Made by a program: the position numbers and the translations under genes. A model generated the notes under the pieces. That model did no database searches, was not told where the DNA came from, and saw nothing but the letters and a program-made list of their open reading frames with translations. A stretch of DNA of 64,000 bases from an uncultured Opitutia bacterium (GTDB taxonomy: Bacteria > Verrucomicrobiota > Verrucomicrobiia > Opitutales > CAJWYM01), in the NCBI GenBank assembly GCA_913049555.1, contig CAJWYM010000006.1, positions 2,125 through 66,124 on the forward strand, given 5' to 3'. Shown here one piece after another: positions 1 to 64,000 of this stretch (position 1 is its first letter; every line of letters starts with the position of its first letter).

Positions 1-456
1 GAAGTTAAAGATACCAAAACAAAGGCTTACCATAAGAGTGCTTTAGATATAGAAGAAGGTTCGATTTCATATGATGGAGAGAGTATAATTGAGTTAGGGA
101 TAGAAGTTGCAGACAAAATTACTTCAAAGCCAAGTAGTAAAAATTACAAATTTATCTTTTGGTTTGATTTTCATGTTAAAAAGCCAAAAAAAGAGATGGA
201 TTTATCAAAAGTAGACAAATGTGTTTACGTCTACAATAAAGGGGGTAATTGGCAAGCATCTACTGCTGCCTATACAGGTAGGGGAAAATCTATTAAAATC
301 AAAATCCTAGACACTCTATTTATTGAAAATAAGTTAAAACTTACGGTGAGTAGTGAGCACTTCGCCCCTAAAACATATCTCTCAATGATAATTACCACAA
401 AATCTGGAGATTTAACTGTAGACAGAAGTGATGCTGAATTGTTTAAGCTCAAATAG
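1..456 (+). CDS. 3' end of a larger CDS entering from the left edge; hypothetical protein
   Basis: Frame 1 is open from base 1 to the TAG at 454-456. The 86-aa track ORF at 196 is only an internal Met. No recognisable motif. Confidence 0.5.
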   Translation, partial: EVKDTKTKAYHKSALDIEEGSISYDGESIIELGIEVADKITSKPSSKNYKFIFWFDFHVKKPKKEMDLSKVDKCVYVYNKGGNWQASTAAYTGRGKSIKIKILDTLFIENKLKLTVSSEHFAPKTYLSMIITTKSGDLTVDRSDAELFKLK

Positions 457-1091
457 TAAAATTTTACTCACTCTGAGACAGGTATTTTCACTCAGCAGCA
501 TCATGCCATTGTAAGTGTCGATTATTTCTTTACACTGATTGTATACCAAGTTCTTGGTTCATACTGGACATGGATGTTTTTTTAAAAACTATCATTGATG
601 GATCTGGTAGGGTGAGATGTTTAAGGCAGTTGCCATTTCTCTGAAACACTTGTGGTGAAAAATGCATAGAAGAATGAGGAAGAATTCATATTGGAGCACA
701 AAGTAGATTTTCCTAATACTTGTAATATTTAAAAGTTAGTTCTCAATAGCTGGTAAATTTTTAAGGCAATTTCACGTTCATTTGAGAGCAATTTACTTTA
801 TCAATTATAGGATTTCTAAAATTTTTTAAATGGCATCAGTAAATAGGAACAGGTTCTTTACATTTTCATGGTTGGAATCCCTATTAAGAAGGATTAACAC
901 TTTTAGACAGATTTGGATTATAAAGGTTTTGGGGAGGCTGGGTATTATCAATCTGTTCGTTAAGTTTTTGAAAACCCTCGCTGACTCAAATGTGAGTCCT
1001 CAATTATCAAAAAGGGATGGCTTTGGAGGGATTGACTGAGCTAAAGTTGACCAATCAATCCCCTAATTATAGGATTATTAAGAATAAAGCC

Positions 1092-2663
1092 CTAATTAAA
1101 CTCCCCGAAAGTATGGGGGAGACTTTTAACAAACTGAGAAAGCTCTCCTTTGAGAGTCTTCAAAATTGGCTGGTTTTCAGGGTTGTTGATCACATTAGTC
1201 ATCTCGTAAAGATCCAATTTTAGATTATAAAGTTGATCCGCATCCCAGAAGTTAGGGTACATTCGTTCGTTTCCATAGTTGTGATGATCAAATCCAGACC
1301 AAAATACTTCTTTTGGACGTGCTTTCATCTTTGCTTCTATTTCGGGAGTTACCCGGTTTACTAACAGCTTCCAATCTCTGCTTAAGACCGCTTTGCTGTT
1401 GCCTGCTTCAATAAACATATATTTCCGCCAGTCATTGGGTTCTCCTTCCCCTGTCAGTTGAGGTCTAATGCTCAAACTGTCTTGAGCCATATCCGCAGGC
1501 AAATCTCCACCTGCTATGTCGATTAAAGTTGCCGCCATGTCTATATTTCCACAAAGGCTGTCATTCCGTGTTCCTGGAGTGATTTTGCCGGGCCAAAATG
1601 CGATCAGAGGAACTTTCGCTCCTCCTTCATAACAACTATTCTTGCCCCTGCTCCCATGGTCACTTGTGAAAATTACGAGGGTATTCTCTAGCAAATTATT
1701 TTCTTTCAGCGCTTCCATGATCGCACCTACATAGTCGTCCATCCGGGTTGCCATGGCATTTTGATCTGGGACTTCTGCGGCTCTTGTACGTCTGAGAACA
1801 TCGTCTGTTTTAGGCAGGAAATAGAGAGCATCATCTAGAAGACCGTCGGAGGTAACTCTTTGGTCGTAGGAGGTAATATCATTGTAATCAAAAAAATACT
1901 GACCGTGCGGCACAGGCAATGAACAATAAAGAAAAAATGGTTGATCCTTGCTTTCGTTGATAAAATTTACGGCACCCTCGCATTGCCAGTCTAGATTTAC
2001 AATTGAGTTTCCCCATTCCATCCGATCCACAACGTCCCATCCAAAACCGTTGCTTAAATATTGGATCCCAGCTTCGTAATATTTTTTGATCGCTTTTTCA
2101 GATTTTTTTGTTTGTTCAAAGGTTGCATTGGGCTGATGGTCTGCTTTTTTTCGCTTGGGCAAATCGTTTTTTTTCATATTGTGCCATTTGCCAATAATCC
2201 CAGTCCGATATCCTTGTTTTTGAAGTTCTTTAGGTAAACTTGTTTCTGTATTTAAGATTGCGGGTCTCCAATCAAGGGTTGCGTGAGTTCCAACTGGATA
2301 ATCATCTTGTAGTTCAATCCCTCGCGTTGCATAGCGTCCGGTCAATAAACAGTAGCGACTGGAACTGCATACAGTAGCATTTACATAAAATCGAGTGAGA
2401 ATCATTCCGTCATTAGCCAATTGATCAATATTGGGAGTCAGGACCTTTGGAACTCCCGCTTTGAATGATTTTCCATGCACTTTTTTGACTCCACTAGGAG
2501 TCGCCCAGATTTCTACATCATTCATTGTACAATTGATTTCATCTGCATCTAAGTCGTCTGCATAGATAAAAACGATGTTGGGTTTGTTCCCTTTTACGTG
2601 GATTGAGAACATTGCAATTAAAATAAATCCAATGCTTGCAAAATTAATGATCCGTTTTTTCAT
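1092..2663 (-). CDS. Secreted sulfatase-family (alkaline phosphatase superfamily) enzyme with a non-canonical CSSSR active-site motif
   Basis: NIVFIYADDLDAD metal site, VCSSSRYCLLTGRY, IIGKWH, FTSDHGS. Start moved to MKKRIINFASIGFILIAMF (ATG at 2661-2663), which gives a signal peptide. The track ORF extends to 2729. Confidence 0.88.
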   Translation of the reverse strand: MKKRIINFASIGFILIAMFSIHVKGNKPNIVFIYADDLDADEINCTMNDVEIWATPSGVKKVHGKSFKAGVPKVLTPNIDQLANDGMILTRFYVNATVCSSSRYCLLTGRYATRGIELQDDYPVGTHATLDWRPAILNTETSLPKELQKQGYRTGIIGKWHNMKKNDLPKRKKADHQPNATFEQTKKSEKAIKKYYEAGIQYLSNGFGWDVVDRMEWGNSIVNLDWQCEGAVNFINESKDQPFFLYCSLPVPHGQYFFDYNDITSYDQRVTSDGLLDDALYFLPKTDDVLRRTRAAEVPDQNAMATRMDDYVGAIMEALKENNLLENTLVIFTSDHGSRGKNSCYEGGAKVPLIAFWPGKITPGTRNDSLCGNIDMAATLIDIAGGDLPADMAQDSLSIRPQLTGEGEPNDWRKYMFIEAGNSKAVLSRDWKLLVNRVTPEIEAKMKARPKEVFWSGFDHHNYGNERMYPNFWDADQLYNLKLDLYEMTNVINNPENQPILKTLKGELSQFVKSLPHTFGEFN

Positions 2664-3185
2664 AAGTGTTTGTATTGGTTGTATCTGGTAAAGAGGTTTC
2701 ATTGTATTCCTAAATGTATAAAAATGCAATTAAAATCGTCTAATAAAACTAACATATATAAATAAATGTTAATCATTTGACCTCTTTGCTTTAAGTTTCT
2801 TTTAAATTTTAAAATTCATTTTACTTTAAAAGATTCATGTACTACGCACTCTTAGTAATTCTAAGAGCTTTCTTGCAATCGATCTGTGTCATGGATGTTG
2901 AGCAAGCGAATTGCAATTGTCGCAATGAGACATTTTTTTGTCATTGAGTAGCATTGAAGCTAGGGTGAATTTGAGATAGTATTTGAATGTTGGGTCTCAT
3001 TTATTTTCTTAAAATGACAATCTAGACTGATTGCTAATCTTAAACCTCCTTTTAAACTGAATTATTTTTTTGAATTTTATCCCTTAGAAAAGATTGGATC
3101 TATTAAAAATATGAGTCTTCAATCCTAGGTTTTTAAAAATTTACCTACCATTCAATTTCAATAAAGCATCAAACGAACAAATTTT

Positions 3186-4874
3186 ATGAATATTATAAAA
3201 TCTACATTAATGGTTGTATTCTTGGCTTCATTTTCAATTTATGCTGAGAAAAAAGTCCCTAATTTTATTATTATTTACATGGATGATCTTGGCTGGGCTC
3301 AAACTTCAGTTCGAATGATGGACTCAGAACCGTTGTCTGTGCATAATTTTTATGAGACCCCTAGCGTCGAACGACTTGCCAAGTTAGGGACTCGTTTTTC
3401 CAATGCCTATTCGCCTACTCCAACTTGCACTGGCTCACGAGTTAGTATTCAATTAGGACAAAGTTCTGCTCGGTCTCAGTACCGATTTGTCAATGATGTG
3501 CTTCATGGCAAACAGCGCCCAAACGGATACAAAGGTTGTTGGACGATTGCATCTGCCGTCAAAGGGGATGAAAACCCTCACAATTACATTACGGCTCATT
3601 TTGGTAAAGGAATGACTGAGAAACTCAATGAGATGGGTTATGATATAACGGATGAGTTTGAAAGGTTTTCTGGGAACGGCAATTTACATGGAGATCTTGT
3701 GAGTTTGCAAGATCGCAGTCCCTTACCCTTGGACGATCCAAAACGGATTTACTCTTTGATCGATGATTCTGTAAAATTTGTAAGTGAACACGCAGGCAAA
3801 CGTCCTTTTTACATGATGGTTTCCCATTATGCAGTGCATGTTAAACATGCGGCCAGTCAAAAATATCTCGATAAGTGGCAAGCGAAGTTCGATGCTCTTC
3901 CAAACAAACCGACTGACGTCAAGGAACTCAACAGATTTAAAAAAGAACATAAATACGATTACGGGGCTATGCTTGAGGAGGCAGATCAAAATCTAGGAGC
4001 CCTTATGGATGTCTTGGAGGCTAAGGGTGAGCTCGAAAATACCTTTATAATCTTTACCTCCGACAATGGGAGTGAAGCCGTGTCCCGCGATGATCAAAAC
4101 CGCCGCTTCAACGGTCCTCTCCAAGAAGGAAAATATTCAGCCTTCGAAGGGGGTATTCGTGTTCCTTTCTTGGTCTCTGGGCCAGGTGTAAAAGGCGGAG
4201 CCCAGTGTGACCTTCCAATTGTTCAGTGGGATTTACTTCCCACTTTTCACGATTTAAGCAATAATCCAACTCCTCTCCCTGAAACGATTGACGGTGGAAG
4301 CTTGGCGGAAGTTTTTACCAAACGCAACAAAGGTGAAATCAAGCGCCGTGCTCCTGGCTTGGTATTTCATTTTCCAAGTTATTATCAGGTTCCCCTCAGT
4401 TGTATTCGTATTGGTGATTATAAATTTATGCGCAACTTAAACACTGGTGAAGTAAAGCTTTTCAACGTCAAAGAAGATTATCGTGAAATGAATGACCTTG
4501 CAAAGAGCATGCCTGAAAAAGCTTCCGAAATGGGAAAAATCCTAACAGAGTACATCGACAAAGTGGATGGAGGTCAGGTATCAGACGTTTATCAGGCCCT
4601 ATACGAAACCTTAGACGAATTTGGTAATCGCAATGAAAAAGACTACAAAAAAAGGCTGGAGAAATTGATCGCCCAGAATCCCTCAGATCTTGAAGCACAA
4701 AAAACGGTTCTTCTGGAAGCTTATGAGCAGAAGAAGCGCTCTCATTTTGCAACTCGTAAGATCACAAAGCGTCAGGAAAAATGGTCTGATTGGTATACCA
4801 CAGCTCGGAAGACAGTTGAGGAGGAAATTGGTATGTCCAAAGGGGGCAAACTTCGTAAGAAAAAGAAGCAATAG
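3186..4874 (+). CDS. Secreted sulfatase-family enzyme with non-canonical CTGSR motif and a Lys-rich C-terminal tail
   Basis: Signal peptide MNIIKSTLMVVFLASFSIYA, NFIIIYMDDLGW, PTCTGSRVSIQLGQ, FTSDNGSE. The C-terminus ends in KGGKLRKKKKQ. Confidence 0.88.
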   Translation: MNIIKSTLMVVFLASFSIYAEKKVPNFIIIYMDDLGWAQTSVRMMDSEPLSVHNFYETPSVERLAKLGTRFSNAYSPTPTCTGSRVSIQLGQSSARSQYRFVNDVLHGKQRPNGYKGCWTIASAVKGDENPHNYITAHFGKGMTEKLNEMGYDITDEFERFSGNGNLHGDLVSLQDRSPLPLDDPKRIYSLIDDSVKFVSEHAGKRPFYMMVSHYAVHVKHAASQKYLDKWQAKFDALPNKPTDVKELNRFKKEHKYDYGAMLEEADQNLGALMDVLEAKGELENTFIIFTSDNGSEAVSRDDQNRRFNGPLQEGKYSAFEGGIRVPFLVSGPGVKGGAQCDLPIVQWDLLPTFHDLSNNPTPLPETIDGGSLAEVFTKRNKGEIKRRAPGLVFHFPSYYQVPLSCIRIGDYKFMRNLNTGEVKLFNVKEDYREMNDLAKSMPEKASEMGKILTEYIDKVDGGQVSDVYQALYETLDEFGNRNEKDYKKRLEKLIAQNPSDLEAQKTVLLEAYEQKKRSHFATRKITKRQEKWSDWYTTARKTVEEEIGMSKGGKLRKKKKQ

Positions 4875-5028
4875 TTTTACATAAACCCACGGTTTTTTGG
4901 AGTTATTCGTTATTTATGCGAGTATTTTCAAAGAGAAGTATTCTGTTTTGCTGAAATCTCATTTTCCATTCCGTCCTCTGTTTATATATTTTTGAAATTA
5001 GAAAATTCCAAGCGATTCGGGTTTAGCG

Positions 5029-5364
5029 TCAATCAACCGGTTGAATCAATATAAATGGAGACACAATAAGGGCTAAAAAATCTGGTTTTTCATTTTCCCA
5101 GTGTTTTCCATGAGGTTCTGATGGAACAAGAATTTCTCCAGATCTTAGCCAATTTTTCACTTGGCTTTTATGGTCTAATGAAAAAGCTTTCCCTACTTTT
5201 TGAATCTCCATTTCAGAGTCCACATAAATAACATTTCCTGCTAAAAAGTGAGGGCGAATATAGTTCCAATTTACAATACCTGAGTATTTTTTTAGTTTAT
5301 CATCGATTGTAGTCTGATCCAATCCAAGCAGGGTGTAATCCATAGAGTCTGCATTCCTTTTCAT
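5029..5364 (-). CDS. Small conserved hypothetical protein (DUF2288-like by recollection)
   Basis: 123-aa ORF with no competing ORF. Start uncertain: Met at 5400, 5364 or 5343. No catalytic motif seen. Confidence 0.45.
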   Translation of the reverse strand: MKRNADSMDYTLLGLDQTTIDDKLKKYSGIVNWNYIRPHFLAGNVIYVDSEMEIQKVGKAFSLDHKSQVKNWLRSGEILVPSEPHGKHWENEKPDFLALIVSPFILIQPVD

Positions 5365-5480
5365 AATTTGAATCTTAAAGAACGATTTACAAATGACCAA
5401 TTGATTTTTAAATATATTCTGTTAAGATGAAATGTTTTACAGAATTAAATCAAAATATATAACACGAAAGAGATAGTATT

Positions 5481-7334
5481 ATGTCGACTAAAGCACCTGA
5501 AAAGCATGCTTTCCAAGCTGAAGTAAAACAGGTTTTGGATATTGTAGTTAATTCTTTGTACACAGACAAAGAAATTTTCATTCGCGAGTTGGTTTCCAAC
5601 GCATCTGATTCCTTGGAAAAGTTAAGACACCTCCAAATTACTGAAAAAGAAGTTTATGACGATACGCTTAATTTAGAGATTAATATCACGACAGACGATC
5701 AAGCAGGAACGGTTACCATTCAAGATTTTGGGATTGGATTGAATGAAGCAGAAATGGTTGAAAATTTGGGAACAATTGCCCATTCAGGTACAAAGGCATT
5801 TTTGAAGTCTGTTCAAGAAAAGGGCGAGACGAATGAAAATGTAATTGGTCAATTTGGGGTTGGTTTTTACAGTGCATTCATGGTTGCAGATGAGGTAAAA
5901 GTGTATTCACATTCATGGAGAAACGGGGATAAGGGCTATTCTTGGACTTCTGATGGTACTGGAGAATATGAGATTGAGGAATCTGAAGGTCAGAGACGTG
6001 GAGCTAAATTGGTCCTCAAATTAAAAGAGGATGCGAAGGATTTTGCCAAGGGTGACAAAATAAAAGAGATCATCAAAAAATACTCAAGTTTTGTTCAGTT
6101 CCCAGTCAATGTGAATGGGGACAAAGTCAACACGATGGATGCCATTTGGCTTCGTGGAAAGAGTGATGTTAAAGAGGAGGATTATAAGGAATTCTACAAA
6201 TTCCAAGCCAATGCTTTCGACGAACCAATGACATGGTTGCATTTTAACACAGACGCTCCTCTAACCATTAATTCTCTTCTTTTTGTTCCGACTCAAAACA
6301 TGGAACAATTTGGTATGGGCAGAATGGAATCGAAAGTTGCTTTGCATTGCCGTAAAGTTTTGATTGATTCTCAACCAAAGAATTTGTTGCCCGAGTGGTT
6401 GCGGTTTTTGAGTGGGGTTATTGACAGTGCTGATATTCCCTTAAATATTTCTCGCGAGGGTATGCAAGATAGTAGCTTGATCCAAAAGTTGAATAAGGTA
6501 ATTACTAAAAGATTCCTGAAACATATCGATCAATTGAGTAAAAAGAACAAAGAGCAATTCGATAAGTTCTGGGAAACCTTTGGTGTCTTTATTAAAGAGG
6601 GGGTGGCTACAGATTTTACCCACCGAGAAATGCTTTCTAAAATCTTGCGATTTGAATCTTCTTTCACTGAAAAGGGAGTCCTTACCTCTCTTACTGACTA
6701 TGTGACTAGAATGAAAGAGGGTCAGGAAAGTATTTTTTACATTATAGGAACAAGCAGGCAGTCGATCGAAGCAGGTCCGTATATGGAAGCGTTTAAAGCT
6801 AGAGGAATTGAAGTTCTCTTCTTGTTTGAAAATATTGATGAGTTTGTTATGAACCACCTCGCAGAGTTTGATTCTAAGAAATTAGTCTCTGCTGATGGCG
6901 ACGATGTGAAATTGGACAAGCTGGACAATGAAAGTGAAGCCGAAAGTATTTCTGATGAAGATTCTAAAGCCCTTTGTGAATGGTTGAAAGAAGTGTATGG
7001 AAATCGGGTAACTGCAGTAGAGGTAAGTGAGCGTTTGGTAGACAGCCCTGCATTTGCTTTGAATACCGATAAATTCATGAGTGCCAGTATGCGCAAGATG
7101 ATGAAGGCAATGAACCCAGAAGGAGAAGAGAAAGAAACTCCTGTTTCGGTAAAGCTGCAAATCAATGATAAAAATGACCTGATTAAAAAACTGGTTGGAT
7201 TGAAGTCTACTGACGAGGATCTTGCTAAGCTAGTAGCCAATCAGATTCTAGACGTATCTTTAATTTCTGGAGACTTTTTAGAGGATCCAAAAGAGATGGT
7301 TAAAAGAAGCTACGAATTGCTGTCTAAAGTGTAA
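5481..7334 (+). CDS. htpG: Molecular chaperone HtpG (Hsp90)
   Basis: FQAEVKQVLDIVVNSLYTDKEIFIRELVSNASDSLEKLR, IGQFGVGFYSAFMVAD and IPLNISRE are classic Hsp90 N-terminal and middle-domain signatures. Length 617 aa. Confidence 0.97.
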   Translation: MSTKAPEKHAFQAEVKQVLDIVVNSLYTDKEIFIRELVSNASDSLEKLRHLQITEKEVYDDTLNLEINITTDDQAGTVTIQDFGIGLNEAEMVENLGTIAHSGTKAFLKSVQEKGETNENVIGQFGVGFYSAFMVADEVKVYSHSWRNGDKGYSWTSDGTGEYEIEESEGQRRGAKLVLKLKEDAKDFAKGDKIKEIIKKYSSFVQFPVNVNGDKVNTMDAIWLRGKSDVKEEDYKEFYKFQANAFDEPMTWLHFNTDAPLTINSLLFVPTQNMEQFGMGRMESKVALHCRKVLIDSQPKNLLPEWLRFLSGVIDSADIPLNISREGMQDSSLIQKLNKVITKRFLKHIDQLSKKNKEQFDKFWETFGVFIKEGVATDFTHREMLSKILRFESSFTEKGVLTSLTDYVTRMKEGQESIFYIIGTSRQSIEAGPYMEAFKARGIEVLFLFENIDEFVMNHLAEFDSKKLVSADGDDVKLDKLDNESEAESISDEDSKALCEWLKEVYGNRVTAVEVSERLVDSPAFALNTDKFMSASMRKMMKAMNPEGEEKETPVSVKLQINDKNDLIKKLVGLKSTDEDLAKLVANQILDVSLISGDFLEDPKEMVKRSYELLSKV

Positions 7335-7345
7335 CTCTTTTTTTT

Positions 7346-7376
7346 AAAGCCCCGATTTATTCGGGGCTTTTTTTTG
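7346..7376 (+). terminator. Rho-independent terminator of htpG
   Basis: aaagccccga / tcggggcttt 10-bp stem with a 5-nt loop, followed by a T-run, 12 nt after the htpG stop. Confidence 0.85.
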
Positions 7377-7394
7377 AGCTTTGTTTCATTCATT

Positions 7395-8054
7395 ATGGAT
7401 ATTCTAGAAGATAAGGAGGTCGTTTTGTTTGATATGGACGGCACCCTTGTGGATCATTTCAATGTAATTCACCAGTGTTTTAATTATGCTTTCTCAAAGA
7501 TAGGGGAACCTCCTTTGAGTTATAAGAAGGTTTTGAAATCCGTTGGTGGTTCTATGCCAGTAACTATGATCCGACTGATTGGTGAAGAAAAAGCGCCCTT
7601 GGCTGTTCCCCATTTCACAGAACACTTCAATGAAATTTTTCTTAAAGAAATTATCATCTTAGAGGGAGTGATCGATTTTATGGACAAACTCCAAAAGCAA
7701 GGTAAAAGGCTAGGAATTTTTACGAACAAACAGGGAGACATTACCAGAGGGATGCTTCGTCACTTAAAATTGGATCCTTATTTTGAATATGTATTCGGAG
7801 CAGGCGACACGCTTTGGAAAAAACCAGATCCAGAATTTACAATTACGGTCTTGGATGCGTTTAATGTAGACTCAAAAAATGCATGTATGGTGGGGGATTC
7901 CCCGTTTGACTTTCAGGCATCTGCCTGTGTGGGTGTAGATTGTATTTTATTGACTACAGGCACCCACAGTAGGAGCGAGTTATTAAAGGAAACTGATTCT
8001 AAACATATTTACAGAAACCTCATTGAATTTATGGCTCTTAGCCAAAATCTTTGA
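7395..8054 (+). CDS. HAD-superfamily hydrolase (phosphoglycolate phosphatase-like)
   Basis: VVLFDMDGTLVDH (motif I), IFTNK (motif II), VGDSPFD (motif IV). ATG at 7395 is preferred over the TTG at 7374, which lies inside the htpG terminator T-run. Confidence 0.82.
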   Translation: MDILEDKEVVLFDMDGTLVDHFNVIHQCFNYAFSKIGEPPLSYKKVLKSVGGSMPVTMIRLIGEEKAPLAVPHFTEHFNEIFLKEIIILEGVIDFMDKLQKQGKRLGIFTNKQGDITRGMLRHLKLDPYFEYVFGAGDTLWKKPDPEFTITVLDAFNVDSKNACMVGDSPFDFQASACVGVDCILLTTGTHSRSELLKETDSKHIYRNLIEFMALSQNL

Positions 8055-8072
8055 ATGGGATCGGTTTGGAGT

Positions 8073-9530
8073 TTATTCTTGCGAATTTTTAAAATCTTTG
8101 GATTTTTGTTCTTCGTTTACAGATTCGATCACTTGACTTTGAGATTGAAAGTATTGATAAAACACTCTCTTGATGTCATTGTAACTTACATAGAGTATCA
8201 TTGTAATCAAAAGCATTGCGCAAAAACTCAAGGATTTTTCTAAAACTCGTGGAGAAACTGCTTTCCCTCTTAGTTTTTCAATCAAAGCAAACATAAGATG
8301 TCCTCCGTCTAAAACGGGTATGGGCAGAAGGTTTAAAATGGCTAGATTAATATTAATAAAAGTCATAAACCAAATGAGCTTGTAAAAGTCATCTTTAGCA
8401 ATCTCATAAGAGGCATGGGTGATTCCGATAAATCCACCCATATGGCTTAATTTGATGTCCGACTGATGATGAAATAAAGCTCCAATTGTTTGTACGATCC
8501 TTTGAATCATGCTAGAAATTTGTACAAACGGATTTTTATGAACTGTAATTTTTTCAGTATCTATCTGAAAACCTACCAATACTCTTTCTACCCCGTTTTC
8601 TAAAGTTTTTTTGACCGGAGTGATTGCTATGTCAATGGGCGATCCGTTTCGTTCGACCTGGAGTTGAATTTCCTTTTCATCAAATTTTTGTAAATGATCT
8701 ACAAAATATTTTATGGAAGTTACTGGGTTTCCATTCAGCAAAAGTATTTTGTCCCCTTTTTTCAAACCCGCTTGAATACCAGGCATGTCCTCCATTAAGT
8801 CTCCAACAAGTACAGTCAGTGCTGGGTAGATGCCAATGTCTCTGAATTTCTCTCTGGTTATAAGTTCTGGATATAAAGTAAAGTTCAATGTAGAACTTTC
8901 ATTGTCTCTTATTCTTTCGACCTTGAGGTTAGTAGTTCTTAAATCGCCTTCAGATCCGGAACCTAATATAATGTGATTTCTCAAATCCATCCAATTTTGT
9001 ATGGGTTTGCCATCTACTTCTAATATCTTATCACCGATTTGGATTCCAGCGGCTTGGGCTGGGCCAATTATTTTTCTACCCTCAGAGTTGATGATTTCCT
9101 CGGAAACATGACCTACTATTTGGGTTTCTTCATAGCTGTGCACTTTTTGTCCCACAAACCAAAGAATACAGGCAAGAAACAGAGCAAACAGGACATTGAA
9201 TATAGGACCCATGATCGTTACGATCACCTTGTCAGTCAATGAAATGGGGGGTAGGGGCTCTTGGTTTTCTTTGGAACCTTCAACGCGTCCCATATCCACC
9301 AACTGGGGCAGTGCTACGTATCCGCCTAGAGGTAGAAGTGAAAGTCGATATTCGATTCCATCCCTTGTCCAGCCAAATATTTTAGGGCCAAACCCTATTG
9401 AAAATCGTAATACTTTCAGGCCTCGTTTTCTTGCTGCTAAAAAGTGACCTAATTCATGGATGAATATAGAAGCTCCAAAAAATAGGACGATTATAAAGAT
9501 GAGCCAAATATTTGAAAATAGGGAAGCCAC
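8073..9530 (-). CDS. rseP: RIP metalloprotease RseP (site-2 protease, M50 family with PDZ domains)
   Basis: HELGHFLAARK (HExxH) and NLLPIPVLDGGH motifs, multiple TM segments, and conserved position after dxr. Confidence 0.92.
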   Translation of the reverse strand: MASLFSNIWLIFIIVLFFGASIFIHELGHFLAARKRGLKVLRFSIGFGPKIFGWTRDGIEYRLSLLPLGGYVALPQLVDMGRVEGSKENQEPLPPISLTDKVIVTIMGPIFNVLFALFLACILWFVGQKVHSYEETQIVGHVSEEIINSEGRKIIGPAQAAGIQIGDKILEVDGKPIQNWMDLRNHIILGSGSEGDLRTTNLKVERIRDNESSTLNFTLYPELITREKFRDIGIYPALTVLVGDLMEDMPGIQAGLKKGDKILLLNGNPVTSIKYFVDHLQKFDEKEIQLQVERNGSPIDIAITPVKKTLENGVERVLVGFQIDTEKITVHKNPFVQISSMIQRIVQTIGALFHHQSDIKLSHMGGFIGITHASYEIAKDDFYKLIWFMTFININLAILNLLPIPVLDGGHLMFALIEKLRGKAVSPRVLEKSLSFCAMLLITMILYVSYNDIKRVFYQYFQSQSQVIESVNEEQKSKDFKNSQE

Positions 9531-9534
9531 AGTG

Positions 9535-10698
9535 TTATTTTAATTCTTTGATTATCAGAGTTGCGAGATTCCTAGCATTTGAGTCAAATTTTATAAGACT
9601 GTCTAGATTTTCTGCATTGAAGTTACTTAAAGAGTGAAAAGTTTGCTCAATTATTTCTGGAATTTGTAAAAAATGTATTTGGTCCCTTAAAAAAGCATCT
9701 ACTGCAATTTCATTGGCTGCATTGAAAGCGGCAGGTCCACAATTTCCAAATTGTAGTGAATCTTTAGCAAGTTTTAGACAAGGAAATTTATCCTCTTCGG
9801 GGGGGCGGAAATTTAATTCCATTGCTTGAGTAAAATCAATCGTCGGATCCGGACTGCTCAGGCGATTTGGATAGAGGATTGCATTTTGAATCGCAAAAGT
9901 CATCAAAGGAGGACTCATTTGAGAAATAATGGAGCCATCTATCATTTGAATCATTGAATGAACCAAGCTCTGGGGATGTATCACGACCTCAATTTTATCT
10001 ATTGGATGGTTGAATAGCCAATGAGCCTCAATGATCTCCAATCCTTTATTAGCCATGCTTGCTGAATCAATGGTAATTTTGTTTCCCATCTCCCAATTTG
10101 GATGCTTGAGTGCGTCCTCTTTTTGGATGCTTTTCATTTGTTCTAATGAGTAGTCTCTAAAGGGTCCCCCAGAGGCAGTCAGAATGAGGCGGTCAACAAG
10201 GGATGGATCTTTGCCCTCTAGACATTGGAAGATTGCGTTGTGTTCACTGTCTGTAGGTAATAGGCGACCTTTGGAGCTTTTAACCGCTTCCATGATGAAT
10301 TCCCCGGCCATAACTAGGATTTCTTTGTTGGCGATCGCTATATCCTTATTTTTTTTAAGACCTTCGAGTGCTGGTTTTAAAGCGGATACTCCTACAACGG
10401 CGATTAAAATAATATCCGCTTCCTCTAAAGTAGCTAAGTCGATCATTCCCTCTTCACTCGTAGTGATTTCGAGATCATTTTCTGCTACTTTTCGCGCTTT
10501 GAGTGCAGTCTCCTCATCATATACGCAAAGTTTTTTAACTTTGAATTTTTTGGCAATTCCAAGAAGCTTCTCGTAATTACGATTGCAAGCAATTCCAATC
10601 AAATTTAGAGCATCCGAATGTTTTTCAATCACTTTAAGAGTGCTCGTTCCAATAGAACCAGTAGCACCAAGCAGCACTATATTTTTTTTCTCAACCAT
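9535..10698 (-). CDS. dxr: 1-deoxy-D-xylulose 5-phosphate reductoisomerase
   Basis: LGATGSIGTSTL NADPH loop, DSEHNAIFQC, NKGLEIIEAHWLF. Confidence 0.96.
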   Translation of the reverse strand: MVEKKNIVLLGATGSIGTSTLKVIEKHSDALNLIGIACNRNYEKLLGIAKKFKVKKLCVYDEETALKARKVAENDLEITTSEEGMIDLATLEEADIILIAVVGVSALKPALEGLKKNKDIAIANKEILVMAGEFIMEAVKSSKGRLLPTDSEHNAIFQCLEGKDPSLVDRLILTASGGPFRDYSLEQMKSIQKEDALKHPNWEMGNKITIDSASMANKGLEIIEAHWLFNHPIDKIEVVIHPQSLVHSMIQMIDGSIISQMSPPLMTFAIQNAILYPNRLSSPDPTIDFTQAMELNFRPPEEDKFPCLKLAKDSLQFGNCGPAAFNAANEIAVDAFLRDQIHFLQIPEIIEQTFHSLSNFNAENLDSLIKFDSNARNLATLIIKELK

Positions 10699-10699
10699 T

Positions 10700-11557
10700 C
10701 TATAAAACGAAATATTCGATCAGTAAATACCCGAGCGGACCCGTTAGAATAAGACTGTCTGCCAAGTCATAGGCACCTCCAATACCAGGAATTAAATTCC
10801 CAGAATCTTTTGAATTAGCGCATCTTTTAAATGTAGACTCTATTAAATCCCCAATAATTGCTGTGATTGCAATTGGAATTGCCAAGAGAACGGCTGTGTA
10901 AATAGGAAAAATATCCGTTGCTTGGATAAAATAAATATAAAATCCACTGACTAAAGAAGAGACAATCACGCCTCCAACAGCACCTTCTATTGTTTTTCCA
11001 GGGCTTAAAGTTGGTGCAAGTTTGTTTTTTCCTATCATTTTGCCGACAATTAAAGCTCCGACATCACTGAATTTTGAAACCGCTATCACCCAAATTATTA
11101 ACAGGATTCCAAGGTGTTTTCTTTCTGGAACCATTTCAACTGCAATTTCATTGATTAAAATGAAAAAAGACATGAGAAAAGGGATGTAAAAAACACCAAA
11201 TAAGGTAGGCATCAGGGTCTTAAATTGAGTGATCCGTTTGGATTCATCCCTTGATATTACATTGAGGCTGAGAAGAATGACCGCAAAAGCCATCATATGA
11301 TGTTTTATGGAATCTGTCTCTTGTTTTACTTCAAAATAACCCAACAGGTAGGGGACTAATAGAATGCAAATTCCCAGTAGCGTTCCTGTTTTTTTGTTTA
11401 CTGGAAACCCCATTTTTTCAAGTAAAGTGTAGAGTTCCCATTGAGTTGCAGCGGCAAACAAAGCTAAAATACAAACGCCCCCAAAAACTCCAAAGAAGTG
11501 AATGATTAAATAGAGGATTGCCCAAAGGGCGATCGTGCTAATGATGCGTTTCGTCAC
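10700..11557 (-). CDS. cdsA: Phosphatidate cytidylyltransferase (CDP-diglyceride synthase) with atypical signature residues
   Basis: Polytopic membrane protein. C-terminal SxFKRxxxxKDSG...PGxGG..D..DS block. Position in the uppS-cdsA-dxr-rseP operon. Confidence 0.88.
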   Translation of the reverse strand: MTKRIISTIALWAILYLIIHFFGVFGGVCILALFAAATQWELYTLLEKMGFPVNKKTGTLLGICILLVPYLLGYFEVKQETDSIKHHMMAFAVILLSLNVISRDESKRITQFKTLMPTLFGVFYIPFLMSFFILINEIAVEMVPERKHLGILLIIWVIAVSKFSDVGALIVGKMIGKNKLAPTLSPGKTIEGAVGGVIVSSLVSGFYIYFIQATDIFPIYTAVLLAIPIAITAIIGDLIESTFKRCANSKDSGNLIPGIGGAYDLADSLILTGPLGYLLIEYFVL

Positions 11558-11565
11558 GGTAGGGT

Positions 11566-12303
11566 TTACTCCTTAATAATTGCTTTTTGGATTTGATCTC
11601 CAGTTTTTCCAAACCTTCTTTCTCTTCCTTTGTAAGAATCAATTGCTTTTTCAAACTCATTTTCATTGAATTCTGGCCAGAATATCGGGGTAAAATAAAA
11701 TTCAGAGTAAGCGGTTTGGAGGAGCAAGAAATTGCTAAGCCTGTGCTCTCCTGAGGTCCTTATCACTAACTCTGGGTCTGGTATATCCTGGGTATATAGC
11801 TCTTGTTTGATGATTGAATAATCGATGTCGTTTAGGACTATTTTGTGGTCTAATACTTTCTCTGCGATTTTTTTTACCGCAAATTCTAGCTCTTGTCTAG
11901 CACCGTAGTTAAGTGCTAAAATTAAATTATGATTGGTAAATCCAGCGGTCGCATCTTTAGTCTTTATAAGTTCTTTTTTTGCACCCTCTGGAAGTTTAGA
12001 CGTATCCCCAATCGTAAGAAGTCTCACTTGTTTTTTAACTAAGTTTTTTCGTTCAGACTTCAAAAAAGTCTTCAGTAGAGTCATCAATCCAGTGACTTCT
12101 GACTGAGGACGATCCCAATTTTCAGCACTGAATGCATAGAGAGTTATATATCGAATACCAAGCTCGCGGGCTTTGTCGACAACCTTACGGACATTTTCCA
12201 CCCCTTTTCTATGTCCTTCAAGTCTTAAAAGACCTTTGGATTTCGCCCAGCGACCATTCCCGTCCATGATAATTGCAACGTGATTGATTTTTTTTTCTAT
12301 CAT
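11566..12303 (-). CDS. uppS: Undecaprenyl diphosphate synthase (cis-prenyltransferase)
   Basis: HVAIIMDGNGRWAK and RTSGEHRLSNFLLLQTAYSEFYF. Start set at MIEKK (ATG 12301-12303). The track ORF allows 12333. Confidence 0.95.
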   Translation of the reverse strand: MIEKKINHVAIIMDGNGRWAKSKGLLRLEGHRKGVENVRKVVDKARELGIRYITLYAFSAENWDRPQSEVTGLMTLLKTFLKSERKNLVKKQVRLLTIGDTSKLPEGAKKELIKTKDATAGFTNHNLILALNYGARQELEFAVKKIAEKVLDHKIVLNDIDYSIIKQELYTQDIPDPELVIRTSGEHRLSNFLLLQTAYSEFYFTPIFWPEFNENEFEKAIDSYKGRERRFGKTGDQIQKAIIKE

Positions 12304-12403
12304 TCTAGATGTTTGAAAACTTAGAGATCTCAAAAAAATGAGTGAGTTGGTTTAGGCGATTAAAGCGAACTTCAAATGACAAAATAAAGGATTTAATTGA
12401 CCA

Positions 12404-12434
12404 TAAAAAAAGCGAACTTTTTTAAGGTTCGCTT
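12404..12434 (-). terminator. Rho-independent terminator downstream of rpmE
   Basis: On the minus strand, a gcgaac/gttcgc stem (extendable to 9 bp) is followed by seven T, 24 nt past the rpmE stop. Confidence 0.75.
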
Positions 12435-12457
12435 TTGTGAATGGTGGAAAATTCTGT

Positions 12458-12703
12458 CTAACGACGACGGCTGAACTTGTTTTGAAATTTTTCAACACGA
12501 CCTGCTGTATCAACGAAACGTTTTTCTCCGGTGTAAGCTGGATGTGAATCCATGGTTACGTCGCGGATAATTACGAAGTGATCAACACCATCGATGTTTT
12601 CTGTTTTGTCAGACTTTAGGATGGAAGTTGTAATAAACTTTTTACCAGAAGAAACATCGACAAAACATACTGGGTTCACTTTTGGGTGGATTTCTGTTTT
12701 CAT
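12458..12703 (-). CDS. rpmE: 50S ribosomal protein L31, type B (no CxxC zinc knuckle)
   Basis: MKTEIHPK... start typical of L31, HPAYTGE..VDTAGRVEKF tail, 81 aa. The Zn-binding Cys pairs are absent. Confidence 0.9.
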   Translation of the reverse strand: MKTEIHPKVNPVCFVDVSSGKKFITTSILKSDKTENIDGVDHFVIIRDVTMDSHPAYTGEKRFVDTAGRVEKFQNKFSRRR

Positions 12704-12746
12704 AATACCTGAAGTACTGACAATACTTGTTTAAAGATCAACACTC

Positions 12747-12872
12747 TTAGCCTTGTCTGGCTTTGAAGCGTGGATTCGTTTTGTTAATCACGTACAAGCG
12801 ACCTTTTCTTCTAACTATTTTGCAGTCAGCGTGACGATATTTGATAGATTTTAAAGAGGAAACAACTTTCAT
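12747..12872 (-). CDS. rpmJ: 50S ribosomal protein L36, YkgO-type (zinc-independent form)
   Basis: [41 protein letters not shown] (41 aa) matches the long YkgO-like L36 pattern. It is the internal Met of the 61-aa track ORF. Confidence 0.85.
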
Positions 12873-12937
12873 AAGATTCAAAATAGAATAGAGTTTGTTT
12901 TGTCTTGTCAATTGGAATTGTGCATAGTGCAAATTAT

Positions 12938-14185
12938 ATGAGAAAAAAGAGAGAATTTAATGCCAATCCTTACCCCTACCACCACGAGGTAACTTTGATG
13001 GTAGAATCCATAACCAATCTGGGAATGGGGGTTTGCCGCGATGAGGGTTGGGTTGTCATGGTGCCTTTCGTTTTGATCGGTGAAAAAGTAAAAATTCGGA
13101 TCTTTAAAAATAATAAAAACTATTCTGAAGGGGATTTAGTGGAACTGATTGAACCTTCGAAAAATCGAATCGAACCCAAATGTGAACATTTTGGAAATTG
13201 TGGAGGTTGTCAGTACCAACATGTAGATTATTCTACTCAGTTGCTTTGGAAGCAAAATCAAGTGACTGAGTTGTTTTCTAAATTAGGCAAATTAGAGATA
13301 CAGGTTTCTCCTACTCATGGATCTCCAGAGCTTTTTGCGTATCGCTCAAAATTAACTCCTCATTATCAGAAACCAATCGATGGAGCTTATAAAAATATTG
13401 GATTTTTAAAATTTGGTCGTCGGCACGAAATCATTGACGTCCCTTTTTGCTCGATTGCAACAAAATCAATCAACGATAAATTGACTTCTCTTAGGATTGA
13501 GTTGCAGGAAAAAGCCAAAAAAACTTGCGCCACTGGTAAAAAGAAAAAAGGGGGCACTCTTTTACTTAGAGACACCGGTGAGGAGGTAATAACGAACCCT
13601 AAAGAAACTGGAATCGAAAAAGTGGGGGATACCTTGTTTCAGTTTAAAGCTGGGGAGTTTTTTCAAAACAATCCTTATATTCTTCCGCAATTGGTTGCTT
13701 ATGTGCTCGATGAAGTTCATGCGAGTGGCAATGAAAATTTGATAGATACTTATTGCGGGGTCGGGTTGTTCGCCCTTTCATCCAGAAAGTTATTCAAACA
13801 AAGTCTGGGTATTGAAATCTCTGAAAAATCGATTGAATGGGCTAGAAAAAATGCTGCTTTAAATCAGGCAGAAAATTGTAAATTTATACTTGGATCTGCC
13901 GAGGAAATCTTTGACCATGTGACTTTTGATCCGAACCATACCTCTGTGATTATTGATCCCCCTCGTAAAGGGTGTGATCTTTGCTTTTTAGAGCAATTGA
14001 TTCATTTCGGTCCCTCCTGTCTCGTTTATGTATCTTGTGATCCTGCGACTCAGGCTAGAGACAGCCAATTCTTAACAGAGAATGGATATGAATTGCTGAA
14101 AGTCCAACCCTTTGATTTGTTTCCACAAACTCGACATGTCGAGTCGGTAGCAACTTTTAGAAAATCAAAAAACGCTGAGGTCTAA
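12938..14185 (+). CDS. TrmA/RumA-family RNA (uracil-5-)-methyltransferase with TRAM domain and Fe-S cluster (RlmD-like)
   Basis: [14 protein letters not shown] cluster motif, [12 protein letters not shown] site, [24 protein letters not shown] at 12938 is preferred to the TTG at 12905. Confidence 0.88.
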
Positions 14186-14623
14186 ACTTTCTTTTTTTGT
14201 TTTTTTAGATTGTCTTAAGCCTCGACGAGAAGTTTATGGCTGCATCTTTAAGTAGATTATAGATGAATTTTTTTAATGATTCAAATTATGCATTAAACTT
14301 ATGAAAGGATATGTATGTGCGAAGTTTGTTTTGCTTTTGAATTCAAAAAAAGAAAATCAACATTTTTATTTAGAACGTGCAAGGAAGCTTTTAGGAATTT
14401 TAAAATATTTTTAGATATTTTAAATGAATAGTTTATATATATTTATTTATATTTTTTTATTAGAGCTGTTTGTAATTTAGAAATCAGTTGTAGGCAATTT
14501 TTTTGATAAAAGTTTATTTCTTGACTGGGAATTTTAGTTTTTACAAAAAACCTATAATTCGAAAATTGAGAGGGATAGATTTTGTTTATTGCATTGAAGG
14601 AATTAATTTCATAATTAATTTGT

Positions 14624-15949
14624 ATGAAAATTATTCATAGTAAATTCAGCAAACTAGTCTCGTTCTTGTTCCTAGTTGGAAGTTTATTTCCGACTTTAAT
14701 ATTTGCCGAGGAAGGGGCAACCGAGTCGGCTTTCAGTAGTGGAGACACCGCTTGGATATTAGTGGCTACCGCTTTGGTTTTATTTATGACCCTCCCAGGT
14801 TTATCCATGTTTTATGCCGGGCTTGTCAGACAGAAAAATGTTTTGTCTGTTTTTATGCATTGTTTTGCAATCACCGCGGTTATGACAGTTATCTGGATTT
14901 TAGGGGGTTATTCACTCTCTTTTGCAGATGGTGGGGATACGAATGCTTACATCGGAAGTATGGAAAAGTTTCTATTGTCAGGGATTGATTCAAGTGATTT
15001 AAGCGGTTCTATTCCTGAGATTCTTTTTGCGGCATTTCAAATGACCTTTTTTATTATTACTCCAGCTTTGATTGTGGGTGCATTTGTCGAGAGGATGAAG
15101 TTTTCCGCAATGTTAATTTTCGTTTCTTTGTGGGCCATTATTGTGTATCTACCAACTTGCCACATGACTTGGGGAGGTGGCTTGTTTTCTGAATGGGGAG
15201 TTCTTGATTTTGCTGGAGGAATTGTGGTTCATATCACGGCGGGGGTCTCTGCACTCGTGGCTTGTATAATGGTCGGTGCCAGAAAAGGATTTCCAAAGAC
15301 GCCAATGCCTCCGCACAATCTGCCAATGACTGTAATTGGAACAGGAATGCTGTGGGTGGGTTGGTATGGTTTTAATGCGGGTAGCGCACTCGCTGCTGAC
15401 GGTTCCGCTGCAATGGCACTACTCGTAACCCATATCTCAGCCGCGGTGGCCTCTATCGTTTGGATGCTTATTGAATGGTTGAAAAATGGAAAACCAAGTG
15501 TGTTGGGGATTGCTACTGGCTCTATTGCTGGATTGGCAGCAATCACACCTGCCTCTGGTTTTGTGGGACCGATTGGTGCATTTGTGATCGGGGCTAGCTC
15601 TGCGGTTGTTTGCTACTCTTTTTGCACGGTTATTAAGATGTCTTTAAAATATGATGATTCATTGGATGTATTTGGCGTTCATGGAATAGGAGGATTGGTT
15701 GGAACTTTACTTGTTTCATTCTTTGCAAGTGAAAAGTTTGGCGGAAATCAAGGAGCGATTGATATGGTCTCTCAATTTTTTATTCAATCAAAAGCGGCTC
15801 TCATCATAGCCCTTTATTCTGCGGTAGTTTCAATGATTCTGTTGTATTTGATTAAAAATACGATCGGGATTCGAGTTTCTGAAAAAGAAGAAACCGAAGG
15901 TCTCGACCTAAGTTCACATGAGGAATCTGGTTATAGTTCAAACTCCTAG
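14624..15949 (+). CDS. amt: Ammonium transporter (Amt family) with signal peptide
   Basis: About 11 TM segments, DFAGGIVVHITAG, WYGFNAGSA and FGVHGIGG signatures. Confidence 0.95.
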   Translation: MKIIHSKFSKLVSFLFLVGSLFPTLIFAEEGATESAFSSGDTAWILVATALVLFMTLPGLSMFYAGLVRQKNVLSVFMHCFAITAVMTVIWILGGYSLSFADGGDTNAYIGSMEKFLLSGIDSSDLSGSIPEILFAAFQMTFFIITPALIVGAFVERMKFSAMLIFVSLWAIIVYLPTCHMTWGGGLFSEWGVLDFAGGIVVHITAGVSALVACIMVGARKGFPKTPMPPHNLPMTVIGTGMLWVGWYGFNAGSALAADGSAAMALLVTHISAAVASIVWMLIEWLKNGKPSVLGIATGSIAGLAAITPASGFVGPIGAFVIGASSAVVCYSFCTVIKMSLKYDDSLDVFGVHGIGGLVGTLLVSFFASEKFGGNQGAIDMVSQFFIQSKAALIIALYSAVVSMILLYLIKNTIGIRVSEKEETEGLDLSSHEESGYSSNS

Positions 15950-15976
15950 TTAAAAGTCTAGTTTTTTAATTTTTAA

Positions 15977-16010
15977 ACTCGCAGATAGGAATCTGCGAGT
16001 TTTTTGTTTT
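15977..16010 (+). terminator. Rho-independent terminator of amt
   Basis: actcgcagat / atctgcgagt perfect 10-bp stem, agga loop, then tttttgtttttt. Confidence 0.88.
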
Positions 16011-16213
16011 TTGGGTTCGGGATAATTCTATATTTTAAAAAAGAGAGGATTTAGAGTTCTATAAAAGGTCATGAATTATGGATTTTAAATGGTTTTGCAA
16101 TGAATCTTTTTCCTGTTATTTTGATGTCTAAATAAATTTTTAAAAGGAACCTAGAATTGGAAACTTCGATTCATTTTGAACCTTTTTCAATAAAATCATG
16201 AAGGATAAATAAA

Positions 16214-17827
16214 ATGGTAGAAAAAAAGTGGAATTTTTTATGGGTCTCCTTCGAGGACTGCAGCCCGATTCATGGGTGTTTTGGACACAATGTTGCTAAA
16301 ACACCTAATGTGGATTCATTTGCAGAGGAAGCTTGTATCTACCCGAATGCATTTGCCTGCACAGGGGTCTGCGCACCCAGTAGGGCTGCGATTATTACTG
16401 GAATGTACCCCACATCCATAGGAGCCCAACATATGAGAACAACTCATACGGATCCTCATCTTCCTGAATTGCCAACCCCCTACAACGCTTTGCCTCCAGC
16501 TCAGGTTAAGTGTTTTACTGAGTATTTGAGAGCGAGTGGCTACTACTGTTCCAATAACAGTAAAACAGATTACCAATTTGAAGTGCCCATTACGGCCTGG
16601 GATGATTGTTCCAATACGGGACATTGGAGAAATCGGTATTCCAAAGACCAGCCTTTTTTTGCTGTTTTTAATCCTACAAATACCCATGAAAGTGGATCTT
16701 GGGAGAGTGTTGATATTGAATTAAGGGTAGATCCTCTTGAGGTTCCCGTTCCTCCATTGTTTCCAGATACCCCTAGGGTTAGAGAATCGATTGCCAAGAC
16801 CTACACTCAAATGTCGATTGCCGATGATCGTTTCGGAGAGCTTGTAGATCAACTGAAAGAAGATGGTTTGTATGAGTCGACAATTATTATTCATTGGAGT
16901 GATCATGGACCTTGGCCGAGAGGCAAGCGTTGGGTCTATGATACAGGGATAAAAGTTCCATTTATTGTTAGAATTCCAGGAGAACTCGATGCTGGGACTC
17001 AAGATCACCGATTGATCAGCACGGTAGACTTAGGTCCTACTCTTTTGTCATTGGCGGGTTTACCCGTTCCAATTCATATGGAAGGAAAGGCTTTTCTGGG
17101 TAAATACCAGACCCCTGAAAGAGAGTTCACCTATCATAGCAGAGATCGTTACGATACCTGCTATGATCAAGTTCGAGCGGTTCGATCCAAACGATATAAA
17201 TTTATTACCAATAGTTTTCCAGATCTCCCTCGTGCAGTTTGGTTGCCGTTTCGTAATAAGCACCCAATTATGCGAGAACTGTTAGACTTGGAAGCAAAAG
17301 GGGATTTGCCAGAAAATCAACGAAGTTTATTTGAGACTCCAAGGCCCGTTGCTGAGTTTTATGACTTAGAGCAAGATCCTTGGGAAATGAATAATATAAT
17401 CGATCAACCGGATCATCAGAGCCTTATAGAAGAGCACAAAGAGGCCCTAAAAGGGTGGCAAAAAGTTTCTGATCCTTATCGAGATATAGACGAGTCTACC
17501 ATGGTGAATAATTGGTATCCCGAAGGTAAAGTAGCTAAGACTGCAAATCCTTTATTTTTTGTTTTTGGTAATGGAAATTATTGTGAAAAGCCATTGACTG
17601 GCATCCATCGAATTGAAGGCCCCTTGATGGGGCAAATTGTTTGCTCGACAGAAGGTGCTTCTTTGCAATTTAGATTGTCTGATTTGAAGAATAAGAGCAA
17701 TTCGCACTGGTCTATTTATAAGGGCTTTATTCCATTGGAAAGAGGGATCTATAAAATCGAAATTCAGGCGCAGCGAATTGGATTCGAAGCGAGTGAATGC
17801 GTAGAGTTAAACTTAGAAATCTATTAA
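16214..17827 (+). CDS. Sulfatase-family enzyme (canonical CAPSR motif) without a signal peptide, with a C-terminal beta-sandwich-like extension
   Basis: CTGVCAPSRAAIITGMYP, WSDHGP, FYDLEQDPWEMNN. The N-terminus MVEKKWNFLWVSFEDCSP has no hydrophobic leader. Confidence 0.88.
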   Translation: MVEKKWNFLWVSFEDCSPIHGCFGHNVAKTPNVDSFAEEACIYPNAFACTGVCAPSRAAIITGMYPTSIGAQHMRTTHTDPHLPELPTPYNALPPAQVKCFTEYLRASGYYCSNNSKTDYQFEVPITAWDDCSNTGHWRNRYSKDQPFFAVFNPTNTHESGSWESVDIELRVDPLEVPVPPLFPDTPRVRESIAKTYTQMSIADDRFGELVDQLKEDGLYESTIIIHWSDHGPWPRGKRWVYDTGIKVPFIVRIPGELDAGTQDHRLISTVDLGPTLLSLAGLPVPIHMEGKAFLGKYQTPEREFTYHSRDRYDTCYDQVRAVRSKRYKFITNSFPDLPRAVWLPFRNKHPIMRELLDLEAKGDLPENQRSLFETPRPVAEFYDLEQDPWEMNNIIDQPDHQSLIEEHKEALKGWQKVSDPYRDIDESTMVNNWYPEGKVAKTANPLFFVFGNGNYCEKPLTGIHRIEGPLMGQIVCSTEGASLQFRLSDLKNKSNSHWSIYKGFIPLERGIYKIEIQAQRIGFEASECVELNLEIY

Positions 17828-17957
17828 TAAAAGAGATTGAATTTTTTATGATGCCACTTAGATCTTTTATTTTTATGCTTATAATACTTTTAAGTGCTTC
17901 TAGGTTCAGATCCTTTTTAAAAGTGTTTTTTATTAGCTATTTTAAATAATTTTTATT

Positions 17958-19703
17958 ATGGAGAACATTGTTAAACCCAAGGGAATTGTCAGTTCCATTC
18001 TCTACTATTTGAGTCAATTGACTCAGTTTCAAAGTAAGATTTGGCTTTTGTTGCCCATGCATACTGCTAAGCATATGACCATCCTTTTTTATCCATTGAC
18101 TGTAAAATGGATCATAGATGATTACATTCCTGAAAAAAACAGGCTCATGATCTGGTGCATGGTGGGTGTTATTATAATTGCTAGCCTAGTCAATGTTTTA
18201 CTGCATCGTCAATTTGTAGGAATGGTTACATGGATGTCCACTCAAGTGAGTAGAACCTTTAGAAACCAGCTTATATCGAAACTGCAGATTCTTAACTTGC
18301 GCTTTCACGAAAAACAGGAATCAGGGAGAAGTTTCTCTAAGATTATGATTGATGTGGAGCGGACGGAACGATTTTCAGATATTTTGTTCCATGGAATTTT
18401 AGGATCCATCACGACCTTTATAGTTGCGAGCGGAGTACTATTTTACCATAGCTGGAAGTTATTTATTCTTTATTTGATACTTCTCCCAAGTTATCTGATT
18501 GTGTATCGTTTTTTTAAGACGCGATTCAAAAATTTTCAACATGAGTTGCGAATGACGAATGAAAACTTGAGCCAATCCATCAGTAGTTTTATCCAGACCA
18601 GTAAATTGGCACGGGTACATGGAGAGGAGGAGTATGAAAAAAAGAAGGTGGATCGAAACAATAAAGAGATGATCCGTAAAGCGGTCATTCTTCAAAAGTC
18701 GATCGCCTCCTTCACTGTGATTATCAACACCTCCTCTCAGGTTCTATTGATGGTTATTATAGCTTCTTGCGCAATGGCGATTATAAATGATTGGATGGCT
18801 GTAGGGACTCTTGTCCTATTTATGGCTTATATCAATCAGGTGACGAATTCGATCCGAAGTCTTATCGAGCAATTTCCTCAGATCACTCAATTCAATGAGT
18901 CGATTCACTCGATTCGTGAAATTTTGGACTACCCGGCTCATGATCACAATGAAAATGCAATTACAATGGACGCAGTCAAGGGGGACCTTTCATTGAAGAA
19001 TGTTTGTTTCCAATACGATCAAGATAGGAGTGTATTGGAAAATATAAATTTGCAGGTTCAAAAAGGAGAAACCATTGCTCTTGTGGGACCAAGTGGTTCC
19101 GGTAAATCTACAATGATTAATTTGATTTTAGGTCTTTATTTGCCGGTTCGTGGGGAAATTACTGTGGATGGTTACAATCTCAAAAAGATTAATTTAAGGC
19201 AATATCGTCAGTCCGTAGGCGTTGTGACTCAGGATCCAATCTTATTCAAAGGAACCCTCAGAGAAAACTTATGTCATGGTAGAGAGTTTCCGGACGAACA
19301 GATTATCGATGCTTCTAAACTAGCGAACGCATGGGAGTTCATCGGTCTTTTACCTCTAGGATTAGATACCATCATTGGAGAGGATGGAGTGAACCTGAGT
19401 GGGGGACAGAAACAAAGGATTGCGATTACTCGAGCGATATTAAGAAACCCTTCCATTCTTATTTTGGATGAGGCTACCTCGGCTCTAGATTCACACTCCG
19501 AGAATGAGGTGCAAAAAGGGATTGAGGCCTTGATCGGGAGGCAGACTACCTTTGTTATAGCCCACCGACTGAGAACGATTTATAAAGCCGACAAAATCCT
19601 TGTTTTTGATAAGCAAGGAATCGCAGAGGAGGGAAATCATAGTGAATTGATTGAAATGAATGGTATTTACTCAGAGATGGTAAAATTACAATCCATTCAA
19701 TAA
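17958..19703 (+). CDS. ABC exporter, fused permease/ATPase (MsbA/MdlB-like)
   Basis: Six TM segments at the N-terminus. GPSGSGKST (Walker A), LSGGQKQRIAITRA (signature), ILILDEATSALD (Walker B). Confidence 0.9.
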   Translation: MENIVKPKGIVSSILYYLSQLTQFQSKIWLLLPMHTAKHMTILFYPLTVKWIIDDYIPEKNRLMIWCMVGVIIIASLVNVLLHRQFVGMVTWMSTQVSRTFRNQLISKLQILNLRFHEKQESGRSFSKIMIDVERTERFSDILFHGILGSITTFIVASGVLFYHSWKLFILYLILLPSYLIVYRFFKTRFKNFQHELRMTNENLSQSISSFIQTSKLARVHGEEEYEKKKVDRNNKEMIRKAVILQKSIASFTVIINTSSQVLLMVIIASCAMAIINDWMAVGTLVLFMAYINQVTNSIRSLIEQFPQITQFNESIHSIREILDYPAHDHNENAITMDAVKGDLSLKNVCFQYDQDRSVLENINLQVQKGETIALVGPSGSGKSTMINLILGLYLPVRGEITVDGYNLKKINLRQYRQSVGVVTQDPILFKGTLRENLCHGREFPDEQIIDASKLANAWEFIGLLPLGLDTIIGEDGVNLSGGQKQRIAITRAILRNPSILILDEATSALDSHSENEVQKGIEALIGRQTTFVIAHRLRTIYKADKILVFDKQGIAEEGNHSELIEMNGIYSEMVKLQSIQ

Positions 19704-19793
19704 TGCTTTAAAAGGTTTCTTGAACTTTTTGAAGTTCGAAGAGTCTACGAAAGCTTAAAAACGGATCTGTTTTTTTGGTTTTAAAATTGAAAT

Positions 19794-20576
19794 CTATACA
19801 AACGGAACAGATGCGGATTTTGAAATGGGAAATTCGAGGTAATAATCCTTATCCTCCTGATTGAAATCTCTTACAGCACTGCGCAACATATTTTCTGGCA
19901 TATGTTTTCTATGTTTCAGCAAAAACTCCTCTTCAAGCTCTTTGTCTTGTTTTCCTATTTCGTTTAGCATCCAACCTACCGCTTCTTGAATTTGAATCTC
20001 TGAGTCCGATAGAAGGATTTGGGCGATTTTTAGAAGATCGCCGTAGTCGTAATTAGAAATGTAATGTCTGCATGCTAGAACTGCGATTCTCCTGTCCCAA
20101 CTCCATTCGGATTGGGCGAGTTTGTATAAGATGGAGCGATCATAATTTTGATAATGAACCCCCACTATTTTACTGGCGGAGCAGTCAATGAGTTTCTTTG
20201 AATCCATCAAATGGGTATGCTTTAAATATTCAGAACACAGAATTCCTTTTTGTTCCTCTTTTGACTCTTTGTATTGTAAAGTCATTATTAAAACAGCACA
20301 GAGGCGTTCGTTTTTATTCCCAGAATGAAGGAGCTCTAAGATTTCACTCAATGGCAATTTTTTATACTGAATGGCTATTCTTTTGATTGCAGAAATGAGC
20401 AATTTCTGAGGATCTGTTTCTTTCAAAGAATCGAAAGGTTTTTTACGGGTCGTAAGGGGCTTTAGAGGAAAGTGCTCGTTCTCAGTTTGAAGATCCTCTA
20501 AGTCCTTAAGGATAGATGGAATCAAGAGCCTTTGATTTGAATTTCGATGGCAATGAATCGGGAATGTTGAATGCAT
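19794..20576 (-). CDS. HEAT-repeat DNA alkylation repair (AlkD-like) family protein
   Basis: SEWSWDRRIAVLA...IQEAVGWMLNEIGK...HMPENMLRSAV resembles the DNA_alkylation family pattern. Assigned from memory. Confidence 0.55.
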   Translation of the reverse strand: MHSTFPIHCHRNSNQRLLIPSILKDLEDLQTENEHFPLKPLTTRKKPFDSLKETDPQKLLISAIKRIAIQYKKLPLSEILELLHSGNKNERLCAVLIMTLQYKESKEEQKGILCSEYLKHTHLMDSKKLIDCSASKIVGVHYQNYDRSILYKLAQSEWSWDRRIAVLACRHYISNYDYGDLLKIAQILLSDSEIQIQEAVGWMLNEIGKQDKELEEEFLLKHRKHMPENMLRSAVRDFNQEDKDYYLEFPISKSASVPFV

Positions 20577-20631
20577 GAAAAAAGGTTCTTTTAGTTGGAT
20601 ATAAAGAGATCGCTGGTATTTGACGGAACAA

Positions 20632-21423
20632 TTATTTGGATTGTTGGAGCATCCACTCGATCAGTCCATTTGTTTTATAGAGGTCTTTACCAAGGTTGTG
20701 TCCTTTATCAGGAAATAAGGACATTTTCGCTACTGAGGAACCTTTAGCTCGGATCGAGTGGATCATATCTGTAGTCCTATTTACTGGAACTACGGTATCC
20801 TTCTCTCCGTGGAAAGCCCAAATTGGAAGGTTCACCAATTTTGATTTCCAAAGTTCAATATTTTTGGTGATGTGTTTGGGGCCCTTTTCTCCAAGACCCC
20901 CGCAAATCGGAATGATGGCTGCAAAATGTTCTGGATTTGCGGAAGACCACATCCAAGTTCCATAACCTCCCATGCTGATTCCAGTCAGATAAATTCTTTT
21001 CGGGTCTATCTTTGGATTTTTGGCCTTTACATGATTTAAGAGGATATTAAGGTCGGCGGATCTCCAAACTCCTTTGCCTCCCTCTTTTGCTTTTTTTAAA
21101 GCTTGAGGAATGAGCAATAGAATCGGCTTTTTAAGAGCACCGAAAATTTTGGACTCTCCAAAATTTTTGAACTTTAATATGTCGTCTCCATTCCCTCCTT
21201 TTCCTCCTCCATGAAGAAAAATCAACAATGGTTTCTGGCTTTGTGAATCAATATTTTTTGAATCAAAAATTAAATAATTGGAGTTTAGCGATGAGGTCTC
21301 AGCTTGTAATTCTTTAGGCAATTCATATCGGTTCATTTCTAATGGGGAGGCGTTGAGAAATCCTAGTTTGGTGAAGAACCAAATTACTAGGGCATAGCCT
21401 GCTTTTTTGTTGCTTATTTTCAT
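20632..21423 (-). CDS. Secreted alpha/beta-hydrolase esterase (carbohydrate-esterase/peptidase-like)
   Basis: Signal peptide, LIFLHGGG oxyanion region, GISMGGYG nucleophile elbow (GxSxG), FHGEKDTVVP, and a GHN catalytic-His region. Confidence 0.75.
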   Translation of the reverse strand: MKISNKKAGYALVIWFFTKLGFLNASPLEMNRYELPKELQAETSSLNSNYLIFDSKNIDSQSQKPLLIFLHGGGKGGNGDDILKFKNFGESKIFGALKKPILLLIPQALKKAKEGGKGVWRSADLNILLNHVKAKNPKIDPKRIYLTGISMGGYGTWMWSSANPEHFAAIIPICGGLGEKGPKHITKNIELWKSKLVNLPIWAFHGEKDTVVPVNRTTDMIHSIRAKGSSVAKMSLFPDKGHNLGKDLYKTNGLIEWMLQQSK

Positions 21424-23285
21424 TATTGTTTCGTTCTTTTAGCACTTCGGAGCATTACTTTTTTCCAAAATGTTAAATACTTTTCCGTTGGACCAATGCC
21501 ACGGTTTTTTTGCCTAAAATCATACTCTTGAGAATTGGCAAATTCTGGCATTTCAAGCTGATTTCCTACCCAGTTTTTGTTTTGGGTCAAAATATAGGAA
21601 AGTTCCTTGTCAGGAGAACCTTTCAAGTGATGAGCAGAACTTTGAGAGGCGACATAATAATAGATCGGGTCTTCTTGGTTCTGGCTGTAGAAGTAATTGT
21701 TGACAATGGAGTTTTTAATAGAGAGGGGAGGATCAATATCCACCCCGTTTCCATTTGGATTTTTTCGAGCACTCATAAATTGTTTTTTGTTGTATCCCAT
21801 GGAAACCATCTCCTCAGAGGACTTCCATGAAATATCATTTGGGTAACTTCCATCCTTATTGACGGGTGAGACTCCAGCCCAAATGAGTCGATCATTCAAA
21901 ACCTCAGGATCTTTTACATGCTTCTTTAATACATGATACAAATTCTTGCCATCCATTGTGATCAATCCACGGTCTACTTTTTCTTTGTGCAATGCTTGTT
22001 CTGAAATACTAAGAATTGCTTTGCCTGGATTGTAGATAATGTTGCCCTTAATCGCCCAATTGTAAGCTCCAAAAATATCGATTGGAGACTTTCCTCCTTT
22101 GTAGATGAGATTGTTGTGAACATTGATATTCAAACATCTCTCAATCTTAATTGTTTTTTCATAGTTGGAATTGACAAATAAATTGTTGCGAATGGTGATG
22201 TTTTCGATTCGATTTTCCATATCAATTTCAGAGGATTTCCCACCGTTATTGTTGAAGAAAAGATTTCCCTCTACGAGGGCATCCTTAAAACGAACATCAA
22301 AATGAATTCCCGCAGCAGAATAGCCTAGATCGTGGATATAATTGTTTTTAATCACGGTGTTTTTTAATGAATTCCCGTTGATTGATAAAGCTTCGACAGA
22401 ATATCCCATTTGATCGATTTCAAATCTCCTCACTTCTGAAACTTCACAATACTCAATGCTATTATTGACATTATAATTTGTGGGAGTTCCTGTATAATTT
22501 GAAAGAATGCTAATGCCTCGACCATAACCATTCTTAAGTTTGCAATTTTTATAATGGACGAATGAACTTTTGTTGGTATTGAAACCGGTTCCCATCCATC
22601 CATCTAAAGTAACATTTTTAACAGTAATATTTTCCGAACTCATTATCTTGAGAACATCCCCACCAAAGATCTTCAGTCCTCCATGCTTTGTAGGTGCTTT
22701 TTCAGGACCAGTATTTTGTATTGAAATTCCTTCAAGAAGAACATGTCGGCATTGAATAAAGGAAAACATACGTTCTATCACTCCTCTTGAAAATTGGCCT
22801 TCTATTTTTCCAGATTTGGGACGATACTCAATTTGCCAATTATTATGAAGACGAGTGACTCTGTATACGGATCTGTTGTCGTTGAATTCCTCATCTCTGA
22901 AGGCATGTTTGATTCTTTCCTTAGAATTGAAAAGCATGTGAGGGTGTTTTGAGGTTTTACCAACGAATAAACCCTCTTCTTTCTCAATCCAATGGATCTT
23001 TATGATTTCGTCTCCTCTAAATATTGCTTTTCCAGGTTTTGCAGACCGAATCACAATAGGATTGTTTTTTGTGCCTTTGAGATGTTTAAAAGAGAGAGGT
23101 TTTCGATAGATTCCAGCTTTTAGTGTCAGGGTGTCTCCTTGTTTTAAGAGGGGAATTTCCTTAGAATTCGGAGAAAAATTGTAATTTTTACCATATAAAT
23201 TGAAGCCCAATGTCATCCATAATGAACAGACAAAGAGTATTTCTTTAGATCTTAAAGCAGAAATGATTTGGTTGAATATCAACAT
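21423..23285 (-). CDS. Secreted right-handed parallel beta-helix protein (polysaccharide lyase/hydrolase fold)
   Basis: Repeated N-rich coils (IKNNYIHD, VEGNLFFNN, IRNNLFVNS, VHNNLIYKG, IKGNIIYN) and an N-terminal hydrophobic leader. Its stop overlaps the esterase start by 1 nt. Confidence 0.7.
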   Translation of the reverse strand: MLIFNQIISALRSKEILFVCSLWMTLGFNLYGKNYNFSPNSKEIPLLKQGDTLTLKAGIYRKPLSFKHLKGTKNNPIVIRSAKPGKAIFRGDEIIKIHWIEKEEGLFVGKTSKHPHMLFNSKERIKHAFRDEEFNDNRSVYRVTRLHNNWQIEYRPKSGKIEGQFSRGVIERMFSFIQCRHVLLEGISIQNTGPEKAPTKHGGLKIFGGDVLKIMSSENITVKNVTLDGWMGTGFNTNKSSFVHYKNCKLKNGYGRGISILSNYTGTPTNYNVNNSIEYCEVSEVRRFEIDQMGYSVEALSINGNSLKNTVIKNNYIHDLGYSAAGIHFDVRFKDALVEGNLFFNNNGGKSSEIDMENRIENITIRNNLFVNSNYEKTIKIERCLNINVHNNLIYKGGKSPIDIFGAYNWAIKGNIIYNPGKAILSISEQALHKEKVDRGLITMDGKNLYHVLKKHVKDPEVLNDRLIWAGVSPVNKDGSYPNDISWKSSEEMVSMGYNKKQFMSARKNPNGNGVDIDPPLSIKNSIVNNYFYSQNQEDPIYYYVASQSSAHHLKGSPDKELSYILTQNKNWVGNQLEMPEFANSQEYDFRQKNRGIGPTEKYLTFWKKVMLRSAKRTKQ

Positions 23286-23465
23286 AGTATGCTAAGTATA
23301 TCATTCATCTACTTTTGTGAGCTCAAAATAGGTAGTTTTTATTGAAAAAAGAATCCTTAAAAATGAAATGAACAGTGAATTTTTTTAAGTTTCGTTTACA
23401 TATTTTACAAAATAAATCAATCTGGTTGTTTGCTAAAATAAATTCAATTATAAAGTCCACTAGAT

Positions 23466-24224
23466 ATGAGTAAAAATACCCAAATTCCCGCAATCTGGAA
23501 CTTGCCCGAGGAAGTGAATCGACGACTGGGATCGAAGGCTGGGAAACAAAGGGTGATTGCTGAGAGCGATCATATTTTGATTTTGTTGCACAAAGTGCCA
23601 AAAAAGAGTTCGAACCTTAGAGAGAGTTTATTTCTCTGGCGAAATGATAAAGGAGAGTGGCATTCTTCAGAAAGAGGAAATGGCCTTAAAACCTTGAAGG
23701 ATTTTCTTGAGAGCTTTAGCCATGCCGTGGATGAGTTGGAGGAAAGTTATGAATGCGCGACTGTGTCTACCGATTTTTTTAAATTACTAGAGGAACTGGC
23801 ACCCTTGCAAAGAACTGTCAAAAATATGAGTAGAACTTTGCAGGAAGCCAGACAAATAGTGGGTGTAGAAATGATCAATTACAGAGACCATTCTGAGGAG
23901 TTGTTTCGTTCTATAGATCTTCTCTATTCAGATTGTAAGCATGCACTGGATTATGCCATGGCCAAAAAAGCGGAAGAGCAGTCAGAACTTCAGAAACAGG
24001 CATTGATAGTAGGACATAGACTCAACATTATAATGGCATTATTTCTTCCAGCCACTGCGGTTGCAAGTCTGCTTGGAATGAATATAACCAACGGTTTAGA
24101 GAGTGAGACGAGCCGTAATTTTATGGTTGTTGTTATAGTTACCAGTTTATTGGGATTGGTGATGCGATACTGGGTTTTGAAAAAGCCCCGAATTTCTTTT
24201 TCTGAAAAGAGCAGTGAGTTCTAG
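23466..24224 (+). CDS. Short CorA-like divalent metal ion transporter
   Basis: C-terminal two-TM hairpin with LPATAVASLLGMNI (GMN motif). Cytoplasmic N-domain is shorter than in classical CorA. Confidence 0.7.
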   Translation: MSKNTQIPAIWNLPEEVNRRLGSKAGKQRVIAESDHILILLHKVPKKSSNLRESLFLWRNDKGEWHSSERGNGLKTLKDFLESFSHAVDELEESYECATVSTDFFKLLEELAPLQRTVKNMSRTLQEARQIVGVEMINYRDHSEELFRSIDLLYSDCKHALDYAMAKKAEEQSELQKQALIVGHRLNIIMALFLPATAVASLLGMNITNGLESETSRNFMVVVIVTSLLGLVMRYWVLKKPRISFSEKSSEF

Positions 24225-24302
24225 GATGGATGGCGTCTTTAAAATATTAGTAGATTTATGGCATGGTTTGTTTTTGGATAGTCAATCCGAACCTATCCAA
24301 TT

Positions 24303-24839
24303 TTAAGCCATTGGAATGATTGCTGGGTAGGGGTTAATTTCTAAAATGTTTTTTAAAGTAGTGGGTTGAGTTCGAGTAGAGGGTGTCTCCATTTCCTCTC
24401 TTAAGAATTCATTCAAATTACCATTCCTCCTTTTTTTAAGGAAAAGTTCCATGGTTGGATCCCTCGCATCTGGATCCAAATCTAGAATTTCTTTGTAGAG
24501 TTTTATCATTGCTAAAACTCCATCGAGGCTATGATCTTTTATTTTTCCATGAATGAGTTGAGGTTTCATGCTGCCGGCAACAAATGCAACGATTAGGAGA
24601 GATCCATATTTGTAATCCTCTTCCTCATGAATCCAAGGCAATACTTTTTCATCTATGTAAATGATACTTCTAAGGTTGTGCTTTGCATAAAGCATAATTT
24701 CTTTTGCCGCAAATTCAGCCTCGGAGCTGAAGGGATTCTTTTCAAAAATTGAAATTGCGTTCAATGCTGATTTTTCTGCTTCCTCAAATGGATTCAAATC
24801 CTCAATAATAAGAATTGAAAGTAATAGAGTAAATACCAT
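24303..24839 (-). CDS. Hypothetical protein with N-terminal hydrophobic anchor
   Basis: 178-aa ORF with no overlapping alternative and no recognisable motif. Confidence 0.4.
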   Translation of the reverse strand: MVFTLLLSILIIEDLNPFEEAEKSALNAISIFEKNPFSSEAEFAAKEIMLYAKHNLRSIIYIDEKVLPWIHEEEDYKYGSLLIVAFVAGSMKPQLIHGKIKDHSLDGVLAMIKLYKEILDLDPDARDPTMELFLKKRRNGNLNEFLREEMETPSTRTQPTTLKNILEINPYPAIIPMA

Positions 24840-24887
24840 ATTAAAATTTCGTTTAGGACAAAGCTCTGAATACTTGAATATTAAAAT

Positions 24888-24924
24888 GCAAAAAGGGAAG
24901 ATACCTTCAGGTAAACTTCCCTTT
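24888..24924 (-). terminator. Probable intrinsic terminator of sodA
   Basis: aaagggaag / cttcccttt stem 25 nt after the sodA stop, with a T-run on the minus strand. Confidence 0.6.
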
Positions 24925-24948
24925 CGAAAAAACGGTGACTAAAAAAAA

Positions 24949-25575
24949 TTAGCGAATTGCTTCTAGGTAATTTTTGTTAGCGACTTCCCAATCCACTACA
25001 TCCCAGAATGCAGCAATATAATCGGGTCGTTTGTTTTGGTATTTAAGGTAATAAGCGTGTTCCCAAACATCTAGACCGATTACAGGTTTGCCCTCAGTTT
25101 CTACAACGCCTTTCATGCATGGATTGTCTTGATTTGGGGAGGAAGTGACAGCGATGCTGTTGTCCTCTTGGACGATCAACCACGCCCAACCACTCCCAAA
25201 TCGATTGACTCCTGCTGCAGCGAATTGGTCTTTTAAATTTTCAAAACTTCCAAAAGTTTTTTGGATTGCTTCTGCAAGTTCACCCGATGGTTGACCGCCT
25301 CCATTGGGTGATAGAATGGACCAGAAAAAAGTGTGGTTTGCATGACCACCGCCATTGTTGCGAACTGGAGCTTGAAGATTTGCAGGTAAAGAGGATACAT
25401 TGCTTAAAAGTTCGCAAATGGAATGATCGCTGTATTCGGTTCCATCTAGGGCTGCATTCAGCTTCGTTATGTAGGTTTGGTGGTGTTTGGAATGGTGGAT
25501 CTCCATTGTTAGAGCATCGAAGTGAGGTTCCAATGCGTTGTAGTCATAATCCAATGATGGTAGTGTATGTGACAT
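24949..25575 (-). CDS. sodA: Superoxide dismutase, Mn-type
   Basis: [22 protein letters not shown] and [20 protein letters not shown] closely follow the E. coli SodA pattern rather than the SodB AAQ..NH pattern. Confidence 0.95.
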
Positions 25576-25724
25576 ATGCTATTTCTGATTGATGATGATT
25601 TTATGTTCTAGCCAATCTGATTTTGGATGGCAGTCTTTTAATATATTTAGGTTTTGAAGCTAAATGAAATTGGGTTTTGTATAGGTAATTGAATTTTATA
25701 TCACGAGTTTAGAGGAAAAAGTCA

Positions 25725-26264
25725 ATGGGTAACAGTAAAATGGAACATTTTTGTTGGTTAGATTTAGAAATGACTGGATTAGATGTCAATAAAGATAAAA
25801 TTTTAGAAATTGCCATCCTAGTCACAGACAAATATTTCAATGAAAAAGGAAGATTTCACAATTATGTTTTTCAACCGGATGAGGTTTTAAAAGAGATGAA
25901 TCCTTGGTGCAAAAAACAACACAAAGCAAGTGGGCTTCTTGAAAAGGTGAGACAGGGAATTGCTTTGACTACTCTAGAGGAGGAGATTCCTATTTTCTTA
26001 AATTCATTTTTTCAGCCTGAGGATTCCATTGTATTGTGTGGTAACTCCATTGGTCAGGACCGAAAATTTGTTGAAAAATATTTGTCTAAATTTTCCTCTA
26101 GACTTCATTATAGAATGCTAGACGTATCAAGCTTTAAAATCCTTTTTGAGGAGAGGTATGCAATTAAATTTAAAAAAGCAAATTCCCATTTAGCAATGGA
26201 TGATATTTTGGAATCTATTGAGGAGCTTAAATATTATATGAAATCGATTTGTCCCTCTGAATAA
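25725..26264 (+). CDS. orn: Oligoribonuclease
   Basis: WLDLEMTGLD, GNSIGQDRKFV and HLAMDDILESIEELKYY (DEDDh exonuclease). Length 179 aa. Confidence 0.92.
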   Translation: MGNSKMEHFCWLDLEMTGLDVNKDKILEIAILVTDKYFNEKGRFHNYVFQPDEVLKEMNPWCKKQHKASGLLEKVRQGIALTTLEEEIPIFLNSFFQPEDSIVLCGNSIGQDRKFVEKYLSKFSSRLHYRMLDVSSFKILFEERYAIKFKKANSHLAMDDILESIEELKYYMKSICPSE

Positions 26265-26295
26265 AGGACAAAATGGAAGTTTGGAAATTGGATCT

Positions 26296-26925
26296 TTAAA
26301 TATTTCTCCAAGCTGGTTTTTCGATACGTTTGATTGCGTCTGCAATTTTTTTTGCAGCTTGCTCGTAGCGGTCCTTGTGCTGTTTGCCGGGGTCATACTC
26401 GGAGGGTTGCAATACTGGACCAAAGGCTATGTGAACCGAACCGGAAGAAGAAGGAAGTTTTTGGCCTTTTCCGTAGGCTTCAAAAGAGCCAAATATACGG
26501 GCTGGCAGAACGGGTGCATTCCCCCGACAGGCCAACATTCCAACTCCTTTTTTAACCTCTTGAATCGATCCATCAGGAGTTCTAGTTCCCTCCGGAAATA
26601 TCAGAATACCTTCTCCGTTTTGTAAAACTTTAAAAACGGATTTCATCGCTTTTACATCTGAGGATCCCCGTTCGACCGGGATGGTATTCACCTTGTGCAA
26701 GTACCACTCCATAACCCCTTTGAAGAGAGATTTCCTGGCAAAAAAATGAATATCCCTATTGAGTGCACAACCAACTGCAGGTGGATCAATAAAGCTAGCA
26801 TGATTGGAGGCGATTAAAACAGATCCCTTTTTGGGCATATGCTCTGTTCCAGAACATTCATATCCATAGAGCCATCTCAAAAGACCTCTTCCGATTCCCC
26901 AAGTAAATTGATAAGGTAAATTCAT
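26296..26925 (-). CDS. plsC: 1-acyl-sn-glycerol-3-phosphate acyltransferase
   Basis: NHASFIDP (HX4D) and FPEGTRT motifs. 4-nt overlap with cmk. Confidence 0.87.
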   Translation of the reverse strand: MNLPYQFTWGIGRGLLRWLYGYECSGTEHMPKKGSVLIASNHASFIDPPAVGCALNRDIHFFARKSLFKGVMEWYLHKVNTIPVERGSSDVKAMKSVFKVLQNGEGILIFPEGTRTPDGSIQEVKKGVGMLACRGNAPVLPARIFGSFEAYGKGQKLPSSSGSVHIAFGPVLQPSEYDPGKQHKDRYEQAAKKIADAIKRIEKPAWRNI

Positions 26926-27593
26926 GATGGGTATTCCTCAATTTTGTCACAGATAATTTGGACCACTTCTTCTAGAGAATGGATGCCACTGTCTATTGAA
27001 ATGGCGCCATTTACACATACAAGAGGAGCGACTTTTCTACTAGAATCCATTTTGTCTCTTTTCTCAACTTCATCTGCAATCCCCTCTTTCTCTCTACGCT
27101 TTTTTCTAGCGTCTAGGTCTGCATGCAGAAAGAATCTCAAGTCAGCATCAGGCAAGACAACAGACCCAATATCTCGACCTTCCATGACGATCCCTGAGTA
27201 ACCATTTTCTTTGGCAAAGGGAACTAGATTTCTTTGATAGTTGAGTAGGAAATAACGAATAATGGGTTCTGCTGCAAAATCAGAGACCACGTTGTTTACT
27301 TTTTCGCTGCGGAGATGTTCTGATTGATAAAGTCTCTCGTTGATCATTAAAGATGCCACTCGGTCCGCAACGATTTTGGTGGAGGGTTCTAAAGATTTTA
27401 TAGTGTCGTCTAATTTCTTCGTTGGTAAATCTTGAACAGACAATCCTTGATCTATTAAGGCTCGAGTTACAGTCCGGTAATGAGAACCAGTGTCGATGTG
27501 CATCCAGTTGTATTTTTCTGAAATGATTTTGGAGCTTGAGGATTTACCCGTGGCAGCACCTCCATCCATGGCAACTACTATAAAAGGATTCAT
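26922..27593 (-). CDS. cmk: Cytidylate kinase
   Basis: VAMDGGAATGKSS P-loop, HIDTGSHYR, GRDIGSVV. Position after aroA. Confidence 0.9.
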   Translation of the reverse strand: MNPFIVVAMDGGAATGKSSSSKIISEKYNWMHIDTGSHYRTVTRALIDQGLSVQDLPTKKLDDTIKSLEPSTKIVADRVASLMINERLYQSEHLRSEKVNNVVSDFAAEPIIRYFLLNYQRNLVPFAKENGYSGIVMEGRDIGSVVLPDADLRFFLHADLDARKKRREKEGIADEVEKRDKMDSSRKVAPLVCVNGAISIDSGIHSLEEVVQIICDKIEEYPS

Positions 27594-27594
27594 A

Positions 27595-28926
27595 TTATCT
27601 AAATTTAGTCAGTTCTTGGTAAAAGTTAGGAAAAGTTTTGGAACAACAGTAAGGATCCTCTATCCGAAGCCATGGGCTCTGGTTTTTTAGTAAATCATAA
27701 CTGCCTAAAATGGCGAAACTCATAGAGACTCGATGATCTTCATAGGTATGAACGATTGGTTGCTTTTTTGCGATTCTAACTAAGGCTGCTTTATTAGGGG
27801 TGATCGTTATAGAATCTTCGCTTTCTTTTACCTCTTGACCCAGTTTTTTAAGCTCTGTGGCCATTGCGTGAATTCGATCGGTTTCTTGTTTTCTCGTATG
27901 TTCGATCCCGTATATTTTAAGGGTAGATTCCATCAGAGGGCTCACAGCAGCAAGAGTCAAAAAGGTATCTGAGATTGGATTGAAATCAAAATTACCACCA
28001 GAAATCAAAAGCTCTTTTTCAATACTTACTTGGATGTTCGAATCAGACTGTTTAATTTGAAACCCTAAAGATTCGATCGTTTGTAAATAAGCAATATCCC
28101 CCTGCAGGGAGTTTTTTGGGATTCCTCGAACGTTGATTTCCCCACCGCTTATTAAGGGTAAAGTAAAGTAGTAGCTTGCTGCCGTTGCATCCGGTTCTAC
28201 TTGGTAAGAAGATTGGCTGCATTGATAATTGCTAGATGAGGGGATTTTAAAGGAATGGTTTTGAAAGCTATCAATTCCACAACCAAATTGCTTCATCATT
28301 TTGTAAGTCATGACAACAAAGGGTTTTGAAACAGTGTCCCCTTTTAATTGAATATGAACGTCCTCGTTCAAGATTGGCGCAATCATCATCAGTGCTGATA
28401 AAATTTGACTGCTAGCAGAGGCATCGACTGTCCATGAACCTGCCTCTAAAGATTTTGTTTTCATGGTAAATGGGAAATGCCACTTTTTTTGATGAAAACT
28501 AAATTCAACTCCCTTTTCTGAAAGGAATTCAAGGAGACCCCTCATCGGTCTTTTGCGCATGGCTTCCGTTCCATCCAGTTTGAAAAATCCATTCTTAGTG
28601 GTAGCCAGCATTGCAGTCAAAAATCTAGCTGCGGTGCCTGCATTTCCAACAAACAAGTCGGCTCTTTTGTTTGGGATTTCTCCACCAAGCCCGATAATAT
28701 CAATCGTTTTTTCTTTCTCGCATACTTGGATTTCAAAGCCTAGCTTTTGAAGCGCTTGGACCATAAACCGAGTGTCATCACTGAATAAGGTTCCACACAG
28801 TTTAATCGGGTTTGCGTTTAAAGATGCAAGAATTAGAGCTCGATTGGTTATACTTTTAGAACCAGGAATGGAGGCAACCCCTGAGATTGCATTTTTAAAA
28901 GGTAAAATTTCGAGGACTTCGGCCAT
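27595..28926 (-). CDS. aroA: 3-phosphoshikimate 1-carboxyvinyltransferase (EPSP synthase)
   Basis: PGSKSITNRALILASL, GNAGTAARFL, HTRKQETDRI, YEDHRVSMSFAI. Confidence 0.96.
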   Translation of the reverse strand: MAEVLEILPFKNAISGVASIPGSKSITNRALILASLNANPIKLCGTLFSDDTRFMVQALQKLGFEIQVCEKEKTIDIIGLGGEIPNKRADLFVGNAGTAARFLTAMLATTKNGFFKLDGTEAMRKRPMRGLLEFLSEKGVEFSFHQKKWHFPFTMKTKSLEAGSWTVDASASSQILSALMMIAPILNEDVHIQLKGDTVSKPFVVMTYKMMKQFGCGIDSFQNHSFKIPSSSNYQCSQSSYQVEPDATAASYYFTLPLISGGEINVRGIPKNSLQGDIAYLQTIESLGFQIKQSDSNIQVSIEKELLISGGNFDFNPISDTFLTLAAVSPLMESTLKIYGIEHTRKQETDRIHAMATELKKLGQEVKESEDSITITPNKAALVRIAKKQPIVHTYEDHRVSMSFAILGSYDLLKNQSPWLRIEDPYCCSKTFPNFYQELTKFR

Positions 28927-29047
28927 TCAATATTTGTCTTATAAAAAAGTGTGGATGGCAATGCCTTAATCGGTAAGGGCTTGTCTGATTCTTTAAATTC
29001 AGGAATGTTGAATTGAATTTGTTGGCTCATCGTTGCAAACTGAACTT

Positions 29048-29851
29048 ATGGATAAAATTACGAGCCGACAAAATGCTAGAGTTAAAGAGTTGGTCAAACT
29101 CCGTGATCGTTCGCATCGAGATAAAATGAGCAAATTTCTTATCGAGGGAAGTCGAGAGTTGCTAGCCGCCAAGAATAGCAAAATTTATGTAGAGGAACTT
29201 TACTGGTGTTCTGAATTTGGATCAGCGGCTAGAAGAGAAAAAACCTTAAAAGAGTTTGAGAAATCAAACACCCAATTGATTGAAACCACTCGAGAAGTAT
29301 TTGAAAAGTTTTCTAACCGTAAAAGTCCGGATGGAATTCTTGGTGTCGGATGGTATGAGAAAAAAAGCTTAGAAGATTATCCATTTAAGAGCGATAACCC
29401 ATTGATCTTAATTCTAGAGGGAGTTGAAAAGCCCGGCAATTTGGGTGCCATTTTAAGATCTGCAGACTGTGCTGGTGTGGATTTAGTTTTGTGTTCTGAT
29501 ATGGCGGTAGATATTTACAATCCGAATGTCATCCGATCCTCTCAAGGCCAGGTGTTTTCAGTGCCCCTGATTTCTGCTCCGAATGAATGGATATTAGAGT
29601 TTTTAAGAGAGGAACGGATCGAAATTATTGTTTCAACTCCCTCTGCCAAGGATCCTATTTGGAGTCAAACTATGAATGGTGCAATCGCGATTGTAATGGG
29701 GTCTGAAAAAGAAGGTGTCAGCGATTTTTGGATGAATGGATCTTTTCATTTAGCAAAGATTCCTCAATTTGGAGGCTCAGATTCTTTGAATCTGGCAGCA
29801 GCAACGATTGTTTTTTTGTATGAAGCCAATCGACAAAGAGTTCTGAGTTAG
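29048..29851 (+). CDS. SpoU/TrmH-family RNA 2'-O-methyltransferase
   Basis: EGVEKPGNLGAILRSADCAGV, IVMGSEKEGVS, SLNLAAATIVFLYE. ATG at 29048 is preferred to the TTG at 29033. Confidence 0.87.
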   Translation: MDKITSRQNARVKELVKLRDRSHRDKMSKFLIEGSRELLAAKNSKIYVEELYWCSEFGSAARREKTLKEFEKSNTQLIETTREVFEKFSNRKSPDGILGVGWYEKKSLEDYPFKSDNPLILILEGVEKPGNLGAILRSADCAGVDLVLCSDMAVDIYNPNVIRSSQGQVFSVPLISAPNEWILEFLREERIEIIVSTPSAKDPIWSQTMNGAIAIVMGSEKEGVSDFWMNGSFHLAKIPQFGGSDSLNLAAATIVFLYEANRQRVLS

Positions 29852-29947
29852 GATTTCAATTGCCAAAATAAATGAATCCTTTCAATGTTTATTAATCATC
29901 CTACGAATGGCTTTTAATTGTAGCCGATTAATTCCGATAAATTCAAT

Positions 29948-31438
29948 ATGTCCGAGATTTCAAACTCCGCAAAAATTTATGTATTAGACACTAATATTTT
30001 ACTTCATGATGCTGAATCGATTGTTAAATTTCAGGAAAACATAGTGGTTCTTCCTTCCGAAGTTTTAGTAGAGATGGATCGAAAGAAAACTTCAGACGGT
30101 CAAGTCGGAGTGAATGCTCGGAGTGTGCATCGTTATCTAAGAGATTTGTTTGAAGATTATAATTCAGCGGTCAATTCTGGTGAATCCGCCCGGATGGAAG
30201 CTGAAATGGAAAATGGTGGATATCTGCGATTCGTAATTACCAATTCACAGAAACTTTCTCAGCAAGATCAGGATCACTTAGACGCGGTTCTAATGGATCG
30301 AAGCCACAGTGATCATCGCATTTTATCCTGCGCTTATCATTTGTCTAAGACGGAGTCTCAGCCAGTGATATTAGTCACAAAGGATTCTAACATGGCACTT
30401 AAAGGCAAGTTATTGGGCCTTACTGTTGAGGATTATAGAAACGATCGTATCAAAGTAGCAGAAAATAAAGGCTATCGAGAGATTGTCGTGGCAGGGGATG
30501 TCTTTGAATCCTTGCAAAACTACGAATGGGATCACCCAGAGGCAAGCGGTTTTGAACTAGAGCTTCCTGAAGACAGTTATTTGAATGAGTATTTTATCGT
30601 TCGAACTTCTGAGAATGGGTGTGAGTCCATCATGGAACCGGTTCGTAATGTAGGGGAGGGGAGAATTGAATTGCTACCCCTCTATCGTCAGCATTTGAGA
30701 CAAGAGATCAATAAAGGCGATAAGAATGGGCTTCAAATGCCTGGTGGGGTGCGGGTTATTGCTAGAAATATAGAACAGTGGATGCACATGGATGCTGTGA
30801 TGAATCCTGACATTTCGTTGATCACTTGTATTGGTAAGGCTGGGACTGGAAAGACTTTTATTGCTATGGCGGTTGCCATGCACGAATTGCTTTCAGATCA
30901 CAATCATTACGAGAAGCTATTGATATCTAGGCCTGTGGTAGAACTCGGTAAAGGGATTGGATACCTCCCTGGAACCAAAGAGGAAAAAATGGCCCCCTAC
31001 ATGCAACCTTATTTTGACAATCTTGAGGTCTTGTTTCCTCTAAAACAAAAGGGTAATAAGCCCAAAGTGCATGCGCCGTCCAATGGACAAAACCCTCCTA
31101 TGAAAGCTTGGGAGAAGTTTCAAATGCAAGGAATATTAGAAATGGAAGCTCTGACTTACATCCGAGGTCGATCCATTCCAAATTCGCTTATTTTGGTCGA
31201 CGAAGTTCAAAACTTAACCCCTCATGAAGTGAAAACAGTCATTACCCGTCTGGCAACGGGTTCTAAACTTGTACTGATGGGAGATCCAGATCAGATTGAC
31301 AATCCGTTCTTGGGCTCACAAAGCAACGGTCTTGTATATGCAAGATCTCGACTCAAAGGACAAAGAAAGGCCGCTCATACCAAGCTTATTAAGGGAGTGC
31401 GCTCGGAAATTGCCGAGTTAGGAGCAGATTTGTTGTAG
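29948..31438 (+). CDS. PIN-domain plus PhoH-like ATPase fusion (YlaK family)
   Basis: N-terminal YVLDTNILLHD PIN acidic motif. GKAGTGKTF Walker A, LVDEVQNLTPHE Walker B, LMGDPDQID. Confidence 0.87.
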   Translation: MSEISNSAKIYVLDTNILLHDAESIVKFQENIVVLPSEVLVEMDRKKTSDGQVGVNARSVHRYLRDLFEDYNSAVNSGESARMEAEMENGGYLRFVITNSQKLSQQDQDHLDAVLMDRSHSDHRILSCAYHLSKTESQPVILVTKDSNMALKGKLLGLTVEDYRNDRIKVAENKGYREIVVAGDVFESLQNYEWDHPEASGFELELPEDSYLNEYFIVRTSENGCESIMEPVRNVGEGRIELLPLYRQHLRQEINKGDKNGLQMPGGVRVIARNIEQWMHMDAVMNPDISLITCIGKAGTGKTFIAMAVAMHELLSDHNHYEKLLISRPVVELGKGIGYLPGTKEEKMAPYMQPYFDNLEVLFPLKQKGNKPKVHAPSNGQNPPMKAWEKFQMQGILEMEALTYIRGRSIPNSLILVDEVQNLTPHEVKTVITRLATGSKLVLMGDPDQIDNPFLGSQSNGLVYARSRLKGQRKAAHTKLIKGVRSEIAELGADLL

Positions 31439-31443
31439 AATCC

Positions 31444-32139
31444 TTACTTTCTCTGCTTTATGATCTCCTCCATTGTGAGACCGCTCATTCTGGTAATCCC
31501 AGAAATTAATTTATACAAAGCGATGCCGGAGATGACCATCATGGGAACCATTATGATAGGCCAACTATAAAGACCCATCTCGCCAATTTCTTTAGTTCTA
31601 GTCTCTGTTCCTGCTGGACTGTTCACCAAATATCTCGCGAGTCCGAAATTCAGAATTGCACTGAGCAAGAAAGAGAAACTCAACAAATAAGAGCAAAAGT
31701 TCAAAAGTTTGCCAAATTTTTCCGCATTTCCTTTAGAAGTTAGGGATTGGTATACTTTCTCAACTTCAATGATTGATTTATTAAAAAGCAACACTTTAAC
31801 AAGAGGGTACTTGGTGAACATAGATGCAAGCACTGCAATCCCAAAGATGAGTGGAATTGCCGCTTCTTTTATCGCAAACCAGATTGGATTTAAGTCACTG
31901 ATTGCAAAACCCCCAGTGAGAAGAACACTTATAAAACCAAGGATAGAAAAGAAGTTGTATTTTTTACGGGTGATAAAATCGTAGATTCCATAGCTCAATG
32001 GAAAACTTAGTGCCAATGCAACATTGGCCCAAATAGGGGAGCTTTCCGGCCAATAGTCGCCCCCTTTTATTAGGATTAAATTGGGTAAAATAATATTTAA
32101 AATAAGATTGAGAAAAGTATTCTCTTGTTTTTCTTTCAT
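31444..32139 (-). CDS. Polytopic inner-membrane protein of unknown function
   Basis: 231 aa with about 6 hydrophobic segments. No catalytic motif. Confidence 0.5.
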   Translation of the reverse strand: MKEKQENTFLNLILNIILPNLILIKGGDYWPESSPIWANVALALSFPLSYGIYDFITRKKYNFFSILGFISVLLTGGFAISDLNPIWFAIKEAAIPLIFGIAVLASMFTKYPLVKVLLFNKSIIEVEKVYQSLTSKGNAEKFGKLLNFCSYLLSFSFLLSAILNFGLARYLVNSPAGTETRTKEIGEMGLYSWPIIMVPMMVISGIALYKLISGITRMSGLTMEEIIKQRK

Positions 32140-32241
32140 GCTTCCAAAATAGAGTTAATCATTGGGGAGGCAAACAATTAGAATGGAGTTTTAGGAAATT
32201 ATATTTGTAAAAAAAGGAGACTTCAAAAATAGGCACAAAAA

Positions 32242-32271
32242 AGCGGGAAGCCTACCCCTAAGCTTCCCGCT
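32242..32271 (-). terminator. Perfect 10-bp hairpin acting as an intrinsic terminator on the minus strand
   Basis: Plus strand reads agcgggaagc-ctacccctaa-gcttcccgct. On the minus strand it is followed by tttttt. Confidence 0.7.
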
Positions 32272-32295
32272 ACTCATTTTCTACTCCATTTAAAA

Positions 32296-32325
32296 GTCTT
32301 AAGAACTACCCCTAATTCTTAAGAC
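32296..32325 (-). other. Second perfect 10-bp hairpin carrying the same 10-nt loop as the one at 32242-32271
   Basis: Plus strand reads gtcttaagaa-ctacccctaa-ttcttaagac. The loop is identical to the neighbour and the stem is unrelated. Followed by tttt on the minus strand. Confidence 0.6.
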
Positions 32326-32657
32326 ACTTTTAATAAAGACTAAAATATACTTAATTGCAAGTTAAAATAAAATAAAAGTTAAGAATTTTTGGAAATCCTA
32401 GATAATCTTTTCAATAGATCAAATGAAACCCAACTAATGGGAATGATTGAAAGTTTTTTGATAAAACCTAAATCTCCATTTGGATGAACTTTAACTGTTG
32501 AAAAACCAAAGATTTCCAAGTTTTTTGTGAATTTTCAAAGGAATGAGGTGAAAAGTTATTAAGATAATTTTTCATAAAATCCATAAAATGGATAGGAAAT
32601 CCGGTCAGTCAAATAATTAAATACGTGAAGCCTGATAATAGAGGGATAGAGGGAGTT

Positions 32658-32741
32658 TGGTGCTCAGAGAGGGACTCGAACCCTCACGCTGTTAAGCATA
32701 CGCCCCTCAAGCGTACGTGTCTACCATTCCACCACCTGAGC
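32658..32741 (-). tRNA. tRNA-Leu (anticodon GAG), type II with long variable arm and encoded CCA
   Basis: Reverse complement reads GCTCAGG..GTGGAATGGTAGACAC..TACGC-TTGAGGG-GCGTA..TGCTTAACAGCGT..GAGGG-TTCGAGT-CCCTC-TCTGAGC-A-CCA. The cloverleaf was folded by eye. Confidence 0.9.
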
Positions 32742-33093
32742 ATGAATAAAACCAAAAGTGTACATTAACAATGTCGTAAAGGTTTAGGCAAGAAAATTAT
32801 AACGAAGTTTCTCTATCTCAATAGTTCTTTGAGTCTTTTGCTTTTTAGGAACTTCATTGCCTAAACTTTGAAATATCAGATCTAACCAATTAACAAATCC
32901 CACAAATACTGATTGTTTCAATAAAAAAACTAGAAATACTTCCAATTGCATTGTAATTTTTCAAAATTAATTTTGGATTTAAACTTTATTTTTTTTTAAA
33001 ACTAGATGCTTCGATCGATTCAGATGGCTTGTAATTTAGAATTGACATTCAGTGCGTTCTATTGACTCTAATCCAATTTTATAAGCTAAAAAA

Positions 33094-34227
33094 ATGAATA
33101 AAATATTTAAGAATTTTAAAATCTATCTAATTAAAAGAAATCTCTGTTTTGGATTGTTAATGCTAATCCTGAGCGGTGAGTTGACTTTTGCATGTACTGG
33201 AATTTCTCTACGCTCCAAAGATGGGGGAGTCGTTGTATCAAGAACCGTTGAGTGGGCACTGAGTGATGCTCAGCACAATAAAGTGTTGATTGTTCCCAGA
33301 GCTAAGAATTTTGTAGCCCAAACCCCCGATGGGAATAATGGCAAAACTTGGAAAAGTAAATATGGATTTGTCACTCTCACCGCATATGGGCAACCCTTTG
33401 GACCGGATGGATTGAACGAAGAAGGATTGTATGTTGGCCTTTACTATCTTCCGGGTTTCGCAGAGTATGCAGTTTATAAGCCCAGCAATGCTAAAAAGTC
33501 TATGAGTGTTGGAGATTGTATGCAATGGATGCTCTCTTCCTTTAAGACCGTTGAAGAGGTCCTTCAGAAAATGGATGAAATTCTAGTGGTAGGGGTAAAT
33601 AATAAGGATTTTGGAGAAGCAGATTTACCCTTTCATTTTAAAATAGCAGATCCCAGTGGAAACAGTAAAATCATTGAAATTGTCAATGAGGGTGAAATAA
33701 AAGTGTATGAACCCTACCTAGATGTTATCACAAATTCTCCAACTTACGATTGGCATATCCTGAATCAAAGAAACTACCTGCATCTATCCAATAAAGCCAA
33801 ACAAGCAAAAGTTTTTGGAGATTACCAGATCGTAGCCAATGGAGCAGGATCTGGATTGATTGGATTGCCGGGTGATTTCACTCCTACTTCCAGATTTGTT
33901 CGAGCAGCTGCTTTTACCGCATCTTGCAGACCCTTAGATTCCTCTCTCGAGGCCGTTTTAGAATCGTTTAGAATTCTGGATAACTTTAATATCCCACTGG
34001 GTTCAAACCTTCCTGAATCCTCTTTACCTAAAGGAATCGTAAGTGCTACCCAATTGACTTCTGCATCTGATTTAAAAGAAAAAGTTTATTATTATCATAC
34101 CATGTGGAATCGGCAAATCCGCAAAATTGATTTAAGTAAAATAGACTTTTCAAAGCTTCGTGAACAAGTGATTGATGATGATGTTTTGAAAATCAATAAT
34201 ATCAAAAACCTGACACCTCTAGACTGA
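33094..34227 (+). CDS. Secreted Ntn-hydrolase of the choloylglycine hydrolase / penicillin V acylase family
   Basis: Signal peptide ends in FA-CTGISLRSKDGG (N-terminal nucleophile Cys). TNSPTYDWH and the LPGD..PTSRFVRAA blocks are typical of the family. Confidence 0.85.
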   Translation: MNKIFKNFKIYLIKRNLCFGLLMLILSGELTFACTGISLRSKDGGVVVSRTVEWALSDAQHNKVLIVPRAKNFVAQTPDGNNGKTWKSKYGFVTLTAYGQPFGPDGLNEEGLYVGLYYLPGFAEYAVYKPSNAKKSMSVGDCMQWMLSSFKTVEEVLQKMDEILVVGVNNKDFGEADLPFHFKIADPSGNSKIIEIVNEGEIKVYEPYLDVITNSPTYDWHILNQRNYLHLSNKAKQAKVFGDYQIVANGAGSGLIGLPGDFTPTSRFVRAAAFTASCRPLDSSLEAVLESFRILDNFNIPLGSNLPESSLPKGIVSATQLTSASDLKEKVYYYHTMWNRQIRKIDLSKIDFSKLREQVIDDDVLKINNIKNLTPLD

Positions 34228-34309
34228 AATAAGCGGATTTCTCTTAGATCTAATTTTCTATTGAATCATCCGGGTTCAAGGAATCCTCATAATGATCCTT
34301 GTTTGAAAA

Positions 34310-35044
34310 TTAAGTTCCATGAACAAGCCTTATAATTCTGAGCTTGGATAAACTTATGATGATTGGATATAAGATATCAAATTCATACCATTTGACTGCA
34401 AAATTGGCTCTACATGGATAGCGATGGTGATTGTTTTGAAAACATTCACCCATGAAAAATAAATCCCAGAAAAAAGTGTTTTTGGACTGATCTCCATTGT
34501 CAAAGTTTTTGTAACCGTATTTGTGACCGCACCAATTGATAAATGCACCATGAATGGGACCCATTAAAAAGTGGATGGGAAGCAGTAGAAACCACCAATA
34601 ATTGGGCGCGAATTTTATGTAAAAAGCCACGTAACTGATGGCAAATAAAAATCTAAGACCAAAACCATGGGCAATATTGTCTACCGTAGGCCAAGCCATT
34701 AATCTTTTAGCAAAAGCAGTTTCGTTTTTGAAGCTTCCTTGCTGAATCTCTGTATAGATTCTTTTAGTATTCCACATTAAACTGAAGATGTCTTTGAATA
34801 CGTGAGGAGAATGGGGATCATGCTCCGTATCGCTGTGAGTATGATGTTCGTGGTGCAGAATGGCATAGGATTTTGGATGTAAAAAAGAGGATCCTTGAAA
34901 AAGAACGGTCAATAGGTAAAAAAACTTTTCCCAGAATTTGGACATGGTAAACATTTTGTGAGCCATATAACGATGTTGAAAAAAGCTTTGAATAAACGCG
35001 CTGGAATACCAGTGTAAAATGAAAAATGTTATAATAAAAACCAT
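34310..35044 (-). CDS. Membrane acyl-lipid/acyl-CoA desaturase (Delta9-type, three His boxes)
   Basis: HRYMAH, HHEHHTHSDTEHDPHSP, QNNHHRYP. Last gene of the 41297-34310 operon. Confidence 0.85.
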   Translation of the reverse strand: MVFIITFFILHWYSSAFIQSFFQHRYMAHKMFTMSKFWEKFFYLLTVLFQGSSFLHPKSYAILHHEHHTHSDTEHDPHSPHVFKDIFSLMWNTKRIYTEIQQGSFKNETAFAKRLMAWPTVDNIAHGFGLRFLFAISYVAFYIKFAPNYWWFLLLPIHFLMGPIHGAFINWCGHKYGYKNFDNGDQSKNTFFWDLFFMGECFQNNHHRYPCRANFAVKWYEFDILYPIIISLSKLRIIRLVHGT

Positions 35045-35055
35045 AATAAAATTGG

Positions 35056-36084
35056 TTAAGTGTTTGAATGTGTTTTTTTAAATAAATAATGAGTCACTGC
35101 CCAGTCTTCCCCCTCCTTATAACCGAACAATTCTGAACAAACCAGATGAAAAAGTCGCCATCTCTGCAACCACAACTTAGAATTGATCGTCCCATAAACC
35201 TCATTGAATAGAGATAAAATTTCTTCTTCATTCTGATCTATTTTTGAAAGCCAAGCGTCCAAGGTCTTTTGATAATGCACCCCATTGACTTTCCAAGATT
35301 TAACCACGGAGAGATCATCATCGAATTGATGGAATAGATCATGAGAGGGCATGATCCCTCCAGCAAAGAAATACCGAGCCATCCAATCTCTAGGATTTTC
35401 ATCTTCAAAGCTGTAAGCATACCTTCGGTTGTTGAAAATATGAACAAATAATTGTCCCTCCTCATTGAGGAAATTAGCTAATTTAGAAAATAATTTTTGA
35501 TAATTTCTTAAGTGCTCAAACATCTCTATAGAAACAATGCGATCAAAGGTTTGATCCATTTCAAAGTGATTGATATCTACGGTTTTCACTGTAATGTTAG
35601 TGAGCTTGCGAAGTTTCGCCTGAGATTCAATGTGTATCCTCTGGCTGTTGGAGTTAGAAACCGAAGTAATTTCAGAGTTTGGATACTTTTCTGCTGCCCA
35701 TAGGGAAAATGAACCCCATCCACAACCAAGGTCCAAAATGCTCATCCCATCTTGGATTTCAGCTCGCTCACAGACTTGTTTTAAAGAACTTTCTTCAGCT
35801 TCTTGCAAAGTGGATTGCTCGCTGTCCCATTGGCAGCAACTGTATTTTAGCCGAGGACCCAAAATTTTAATGAAAAATTCGGAAGGCACTTCGTAGTGCT
35901 GTTCATTGGCTGCTTGGGTCTCAATTGCAATGGGACTGTTCTTAAGCATATCAATGAACTTGTCATAATGGGTATGATTGGGCTCGTAGGAACTTTTGAT
36001 TCGCTCTTTCAACTGGTTTCTAATTCCCCAGCGAATGATGGAGTCTGGCAATAGAGCTTTTTCTGCTAGATAAGTTGCAATCAT
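35056..36084 (-). CDS. CFA-synthase-like SAM-dependent lipid methyltransferase (short form)
   Basis: HYEVPSEFFIKILGPRLKYSCCQW and ILDLGCGWGSF SAM motif, IVSIEMFEH. Confidence 0.85.
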   Translation of the reverse strand: MIATYLAEKALLPDSIIRWGIRNQLKERIKSSYEPNHTHYDKFIDMLKNSPIAIETQAANEQHYEVPSEFFIKILGPRLKYSCCQWDSEQSTLQEAEESSLKQVCERAEIQDGMSILDLGCGWGSFSLWAAEKYPNSEITSVSNSNSQRIHIESQAKLRKLTNITVKTVDINHFEMDQTFDRIVSIEMFEHLRNYQKLFSKLANFLNEEGQLFVHIFNNRRYAYSFEDENPRDWMARYFFAGGIMPSHDLFHQFDDDLSVVKSWKVNGVHYQKTLDAWLSKIDQNEEEILSLFNEVYGTINSKLWLQRWRLFHLVCSELFGYKEGEDWAVTHYLFKKTHSNT

Positions 36085-36085
36085 A

Positions 36086-36877
36086 TTAATTTAGAGTTGA
36101 ATTTTTTTTTGGAAACCAAGGAAAGAATGCATTGGTCTCTTTTTGATATTGGATGTATGCATTTCCTCGTCTAGCTATGGATTGTTTTTCCGCGTATGGA
36201 ATTCCAGATCCTTTGTTTAAAAAATAATAGATAGCCAAGGCAGGAATGAGAGAAAGATAAAAAAAGGAATGTCCAATACTAAGAAAGATTAAACTGATCC
36301 AAAACAACCATTCAAAAAAGTAATTGGGATGTCTCGTATATTTCCACAATCCTGTTTTACAAACCCCTTTATTTTTCCCTTCACTGTTGGATCTGAATCG
36401 GTCGAGTTGTTTGTCTGAAAGGGCTTCACCAAGAATCGCAATTATTGCGATTGCAATCGCAATAAAATCAGTAATTTGCAATTGTGAAACTGGGTTAGAA
36501 ACTGCAAGAAAGAAGGAAATACTGAGCACCGTGGATGCAAGGGCTTGGATCTGGTAAAATACAAACAATTTTAATTTCCATTGAGTTCCCCAATGTTGAA
36601 TCAATTTACCATATCTGGCGTCTTCACCTTCTCTTTTTATCCTTCGAAAAAGATAACTCCCCAATCGATGAGCCCAAAAACCTGCAACCAGAATTGTGAT
36701 GTAGCTACGGATGTGGAATTCGGGATTTGATTCCAGAAAGAACCAAATGATGGAGGTGAAACCCAGACTGTAGGCCCAGACAGTGTCGACAATGCCTCCC
36801 CTTTTTTGTCTAACAGCGACAATCCAAGTGAGTCCAACACAAAGAGAAAGAAACCCCCATACAAGCAACCAGTTCAT
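36086..36877 (-). CDS. DUF1295 / steroid-5-alpha-reductase-like membrane protein
   Basis: Multi-TM protein with a YTRHPNYFFEWLFW motif typical of the ICMT/DUF1295 fold. Confidence 0.72.
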   Translation of the reverse strand: MNWLLVWGFLSLCVGLTWIVAVRQKRGGIVDTVWAYSLGFTSIIWFFLESNPEFHIRSYITILVAGFWAHRLGSYLFRRIKREGEDARYGKLIQHWGTQWKLKLFVFYQIQALASTVLSISFFLAVSNPVSQLQITDFIAIAIAIIAILGEALSDKQLDRFRSNSEGKNKGVCKTGLWKYTRHPNYFFEWLFWISLIFLSIGHSFFYLSLIPALAIYYFLNKGSGIPYAEKQSIARRGNAYIQYQKETNAFFPWFPKKNSTLN

Positions 36878-36894
36878 TTTAAATAAGTAAGTAA

Positions 36895-38193
36895 TTAATG
36901 AGTGACCTCATTTTTTATATCAGCACAGTTATTTTTATAGGGCATCGATTGGTTTAGAAAAGATTCTTCTCTGAGATCCCAGCTGTAGGAGGAACTATTA
37001 GAGGGTCCAAGGATTAAATGGGCAACTTGAATATGCCTCTGCTTAAATGCCGCTTCGCAATAATAAAGATAAAAAAGCCAGGTTCTAATAAAGGCTTCGT
37101 CATAACCTAGATTAAGGATGGACGCATTCTTCTCGATAAATCGGTCTGCCCAACATCGCAGGGTGGTCGCATAGTGAAGGCCAAAGGTATCTAGGTTTAA
37201 TAATTGTAAGTTGGTGCACTTGGAGCATATCTCAAGGATTGCTTGACTTGAAGGTAGATGACCCCCAGGAAAAATATATTTTCTAATCCAATCCACCCCG
37301 CTTCTATAGCTCTTATAACGGTGATCCGCACAAAGGATCGCTTGAATTCCAATCAGTCCATCCTTTTTGAGGAGACGGTTTAGAGAACTGAAATATTCGG
37401 GTAGGTACTCATGACCCACGGCCTCGATCATTTCAATGGAAACAATGCGATCGTACTTTCCCTTCATGTGACGATAATCTTGTAAATAAACGGAAATTTG
37501 TGATCCCAGTGAATTCTTTTGTATCGCCTCTTCGAAATAGGATTTCTGTTCCTCAGAAAGAGTCAGGCAATCCACTTTGCATCCTACTTTATCCGTCAGA
37601 TAGGTGGCAAATCCCCCCCAGCCGCAACCGACTTCAAGAACAGTGTGGTGCTCTTTGATACCAAGTTTGCTTATCAAACGTTGATACTTTTCTTCTTGAG
37701 CTTGAAGTAAGGACTGGTTGGGTTGAGTAAAATAGGCTGCTGAGTAAGTCATGGATTTATCCAGCCATAATTTGTAAAAATCGTTGCTTATATCGTAGTG
37801 CGTCTGGATGTTTTTTTTGCTTTGTGTAATCGTATTCTTATTCAGTAGGTGTTGGATACGATTTGGGAGATTGCCAATAAGGGTAAGCAGGGAGTCCAAT
37901 AAACTTTTGTCTTCAGCTGATTGTGAGAAATTCTTGATAAACCATTCAATGACTGCACAGGGATCTTTACTCTCCCATTCGTTTGCCGAGAAGCTTTCTC
38001 CTAAACCGATGTCATTGTAAAGAACCAGTCTTTTAAATAAATTCAAATTTTTGATTTTTATTTCAGCGACTTGCTTGTCCTGAGGATTTCCCAAAAGAAT
38101 GGATTCCCCATTGGGCAATTCTAGTTCAAGCCTTCCACAAGTTGCTTTTTTCAACTTGTTTAAAACCAAATTGGAAAACCAAGATTGCATCAT
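36895..38193 (-). CDS. Cyclopropane-fatty-acyl-phospholipid synthase family methyltransferase (long form)
   Basis: HYDISNDFYKLWLDKSMTYSAAYF, VLEVGCGWGGFA, IVSIEMIEAVGHEY. Confidence 0.9.
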   Translation of the reverse strand: MMQSWFSNLVLNKLKKATCGRLELELPNGESILLGNPQDKQVAEIKIKNLNLFKRLVLYNDIGLGESFSANEWESKDPCAVIEWFIKNFSQSAEDKSLLDSLLTLIGNLPNRIQHLLNKNTITQSKKNIQTHYDISNDFYKLWLDKSMTYSAAYFTQPNQSLLQAQEEKYQRLISKLGIKEHHTVLEVGCGWGGFATYLTDKVGCKVDCLTLSEEQKSYFEEAIQKNSLGSQISVYLQDYRHMKGKYDRIVSIEMIEAVGHEYLPEYFSSLNRLLKKDGLIGIQAILCADHRYKSYRSGVDWIRKYIFPGGHLPSSQAILEICSKCTNLQLLNLDTFGLHYATTLRCWADRFIEKNASILNLGYDEAFIRTWLFYLYYCEAAFKQRHIQVAHLILGPSNSSSYSWDLREESFLNQSMPYKNNCADIKNEVTH

Positions 38194-38996
38194 AATGGTC
38201 GTCCTTCTTTAGGAGATTGTTGTTTCTGAGTATCTGTCTGTAAGTGTGGATGATCGCTTTTTCTGAACCACGGTGTCTTCTTTCTAAACAATGCCAGTGC
38301 TTGTAGATGAATTTGAAGAAAGGACAAAAAGGTGTTAGAGGGAAATCTCAAGGCAAATTTCAACAAAGTTCTGTCGTTCAAAGCAGACTTTTCACCCCTT
38401 AATCTACTAAAAAAAAAGGGGGCACTTTCCTCTATTTTTTTTTCATTCACTTGAATATCGATTGTGTCTTCTCTCTCTTGAATATCAAAGAGCAATTTTG
38501 TATTGAGTTCAGAAAAAGGGGAAATGTAAAAAAGTTTATCCTGTTCATCCTTGTAAGTGTTCCCCACTTTCTTGTCCGCAGAAATGAAATACAATTTAAA
38601 TTCCCTAAATGTGTTCATAACTTCAGCGACAATACCAAGAGGTTGATTGTTTAAATCTCTGATAAAAAAAAAGGACACTGGATTGAATAAGAAACCCCAC
38701 ATTTTAAGTTGGGTGATAATAAATATATTACCAATTTCATGGACATTGTGTTTCTCTTTTAAAAATGCAGTGATGTTTTCTTTAAGACCCAATTTTCCAA
38801 ACTGAAAGTGGTCATGATTATTAAAAGAGAAAAGGTTTGGACGGTTAATTCCAACAAAATTTAAATTGTTATGGATGCGAACCAACTCGTCTAAATCAAT
38901 TCCAAACATAAACTGATTGTATGAGAATTCGTGTTTTTTAGGACTCAATCTTTTATGAAAAACTTGAGTCTTATAAAGACAAGAGTTCATTTCCAA
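38190..38996 (-). CDS. DUF1365 family protein (UfaO-like by gene context)
   Basis: MNSCLYKTQVFHKRLSPKKHEFSY start typical of DUF1365. 4-nt and 10-nt overlaps with the flanking genes. Confidence 0.72.
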   Translation of the reverse strand: MEMNSCLYKTQVFHKRLSPKKHEFSYNQFMFGIDLDELVRIHNNLNFVGINRPNLFSFNNHDHFQFGKLGLKENITAFLKEKHNVHEIGNIFIITQLKMWGFLFNPVSFFFIRDLNNQPLGIVAEVMNTFREFKLYFISADKKVGNTYKDEQDKLFYISPFSELNTKLLFDIQEREDTIDIQVNEKKIEESAPFFFSRLRGEKSALNDRTLLKFALRFPSNTFLSFLQIHLQALALFRKKTPWFRKSDHPHLQTDTQKQQSPKEGRPL

Positions 38997-40264
38997 ATGT
39001 CCTTTTTTTGCAGGATATTTTTGGAAACCTCGATTCCTGCATTCAAAGCATCTTCATGAAAACCATTGCCAAAATAACTACCACAGAAAAAGAGGGAACC
39101 GTTTTCATTCAATTTGCTTAGATTTGGCTGAGTTTTGAGTGTTTCCAAACTGTAGCGTGGATGCTCATAGGTAGATTGCCAATGGATTTTGTTGGGGTTC
39201 AATAACTTTGGGCTGTAATCTATACTTACGAAATAGTTCTTAGTTGTATCAAGGGATTGTAGATTGTTCATCCAATAATGAGTGGAACCCAAGGCCCGGT
39301 TTTCTTTTTGCTCTATTCTGTAATTCCAAGATGCCCATGCTCTCCTAGAACTAGGCATCACAGAGTCATCGCTGTGGAGAACCGCTGTGTTGATGTTGTA
39401 TTTAAAAGGGCTCAAAAGTTCTTTCTGATGTGCGGTTGGATGTTCCAGCATAAGTCGAGCTTGATCGGCATGAGTGGCAATGATCACTTTGTCGAAACTT
39501 CGCTTTTCCCCGTTTTGGTTGGTAACATTGAATTTGTCTTTAAAACGACTAACGGAGCGAATTTTTGAATTCAACCAGATCTCAGGTTTGGATTCCTCTA
39601 GAAGAGTTTTTTTATAATTCTGGCTTCCTCCCTGAACGGTTCGCCATTGAAACTGAGTGCCAACCCCTAAAAGCCCATGATTACTCATGAATTGAAACAA
39701 CGAAAGAACCGGGTAATCTTTCATGTTAGAGGTAGGGGAAGACCAAATAGCAGCGATCATGGGCAGTAAAAACCATTCAGCCAATTCTTTGCCATACTTG
39801 CGAGAGATTATAAAATCATGGAGCGTAAGGTTTGCACAATCTTTGGATGCTAAAACCGATTGCGAATCTTTGAAAAAACGCAAAATGTCTTTAATCATGA
39901 ACACAAATTTGGGGTTTAACAAATTTTGTCTTTGAGCAAAGATAGTATTCAAAGAGCTGAAAGACATTTCATGGCCAGACAATAAATTTTGAACTCCAAA
40001 AGACATAGAAGTTTCATAACTTTTGACATTCAAACGACTGAACAACTCAAGCAAATTGGGATAAGTGTAGTCATTAAAGACCATGAATCCTGTGTCTATT
40101 GGGATAGATTTACCGGCTTCTTTGATTGTGACGGTATTGGTATGCCCTCCTAAATAGTTGTTTTGGTCTATGAGAGTAAGATCAAATTCTTTGCCTAAAA
40201 AATAGCAACACGACAACCCTGCAATACCAGATCCTATGATTCCGATGGACTCTTTATGATTCAT
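38987..40264 (-). CDS. FAD-dependent oxidoreductase, amine-oxidase/phytoene-desaturase fold (UfaD-like by context)
   Basis: IGIIGSGIAGLSC dinucleotide-binding motif, GGHTNT. C-terminal FFCGSYFGNGFHEDAL. Confidence 0.85.
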   Translation of the reverse strand: MNHKESIGIIGSGIAGLSCCYFLGKEFDLTLIDQNNYLGGHTNTVTIKEAGKSIPIDTGFMVFNDYTYPNLLELFSRLNVKSYETSMSFGVQNLLSGHEMSFSSLNTIFAQRQNLLNPKFVFMIKDILRFFKDSQSVLASKDCANLTLHDFIISRKYGKELAEWFLLPMIAAIWSSPTSNMKDYPVLSLFQFMSNHGLLGVGTQFQWRTVQGGSQNYKKTLLEESKPEIWLNSKIRSVSRFKDKFNVTNQNGEKRSFDKVIIATHADQARLMLEHPTAHQKELLSPFKYNINTAVLHSDDSVMPSSRRAWASWNYRIEQKENRALGSTHYWMNNLQSLDTTKNYFVSIDYSPKLLNPNKIHWQSTYEHPRYSLETLKTQPNLSKLNENGSLFFCGSYFGNGFHEDALNAGIEVSKNILQKKDIWK

Positions 40265-40313
40265 TTGCCTTTAAATAGAACTGAATGGAACAAAAATTAG
40301 AAATTTCTGTAAT

Positions 40314-41297
40314 TTACAAATCTCTGTCTAAAGGTAACTGAATGTTTTCATGAGCACACAACTGAACAATTGAATTTTCAATTATTTCTAATGCCTGAGA
40401 AGAGTGAAGAGTGAGAGTTTTGTGAAGGGCTTCGTCTTGCGTGTCTTTGTTTTCGCAATTTTTCGAATATTCGACGAAGTTCACCAATGAGAGGGCTAGA
40501 GAACTGATATGATTGGGGCACTCACAATCTAAATTGTTGTTTACTTCTTGTAAGAAATAAAGTTGTTTGTCGGTTAGTTGCCTTCGAGGGGAAAGATTTT
40601 CATGGTTCTCAATCGTGGATGAGTTTTCAACGGCTTCTGAATTTTGTATAATTTCCTTCAAATAACGATCCGTCAGTAACTGAGGTAGATTGGTTCGTAT
40701 GATTTCAATTTTGTTGTCCAAGAGCAATTGAAGTTCTCTTCTAGGGGCAAAATCATAAAAAATAACTACAGTATGGTTGGGAAGCTCCGACTTCAATTCA
40801 AGAATGGAGTCAGTAAGATTTTCACCTCTCAACTCATTGTAATCAATCAGGTGTGTCACCTTCTCATGTTTACTGCTTTGTTCAGAGATCAGAAGTTCAT
40901 TCAATTTGTTGTATGCTTGGAGAACAATGTAATTGTTTTGATAGTGCTGAATCCGGTTTAAGAAAAATTTACCAGTAATGGTGATTGCTTCTTTGGTGAA
41001 ATTTTGAACTTTCTTTTCAAAATGAGACCTTTGTCGAGAAGCATTGATCATAAGTTCTTCAAGTTTGCTTACTTCCAAGTTGGCTAAGTCTCGAACCGAC
41101 ATTCCGGAATCTGAAAGGGTTTTAATGATCCTTAACTTGTCCACAGCGTAATCATCGTAAAACCTACGACCAGTTTCAGACCTTGTGGACAAATTTTGAA
41201 AATACCTTCTTTCCCAAGTTCGTATAGTGTTTACAGAAATATTGGTCAACTTGGACGTAGTTCCAATTGTATACAAATCTTTAGTATTTTGAATCAT
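40314..41297 (-). CDS. MerR-family transcriptional regulator with a roughly 250-aa uncharacterised C-terminal domain
   Basis: YTIGTTSKLTNISVNTIRTWERRY HTH and a coiled-coil linker. The rest has no motif I recognise. 49 nt upstream of the lipid-modification operon on the same strand. Confidence 0.75.
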   Translation of the reverse strand: MIQNTKDLYTIGTTSKLTNISVNTIRTWERRYFQNLSTRSETGRRFYDDYAVDKLRIIKTLSDSGMSVRDLANLEVSKLEELMINASRQRSHFEKKVQNFTKEAITITGKFFLNRIQHYQNNYIVLQAYNKLNELLISEQSSKHEKVTHLIDYNELRGENLTDSILELKSELPNHTVVIFYDFAPRRELQLLLDNKIEIIRTNLPQLLTDRYLKEIIQNSEAVENSSTIENHENLSPRRQLTDKQLYFLQEVNNNLDCECPNHISSLALSLVNFVEYSKNCENKDTQDEALHKTLTLHSSQALEIIENSIVQLCAHENIQLPLDRDL

Positions 41298-41514
41298 GAT
41301 TTCAATTATGATTCAGATGATACTAAGGTCAATAAGTAACTCATAAATTAGTCTTTAAATATACTCAAAATTAATTCAAAAAAAACCCAACTTTAAAAAA
41401 AAGAGCTTTAAATAGCTTTGAAGTAATAGTGAATCGTTTTAATGGATAAGAAATTTTACGGACATGATTCCAAGAAATGAGAATTGGAACCATCAATGGG
41501 CTTGGAATTTCAAT

Positions 41515-43089
41515 TTACGGTTTTCTTTTTAGACTCACATTTGCATTTCTCTGGATGTTTGGATAAACTTTTGAAAGTTCAGTTAAAAAATTACCTTCAA
41601 GCTGTAACCTGAAATCAGACCAAGGAGTGGGCTCATTTATGGTCGATTTTATCTCAACAGTCTTTCCTAGTTCCTCTAACCAACTTTTTAAACGCTGGCT
41701 TAAATCCTCTTGAACTTCTTTGTATTTGGGATTGTTAAACAAGTTGTCATTCTCCTCGGGATCTTGATTCAAGTCATACAATTCTCCAATGATTGGATTG
41801 CGATCAAAAAATTCGGAGTTTCGAAGAAAATGATCCCTTGGCAACTTGGATTCTAGGAGAGATTGTTCTCCGTAATAAGTGTATTTCCAGTTTTTGTGAC
41901 GAATCATAAATGCGGGTTGATCCATAATTGCATGACTGATGTAGGTAGAAAAAACCGAATCTTTGTGAAAATCGTTCTTTTGATTTATGTAAGGAACAAG
42001 ACTTTTCCCGTGTAAATTTTCAGGAATTTCTATACCCACAAGGTCCAAGAGGCTCGGCAATAAATCAACGTTTTCGGTGAAGCTCGATTTCCGCGTGTTG
42101 CCGAATTTTTGTCCAGGAAGCTTGATGAGTAGAGGAATTCGAACTACTGGCTCATACAGGTGCCCCCACTTTTCAATAGACCCTTGCTCTCCCATCATAG
42201 CTCCATGGTCGGAAGTGAAAATGATAATAGAATCGTCGTACAAATTTTTATCTTTAAGCTTTTGAATAACTCTACCAACCCGATCGTCGTTGTGGGAGAT
42301 TAAACCATAGTAGCTTGCTTTTGCTTTTTGGTAGTCCTCCTCGGAGAGGTGGTGAAATCCTCTAGCACGGTAGAAAAACTCTTGGATCTGTGGTTTTTGA
42401 CTGTAGTCGGGTCTCCAATTTTCAGGAAGTCGAACGGACTCGGATGCATACAGATCAGAGTACTTTTTTATCGGAAAGTAAGGAGAATGTGGATCCCACA
42501 ATGAGAGGCGGTAGAAGGATGGAGGAGAAGATTCATTCAGTTTTTCAATCGATTGCAGGTATCTCCCAGTATTGATGGAGTCCATGGTTTCTTCTTCTTT
42601 TAATCCATTGATTCCATGAATGATGAGACTCAGTAATCCTTCATTTTTTTTATAAGACGATCTAGATCTAAGCTCCGGGTCTGTGACCCCAAAACAAGTA
42701 ACCTGAGCTGACAATCCTTCGTTTCCACTTTTATTGTAATTCCAGCCCCATTTTTCTGCGGGTTTATTAGTATGCCATTTTCCAAATGAGACGGTATTGT
42801 ATCCATAGTCCTGAAAGGAATTGAATAAAGATTTTTCGTCTTCCAAAGGGGTGAATGAATTGTCAAGGGCTCCGTGACTCATTGGATGACGGCCTGTAGC
42901 AATACTGACTCTTGATGGCACACACATGGGACTTGCACAATATGCATTTTCAAAAATAATGGAATCTTTCGAAAGTGCATCGATAAAAGGGGTTTTTACG
43001 ATCGAGTCTCCTGCATACCCTAAGGTGTCTGCTCTGAGTTCATCACAAATGATAAAGAAAATGTTAGGTTTTTTCGATTTTATACTCAT
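41515..43089 (-). CDS. Sulfatase-family enzyme (canonical CVPSR motif) without a signal peptide
   Basis: NIFFIICDELRAD, MCVPSRVSIATGRHP, FGKWH, FTSDHGAMMGE, LYDLNQDPEENDN. Confidence 0.9.
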   Translation of the reverse strand: MSIKSKKPNIFFIICDELRADTLGYAGDSIVKTPFIDALSKDSIIFENAYCASPMCVPSRVSIATGRHPMSHGALDNSFTPLEDEKSLFNSFQDYGYNTVSFGKWHTNKPAEKWGWNYNKSGNEGLSAQVTCFGVTDPELRSRSSYKKNEGLLSLIIHGINGLKEEETMDSINTGRYLQSIEKLNESSPPSFYRLSLWDPHSPYFPIKKYSDLYASESVRLPENWRPDYSQKPQIQEFFYRARGFHHLSEEDYQKAKASYYGLISHNDDRVGRVIQKLKDKNLYDDSIIIFTSDHGAMMGEQGSIEKWGHLYEPVVRIPLLIKLPGQKFGNTRKSSFTENVDLLPSLLDLVGIEIPENLHGKSLVPYINQKNDFHKDSVFSTYISHAIMDQPAFMIRHKNWKYTYYGEQSLLESKLPRDHFLRNSEFFDRNPIIGELYDLNQDPEENDNLFNNPKYKEVQEDLSQRLKSWLEELGKTVEIKSTINEPTPWSDFRLQLEGNFLTELSKVYPNIQRNANVSLKRKP

Positions 43090-43286
43090 ATTTTTAAAAA
43101 TTTAAAGGACGAAAATTCGGCATCTAATGTCAAAGCTGCTTCTAATAATAATACTATATAAATTAAAATTGGCAAATAATGGATCTACGCAAGCATTTAA
43201 ATATTACTTATTAATTAGCTTCTACATTCAATAGATTTTATATTTAAAAGATCTTTTTTTTAGAATATAAAGCTTTTATCAATACA

Positions 43287-44018
43287 ATGAACTCTAAAAA
43301 GACTGCTGCACCAGCCCTAGAGCGTGGGTTAACCATTTTGGAATATCTCCAAGCATCTGGCAAAGCTGTGACAGTCGCTCATTTGTCTAAAATTTTGAAG
43401 ATTCCATTGGCTTCAACCAATAGAATTGTTCAACTTTTAAAAGATAGAAATTACCTTCTAAAAACAGCAGATACCTATTCGATCAATGAGGCTATTTTTT
43501 TAATTCCATCCATTGGAATTAGGAATCAGTTGAAACAAATTGTTCCTCCATTTGTAGAGCAGATCGCAAGAGCTAGTAAGAACACTACAATTTTTCTTTG
43601 TTGGAGATCCGATCGGTGGGAATGCATTGCCAATTCGACTGCTGAATATTCTATTGCAATGCAAGCGGAGGGAGAAATTCGTCTCGATATTTGGAATTAT
43701 CCTTGGAGTATTTATTTGATTGGAGATCCTTCTTTGCAAAATTCTTGGAATCATTTAGAGGAGGATCATAAAAGAAAATGGATGGATCAGAAATCAAAAA
43801 TGACTGCGTCATTCAATGAATCTAAATTCCTATTTGAAAATTTCTTTCGACATGTCAGGCGCGTGACTTATCCAGTATTTAATAAGGAACAAAAATTTGT
43901 AGGTGCATTTGGGGTTGGAGGTCCAACTGCACTTCTGGATGATTCTATGGTTGAGAATCTCAGTCCTTTATTAAAAATGCTAACAAAAGAAATTCAATCT
44001 CAATTGGTTGAATTATAA
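43287..44018 (+). CDS. IclR-family transcriptional regulator
   Basis: APALERGLTILEYL...VTVAHLSKILKIPLASTNRIVQLL winged-HTH typical of IclR. Divergent from the sulfatase gene. Confidence 0.7.
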   Translation: MNSKKTAAPALERGLTILEYLQASGKAVTVAHLSKILKIPLASTNRIVQLLKDRNYLLKTADTYSINEAIFLIPSIGIRNQLKQIVPPFVEQIARASKNTTIFLCWRSDRWECIANSTAEYSIAMQAEGEIRLDIWNYPWSIYLIGDPSLQNSWNHLEEDHKRKWMDQKSKMTASFNESKFLFENFFRHVRRVTYPVFNKEQKFVGAFGVGGPTALLDDSMVENLSPLLKMLTKEIQSQLVEL

Positions 44019-44051
44019 AGGAACCAAGATTTTCACTCAAACGAGTCCAAG

Positions 44052-45458
44052 TCAAAACTTGCGAATTTTTATCGCTCCCGGGTTTTCCAAAAACTTCAGG
44101 GCTATTTTGAAGAAATCGTAGTCAAATGGAGTGTCCGAAACAGTCAAGATTTCATGGATCTCGTCATCGCTCTCGCCACTTCCCAAATAAATCCACTTTC
44201 TGAAAATGTGGATTGCTTTGGATCCAGTGATTGGACAAATCTCTTCAAAGCCTAAGGACCCATCAATAGGCCATTTGGCCAGCTTCTTGGGATTTAATAT
44301 TTTTAACAACTGGAAAAAATGTTTTTGTGGAGTGATTTCATGGACGCAGGCGCCTGAACATTTTTTAATTTGATAACTGAAGCAAGGCCCTTTGACGGAA
44401 TTTTCAATCCCAGTTAGTTGATCGCAAAGTTTATTTTCTGAAACCATATTTGCCAAAAATTTCTTTGCTGTCTGAATCGATCTAAAAAGACCATAACAAT
44501 CTGGGATTGATTTTTTACAAACATTTTTTAAATCCAGAATCTCTAATTGAGGAATTTGGTCGTACCCCTTCAAATGAAAAGTTTTATAGAGTTGGTTTCC
44601 TTTTAATTTTTTGTTGTAGAGGGGTGATTTTAGTTTTACCCAAGTAGCTTCTGTTAAAAGAGAATGCATTTCTCCCATTGTACTTTGATATTCAATTCGG
44701 TTTAAAGAACCGATCATTGCTTTGGATCGATCTGATTTTAAGTTGGAGAAGTGAGAGAGCACCCGTTTACGAATATTCTTACTCTTTCCAATATAAGTTA
44801 AGATCGCATTTTTGTCATAGAATTCATAAACGCCATGGGAATCTGGAAGGTCATCAATCTGTTCATAATCCAAATTAGGGGGCAAAGATGGCATTTTTAA
44901 TTGAAAGTCAATTGCTGCCTCAAAGGAATCTTTCTCAAAACGATTTTTACAAAGGTCAAAGAAAGATTTTGTAGCTTCAATATCATCCATTGCCCTGTGT
45001 CGCTCTTTGCATCGGAAGTTGAAGTTATTTATAATAGAATCTAAGCTATGACTTCTAGCTTCGGGGAAAAGTTTTCTAGAGAGTTGAACGGTGCAGAATT
45101 TTCTCGACTTGTAGGGCAGTCCAATTCTTTGAAATTCCGAGCGAATAAAGTGATAGTCAAATCCTACATTGTGAGCAACAAAGATAGCGCCATCAATGTA
45201 GGAGTAGAGTTTTTGAGCAATTTCATTGAATCTGGGGGCATCCAAAACCATGTTGTTGGTAATGTGAGTGATTGCTGTAATATGATTGGGTATCACACAA
45301 TCGGGATGGATAAGACTTTGCCATCTGTCTTCTTTTCCGCTTGGATGAACAACAATCAGTGCAATTTCAATAATCCGATTCTTTGTTTGTCGACCCCCCG
45401 TGGTTTCGATGTCGACAAATACCCACTTTTTATCTTTCCAGCTCATTTTTCCAAGCAA
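44052..45458 (-). CDS. DnaQ-type 3'-5' exonuclease fused to a GIY-YIG (UvrC/Cho-like) nuclease domain
   Basis: FVDIETTG, AHNVGFDYHFI and HRAMDDIEAT (DEDDh), then GVYEFYDKNAILTYIGKSKNIRKRVLSHF (GIY-YIG). Confidence 0.82.
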   Translation of the reverse strand: MLGKMSWKDKKWVFVDIETTGGRQTKNRIIEIALIVVHPSGKEDRWQSLIHPDCVIPNHITAITHITNNMVLDAPRFNEIAQKLYSYIDGAIFVAHNVGFDYHFIRSEFQRIGLPYKSRKFCTVQLSRKLFPEARSHSLDSIINNFNFRCKERHRAMDDIEATKSFFDLCKNRFEKDSFEAAIDFQLKMPSLPPNLDYEQIDDLPDSHGVYEFYDKNAILTYIGKSKNIRKRVLSHFSNLKSDRSKAMIGSLNRIEYQSTMGEMHSLLTEATWVKLKSPLYNKKLKGNQLYKTFHLKGYDQIPQLEILDLKNVCKKSIPDCYGLFRSIQTAKKFLANMVSENKLCDQLTGIENSVKGPCFSYQIKKCSGACVHEITPQKHFFQLLKILNPKKLAKWPIDGSLGFEEICPITGSKAIHIFRKWIYLGSGESDDEIHEILTVSDTPFDYDFFKIALKFLENPGAIKIRKF

Positions 45459-45466
45459 AACTTATA

Positions 45467-46444
45467 TCACCGAGGTAGTTTTTCGCGGATCAAATTTTCA
45501 ATCAGTCGATCGGTGGTAAGATTTTCTGCAAGAGAATGATAATTCAATAAGATTCTGTGGCGTAGAATCGCAGGGGTTACAAATTTTATATCCTCACGAT
45601 CCACATGATAACGACCTGACAAGGCAGCTCTAGCTTTCGCTGCGGAGAGTATCCATTTGGAAGCTCGTGGACCCGCACCCCATTCAACAAATTGGTTCAC
45701 TTCTTTAGTAGAGCCTTCTCTTCCTGGGCGAGTAGAAGCGACTAGACGGATAATTTCATCGACTAAATCTTCAGCACAAAGAATGTGTTGAACGGCATGC
45801 TGGATTTTCTGTAAGTGCTCGATGCCCGCTATGGGTTGTATGGATTCACTTTCAGGGTCGTTTCGCAAGAGTGCTATTTTTTTTTCGTCCTCCAAACTAG
45901 GATAATCGAGTATTAGTTTGAATAAAAAACGATCTAATTGTGCTTCTGGTAAAGGGTAGGTTCCCTCTTGTTCGATTGGATTTTGGGTTGCAAACACAAA
46001 AAAAGGGTCGGGTGTTTTGTGGGAATTTTGAGCGACAGTCACGGACTTTTCTTGCATGGATTCCAAAAGTGCAGCTTGGGTTTTAGGAGGGGTTCGGTTG
46101 ATCTCATCTGCCAAAACAATATTGGCGAACAGGGGCCCTTCAATAAATTTGAAGTCTTGTTTTTCTTCATTGTAAAAGAGGCTCCCGGTTATGTCCGAGG
46201 GCATAAGATCTGGAGTAAACTGAATGCGCTTAAACTTTAAACCCGCCGCCTTTGCCAAAGATCGAACAAAAAGAGTTTTTGCCAGACCGGGTACTCCCTC
46301 AAGCAAAACATGTCCCCCTGTGAGAAAGGCAATATCCAGATGCTCTAATTCAGAGTGGAATCCAATGACCGATTTTTTCAGTTCGTCATGGATTGCAGAG
46401 CAAAAGCCTCTGGCTTGGTCAATGTACTCTTTATTTTTATCCAT
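45467..46444 (-). CDS. MoxR-family AAA+ ATPase
   Basis: LLEGVPGLAKT Walker A, LADEINRTPPKTQAALLE, ATQNPIEQEGTYPLPEAQLDRF. Confidence 0.92.
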   Translation of the reverse strand: MDKNKEYIDQARGFCSAIHDELKKSVIGFHSELEHLDIAFLTGGHVLLEGVPGLAKTLFVRSLAKAAGLKFKRIQFTPDLMPSDITGSLFYNEEKQDFKFIEGPLFANIVLADEINRTPPKTQAALLESMQEKSVTVAQNSHKTPDPFFVFATQNPIEQEGTYPLPEAQLDRFLFKLILDYPSLEDEKKIALLRNDPESESIQPIAGIEHLQKIQHAVQHILCAEDLVDEIIRLVASTRPGREGSTKEVNQFVEWGAGPRASKWILSAAKARAALSGRYHVDREDIKFVTPAILRHRILLNYHSLAENLTTDRLIENLIREKLPR

Positions 46445-46516
46445 TTTAGATTCAGATAATTAAAGGCCTATGAAATCTAGGATCTGGCGTTTCAAAGTAG
46501 AGAGAGACCCCTCCAC

Positions 46517-46897
46517 TTAAAGCCTAGCAATCGACTCAATTTCTACCGCAACTCCTTTTGGCAATCCAGCAACTGCTATCGTGCTACGAGCCGGTCGATG
46601 AGTTCCAAAAGCCTTTGCATACACCTTGTTGACAGCAGCAAAATCATTCATGTCCGTTAAAAAGAGAGTGGTTTTAAAAATGTTGTGGAGGGTCAGTCCT
46701 TGAGATTTTAATACCCCTGCCATATTGGAGAGAACAAGCTCTGCCTGTTTGCCTACATCCCCTTCAAAAAGACACAATTCTTGGTTTTTGGGATCAATGG
46801 GAATCTGTCCTGAAAGGTAAATCAAATTGTTCAATTGAACTGCTTGAGAGTAAGGGCCTACTGCTTCAGGTGCTAAATTAGTATTAATAAATTCCAT
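46517..46897 (-). CDS. ridA: RidA/YjgF-family enamine/imine deaminase
   Basis: APEAVGPYSQAV...SGQIP...RPARSTIAVAGLPKGVAVEIE. Length 126 aa. Confidence 0.9.
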   Translation of the reverse strand: MEFINTNLAPEAVGPYSQAVQLNNLIYLSGQIPIDPKNQELCLFEGDVGKQAELVLSNMAGVLKSQGLTLHNIFKTTLFLTDMNDFAAVNKVYAKAFGTHRPARSTIAVAGLPKGVAVEIESIARL

Positions 46898-47011
46898 CTT
46901 TATGATACTAGTGAGAAGATTGGATCGCTCAAGTTATAAAATTATGGAATTTTATGGGAGTGATTGGTTTCGAAGGTTGTTTTACTTGAGATTTATTGAA
47001 TACTGTTCTCT

Positions 47012-48973
47012 ATGATCACTTTGGATAATATTTCACTCAGTTATGGAAATAAGTTGTTGTATAAAGAGATTTCGTGCCTGATAGGGGACAGGGATCGCAT
47101 CTCTTTAGTGGGTCCCAACGGAGCCGGAAAAACTACTTTTTTTAGGTTGTTATTGGGTCAAGAGGATTCGGATTCCGGGATGGTAGAAATTGCGAAACAT
47201 GTCAATGTTGGTTATCTTCAGCAGGAGCATATTGTCAGCCATGGCAAGACTTTGTTCAAAGAGGTAGAAAGTTCTTTTGATTTGGTTCTCAGTCTTCGTT
47301 CAAAGATTGAGCAAGAGGAAATTCATTTGGATGAGATGGATACAAACAGTTCTGAGTATGCAGAGGCCATTGACAATATTGGAGCTTGGGAGCAAAAATT
47401 AGAAGCTCTAGATTCTCATAAGTTGAGTTCACAAATTGAGAAAATCTTATTTGGACTTGGATTTTCAGAAGAAGATTTACAGAAAGATACTGGAGAGTTT
47501 AGTGGGGGATGGCAGATGAGAATTGCATTGGCCAAACTACTTTTAAAAAAACCCTCCTTATTGCTTCTGGATGAGCCAACCAATCACCTAGATATTCACT
47601 CGCAGCGATGGCTAGAAAGTCAGTTGAAACGCTATGAAGGGGCTATTATTATTATTTCTCACGATCAGGCTTTTATCGATGAACTTTGCACGCGCACCTA
47701 TGCTCTACATTTAGGGAATTTAGAGATCTATGAGGGCAACTATTCTTATTACAAAAAAGAGAGCCTTATTCGTAGAGACTTAGAACTGAAGAAATATATC
47801 AACCAACAAAAGCAAATTCAAAAAACTGAAGAATTTATTGAACGGTTTCGATCGAAGGCAACAAAAGCAAAACAAGTTCAAAGTCGAATAAAAGCCTTGG
47901 AGAAAGTAGATCGGATTGAGATCACCCAAGAGGCTAAAAAAGTAAGTTTTAAATTTCCGAAGGCACCCAGAAGCGGAGAGATCTTATTCAATCTTGAGGG
48001 ATTGAAAAAATCGTATGGAGAAAAAGAAGTTTTTAGAGGTTTTGATCTTCGGATTGAACGTGGGGATCGGATCGCCATTGTTGGACCGAACGGTTGCGGG
48101 AAATCAACGCTCTCCAAAATTTTAGCGAAGGAAGAGCCCTTGAGCGGAGGAAGCGTTGAAATAGGTCACAAAGTAGAAGTCGCATTTTTTGCTCAGCACC
48201 AGGCCAATGTTCTCGATCCGGATTTAGATCTGATCGAAACTTTACAAGAAGGGGGGCTTTCTCAGAATGGACTTCATGTCCGCTCTATTTTAGGGAGCTT
48301 TTTGTTTCGGGGAGACGATGTTTTTAAAAAAGTCAAAGTTTTATCAGGTGGGGAAAAAAGTCGCCTAGCAATGGCTAAGATTTTATGCAGGACAAGCAAT
48401 GTTCTTATTCTCGATGAGCCTACCAATCACATCGATATGGATACGAAATCCATTTTACAGGAAGCACTTAAAGAGTATGGGGGAAGTTATTTAATTGTCT
48501 CTCATGACCGGCACTTTCTCGATCCAATTATAAACAAAGTAATAGAAGTCAGTCAAAATGAGGTCCGTATTTTTCCAGGAAATATTTCAGGTTATTTGGA
48601 GGAAATTAAGGAAGAGGAAATTCAAGAAGAGATCCAATTGAGTAAATCGTCTCCAGTCGCTTCCAAGGCCCATTCCAAGGGAAATTTAAAAGAAAAACGA
48701 AGGATACGTTCAGAATTACAAAAAAAACTTTCGCCCGTTCGAAAAAAAATAAAATCTTTGGAGCTCAAAATTGCAAGAATTGAGGCTCGCTCCTCAGAGC
48801 TTGAAAATATGATGGCAGATCCTGATTTTTTTAAGGGGGGATCCGCAGAAACTACCAAGGCTGTTCAAGAGCATCAAAAAATATTGGTAGAAATTCCTAG
48901 AAGTTATGAGGATTGGGAACGGCTTGAGGAGCAAATCAAACAGATGGAAATAAAACTAGAGGCTTCCCGTTGA
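47012..48973 (+). CDS. ABC-F family ATPase (two ABC domains, no TM, C-terminal coiled coil)
   Basis: GPNGAGKTT and GPNGCGKST Walker A motifs. FSGGWQMRIALA and LSGGEKSRLAMA signatures. Charged linker and tail. Confidence 0.93.
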   Translation: MITLDNISLSYGNKLLYKEISCLIGDRDRISLVGPNGAGKTTFFRLLLGQEDSDSGMVEIAKHVNVGYLQQEHIVSHGKTLFKEVESSFDLVLSLRSKIEQEEIHLDEMDTNSSEYAEAIDNIGAWEQKLEALDSHKLSSQIEKILFGLGFSEEDLQKDTGEFSGGWQMRIALAKLLLKKPSLLLLDEPTNHLDIHSQRWLESQLKRYEGAIIIISHDQAFIDELCTRTYALHLGNLEIYEGNYSYYKKESLIRRDLELKKYINQQKQIQKTEEFIERFRSKATKAKQVQSRIKALEKVDRIEITQEAKKVSFKFPKAPRSGEILFNLEGLKKSYGEKEVFRGFDLRIERGDRIAIVGPNGCGKSTLSKILAKEEPLSGGSVEIGHKVEVAFFAQHQANVLDPDLDLIETLQEGGLSQNGLHVRSILGSFLFRGDDVFKKVKVLSGGEKSRLAMAKILCRTSNVLILDEPTNHIDMDTKSILQEALKEYGGSYLIVSHDRHFLDPIINKVIEVSQNEVRIFPGNISGYLEEIKEEEIQEEIQLSKSSPVASKAHSKGNLKEKRRIRSELQKKLSPVRKKIKSLELKIARIEARSSELENMMADPDFFKGGSAETTKAVQEHQKILVEIPRSYEDWERLEEQIKQMEIKLEASR

Positions 48974-49106
48974 GGGATTTGAAGTTTTTTAGGGTTTGTT
49001 GATTGAAGGATTTGTAGCCTCGAAATTCATTTGGCCTAGCAATTATACAAACGAATTGGATCAGAAGATTGATTGATGGCAGTTTTTCTATTCAATTATA
49101 AATTTA

Positions 49107-49586
49107 TTAGAGAATTAATAAATTCATAATCGTATCATGTCTACAAACATGGTGGCACATTTCGCGAATGAAAGTAATTTCGTTGGCGTAGTCTTCTTTA
49201 AATTTGATTGTGCTGTTTGTTCTATTGCCTGCGATACAATATCGGAGACCGGAAATAATCAATAGACTTTGGCGGTGGGAGTTGAGCTTTTTTAAGTATT
49301 GAATAAAGTTTTCTCTAAAAAATAAGGGATCGTAGGGTTCCAAGGAGAGTTCCCAGAATTCAAATCCAATCGTTTGGGTGGAACCAAAGTGCATACAAAA
49401 CAAACGTTCAATCAAGGATTGATTCCAGATCAAAGCATTGGAATCATTTTCCAATGCTTCAACAAATAGCCAATAAGCAGATTCCAGAGATTCTTGCTCC
49501 TCTCGAGTTTTATTGCTTTCATTCATCTGACAAAAAAGTTGATGAATGCAGTTCAGCTTATCAATTGTGGAGACCTTTTTTAACAT
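49107..49586 (-). CDS. Hypothetical protein, start abutting the nrdR stop
   Basis: Internal Met MLKKVST at 49584-49586 lies 1 nt from the nrdR stop. The longer track ORF would overlap nrdR by 71 nt. Confidence 0.4.
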   Translation of the reverse strand: MLKKVSTIDKLNCIHQLFCQMNESNKTREEQESLESAYWLFVEALENDSNALIWNQSLIERLFCMHFGSTQTIGFEFWELSLEPYDPLFFRENFIQYLKKLNSHRQSLLIISGLRYCIAGNRTNSTIKFKEDYANEITFIREMCHHVCRHDTIMNLLIL

Positions 49587-49587
49587 C

Positions 49588-50037
49588 CTAATTTTTAAGT
49601 TTGGTAATTTCGTTGGCAAAATCAGAAAGGTCTCTAAAGTCTTTGTAAATACTCGCATATCGAACGTAAGCGACTTTATCGATTTGTTTCAGTTGCTCCA
49701 TAATTGCTTCTCCGATTGCTCTTGAGGGAATTTCTATATCGTATTGGGATTCCAACAATTTCATCACATCCACGATCATCAAGTCAATTTGCTCAACATC
49801 GACGGGTCTTTTTTCAATGGCTCTTCGAATTCCATTCACAATTTTACTGCGATCAAAATCTTCTCTCCTACCATCGCGTTTTACTACGATTACATCTTCG
49901 TGGAGAATGACTTCGGCAGTGGAATACCTGTAATTGCAATCCGTACATTCTCTCCTCCTACGGATCGAGCTGTGATTTTTGCTAACCCGACTGTCAATTA
50001 CTTTAGAGTAAATACACAAGCACTTTGGACACCTCAT
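49588..50037 (-). CDS. nrdR: Transcriptional repressor NrdR (zinc ribbon plus ATP-cone)
   Basis: MRCPKC...VIDSR...RRRRECTDC zinc ribbon and an ATP-cone region. Length 149 aa. Confidence 0.95.
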   Translation of the reverse strand: MRCPKCLCIYSKVIDSRVSKNHSSIRRRRECTDCNYRYSTAEVILHEDVIVVKRDGRREDFDRSKIVNGIRRAIEKRPVDVEQIDLMIVDVMKLLESQYDIEIPSRAIGEAIMEQLKQIDKVAYVRYASIYKDFRDLSDFANEITKLKN

Positions 50038-50167
50038 AGTAGTATTAGAAAATTTAGAATCATAGAATCAGTCAATGTTGTCAAATTTACCTAAATTTTT
50101 TTAAATGATCAAACTTCATTTTCCTTCTTTATTTAATCTTTAAAATTGGATAATTTCACCCCTTAAT

Positions 50168-50872
50168 ATGTCAAAAACTATTTTTATCGGCGATGTTCAC
50201 GGATGTATCGAAGAATTAGAGTCTCTTTGGAGTCAACTTTCTATTTCGAAAGGAGATCGAGTGATTCAAGTGGGAGACTTGATCAATAAGGGACCCAGCA
50301 GCCGAGAGGTCATTCAATTTTGCATAAAAAATAAAATTGAGTCTATTCTCGGAAACCATGAAATTCGAATGCTTTCTATCTTCAAAGATAAAGCCTCGCT
50401 CAAATCTGGAACCATCAAAGATTATGAGCAAGACACTTTGAGAGAGTTGAAAACTAAGGATTGGGAATATCTTCAGTCTTTAGATTATACAATTTCTCTT
50501 AAAAAGGAGAAAATTGTTGTGGTGCACGCAGGATTTTTACCAGCGGTGCCTCTTGAGGAACAATCCAATAAAGTGATGACTAAAATTCAGGTCATAGACG
50601 CCTTTGGCAAACCTCATAAAAGAGCTAAATGTCCAGATGGGGTCGAGTGGAGTCAATTATGGAGAGGGCCTCCATTTGTTATTTATGGACATACCCCTAA
50701 AATTAAAATCGACCGAAAAAAATGGAGTCTTGGACTGGATACTTCTTGTGTGTATGGGCATAAATTGAGCGCATATATCTTAGAGAGTGATGAGTGGGTC
50801 CAAGTAAATGCCAAAAAATGCTACTCTTGGAATCGGTATATTTCTCCTTACAGTCAATGCAATGAAAGTTAA
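50168..50872 (+). CDS. PPP-family metallophosphoesterase (ApaH/PrpE-like)
   Basis: IGDVHGC, VGDLINKGP, GNHE, VVHAG, GHT motifs in order. Confidence 0.8.
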   Translation: MSKTIFIGDVHGCIEELESLWSQLSISKGDRVIQVGDLINKGPSSREVIQFCIKNKIESILGNHEIRMLSIFKDKASLKSGTIKDYEQDTLRELKTKDWEYLQSLDYTISLKKEKIVVVHAGFLPAVPLEEQSNKVMTKIQVIDAFGKPHKRAKCPDGVEWSQLWRGPPFVIYGHTPKIKIDRKKWSLGLDTSCVYGHKLSAYILESDEWVQVNAKKCYSWNRYISPYSQCNES

Positions 50873-50907
50873 GGGAGGGTTCCAGAAGATCCATTCATCT
50901 GGCTGAC

Positions 50908-51948
50908 TTAACAACAAGAACTGGGCTGATTTTTTTCTTTTTCCAAGCCCCCACAGTCTTCAAACAAACCATAATGGATAGAACGATCCCCATGTAAGTT
51001 AAAATGTTCCGCGTAGTGAGTTTCAGAGATCATCTTAGACGTGTTTCCACAAACTTTCATGGGTTTTCCTTTATTAAATCGGTGATGATCGTCTAAATCA
51101 AAGAAATCAGGACTTTCTGGGATCGTTCCCAAATAAGCAGCTGTTTGTCCAAAATCCTCACATCGATCCTCGTACTCTCCCTTAAAAGCACGAACTGTCA
51201 ATGAGTAAAACCCTATCATACCCACTTGTTTTTTTATTTCGGCATCCTCGATCGAAATGGCTGATTTTTTGACTATTCTATAGTCGGGACAACTCAAACT
51301 TGTCATCAATCTCCTGAAATCCTCAATGTACATCGCTCCAGACAAGCACTCCCCTAAAAGAACAGGATCTTTCTTTAAAGATTGAGGAATTCTTCTGTCG
51401 GAAAAAATGTCTGCAAAGTAGAGTTCTCCCCCTGGCTTTAAAACTCGAAAGATTTCTTTAAATACAGAATGTTTGTCAGGGGATAAGTTGAGGACGCAAT
51501 TGGAAATGATTACATCTATGGAGTTCTCTTCAATTCCGCAATCGGCTAAGTTTTCGATTTCCCCTAACTTAAAATCGATCGAGCCACAATTCCTTTGGTT
51601 TTGATCTAAAAATTCAGACTTGTACTTGTTTGCGATTGAGAGTTGTTCTTCGGTCATGTCTATCCCAATTACTTTTCCACCGGGACCCACCATCTGAGAC
51701 AACAAATAACAATCCCTGCCAGAACCACATCCCAAATCCAAGACAGTAGCACTTTCAATGGAGAGTGGAATTGGAGAACCACAACCATAAAACTTTTCTT
51801 GAATTTCATCAGGAATTTTTTGGATGAGAGGCATCATGAAATCGGGCATACGATCGACGGGACAACAGGCAGATGTCTTAAGATCTTTACTCGACTGGAG
51901 GGTCTTTCCATAGTATTCAGATATGTTTTCTTTATCAGTGCTCATCAA
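50908..51948 (-). CDS. arsM: Arsenite S-adenosylmethionine methyltransferase (ArsM/AS3MT family)
   Basis: DLKTSACCP..., FYGCGSPIP, VLDLGCGSGRDCYLLSQMVG..VIGIDMT and further conserved Cys closely follow the AS3MT pattern. Confidence 0.82.
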   Translation of the reverse strand: MMSTDKENISEYYGKTLQSSKDLKTSACCPVDRMPDFMMPLIQKIPDEIQEKFYGCGSPIPLSIESATVLDLGCGSGRDCYLLSQMVGPGGKVIGIDMTEEQLSIANKYKSEFLDQNQRNCGSIDFKLGEIENLADCGIEENSIDVIISNCVLNLSPDKHSVFKEIFRVLKPGGELYFADIFSDRRIPQSLKKDPVLLGECLSGAMYIEDFRRLMTSLSCPDYRIVKKSAISIEDAEIKKQVGMIGFYSLTVRAFKGEYEDRCEDFGQTAAYLGTIPESPDFFDLDDHHRFNKGKPMKVCGNTSKMISETHYAEHFNLHGDRSIHYGLFEDCGGLEKEKNQPSSCC

Positions 51949-52036
51949 TTCATTGTGGAGCTTTTTTTAAAAGAATAAATTCCAAAATATTTTATTCTTT
52001 TGATTAGATCCTTAAAATTCTTTTACATTCCTATCC

Positions 52037-53968
52037 ATGGATAGTACTCAAGAATTATACGCAAGTACTCGAGCTAGATTGTGTGATAAAAGCATATTTC
52101 TCAGTGATTTAAGATTTATCTGGGAAATGCGAGATCCACTTGTATGGAACAACAATCCAGAATTGTTCACTTTGTTGGCTAAGCGAACTTTGAAAGCTGG
52201 GGAGCCATTTTGGACCTATGACATCTCTGCGCAGGGACTATTGGTGGACAATCAAAACCTCCAATTAAAACATATACAAGCACTTAGTTTAGCTCAAAGT
52301 GGATCCACTCAAGCAGCCAATGAGCTATTGAAAAATCTTGTCATTATGGGGCACAAAGATGTTGAAACATTGAGTTTGCTCGGTAGAACATATAAGGATT
52401 TTTGGGTTAAAAGCTCTGAATCAAAGGAGCAAGAAAATTACCTGAATCTTGCATACAAGACTTATTTAGAGGCATTCGAGACTTCGGAAGAATATTATCC
52501 AGGTATCAATGCTGCCACTCTTGCTGTGTTTTTAGAAAACCTAGAAAATGCAAAAATTTTAGCTTCGCGCGTCTACGATATTTGTTTGAAGCAGCTTGAG
52601 TCGGATACATCTCATTGGCTACAGGCCACTCTAGCAGAAGCGTCTTTAATTTTTGGCAAGGTAGAGGAGTGCAAAGAATTTTACAGCAAAGCTTGTGAAA
52701 TCGCGGATGGGGACGCTGCCGGATTGTGCTCCATTCGAAAACAGGCGAGGTTACTCTCTGAAAAATTATTGGGGGACGCTTATGCATTGGACGAATGCTT
52801 TCCTGTTGGATCGATTGTGAGTTTTACAGGACATATGTTGGATCAACCTGGGCGAGAATTTCCACGATTCCCTGCTGAAAATGAAATGGAGGTCAAGGCC
52901 CTGATTGCAAACAAATTAGAGGAATTAGATGCGTCATTTGGTTTTTGTGCGGCTGCCTGTGGATGTGATATCCTTTTCTTAGAGGCAATGCTTGAGCGAG
53001 GAGGGGATATTCATATTGTGCTTCCTTTTGCAGACAAAAGTTTCCGGGAATTGAGCGTAGATGTCATTCCAAATTCTAATTGGAGCGATCGTTACAATAC
53101 TTTGATTTCAAAAGCGGCCTCTGTTCATTTTGTCAGTCATGATGAATATTCCGGAGGAAGTGCCGATTTCGAATTTGCCAATGATGTTTTGATCGGAATT
53201 GCCAATTTAAAGAAGCAAGTATTGGATGTTCCGTTGCATGCGCTGGCTGTATGGGATTCAAAAGAGGGAGGAGGACCAGGAGGAACTGAGGATGCCATTG
53301 CTAAATGGCAGAGTTGCGGTGTTGAGGTTAAGATTATTCGATTGAATGAATTGGTGGATCCCACCAGTAAAAAAGAAAATTATCCACCCGCTCAAAAGAA
53401 TGCTTATTTGGGAACGGAAACAAAGAAAGCAGTTTATCAGGATATAAAGGCGATTTTCTTCGCTGATATTGTGGGCTTTTCCAAATTAACGGAGCAAGAT
53501 ATTCCGCTTTATTACGAACATTTTCTGGTAAAAGCAGCTCAGTTGATTAAAAAGACTCGTTACAAACCTATCATTAAGAACACTTGGGGAGATGCTGTTT
53601 ATCTTGTGTTTGATTCGGTTAAAGATGCAGGTAGCTTTGCTTTAGATTTTCGAAGCATGATGGATGACACAGATTGGTTGGGTTATGGATTGTCTAAAGA
53701 TTTAAATGTTCGTATTGGATTGCATGCTGGCCCTGTAACTCGATACATCGATCCTGTAACCGAAATGGAATCCTGCACGGGATACCACGTCAGTCGAACG
53801 GCTAGAATTGAGCCCATTACTGCTGAAGGGCAAATTTACGTTTCTGAAATCTTTGCAGCTTTAGCTTCGACAAAAGATTGCATTGGATTTGCTTGCGATT
53901 ACGTTGGGGAGGTTCAATTAGCCAAGAAGTATGGAGCTTACAGAGTTTACCTTTTGAACAATCACTGA
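52037..53968 (+). CDS. Three-module protein: N-terminal TPR-like helical domain (DUF4071-like), central SLOG/LOG-like Rossmannoid domain, C-terminal class III nucleotidyl cyclase
   Basis: aa 1-250: LLGRTYKDFW..YYPGINAATL. aa 257-436: FGFCAAACGCDILFLEA ... GGPGGTEDA. aa 465-643: IFFADIVGFS, NTWGDAVYLVF, RIGLHAGPV, HVSRTARIE. Confidence 0.8.
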   Translation: MDSTQELYASTRARLCDKSIFLSDLRFIWEMRDPLVWNNNPELFTLLAKRTLKAGEPFWTYDISAQGLLVDNQNLQLKHIQALSLAQSGSTQAANELLKNLVIMGHKDVETLSLLGRTYKDFWVKSSESKEQENYLNLAYKTYLEAFETSEEYYPGINAATLAVFLENLENAKILASRVYDICLKQLESDTSHWLQATLAEASLIFGKVEECKEFYSKACEIADGDAAGLCSIRKQARLLSEKLLGDAYALDECFPVGSIVSFTGHMLDQPGREFPRFPAENEMEVKALIANKLEELDASFGFCAAACGCDILFLEAMLERGGDIHIVLPFADKSFRELSVDVIPNSNWSDRYNTLISKAASVHFVSHDEYSGGSADFEFANDVLIGIANLKKQVLDVPLHALAVWDSKEGGGPGGTEDAIAKWQSCGVEVKIIRLNELVDPTSKKENYPPAQKNAYLGTETKKAVYQDIKAIFFADIVGFSKLTEQDIPLYYEHFLVKAAQLIKKTRYKPIIKNTWGDAVYLVFDSVKDAGSFALDFRSMMDDTDWLGYGLSKDLNVRIGLHAGPVTRYIDPVTEMESCTGYHVSRTARIEPITAEGQIYVSEIFAALASTKDCIGFACDYVGEVQLAKKYGAYRVYLLNNH

Positions 53969-53975
53969 TCCTTAA

Positions 53976-56900
53976 ATGGCTGATATTCAAAATAAAAATC
54001 GGGTCATTCGTGTTTTTATCTCGAGCACTTTTCGAGATATGCAAGAAGAGCGTGACGTTTTAGTCAAGTGGGTCATTCCTGAGGTTCGTCGAAGGTGCTA
54101 TGATCGCTTGGTCGAATTGGTGGAGGTGGATCTTCGTTGGGGGATCACGGAGGCTCAGGCTCAAAAAGGGGAGACCATCTCCGTTTGTCTGGATGAAATT
54201 GATCGCTGTAGGCCCTATTTTATAGGAATGCTTGGAGAGAGATATGGATGGATTCCTGATTCATACAAAAAGGATTTGCTGGAGGTTCAACCGTGGATTC
54301 AAAATCATTTAGATAAGAGTGTTACCGAGCTCGAATTTATTTATGGTTTTCTAAAAAATAAAACCGTTCAAGACCAAGCTTTTATCTATTTTAGAGATAA
54401 AGAGTACGAACAAAAAGTTCCGAGCTCCATCCGTCCTTTGTATTTGAGTGAGGGGCCAGAGTCCAAAAGACTCCTGAACAAATTAAAAGACGATGTCAGG
54501 AATTCTGGGGCTTCTCTCAAAGAAATTTATAAAACCCCTGAGGAATTCGGTGAATTTGTCCTAGAAGACCTGTGGGAAGCCATTAATAAAGATTTTCCTG
54601 CAGGAAGTGAGCCCACTGCTCTAGAAATTGAGGCGAATAAACACGAAACCTTTGCGAATGTAAGAAGATCGGTATACATCGGCCGAGAAGACTATTATTC
54701 TTACATTGACAATCATATTGAAACGGAAACAAAACCCCTTGTAATTCAGGGGGATTCCGGAAGTGGTAAAAGTGCCTTGCTGGCGAACTGGATACTCCGA
54801 TATCAAAACAAAAATCCTGAAGATCTTGTTTTTTTACATTTTGTTGGAGGAACTGGAAATAGCTCCGACCATTTAAGGCTGGTTCAACGATTGATGGAGA
54901 CCATTCAATCCTGGGGCTTGTACAATGAGTCCCTTCCTACAGAGCCCAGTAAAATGATCGAAATGCTTCCTACTTGGCTTACTGCAGCAGGTGCCAACCG
55001 TAAGATTATGATCGTAATCGATGCCTTGAATCAACTTGAGGATAGGAATGGGGGTCAAGATTTGGGATGGTTGCCACATCAATTGCCAAAAAATGTTCAT
55101 TTGGTCTTAAGTACCTTGCCAGGAAAAGTTCAAACGCTGCTTTCTAAACGAAATTACCCATTCTTGATTGTGAAGCCCTTTGATCCAAAGGAGAGAAAAG
55201 GATTGATTCTTAATTACCTGGATCAATACCGAAAGCGTCTACCTGATCCTGCAGTTGAGAAGCTGATCCAAGCTAAAAATACCGAAAATCCTTTATTTTT
55301 GAAGACTGTTTTGGCAGAACTTAGAATTATGGGAGTTCATGAAGAACTGGACAAAAGAATTGCTTATTATTTATCCGCTAAAAATATTGAAAGCTTGTAT
55401 GAAAAGATGCTTGAGAGGATGGAGTCTGATTTTGACCGATCGCGAAAATATCTTGTTAGGGACTGTCTCTTTTATCTATGGTGCTCACGTCGAGGGCTCT
55501 CGGAATCAGAATTGTTAGATCTTTTAGGAACTACCGGTAAATCTTTACCAAGGGCCTATTTGTCTCCATTTTTACTGGCATTGGAGCATTTGTTATTAAA
55601 CACAAGCGGCATTATCACTTTCGCTCATGATCGGTTGAGGATTGCTGTTATGAATAGATATGCCCAATCAGGAGCGTTTATTGAGGATTATCGTAGAAAT
55701 CTATGCAGTTATTTTCGAGAGAAAGAAGAATTGGATCGATCGGTGGATGAGATTCCTTATCAGTTGAGCAGAATGCGCAACTGGACTCAGATGCACTCTT
55801 ACATTCGCCAGATTCCAGTGTTTGAAAAGGCCTTCGCAAAAGATAAGTTGGAACTGCTTTCTAATTGGTTCTTATTGGGCGATTTTTACAATATGGATGA
55901 AAGTTATCGGGTTGCTCTTCAATCCTGGGAGGGTGCTGAAGACAATGCGGATTTACCTACTTCAAAAATTATTCAAGTAATCACTGATCTAGGGTCATTC
56001 CTCTGTTTTTCAGGATCTGGTAAGTCTGCGACCATTTTATTTGAAAGAGCTTACGAGATTGCTTTGAATACCTATGGTTCTAACAGTAAAGAGACTGCTA
56101 GTTGTATGTCTCAATACGGGAAGCTTTTGTTAGACAATGGTAAGTATCAAAAAGCGGACAAACTCCTTCGTGAAGCTTTTAATACTCGTGTCAGGACTTT
56201 GGGTCCTGAGCACAGAGATACTTTGATGAGTATGGATGAATTGGCGCTCTTGGAAATGATGCAAGGGCATTACAAAGATGCAGAAATTCTTTACCAAAAG
56301 GGTTATGAGATCAGTAAAAAGATTTTAGGGGCAACGCATCCTGGTACGATGGAAAGCTTGAATGGTTTAGCGCTTTTGTATTTAAAGAAGGGCGAATATC
56401 AGAATGCTAAACCGATCCAAGAGCAGGCCTATCTTATTTTTGATCGAAATTTTGGAAAAGAGCATCCGGATACACTCGCTCTCAGAACTTCCTATGCTTT
56501 TACATTGTGTGAGATTGGAGAGGTAGACCAAGCGGTGGAACATTATCGTTCTACTCTTTCCATTTATGAGTCTTGTTTTGGCCCTGAACACCCTGGAACT
56601 CTGACGAGTCTTAGTGGATTGTCTCATATTTTAGAGGTTCGTGGAGATATAGAAGAGGCTGAGAAATTACTCTACAGAGTTCATTCTACCCAAAAAAGAA
56701 CTCTTGGAGGCGAACATCCTGAAACAATCAATACGCAAGCCCTTTGGGCCAGACTTTTACTTAAGAAAGATGAGATTTCAACTGCGGAATCTCATTTTAG
56801 AGAAGTTCTCTATTATCGCGAGAGACTCTTAGGGAAAGAGCATCCCGATACCATGGATAGTATGTATGACTTGTCTCAAGTATTGACTGCTGAAAAAGAA

Positions 56901-58397
56901 TACCTTGAGGCGGATCCAATTATCAGGGAATGTTATCAACTTAGAAAACAAGTTTTGGGAGGGGATCATGAAGACACACTTTTGGCTTTGATTGCACTTT
57001 CTGATATTACATTGGTCCTAGAGGATTTTGAAAACGCAGAGGATTACCTCAAGCAAGTGATTCGATTGGAAAAAGCAAAAGTAGACTCTGATTTGTTAGC
57101 AATCGCAAGAGTCGAGGCTAAATTGGGTCGTGTGCTTTCCAAAAAAGGAAATCACCTGAGTGCTGTTTCTTATTACAAAAGATCTTTGGCAGGCAAAGAG
57201 AAAGTCTTAGAGGTAGATCATGTGGAGTCCATTGAGGCAGCGAGGGCATTGGGGTTCCAGTTTTCAGTCAATAAGGAATTTGAAAAAGCAGAAGAGATTC
57301 TGAAAAAGGCTCTCAATCGAATTCGTAATAAAATAGAAGGCGATCAGATCTTAGAGGCATCAATCTTACATACGATGGGAAGTGTTTATGAGAATGATCA
57401 AGATTATAAGATTGCGATTGATTGTTATGGAGAGGCTTTACAGATTAGAAAAATTTGTTTGGGCGAGAAAGATGTTTCCTGTATTGAATCTCTAGTTCAA
57501 TTAGGATCGTGTCGTTTTTTGAATAAAGACTATGTCGAAAGTTGCGATTGCTTTTCTAAAGTTTTAGAAATCGGAGAACTTTATCTAACTCCTGAGAATG
57601 AAAAGATTGTGTATGCTCAGAGTTATTTGGGTGCTTCCTATTATCATTTAGGGGATTATCCAAGTGCTCAGGATTCGATTGCAAAGGCTCTGAAGATTCG
57701 GTTGAAAAATGATCGTTATTTGCCTATCTCTCAATTGATTGAGGATTTAGACAATATGAGTCGTATTCAGATTATGCTCGGTATTTATAATGATGCCGAG
57801 GGTTTATTGACTCAATCCTTGACCTTGAAGCAAAAACATTACGGGCGAGAGCATCATTCTGTAAGTGATAGTTTAGAACTGCTTGGATTTTTACATTTAA
57901 GGCAAGCTTCTTTCAGAAAGGCAGAAAAGTGCTACCGTAGGGTTACAGCTTTGCGGAGAAGAGAATCCGGATTGGAGTCTTTTGCATATTATCGATCCCT
58001 GGAGGGGCTCGCAATTGCTTCTGTAGAACTTGAAAATTACAGCGAGGCCTTGGATCTTTTTTCGTCGGTTGTAGATGGATTCAGTAAACTATTTTTAAAT
58101 GGACATAAAAAGTTGTTTGAATCCATGTGTGGGTATGTTTTTTGGTTGGATCAATGTGAGCGAACCGAGCAGGGAGCTGCTTGTATTGGAAAGATTATTC
58201 GCTACGCAGCAGATAGTTTTGTGAATCAGGATTCCGAAGGCTACCGAGAGGCTATTTTAAATTCCTATTCTCTGTTCCAAGATCACCACTTTAAAGAAGC
58301 TTGGGATCGATTCTTAGAAGCTCAAGAAATGAAAGATCCGATGTCTGCATTCCATATGCGTCTTTGCCAAAGTGGGCATACTTCTGTTCCCTGCTGA
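53976..58397 (+). CDS. STAND/NLR-like NTPase: DUF4062-type N-terminal domain, NACHT P-loop module, long array of KLC-type (42-aa) TPR repeats
   Basis: RVFISSTFRDMQEERDVL. Walker A GDSGSGKS (54750-54773). Walker B IMIVID (Asp codon 55020-55022). At least 10 repeats carrying G.EHPDT-like cores between about 56040 and 58100. Confidence 0.85.
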   Translation: MADIQNKNRVIRVFISSTFRDMQEERDVLVKWVIPEVRRRCYDRLVELVEVDLRWGITEAQAQKGETISVCLDEIDRCRPYFIGMLGERYGWIPDSYKKDLLEVQPWIQNHLDKSVTELEFIYGFLKNKTVQDQAFIYFRDKEYEQKVPSSIRPLYLSEGPESKRLLNKLKDDVRNSGASLKEIYKTPEEFGEFVLEDLWEAINKDFPAGSEPTALEIEANKHETFANVRRSVYIGREDYYSYIDNHIETETKPLVIQGDSGSGKSALLANWILRYQNKNPEDLVFLHFVGGTGNSSDHLRLVQRLMETIQSWGLYNESLPTEPSKMIEMLPTWLTAAGANRKIMIVIDALNQLEDRNGGQDLGWLPHQLPKNVHLVLSTLPGKVQTLLSKRNYPFLIVKPFDPKERKGLILNYLDQYRKRLPDPAVEKLIQAKNTENPLFLKTVLAELRIMGVHEELDKRIAYYLSAKNIESLYEKMLERMESDFDRSRKYLVRDCLFYLWCSRRGLSESELLDLLGTTGKSLPRAYLSPFLLALEHLLLNTSGIITFAHDRLRIAVMNRYAQSGAFIEDYRRNLCSYFREKEELDRSVDEIPYQLSRMRNWTQMHSYIRQIPVFEKAFAKDKLELLSNWFLLGDFYNMDESYRVALQSWEGAEDNADLPTSKIIQVITDLGSFLCFSGSGKSATILFERAYEIALNTYGSNSKETASCMSQYGKLLLDNGKYQKADKLLREAFNTRVRTLGPEHRDTLMSMDELALLEMMQGHYKDAEILYQKGYEISKKILGATHPGTMESLNGLALLYLKKGEYQNAKPIQEQAYLIFDRNFGKEHPDTLALRTSYAFTLCEIGEVDQAVEHYRSTLSIYESCFGPEHPGTLTSLSGLSHILEVRGDIEEAEKLLYRVHSTQKRTLGGEHPETINTQALWARLLLKKDEISTAESHFREVLYYRERLLGKEHPDTMDSMYDLSQVLTAEKEYLEADPIIRECYQLRKQVLGGDHEDTLLALIALSDITLVLEDFENAEDYLKQVIRLEKAKVDSDLLAIARVEAKLGRVLSKKGNHLSAVSYYKRSLAGKEKVLEVDHVESIEAARALGFQFSVNKEFEKAEEILKKALNRIRNKIEGDQILEASILHTMGSVYENDQDYKIAIDCYGEALQIRKICLGEKDVSCIESLVQLGSCRFLNKDYVESCDCFSKVLEIGELYLTPENEKIVYAQSYLGASYYHLGDYPSAQDSIAKALKIRLKNDRYLPISQLIEDLDNMSRIQIMLGIYNDAEGLLTQSLTLKQKHYGREHHSVSDSLELLGFLHLRQASFRKAEKCYRRVTALRRRESGLESFAYYRSLEGLAIASVELENYSEALDLFSSVVDGFSKLFLNGHKKLFESMCGYVFWLDQCERTEQGAACIGKIIRYAADSFVNQDSEGYREAILNSYSLFQDHHFKEAWDRFLEAQEMKDPMSAFHMRLCQSGHTSVPC

Positions 58398-58464
58398 AGA
58401 GTAAATCTATGCAAGAATTTTAAGTATACGAATAGGATTGGATAAAATTCTAAATCCCTCTTCT

Positions 58465-59703
58465 TCAACGAAGCATGTTCACAGAAAAATCAAGTGCCTT
58501 TATAAATTGATCGATTTCTTCTTTTGTATTGTAGAAGCTCAAGGAGGCTCGGATTGTTCCAGGGACATTGTAGTGAGTCATAAGGGGCTCGGTGCAGTGA
58601 TTGCCAATTCTCACCGCAATTCCCTGTTTGTCTAACAATACTCCGATATCATAAGGGTGGGTGCCATCTACCAGAAAAGAGAATGTGCAAATTTTGTGTT
58701 TAGACTCGCCATATATTTTAAGTCCTTTGATTTCCTTTAAGCGTATCGTCCCGTATTCCAAAAGATCAGATTCTTGTTTCATTCGCAATTGAATGTTGAA
58801 ACTATTCAAATATTTTATAGAGGCACCGAGGGCAATCACCCCAGATATGTTCGGAGTTCCAGCTTCAAATTTGGAGGGGGTTTCAGCATAGGTTGTTTTT
58901 TCGATGCTCACATTTTTAATCATATCTCCTCCTCCATGCCAAGGAGGCATCAGATCTAAAATGGACTTTTTGCCGTATAGAATGCCAACCCCCGTAGGGC
59001 CAAAAAGTTTGTGAGCAGAAAATGCATAAAAATCACAATCGAGCTCTTGTACATCGATTTCCTTGTGAGAGATGGCTTGAGCACCGTCTAAAAGGACGGT
59101 TATGTGATTTGATTTTGCAATTTCTATGAACTTTTGAACGGGATTGATGGTTCCTAAAGTGTTGGATATGTGGGTCAAGGCTAATAATTTAGTTCTCGGA
59201 GTGATGGAACTTTTAAATTCATCCAAGTCCAATTCTCCAATTTCATTTACAGAGAGGGCTTTCAAAACGGCCCCTTTTCTTTCACACAACATTTGCCAGG
59301 GAACAATATTAGAGTGATGTTCCATGAGAGTGATTATGATTTCATCTCCCTGTTTAATGTTGGTTTCTCCCCAACTGTAAGCGACGAGATTTATGGATTC
59401 AGTAGTTCCTCGAGTGAAGACAATTTCTTTTTCGCTTGAGGCATGGATTAAGTGTTGAACCTGTTTGCGAACTTCCTCGTATTCTTCGGTTGCAGAAGCA
59501 CTCAACTCATGAACCCCTCGGTGGATGTTAGCATAAGATTGACTGTCAAATTCTTTGAGCTTTTTGATCGTACAAGCAGGTTTCTGGGTGGAGGCCCCAT
59601 TGTCAAAATAAACTAGAGGTTTTCCATGGACAGAGCTTTGAAGGATAGGGAAGTCTTTTCTCCATTGAGAAACGCTTGGTTCTTTTATGTCTTTTATAGC
59701 CAT
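58465..59703 (-). CDS. sufS: Cysteine desulfurase, SufS/CsdA-type (class V aminotransferase fold)
   Basis: NIHRGVHELS, SAHKLFGPTGVG (PLP Lys), RIGNHCTEPL (active-site Cys loop). No sufBCD genes nearby. Confidence 0.85.
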   Translation of the reverse strand: MAIKDIKEPSVSQWRKDFPILQSSVHGKPLVYFDNGASTQKPACTIKKLKEFDSQSYANIHRGVHELSASATEEYEEVRKQVQHLIHASSEKEIVFTRGTTESINLVAYSWGETNIKQGDEIIITLMEHHSNIVPWQMLCERKGAVLKALSVNEIGELDLDEFKSSITPRTKLLALTHISNTLGTINPVQKFIEIAKSNHITVLLDGAQAISHKEIDVQELDCDFYAFSAHKLFGPTGVGILYGKKSILDLMPPWHGGGDMIKNVSIEKTTYAETPSKFEAGTPNISGVIALGASIKYLNSFNIQLRMKQESDLLEYGTIRLKEIKGLKIYGESKHKICTFSFLVDGTHPYDIGVLLDKQGIAVRIGNHCTEPLMTHYNVPGTIRASLSFYNTKEEIDQFIKALDFSVNMLR

Positions 59704-59852
59704 CTGTTTTATTTTGTAGGGTCTTCAAAAGTGATACAAACAATATTCATTAGAGACCCAGCTTGGGAATTTATTTCTAGGAGCAATCAAACGCTGCCCA
59801 ATTTACGAATATAAAAGACTGAGAGCAAATCACTCGTTTCTGAGGAATACAC

Positions 59853-61352
59853 CTATTCCAGAGCCTCTTTAAAAATAGCGAGAATTTCTTCAATTTTTTC
59901 TGATCCAACAGAAACTCTTATTAAATCAGGATCGATTCCTAAATTTTTTAAGTAAGCACGTCCTTCAGGATTGTTCACCAAGTCGTAGTGAGCAAGATAC
60001 ATAAATGGACAGATCAAGGAGAAATAGGTGCCGAAACTTGGGCTTTTTAAGATCTTAATTTTATCATAAAATTTTTTAAGACTTATATTTTTAACACTCA
60101 AGGTAATCAATCCGCCTACGGAATCAGAATCTTTTGAAAAGGAATCAAAATTCTTTTTACTTTTCTCTGATCGTGACCAGTAAAGAGATTCAATGTTTTT
60201 ATTTTTTTCTAGGAAGTGAACTAGGGCCTGAGTGTTCTGATTGATCTTATTGACAATTTTGGGCGCATCCAGAGCTTGAAACATAAGGCGAGATTGATCT
60301 CGTATATACAAAGGAGTCAGTTCTTTTTGGATTTCACCATTCAGTTCTTCGTAAAAAGTAGATTCCGGGTTAAGGATGACACACCCGGCCATAACATCCC
60401 CTTGGTTGGCTGCATATTTCGTTAAGCTAGTAACTAGGACATCGCATTCTTTGAGAACATCTACATTGTAAATACTGGCAATCGTAGGATCTAATATCAG
60501 GGCGATTTCTTTGCTTTTGCAGAGTTGATACAATCCAGCAATATCACTGCTTTGTATGAGAGGATTCGTCGGGATTTCGGTCACTATCCCCGCAATTTCA
60601 AACCATCGGTTTTCTATCAATGAAACCAGTTTTTTATAGTCAAAAACATCATGCATTAGAATGCATTCTTTTTCTTCTTCTAAATAGGTTTCGAGTATTT
60701 TGATGGTATCGGTATACAACCAACCCAATTGTATCCAGACTTTTCTGGCCTTTCTTTTTTGTGATTTTTGAATCGCTTTGAAAGTTCCATAAAAAGCATT
60801 CATACCACTGGATGTTATAAAAGTATTTTTAGGCTCTGCATTTGCGACTTGAGCAATCGTTGAAGCCAAGGCTGTAGTTTCTAATGGAGTGGAGGATTTT
60901 TCATTAAAAATTCGATTTAGTTTGCGAGTTTTAACTAAAAAATCTTCTGCATGCCTCGATGAAATCCCTGTTCCAGTGTGTTGAACAAAATTTTTGAATT
61001 TTTGAGCGGTGTGTCTGTTCTTGGGATAAATCACAAAATCGATTCCCTTGTATAAGTCGGCTTTAGCTTCTGGAGAATTCGCGAAATGCATGGCTTCTTG
61101 GCAGGCTTGGGGACTTGCAAGCAAACAAATATTACTCGCTTGAATCTTGAGTTCTGATTGAATGGTCTCCTCAACTTCTGATATGAAGTAATGCTTATAA
61201 AATCTTGGATAACCCGATCGAATTTGTGAGAGGGTTTTAGGGTTCTTTTCCTCGTATCCAATCACATCCTCCAAAGTAGGAAGGCTCACACAAACAGAAT
61301 GAGGAGAATCAGGAACTCGCTTTCCTAATGGTATCTGGTTTAAGTCTCTCAA
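59853..61352 (-). CDS. PLP-dependent Cys/Met-metabolism family enzyme (cystathionine gamma-synthase/lyase-like), unusually long
   Basis: SLTKYAANQGDVMAG (PLP-Lys region) and SVCVSLPT. C-terminal IRVSVGSE typical of the family. Length 499 aa. Confidence 0.72.
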   Translation of the reverse strand: MRDLNQIPLGKRVPDSPHSVCVSLPTLEDVIGYEEKNPKTLSQIRSGYPRFYKHYFISEVEETIQSELKIQASNICLLASPQACQEAMHFANSPEAKADLYKGIDFVIYPKNRHTAQKFKNFVQHTGTGISSRHAEDFLVKTRKLNRIFNEKSSTPLETTALASTIAQVANAEPKNTFITSSGMNAFYGTFKAIQKSQKRKARKVWIQLGWLYTDTIKILETYLEEEKECILMHDVFDYKKLVSLIENRWFEIAGIVTEIPTNPLIQSSDIAGLYQLCKSKEIALILDPTIASIYNVDVLKECDVLVTSLTKYAANQGDVMAGCVILNPESTFYEELNGEIQKELTPLYIRDQSRLMFQALDAPKIVNKINQNTQALVHFLEKNKNIESLYWSRSEKSKKNFDSFSKDSDSVGGLITLSVKNISLKKFYDKIKILKSPSFGTYFSLICPFMYLAHYDLVNNPEGRAYLKNLGIDPDLIRVSVGSEKIEEILAIFKEALE

Positions 61353-61355
61353 GGT

Positions 61356-62615
61356 TTATAATTCGATCTGAATTTCGTTTTTATAAATATCTTCGAGTTT
61401 TTGTCTTTTTCGGATTGTCTGGATTTCCCCTTCTAACCCAAGCATGACCTCCGCCGCTTCCGGAAAAGAATTGTAATTTTTAGTAGACATTGCCGAACAA
61501 TAAGCCCCAGCTCCGTCAATCACCAGAAGATCATTGATTTCGATTTCAGGCAATTCTCGAGTTCCAATTCCCTCTGGATCATCAGGCAAAGGGGTTACAA
61601 GATCTCCCGATTCACAGCAATGACCGACAACGACAAAGTTTTTAGTCTTTTCAGTTTTTTGACGAGGATAAGCTATAATTGGATGCTGTGCTGCATACAG
61701 TGATGGTCTCAGAAGATCTGTCATACCCATGTCCGCTTTTATAAAATCAAAGCCACTTTCGCCAGTGGAGGTCATATCTTGCGCTTTGGTAAGAATTGAG
61801 CATGCGTTGGCCACTAAGTAGGAGCCAGGCTCAATTTCAAGACTCAGAGCTCGTCCTGTTTCTTCTTTAAAGGAAATAAACGCCTCTTTGACTGGGGATC
61901 CAACTTTTTGTAAATCGGTGCCAATTTCATCAGGCATTCTGGCTACTTTGTAGCCTCCTCCTAAATTCAAAGCGATCACATCTGGGAATTTTCTTACTAA
62001 ATCCAGAGACATATTGGAGACCTTCTGCCAGACGGATGGATCGCTTCCGGAGCCAATATGGGTGTGAATACGGATGACTTTAAGGTGGTATTGAGCGATT
62101 GTATCTTGTACTTTTAGGAGGTCTTCATGCCAAATCCCAAAGCTACTGGAAGGCCCTCCAACATTGGTTTTATTGGTTCCTCCGGATCCAAGACCTGGAT
62201 TGAATCGCAAACCAATTTTAGATCCAGGAGCTGCTTTTCCAATTTTTATAATTTGATTCAAAGAACAAGCATTGATTTCAATCCCCAGTTCCAACAAAGC
62301 TCCTGCATCCTCTGGGAGTTCCTGCGAACTCAAGCTGATTTTTGAGGGAGAAATTCCAGCAGCCATAGCTCTTTTAACCTCAAAAGCGGAGCTTGCATCA
62401 AAAGAAAGTCCCATTTTGTCAAAAAGGCGAAGAATATTGGCATTTGGAGCCGCTTTCATTGCGAAACGAGGAGTGAGGCCAAAAGCATTGGGAAAATGAA
62501 GGACTTCCTCTGCATTCTTCTTTAATGACTTCTGGTCATAAACATAGGTTGGAGTTCCTGCATGTTCGTTTACTCGAATCGCGGTTTCTTCTGTTATAAA
62601 TCGTGCCTGAATCAT
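61356..62615 (-). CDS. Orn/DAP/Arg decarboxylase family 2 PLP enzyme (likely diaminopimelate decarboxylase)
   Basis: [16 protein letters not shown] (PLP Lys), [23 protein letters not shown]. Confidence 0.83.
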
Positions 62616-62650
62616 CTGTTTACACTAAGAATTTAATTTAAAATATCAAG

Positions 62651-63247
62651 CTATGATCTGCTCGGGTGTATGTCAAATGAGGAACCTAGAGAAGAGAAGG
62701 TTTTACCTCCTAAACGAGCTAAGGGTTGAATGCTCTCTGGGTCTAAAGTCTCCTCGATCTTCGAGTCCAAGTAGAGTGACTTTGCTTCAAGAAGAATCAG
62801 AGTTTGAGGAATCGGACCTAATTCAATTTTCTGATAGAACTGGCAGTAGTAGGCAATAGGAGCTTTTTTCAGTCTTGGTAAAGGCCAATCTTGAACGGGA
62901 GTGGTCTCAATGGAAAATGATTCCGTCTCACTGCAACCATATTCTAGAGATTTAGAGGAATCCATCACCAGTGCAGCATCTTCCTTGGATGGGATATGAA
63001 CAACACAATGCTTTGAATTTGTAATATTGAACAAAGTATCTTTGGGCTCCCCAGATTGTTTTCTTCCAATGGAAACAGAAAAAAGAGGGGGACTGCTTGA
63101 GACCGCATTGAAGTACGAAAATGGAGCCAAATTATAGTTTTTATTTTGGTTTTCGGTCAGTATCCATGCAATGGGTCTTGGGATAATCGTATGCGTGAAT
63201 AATCTGTAGATTTCTGAGGATTTTTCATCCTGAAGGTTTTTGATCAC
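62651..63247 (-). CDS. Flavin reductase-like FMN-binding split-barrel protein
   Basis: PRPIAWILTEN...NLAPFSYFNAVSSSPPLFSVSI is the typical flavin_reduct domain pattern. Confidence 0.8.
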   Translation of the reverse strand: MIKNLQDEKSSEIYRLFTHTIIPRPIAWILTENQNKNYNLAPFSYFNAVSSSPPLFSVSIGRKQSGEPKDTLFNITNSKHCVVHIPSKEDAALVMDSSKSLEYGCSETESFSIETTPVQDWPLPRLKKAPIAYYCQFYQKIELGPIPQTLILLEAKSLYLDSKIEETLDPESIQPLARLGGKTFSSLGSSFDIHPSRS

Positions 63248-63259
63248 AATTTATTTTCC

Positions 63260-63742
63260 TCAGCCACAGCATTTTTTGAACTTTTTTCCACTGCCACAAG
63301 GACAAGGATCATTCCTGCCTATTTTTGGCGTCTCTCTTTTTATCGTCTGCTGAATCGGTAAAAAACCGGCATAGAGCCATTCACCCTCAGTTTTCGTAAA
63401 AACTGCTTTTTCATGGTGTTCGTAGGGCTTTCCATCTTTAGTAAAAGTAGCTTTGAATTCCACGATACCATTCTCATCGTCTTCCAACCCAGCTTCAGTA
63501 TTCATTATTTCAAGTCCCATCCATTCTGCAGACTTTGCCCAATCCTCAGTATCTTGATATGAAAAGTCATCCAATTGATCCTTTGTGAGTGAAGATTTTA
63601 AAAAATCAATATTTTGAGTTTTGTATGCAGAGTAACGAGTTCGCATCAGAGCTTCAGCAGTAGGAGCTTTTGCTTCCCCTGAAAGATAAGTGAATGTTAC
63701 TTCTGTGGGTTCTTGTTGGATTTCTTCCTGAGTCTCTGTCAT
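63260..63742 (-). CDS. YchJ-like protein with C-terminal SEC-C zinc motif
   Basis: [18 protein letters not shown] at the C-terminus, preceded by an NTF2-like region (RTRYSAY...). Confidence 0.78.
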
Positions 63743-63771
63743 AATTTATTGGATTATTAATAAGATTATTT

Positions 63772-64000
63772 ATGGAGCAAACACTAAAATTAGATCAAAT
63801 CAATATTTATGGCGGAACTCAGACTCGAGCAGCGACGATCGAGGAAGCTGTAATTAACTACGGAGACGCGATGCTTAAAGGGATTGAGTTCCCCCCAGTA
63901 ACCGTTTTTTATGATGGCAAAACTTACTGGTTAGCAGATGGTTTTCACCGTTATTTAGCTACAAAAAGTATTGATAAAAAAGTTATAGACACAAAGATCA
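63772..64000 (+). CDS. 5' part of a ParB/Srx-fold (ParB-like nuclease domain) protein, truncated by the window edge
   Basis: ATG at 63772 opens a frame that runs to the edge: MEQTLKLDQINIYGGTQTRA...PPVTVFYDGKTYWLADGFHRYLA, with the DGxHR motif of ParB N-terminal domains. Not in the ORF track because it has no stop. Confidence 0.6.
   Translation, partial: MEQTLKLDQINIYGGTQTRAATIEEAVINYGDAMLKGIEFPPVTVFYDGKTYWLADGFHRYLATKSIDKKVIDTKI

Follow-up and report, generated by a model that had tools for sequence, protein, structure and literature searches.

The locus raises the question of whether two adjacent genes, one predicted to encode a nucleotidyl cyclase and the other an NLR-like STAND protein, form a signalling unit and, if so, in which direction the signal passes. 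In the window (the whole stretch of 64,000 nucleotides that was analysed), gene A (52037..53968, 643 aa) and gene B (53976..58397, 1473 aa) are both present on the plus strand and are separated by a 7 nt operon junction (53969..53975). These open reading frames and their spacing match exactly those given in a preliminary description of this DNA, which had also named the bracketing genes correctly: an ArsM-like SAM methyltransferase on the left (50908..51948) and a SufS-family cysteine desulfurase on the right (58465..59703), both on the minus strand. A and B are real genes, and several independent contigs from marine metagenomes encode proteins identical or 99% identical to theirs. The GC content is level across the window (0.38-0.41) and there is therefore no compositional island; the window also lacks defence islands, mobile elements and anomalies of composition.

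A and B form a self-contained module, as had been suggested, and the module is conserved. Gene A followed by a DUF4062-NACHT-TPR gene (1472-1476 aa) on the same strand, with a gap of 7-31 nt (20-31 nt in the orthologous cassettes), recurs in four unrelated neighbourhoods (window/L081; L082; L083-85; L176), and the cassette has moved between these four contexts as one unit. The two genes co-diverge, with identities of 74/73/57% for A and 59/54/39% for B. In the window, the cassette is bracketed by a 15 nt inverted repeat (arms at 52008..52022 and 58413..58427) that is complementary at 14 of 15 positions, a match equalled in 2 of 300 shuffles. The three other cassette contexts lack this repeat, whose significance is uncertain.

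The layout of A as a TPR-like region, a SLOG domain and a class III cyclase is upheld by Pfam and by AlphaFold2/Foldseek, and makes A a candidate signal receiver joined to an output enzyme. The N-terminal helical solenoid (residues 1-245; 52037..52771, plus strand) has a TPR-S core at residues 72-163 (PF20308, E 8e-20) and a match to MAP3K_TRAF_bd (E 6e-10). Its model contains 14 helices with a pLDDT of 97 and retrieves only generic TPR folds from the PDB; residues Asp62, Glu110, Thr111, Lys120, Asp121, Asn158 and Trp194 are invariant in the family. The middle domain (residues 250-440; 52784..53356, plus strand) has no Pfam match. It was assigned to the SLOG superfamily, as a Rossmann-like domain of YpsA/DprA type, from the model of residues 241-460 (pLDDT 90), for which the best Foldseek match is YpsA (2nx2; E 5e-8, TM 0.72), and from conservation. 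DprA, ShosA, MCP and LOG are the other top matches, and ThsA is not among them. Residues Gly265, His266, Asp269, Arg277, Pro279, Gly309, Asp311, Glu316, Pro330 and Trp406 are invariant, and Phe278 is invariant among 20 sequences and at least 90% conserved among 53. Glu418, previously named as the SLOG glutamate, is not conserved and is alanine in most homologues. The domain is YpsA-like and presumably non-catalytic, and possibly shares ligand binding with TPR-S.

The C-terminal class III nucleotidyl cyclase domain (residues 466-643; 53432..53965, plus strand) matches Guanylate_cyc at residues 472-641 (PF00211, E 1.8e-10) and no other domain of A is as well conserved between cassette orthologues (72-80%). 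Both of the expected metal-binding aspartates, Asp477 and Asp519, are invariant in the family, as are Arg559 and Arg590. An alignment to sGC (3et6) and rhodopsin-GC places Ser586 at the canonical Asn position and the non-canonical residues Asn515 and Cys580 at the base-specifying positions. PADLOC found no match for A, including no PycC-like match.

Gene B is, by its domain content, an NPHP3/TEP1-type NLR-like STAND protein, and Pfam upholds the order DUF4062 (residues 12-122), NACHT/NPHP3_N/NPHP3_hel (residues 250-553, also matched by nSTAND1) and a long array of TPR_12/TPR_10/TPR_NPHP3 repeats. The preliminary description had seen no TIR or effector domain in the pair. DUF4062 is, however, a TIR-like NADase (bioRxiv 10.64898/2026.05.01.722283), and residues 9-205 of B (54000..54590, plus strand), the predicted NADase domain, match the crystal structure of the TIR-like domain of TEP1 (PDB 11gz_A) with an E of 9.2e-36 by phmmer. 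Glu120 of B corresponds to the catalytic Glu1008 of TEP1, and Arg20 and Arg89 correspond to Arg908 and Arg976, the two arginines linked to activity (bioRxiv 10.64898/2026.05.01.722283). With these three residues kept, the domain looks active; the TE[LM]EF motif is retained in orthologues. The NACHT NTPase with its helical/winged-helix module (residues 236-560; 54681..55655, plus strand) carries the Walker A motif GDSGSGKS, conserved in orthologues, in which Lys265 is the Walker A lysine as previously assigned. The TPR_12/TPR_10 array (residues 580-1473; 55713..58394, plus strand) is the presumed ligand sensor. Identity between orthologues falls from 61-78% in DUF4062 and 51-70% in NACHT to 33-59% in the TPR array and 22-40% at the C-terminus, a gradient from conserved head to divergent sensor that resembles that of NLRs. 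The B family comprises more than 2100 proteins, several of which are called 'nephrocystin-3' by their sources. As anticipated, PADLOC returned only marginal matches for B (mad8 and PDC-S20), and no Avs/bNACHT model was reached at E ≤ 0.01.

The wider neighbourhoods of A point to what B has in common with other partners. The A family numbers more than 1150 proteins, with at least 586 matching stretches in a scan of species-representative genomes, and is absent from IMG/VR. In a set of 100 non-redundant loci of the A family, each flanked by at least 2 kb of sequence, a TIR-superfamily gene lies within 2 kb in 46 and within 5 kb in 56. TIR-like open reading frames make up 76 of 568 near A versus 28 of 970 at a distance (odds ratio 5.2, p 1e-14), and the association is strong across clades. 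By Pfam, the 69 flagged TIR neighbours include TIR_2 in 64, ThsB_TIR in 24 and DUF4062 in 16, and their C-termini vary between kinase, Sel1, WD40, LRR, TPR and STAND. Judged from these annotations, the C-termini are swappable and sensor-like, and the family-level partner of A is the TIR fold and no particular protein. Several loci place two TIR genes around a single A.

Two plasmids carry sister architectures that, by their annotated domains, use the same module sets as A-B and support the placing of the cyclase of A as the effector. A Rhodococcus plasmid encodes TIR-nSTAND1-WD40, a TPR-S protein and an A-type SLOG fused to patatin. A Priestia plasmid encodes PycTM (PADLOC, 1.7e-29), a cyclase/TPR-S protein whose cyclase falls in A's clade (E 1e-20), RyR and TIR_2; the PycTM gene is separate from the TIR gene, an arrangement that appears to place a cNMP-gated effector downstream of A's type of cyclase. 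Patatin and PycTM, both cell-killing effectors, thus fill the same grammar. No cNMP-binding or PycTM effector was found in the A-B cassette or in the window, and genes for such effectors are merely sporadic across 169 loci.

TPR-S was predicted to be a scaffold that senses TIR products (Burroughs & Aravind, 2020), and ThsI, the type VIII Thoeris effector that is activated by cADPR, contains TPR-S; in the literature, ligand binding by TPR-S is itself no more than presumed. Thoeris types I and III use SLOG as their receiver domain. By analogy, A carries two candidate ligand-sensor domains, TPR-S and SLOG. The preliminary description had concluded that no described family accommodates the pair. 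A has TPR-S in common with ThsI, and its family associates with TIR-superfamily genes; the pair is therefore better seen as a variant of TIR/Thoeris-type signalling than as an unrelated design. We give an even chance to the proposal that A and B form a Thoeris-like, TIR-based two-component system that has an NLR as its TIR-type component and in which an NAD-derived signal from B switches on the cyclase of A. A trigger, probably a phage protein, would be bound by the fast-evolving TPR array of B; the NACHT module would oligomerize and draw together the TIR-like DUF4062 domains, whose active-site residues are intact, and NAD+ would be cleaved to ADPR or to an ADPR-derived or cyclic product. This product would bind TPR-S of A, possibly with the non-catalytic YpsA-like SLOG, and the class III cyclase would be switched on as a homodimer to make a cyclic mononucleotide. 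The cyclase would occupy the effector slot, its product activating an additional cNMP-gated effector whose gene lies elsewhere or its activity draining the NTP pool, and NAD+ consumption by B itself may add to growth arrest. Several points count against this proposal. A dedicated signal from B is suggested by analogy, and the characterized DUF4062 enzymes, KpSwz and TEP1, yield only ADPR and nicotinamide, with no cyclic derivatives from TEP1. Ser586 and the non-canonical base-specifying residues may also weigh against the cyclase. So do the A-family loci with no TIR-superfamily gene nearby, the lack of a cNMP-binding or PycTM effector in the cassette and the window, the ordinary surroundings of the pair in the window and the absence of the family from IMG/VR.

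Most B-family NLRs, moreover, appear to work without A, and B could be self-sufficient. We regard as unlikely the explanation that B is a self-sufficient NLR-type NADase with no dedicated anti-phage relay, A being an accessory or physiological cyclase through which the same stress (NAD+/ADPR status) feeds into ordinary cNMP signalling, for example in dormancy, motility or development. It accords with the frequently solitary B-family members (the three B-family contexts examined, four loci, were all without an A-family gene), with the mostly housekeeping contexts of the large A family in Acidobacteriota, Verrucomicrobiota and Cyanobacteria, with the 54% of A-family loci that lack a TIR-superfamily gene within 2 kb, with the absence of a defence island and with the Crp-type and other cNMP-binding proteins common in these genomes. 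The strong TIR association, the transfer of the cassette as a unit and the killing effectors of the sister architectures all argue against it.

The order originally implied, from a messenger-making cyclase to a STAND receiver, is less likely because cNMP-binding domains are missing from B and from the other partners and A has two candidate sensors; no such domain was found among the top 25 Pfam families shown for the 69 TIR partners or by CRP-seeded jackhmmer. In its Pycsar/Pucsar-like form, A would sense the trigger through TPR-S/SLOG and its cNMP would activate the NADase of B as the terminal effector. We consider this quite improbable, even with the precedent of Pucsar, in which cGMP activates a CNBD-TIR NADase, the demonstrated role of DUF4062 NADases as terminal anti-phage effectors and the position of A upstream in the operon, since the partners bear WD40, TPR, LRR and STAND sensor repeats that would be superfluous in a pure effector, PADLOC gave no PycC-like match for A and the cNMP-type effector in Priestia stands apart from the TIR gene. 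Coupling by direct contact, with TPR-S of A binding B or its oligomer and the cyclase activated there with no diffusible NAD-derived messenger, would suit a domain whose ligands are commonly proteins and whose ASK1 homologue, matched here through MAP3K_TRAF_bd, is a protein-scaffolding region, and a Tir-Tpr complex is reported as required in the BcTir/Tpr preprint. It is very unlikely, however, given that the partners are unrelated beyond their common TIR-type fold, that their genes are often divergent or 1-5 kb away and that exogenous cADPR triggers type VIII Thoeris. Of the earlier interpretation, the conserved module and its nucleotide-signalling, defence-like logic stand; the absence of TIR, the lack of fit to any described family and the role of Glu418 do not, and the implied signal direction is the less likely one.

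Type VIII Thoeris (ThsB TIR with ThsI), with the TIR-TPR-S systems of Burroughs & Aravind (2020), resembles A-B in that a TIR-type gene adjoins TPR-S fused to a nucleotide-directed enzyme domain and in its NAD-derived signal logic (cADPR there, proposed here). It differs in having a CMP-hydrolase/DRHyd in place of YpsA-like SLOG and a class III cyclase, and a small ThsB in place of a DUF4062-NACHT-TPR NLR; A-B, known here from sequence alone, is also outside a defence island. Types I and III (ThsA/ThsD) share SLOG as a candidate receiver of the TIR product, and the loci with several TIR genes around one effector recall the multi-ThsB arrangement of type III, whereas the SLOG of A is YpsA/DprA-like by fold and its output is a cyclase and not SIR2. 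Pycsar and Pucsar likewise combine a class III-type cyclase with TIR-family NADases in a conflict setting, and the Priestia relative adjoins PycTM, but PycC models do not detect A, B is without the cNMP-binding domain by which PycTIR/PucTIR are defined and the signal direction is likely to be opposite. B shares with Avs/bNACHT a tripartite plan of N-terminal effector, STAND NTPase and fast-evolving C-terminal repeat sensor, but falls within the NPHP3/TEP1 clade of NACHT proteins and shares its transcript with a second signalling enzyme. The DUF4062 TIR-like NADases also include Swarozyc, Evangelion and human TEP1, NPHP3 and NWD1, but we know of no previous description of a DUF4062 protein with a TPR-S/SLOG/cyclase partner; Swarozyc and Evangelion each consist of one gene and carry different auxiliary domains, while NPHP3 has the same DUF4062-NACHT-TPR architecture as B.

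Both open reading frames proposed in the preliminary description were found as drawn: gene A (52037..53968, plus strand, 643 amino acids) is followed on the same strand, after a spacer of 7 nt, by gene B (53976..58397, 1473 amino acids). To its left lies the gene of an ArsM-like methyltransferase, divergent from the pair, and to its right a convergent gene for a SufS-family desulfurase; the window has a flat base composition throughout. In close relatives with 99, 74, 73 and 57% identity to A, a co-directional DUF4062-NACHT-TPR gene encoding 1472–1476 residues begins 7–31 nt after the A homologue. This cassette occurs in four different neighbourhoods, its neighbours being a methyltransferase and SufS in the window and the homologous locus L081, a small ORF and a PATR protein in L082, IMPDH and ThuA in L083–85, and Lgt and a P-II-like protein in L176. 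The two proteins diverge together, with identities of 74, 73 and 57% for A versus 59, 54 and 39% for B. All three domains of A are conserved among the orthologues, the cyclase having the highest identity (72–80%). Within B the identity is 61–78% for DUF4062, 51–70% for NACHT, 33–59% for the TPR region and 22–40% for the C-terminal TPRs, a gradient as expected for an immune receptor. Searches by tblastn with the DUF4062, NACHT and TPR parts of B found no DUF4062/NACHT homologue near A in 80 representative-genome loci, so the exact pairing is clade-specific. The A–B pair is a real, conserved and uncharacterized module.

A contains a TPR-S region (PF20308; Pfam E 8e-20), and MAP3K_TRAF_bd matches the same stretch. 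A PDB sequence search with this region gave no match and Foldseek returned only generic TPR proteins, with ASK1 outside the top 50; membership therefore rests on the Pfam model. Pfam has no match in the middle part of A. The AlphaFold2 model of residues 241–460 (pLDDT 90.3) matches YpsA (E 5e-8, TM 0.72) and then DprA, ShosA, the Moco carrier protein (MCP) and LOG in Foldseek, and these matches bear out the SLOG domain that had been proposed here. E418, previously singled out for mutation in this domain, is not conserved, and the LOG-type catalytic motif PGGxGTxxE is missing from the A-family consensus (GDGxGGTAxAV); the domain is more likely to be a ligand binder than an enzyme. The class III cyclase domain (Pfam Guanylate_cyc, E 1.8e-10; 41.2 bits versus a gathering score of 21.9) can be aligned to soluble and rhodopsin guanylyl cyclases. 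Both metal-binding aspartates and the transition-state arginine are present, and D477, D519, R559 and R590 are invariant throughout the A family. Ser586 occupies the canonical transition-state Asn site, which is Asn in a minority of homologues, and the base-specifying positions are N515 and the variable C580; neither the Lys/Asp (adenylyl cyclase) nor the Glu/Cys (guanylyl cyclase) pair with the canonical Asn was found in A. The cyclase is probably active, and the base of its predicted product is unpredictable owing to Ser586, N515 and C580. As judged from its domains, A would combine two candidate receivers (TPR-S and SLOG) with one putative output enzyme.

B gave Pfam matches to DUF4062 (E 3e-16), to NACHT/NPHP3-type modules (NPHP3_N/hel) and to a long TPR_12/TPR_10 array. 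It has the layout of a STAND protein, with an effector at the N terminus, the NTPase (Walker A, GDSGSGKS) in the middle and a repeat sensor at the C terminus. Residues 9–205 match the solved TIR-like domain of TEP1 (PDB 11gz_A, E 9.2e-36). With residues paired by the construct numbering of the TEP1 paper, E120 of B is equivalent to the catalytic E1008 of TEP1 (E97 in KpSwz), so that the catalytic glutamate of DUF4062 is present, and the TEP1 counterparts of R20 and R89 are R908 and R976, mutation of which lowers TEP1 activity (bioRxiv 10.64898/2026.05.01.722283). On the basis of the TEP1 match and the conserved E120, R20 and R89, B is an NLR of the NPHP3 type that carries a TIR-like head of predicted enzymatic activity; the earlier view of B as an NLR lacking an effector has to be abandoned. 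Two preprints of 2026 identify DUF4062 as a TIR-like NADase, at work both in human TEP1 and in Swarozyc and Evangelion, anti-phage systems made up of one gene each; they also list human NPHP3, NWD1, NWD2 and TEP1 as DUF4062-NACHT proteins. Full-length human NPHP3, NWD1 and NWD2 are inactive in vitro (bioRxiv 10.64898/2026.05.01.722283), and activity of the NPHP3 type therefore cannot be assumed. The products of characterized DUF4062 enzymes are ADPR and nicotinamide only.

B-family NLRs are numerous (>2100 matches). None of the three B-family contexts (four loci) examined contains an A-family gene, and B may therefore be self-sufficient. Two of the three are conflict islands with Macro-TIR, DUF4231/SLATT-like, DUF4062-NACHT-WD40 and RyR-AAA proteins. 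In L170 (4649-14865) and L172 (63-14865), B-family DUF4062-NACHT-TPR genes occur with genes for Macro+TIR and DUF4231/SLATT-like proteins and a second DUF4062-NACHT-WD40 gene. A TIR_2 fragment and a gene resembling PRPP synthetase are also present, and the regions look like uncharacterized conflict islands centred on NAD/ADPR.

At E<1e-5 the A family numbers >1150 proteins, and scanning species-representative genomes yielded at least 586 matching stretches. Its members come from Acidobacteriota, Verrucomicrobiota, Cyanobacteria, Poribacteria and other phyla, and their annotations go no further than 'TRAFs-binding/DUF4071 domain-containing' or 'class 3 adenylate cyclase'. A metagenome scan with A as a single-protein query was empty; the 80 metagenome loci of the family come from an alignment-based rescan. 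Clustering of the genes around distant A homologues yielded recurrent TIR proteins. Among 100 non-redundant A-family loci with at least 2 kb of flank on each side, a TIR-superfamily gene lies within 2 kb of A in 46 and within 5 kb in 56; canonical TIR_2/ThsB_TIR genes flank A in 40 loci and DUF4062 genes in six more. More than half of the A-family loci have no TIR gene nearby. TIR-like ORFs account for 76/568 within 2 kb of A versus 28/970 beyond 3 kb (odds ratio 5.2, p 1e-14). The estimate is conservative, because tandem cNMP-binding proteins ∼8 kb from A were false matches to the home-made TIR profile and inflated the distant count. For DUF4062, a home-made profile was used at iteration 0 alone, as further iterations strayed into TPR repeats. 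Pfam recognized TIR_2 in 64 of the 69 flagged neighbours, TIR in 35, ThsB_TIR in 24 and DUF4062 in 16. The partners include TIR_2+DUF4062 tandems, TIR fused to protein kinase, Sel1, WD40 or LRR domains, ThsB-like TIRs, DUF4062-only and DUF4062+TPR proteins, and STAND NTPases. Partner type tracks the clades of A, and in several loci one A is accompanied by two different TIR genes. The constant partner of the family is a TIR-type fold with interchangeable sensor-like domains, and in the clade of the window this slot is filled by the NLR-type DUF4062 protein B.

Two features of Thoeris recur in the pair: the gene for a TIR-type enzyme (B, through DUF4062) adjoins an effector gene (A), and A carries domains known or predicted to receive a TIR product (TPR-S and the SLOG fold). 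The TPR-S scaffold was reportedly predicted by Burroughs and Aravind in 2020 to recognize NAD-derived TIR signals, and is said by them to have become part of the ASK signalosome of animals. In type VIII Thoeris the TIR product is canonical cADPR, which activates ThsI, an effector composed of a CMP-hydrolase domain and a TPR-S-type TPR by which, the authors presume, cADPR is perceived (December 2025 preprint). In Thoeris of type I the receiver is SLOG, and the type III effector is characterized by a SLOG of the DprA type. In its domain content the locus appears most like Thoeris-type TIR signalling, in particular type VIII (TIR-TPR-S). Unlike every described Thoeris type, it has SLOG plus a class III cyclase as its putative output and, as its TIR component, an NPHP3-type NLR with a DUF4062 head. 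The available parts of a systematic Thoeris survey, main text and supplements, do not mention a cNMP-cyclase effector. The cyclase output and the NLR-type TIR would be what is new here, with the caveat that comparative-genomics work of 2020 may have listed this architecture before.

PADLOC 2.0 gave no match of A to a named Thoeris effector (ThsA, ThsC-L), its library being without models for types III–XI, so that ThsD and ThsI lie outside it. Nor did A match a Pycsar-clade cyclase in PADLOC at E≤0.01, and B has no cNMP_binding match of the PycTIR, PucTIR or PycTM type. As a PycC-type cyclase and a CNBD effector are both missing, the pair is, on these profiles, not Pycsar or Pucsar. In the Pucsar preprint an 'immune clade 1' of STAND-fused cyclases is mentioned along with other predicted systems, and the A–B architecture is not. 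B shares its STAND layout with Avs/bNACHT but matches no validated family; the PADLOC check that had been suggested for the locus returned only marginal models for B (mad8, 2e-4, and PDC-S20). The two-gene observation in the preliminary description stands, and its interpretation holds in part: B has a TIR-like head, and a design with a TIR-like head, TPR-S and SLOG falls within the fast-growing TIR/Thoeris framework, in contrast to the statement that it fits none of the described families.

In the model that we favour, B, an NLR with a TIR-like head, would recognize a pathogen and produce an NAD-derived signal; the TPR-S/SLOG region of A would receive this signal and the cyclase would deliver a cyclic mononucleotide as output. 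We consider the chances of this assignment of signal, receiver and output to be even. That the cassette is a two-tier second-messenger relay joining NAD/ADPR and cNMP immune signalling directly is a tentative and rather doubtful extension. Signalling in the reverse direction, from A to B, keeps real weight. B and the other A-family partners combine sensor repeats with a TIR-type enzyme, and neither Pfam nor a CRP-seeded search found a cNMP-binding domain in B or the other TIR partners. By analogy with two plasmid loci, the cyclase would act as effector or output. On plasmid NZ_CP113952.1 of Rhodococcus sp. JS3073, a run of three genes in one direction (3961-11566) specifies a TIR-nSTAND1-WD40 protein (1424 amino acids), a TPR-S protein (479) and an A-type SLOG fused to a patatin phospholipase (560), the SLOG of which matches A with E 2e-13; in predicted domains this locus is the module set of the window with patatin replacing the cyclase. 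(The region carries no annotation in its record.) Plasmid NZ_CP128553.1 of Priestia aryabhattai carries at 3163-11372 the genes of a Pycsar-type effector, PycTM (PADLOC E 1.7e-29), of two hypothetical proteins, of a domain-permuted cyclase/TPR-S protein, of a stand-alone RyR domain and of a 743-residue TIR_2 protein. The cyclase belongs to the clade of A (32% identity, E 1e-20, with common NTWGDA and ARIEP motifs). A relay from TIR to cNMP to pore is possible at this locus, which suggests by analogy that the cNMP of this cyclase type can act through an effector dedicated to it.

A physiological cyclase and direct protein–protein coupling of A and B likewise keep real weight. Searches with PycTM and CRP seeds found no cNMP receiver in the window, PycTM is absent from 169 A-family loci, and CNBD proteins are sporadic and never adjacent. 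Enrichment in defence islands was not found: the neighbours in the window (ArsM-like, SufS, NrdR and PLP enzymes) and in the other cassette contexts are all of the housekeeping kind, and an IMG/VR scan of viral contigs gave zero A-family members. All three alternatives draw their weight from the ADPR-only products of DUF4062 enzymes, the solitary B-family loci, the A loci devoid of a nearby TIR gene, the lack of a defence island and of any cNMP receiver linked to the cassette, and the absence of the family from viral contigs. On the side of the NAD-to-cNMP model stand the TIR enrichment around A and the arrangement of the two plasmid loci.

If the model of B signalling to A holds, a class III cyclase gated by TPR-S/SLOG would be a new effector class in TIR-based bacterial immunity, and DUF4062-headed NLR-type proteins could serve as signal generators besides terminal NADases. 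In the relay reading, B would be a bacterial counterpart of human NPHP3/TEP1/NWD1 and the TPR-S of A a counterpart of the regulatory TPR of ASK1–3; the operon would therefore predict that ASK-type TPR-S modules sense products of DUF4062/TIR NADases in animals. The pair would offer a tractable bacterial system for the ligand of the TPR-S scaffold, common to human ASK kinases, and for the role of NPHP3-type DUF4062-NACHT-TPR proteins. As the A family is large and barely annotated, a functional assignment would propagate widely. The pair remains of note for its unusual cyclase output, its NLR-type signal generator and its tie to the human NPHP3/TEP1 and ASK modules.

Further features of these loci were also recorded. 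A small protein with tandem cNMP-binding domains (POPDC-like+cNMP_binding) is encoded ∼8 kb downstream of the A homologue in several loci of Pyrinomonadaceae (L009 20066-20797, L016 19860-20546, L023 19681-20472 and L094 20186-20836); it could be a receiver of the cyclase product or reflect chance synteny of related genomes. In the window, a 15-nt inverted repeat, ATCCTTAAAATTCTT (14/15 complementary; 52008-52022 and 58413-58427), brackets the cassette in two short intergenic regions, a level reached in only 2/300 shuffles; as an insertion scar it was rejected, with no counterpart in the three other cassette contexts. The sequence GATCCTTAAA (also 53961-53970) is located upstream of the start codons of both A and B. 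Scans for promoters and terminators yielded no useful signal, with fewer promoter-like sites than in shuffles. Two genes upstream of A is an ApaH-like calcineurin-type metallophosphoesterase (50168-50872, plus strand). ApaH-like enzymes have been proposed as messenger degraders in TPR-S systems; this gene is missing from the other three cassette contexts and is therefore probably unrelated to A–B.

The RyR domain (PF02026) is a repeated companion of TIR/DUF4062 systems and occurs in three arrangements: as an N-terminal fusion in 69/160 A-family ORFs (e.g. L015 9590-11827; the A protein of the window has none), as a stand-alone gene of 94 codons in the Priestia locus (7505-7789), and in two-RyR AAA/STAND-like proteins of 915–961 amino acids that adjoin DUF4062-NACHT genes (L170 8976-11723 and L172 8975-11860). 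In animals cADPR is linked to the ryanodine receptor. A distant TPR-S+cyclase homologue (24% identity, no Pfam-detectable SLOG) is encoded on the mobilizable plasmid pSBC2-4 of Caballeronia sp. SBC2 (L177, 1-7677), where its gene overlaps an upstream hypothetical gene of 463 codons and a DUF4231 protein and a TIR-domain protein lie ∼5.5 kb away or nearer.
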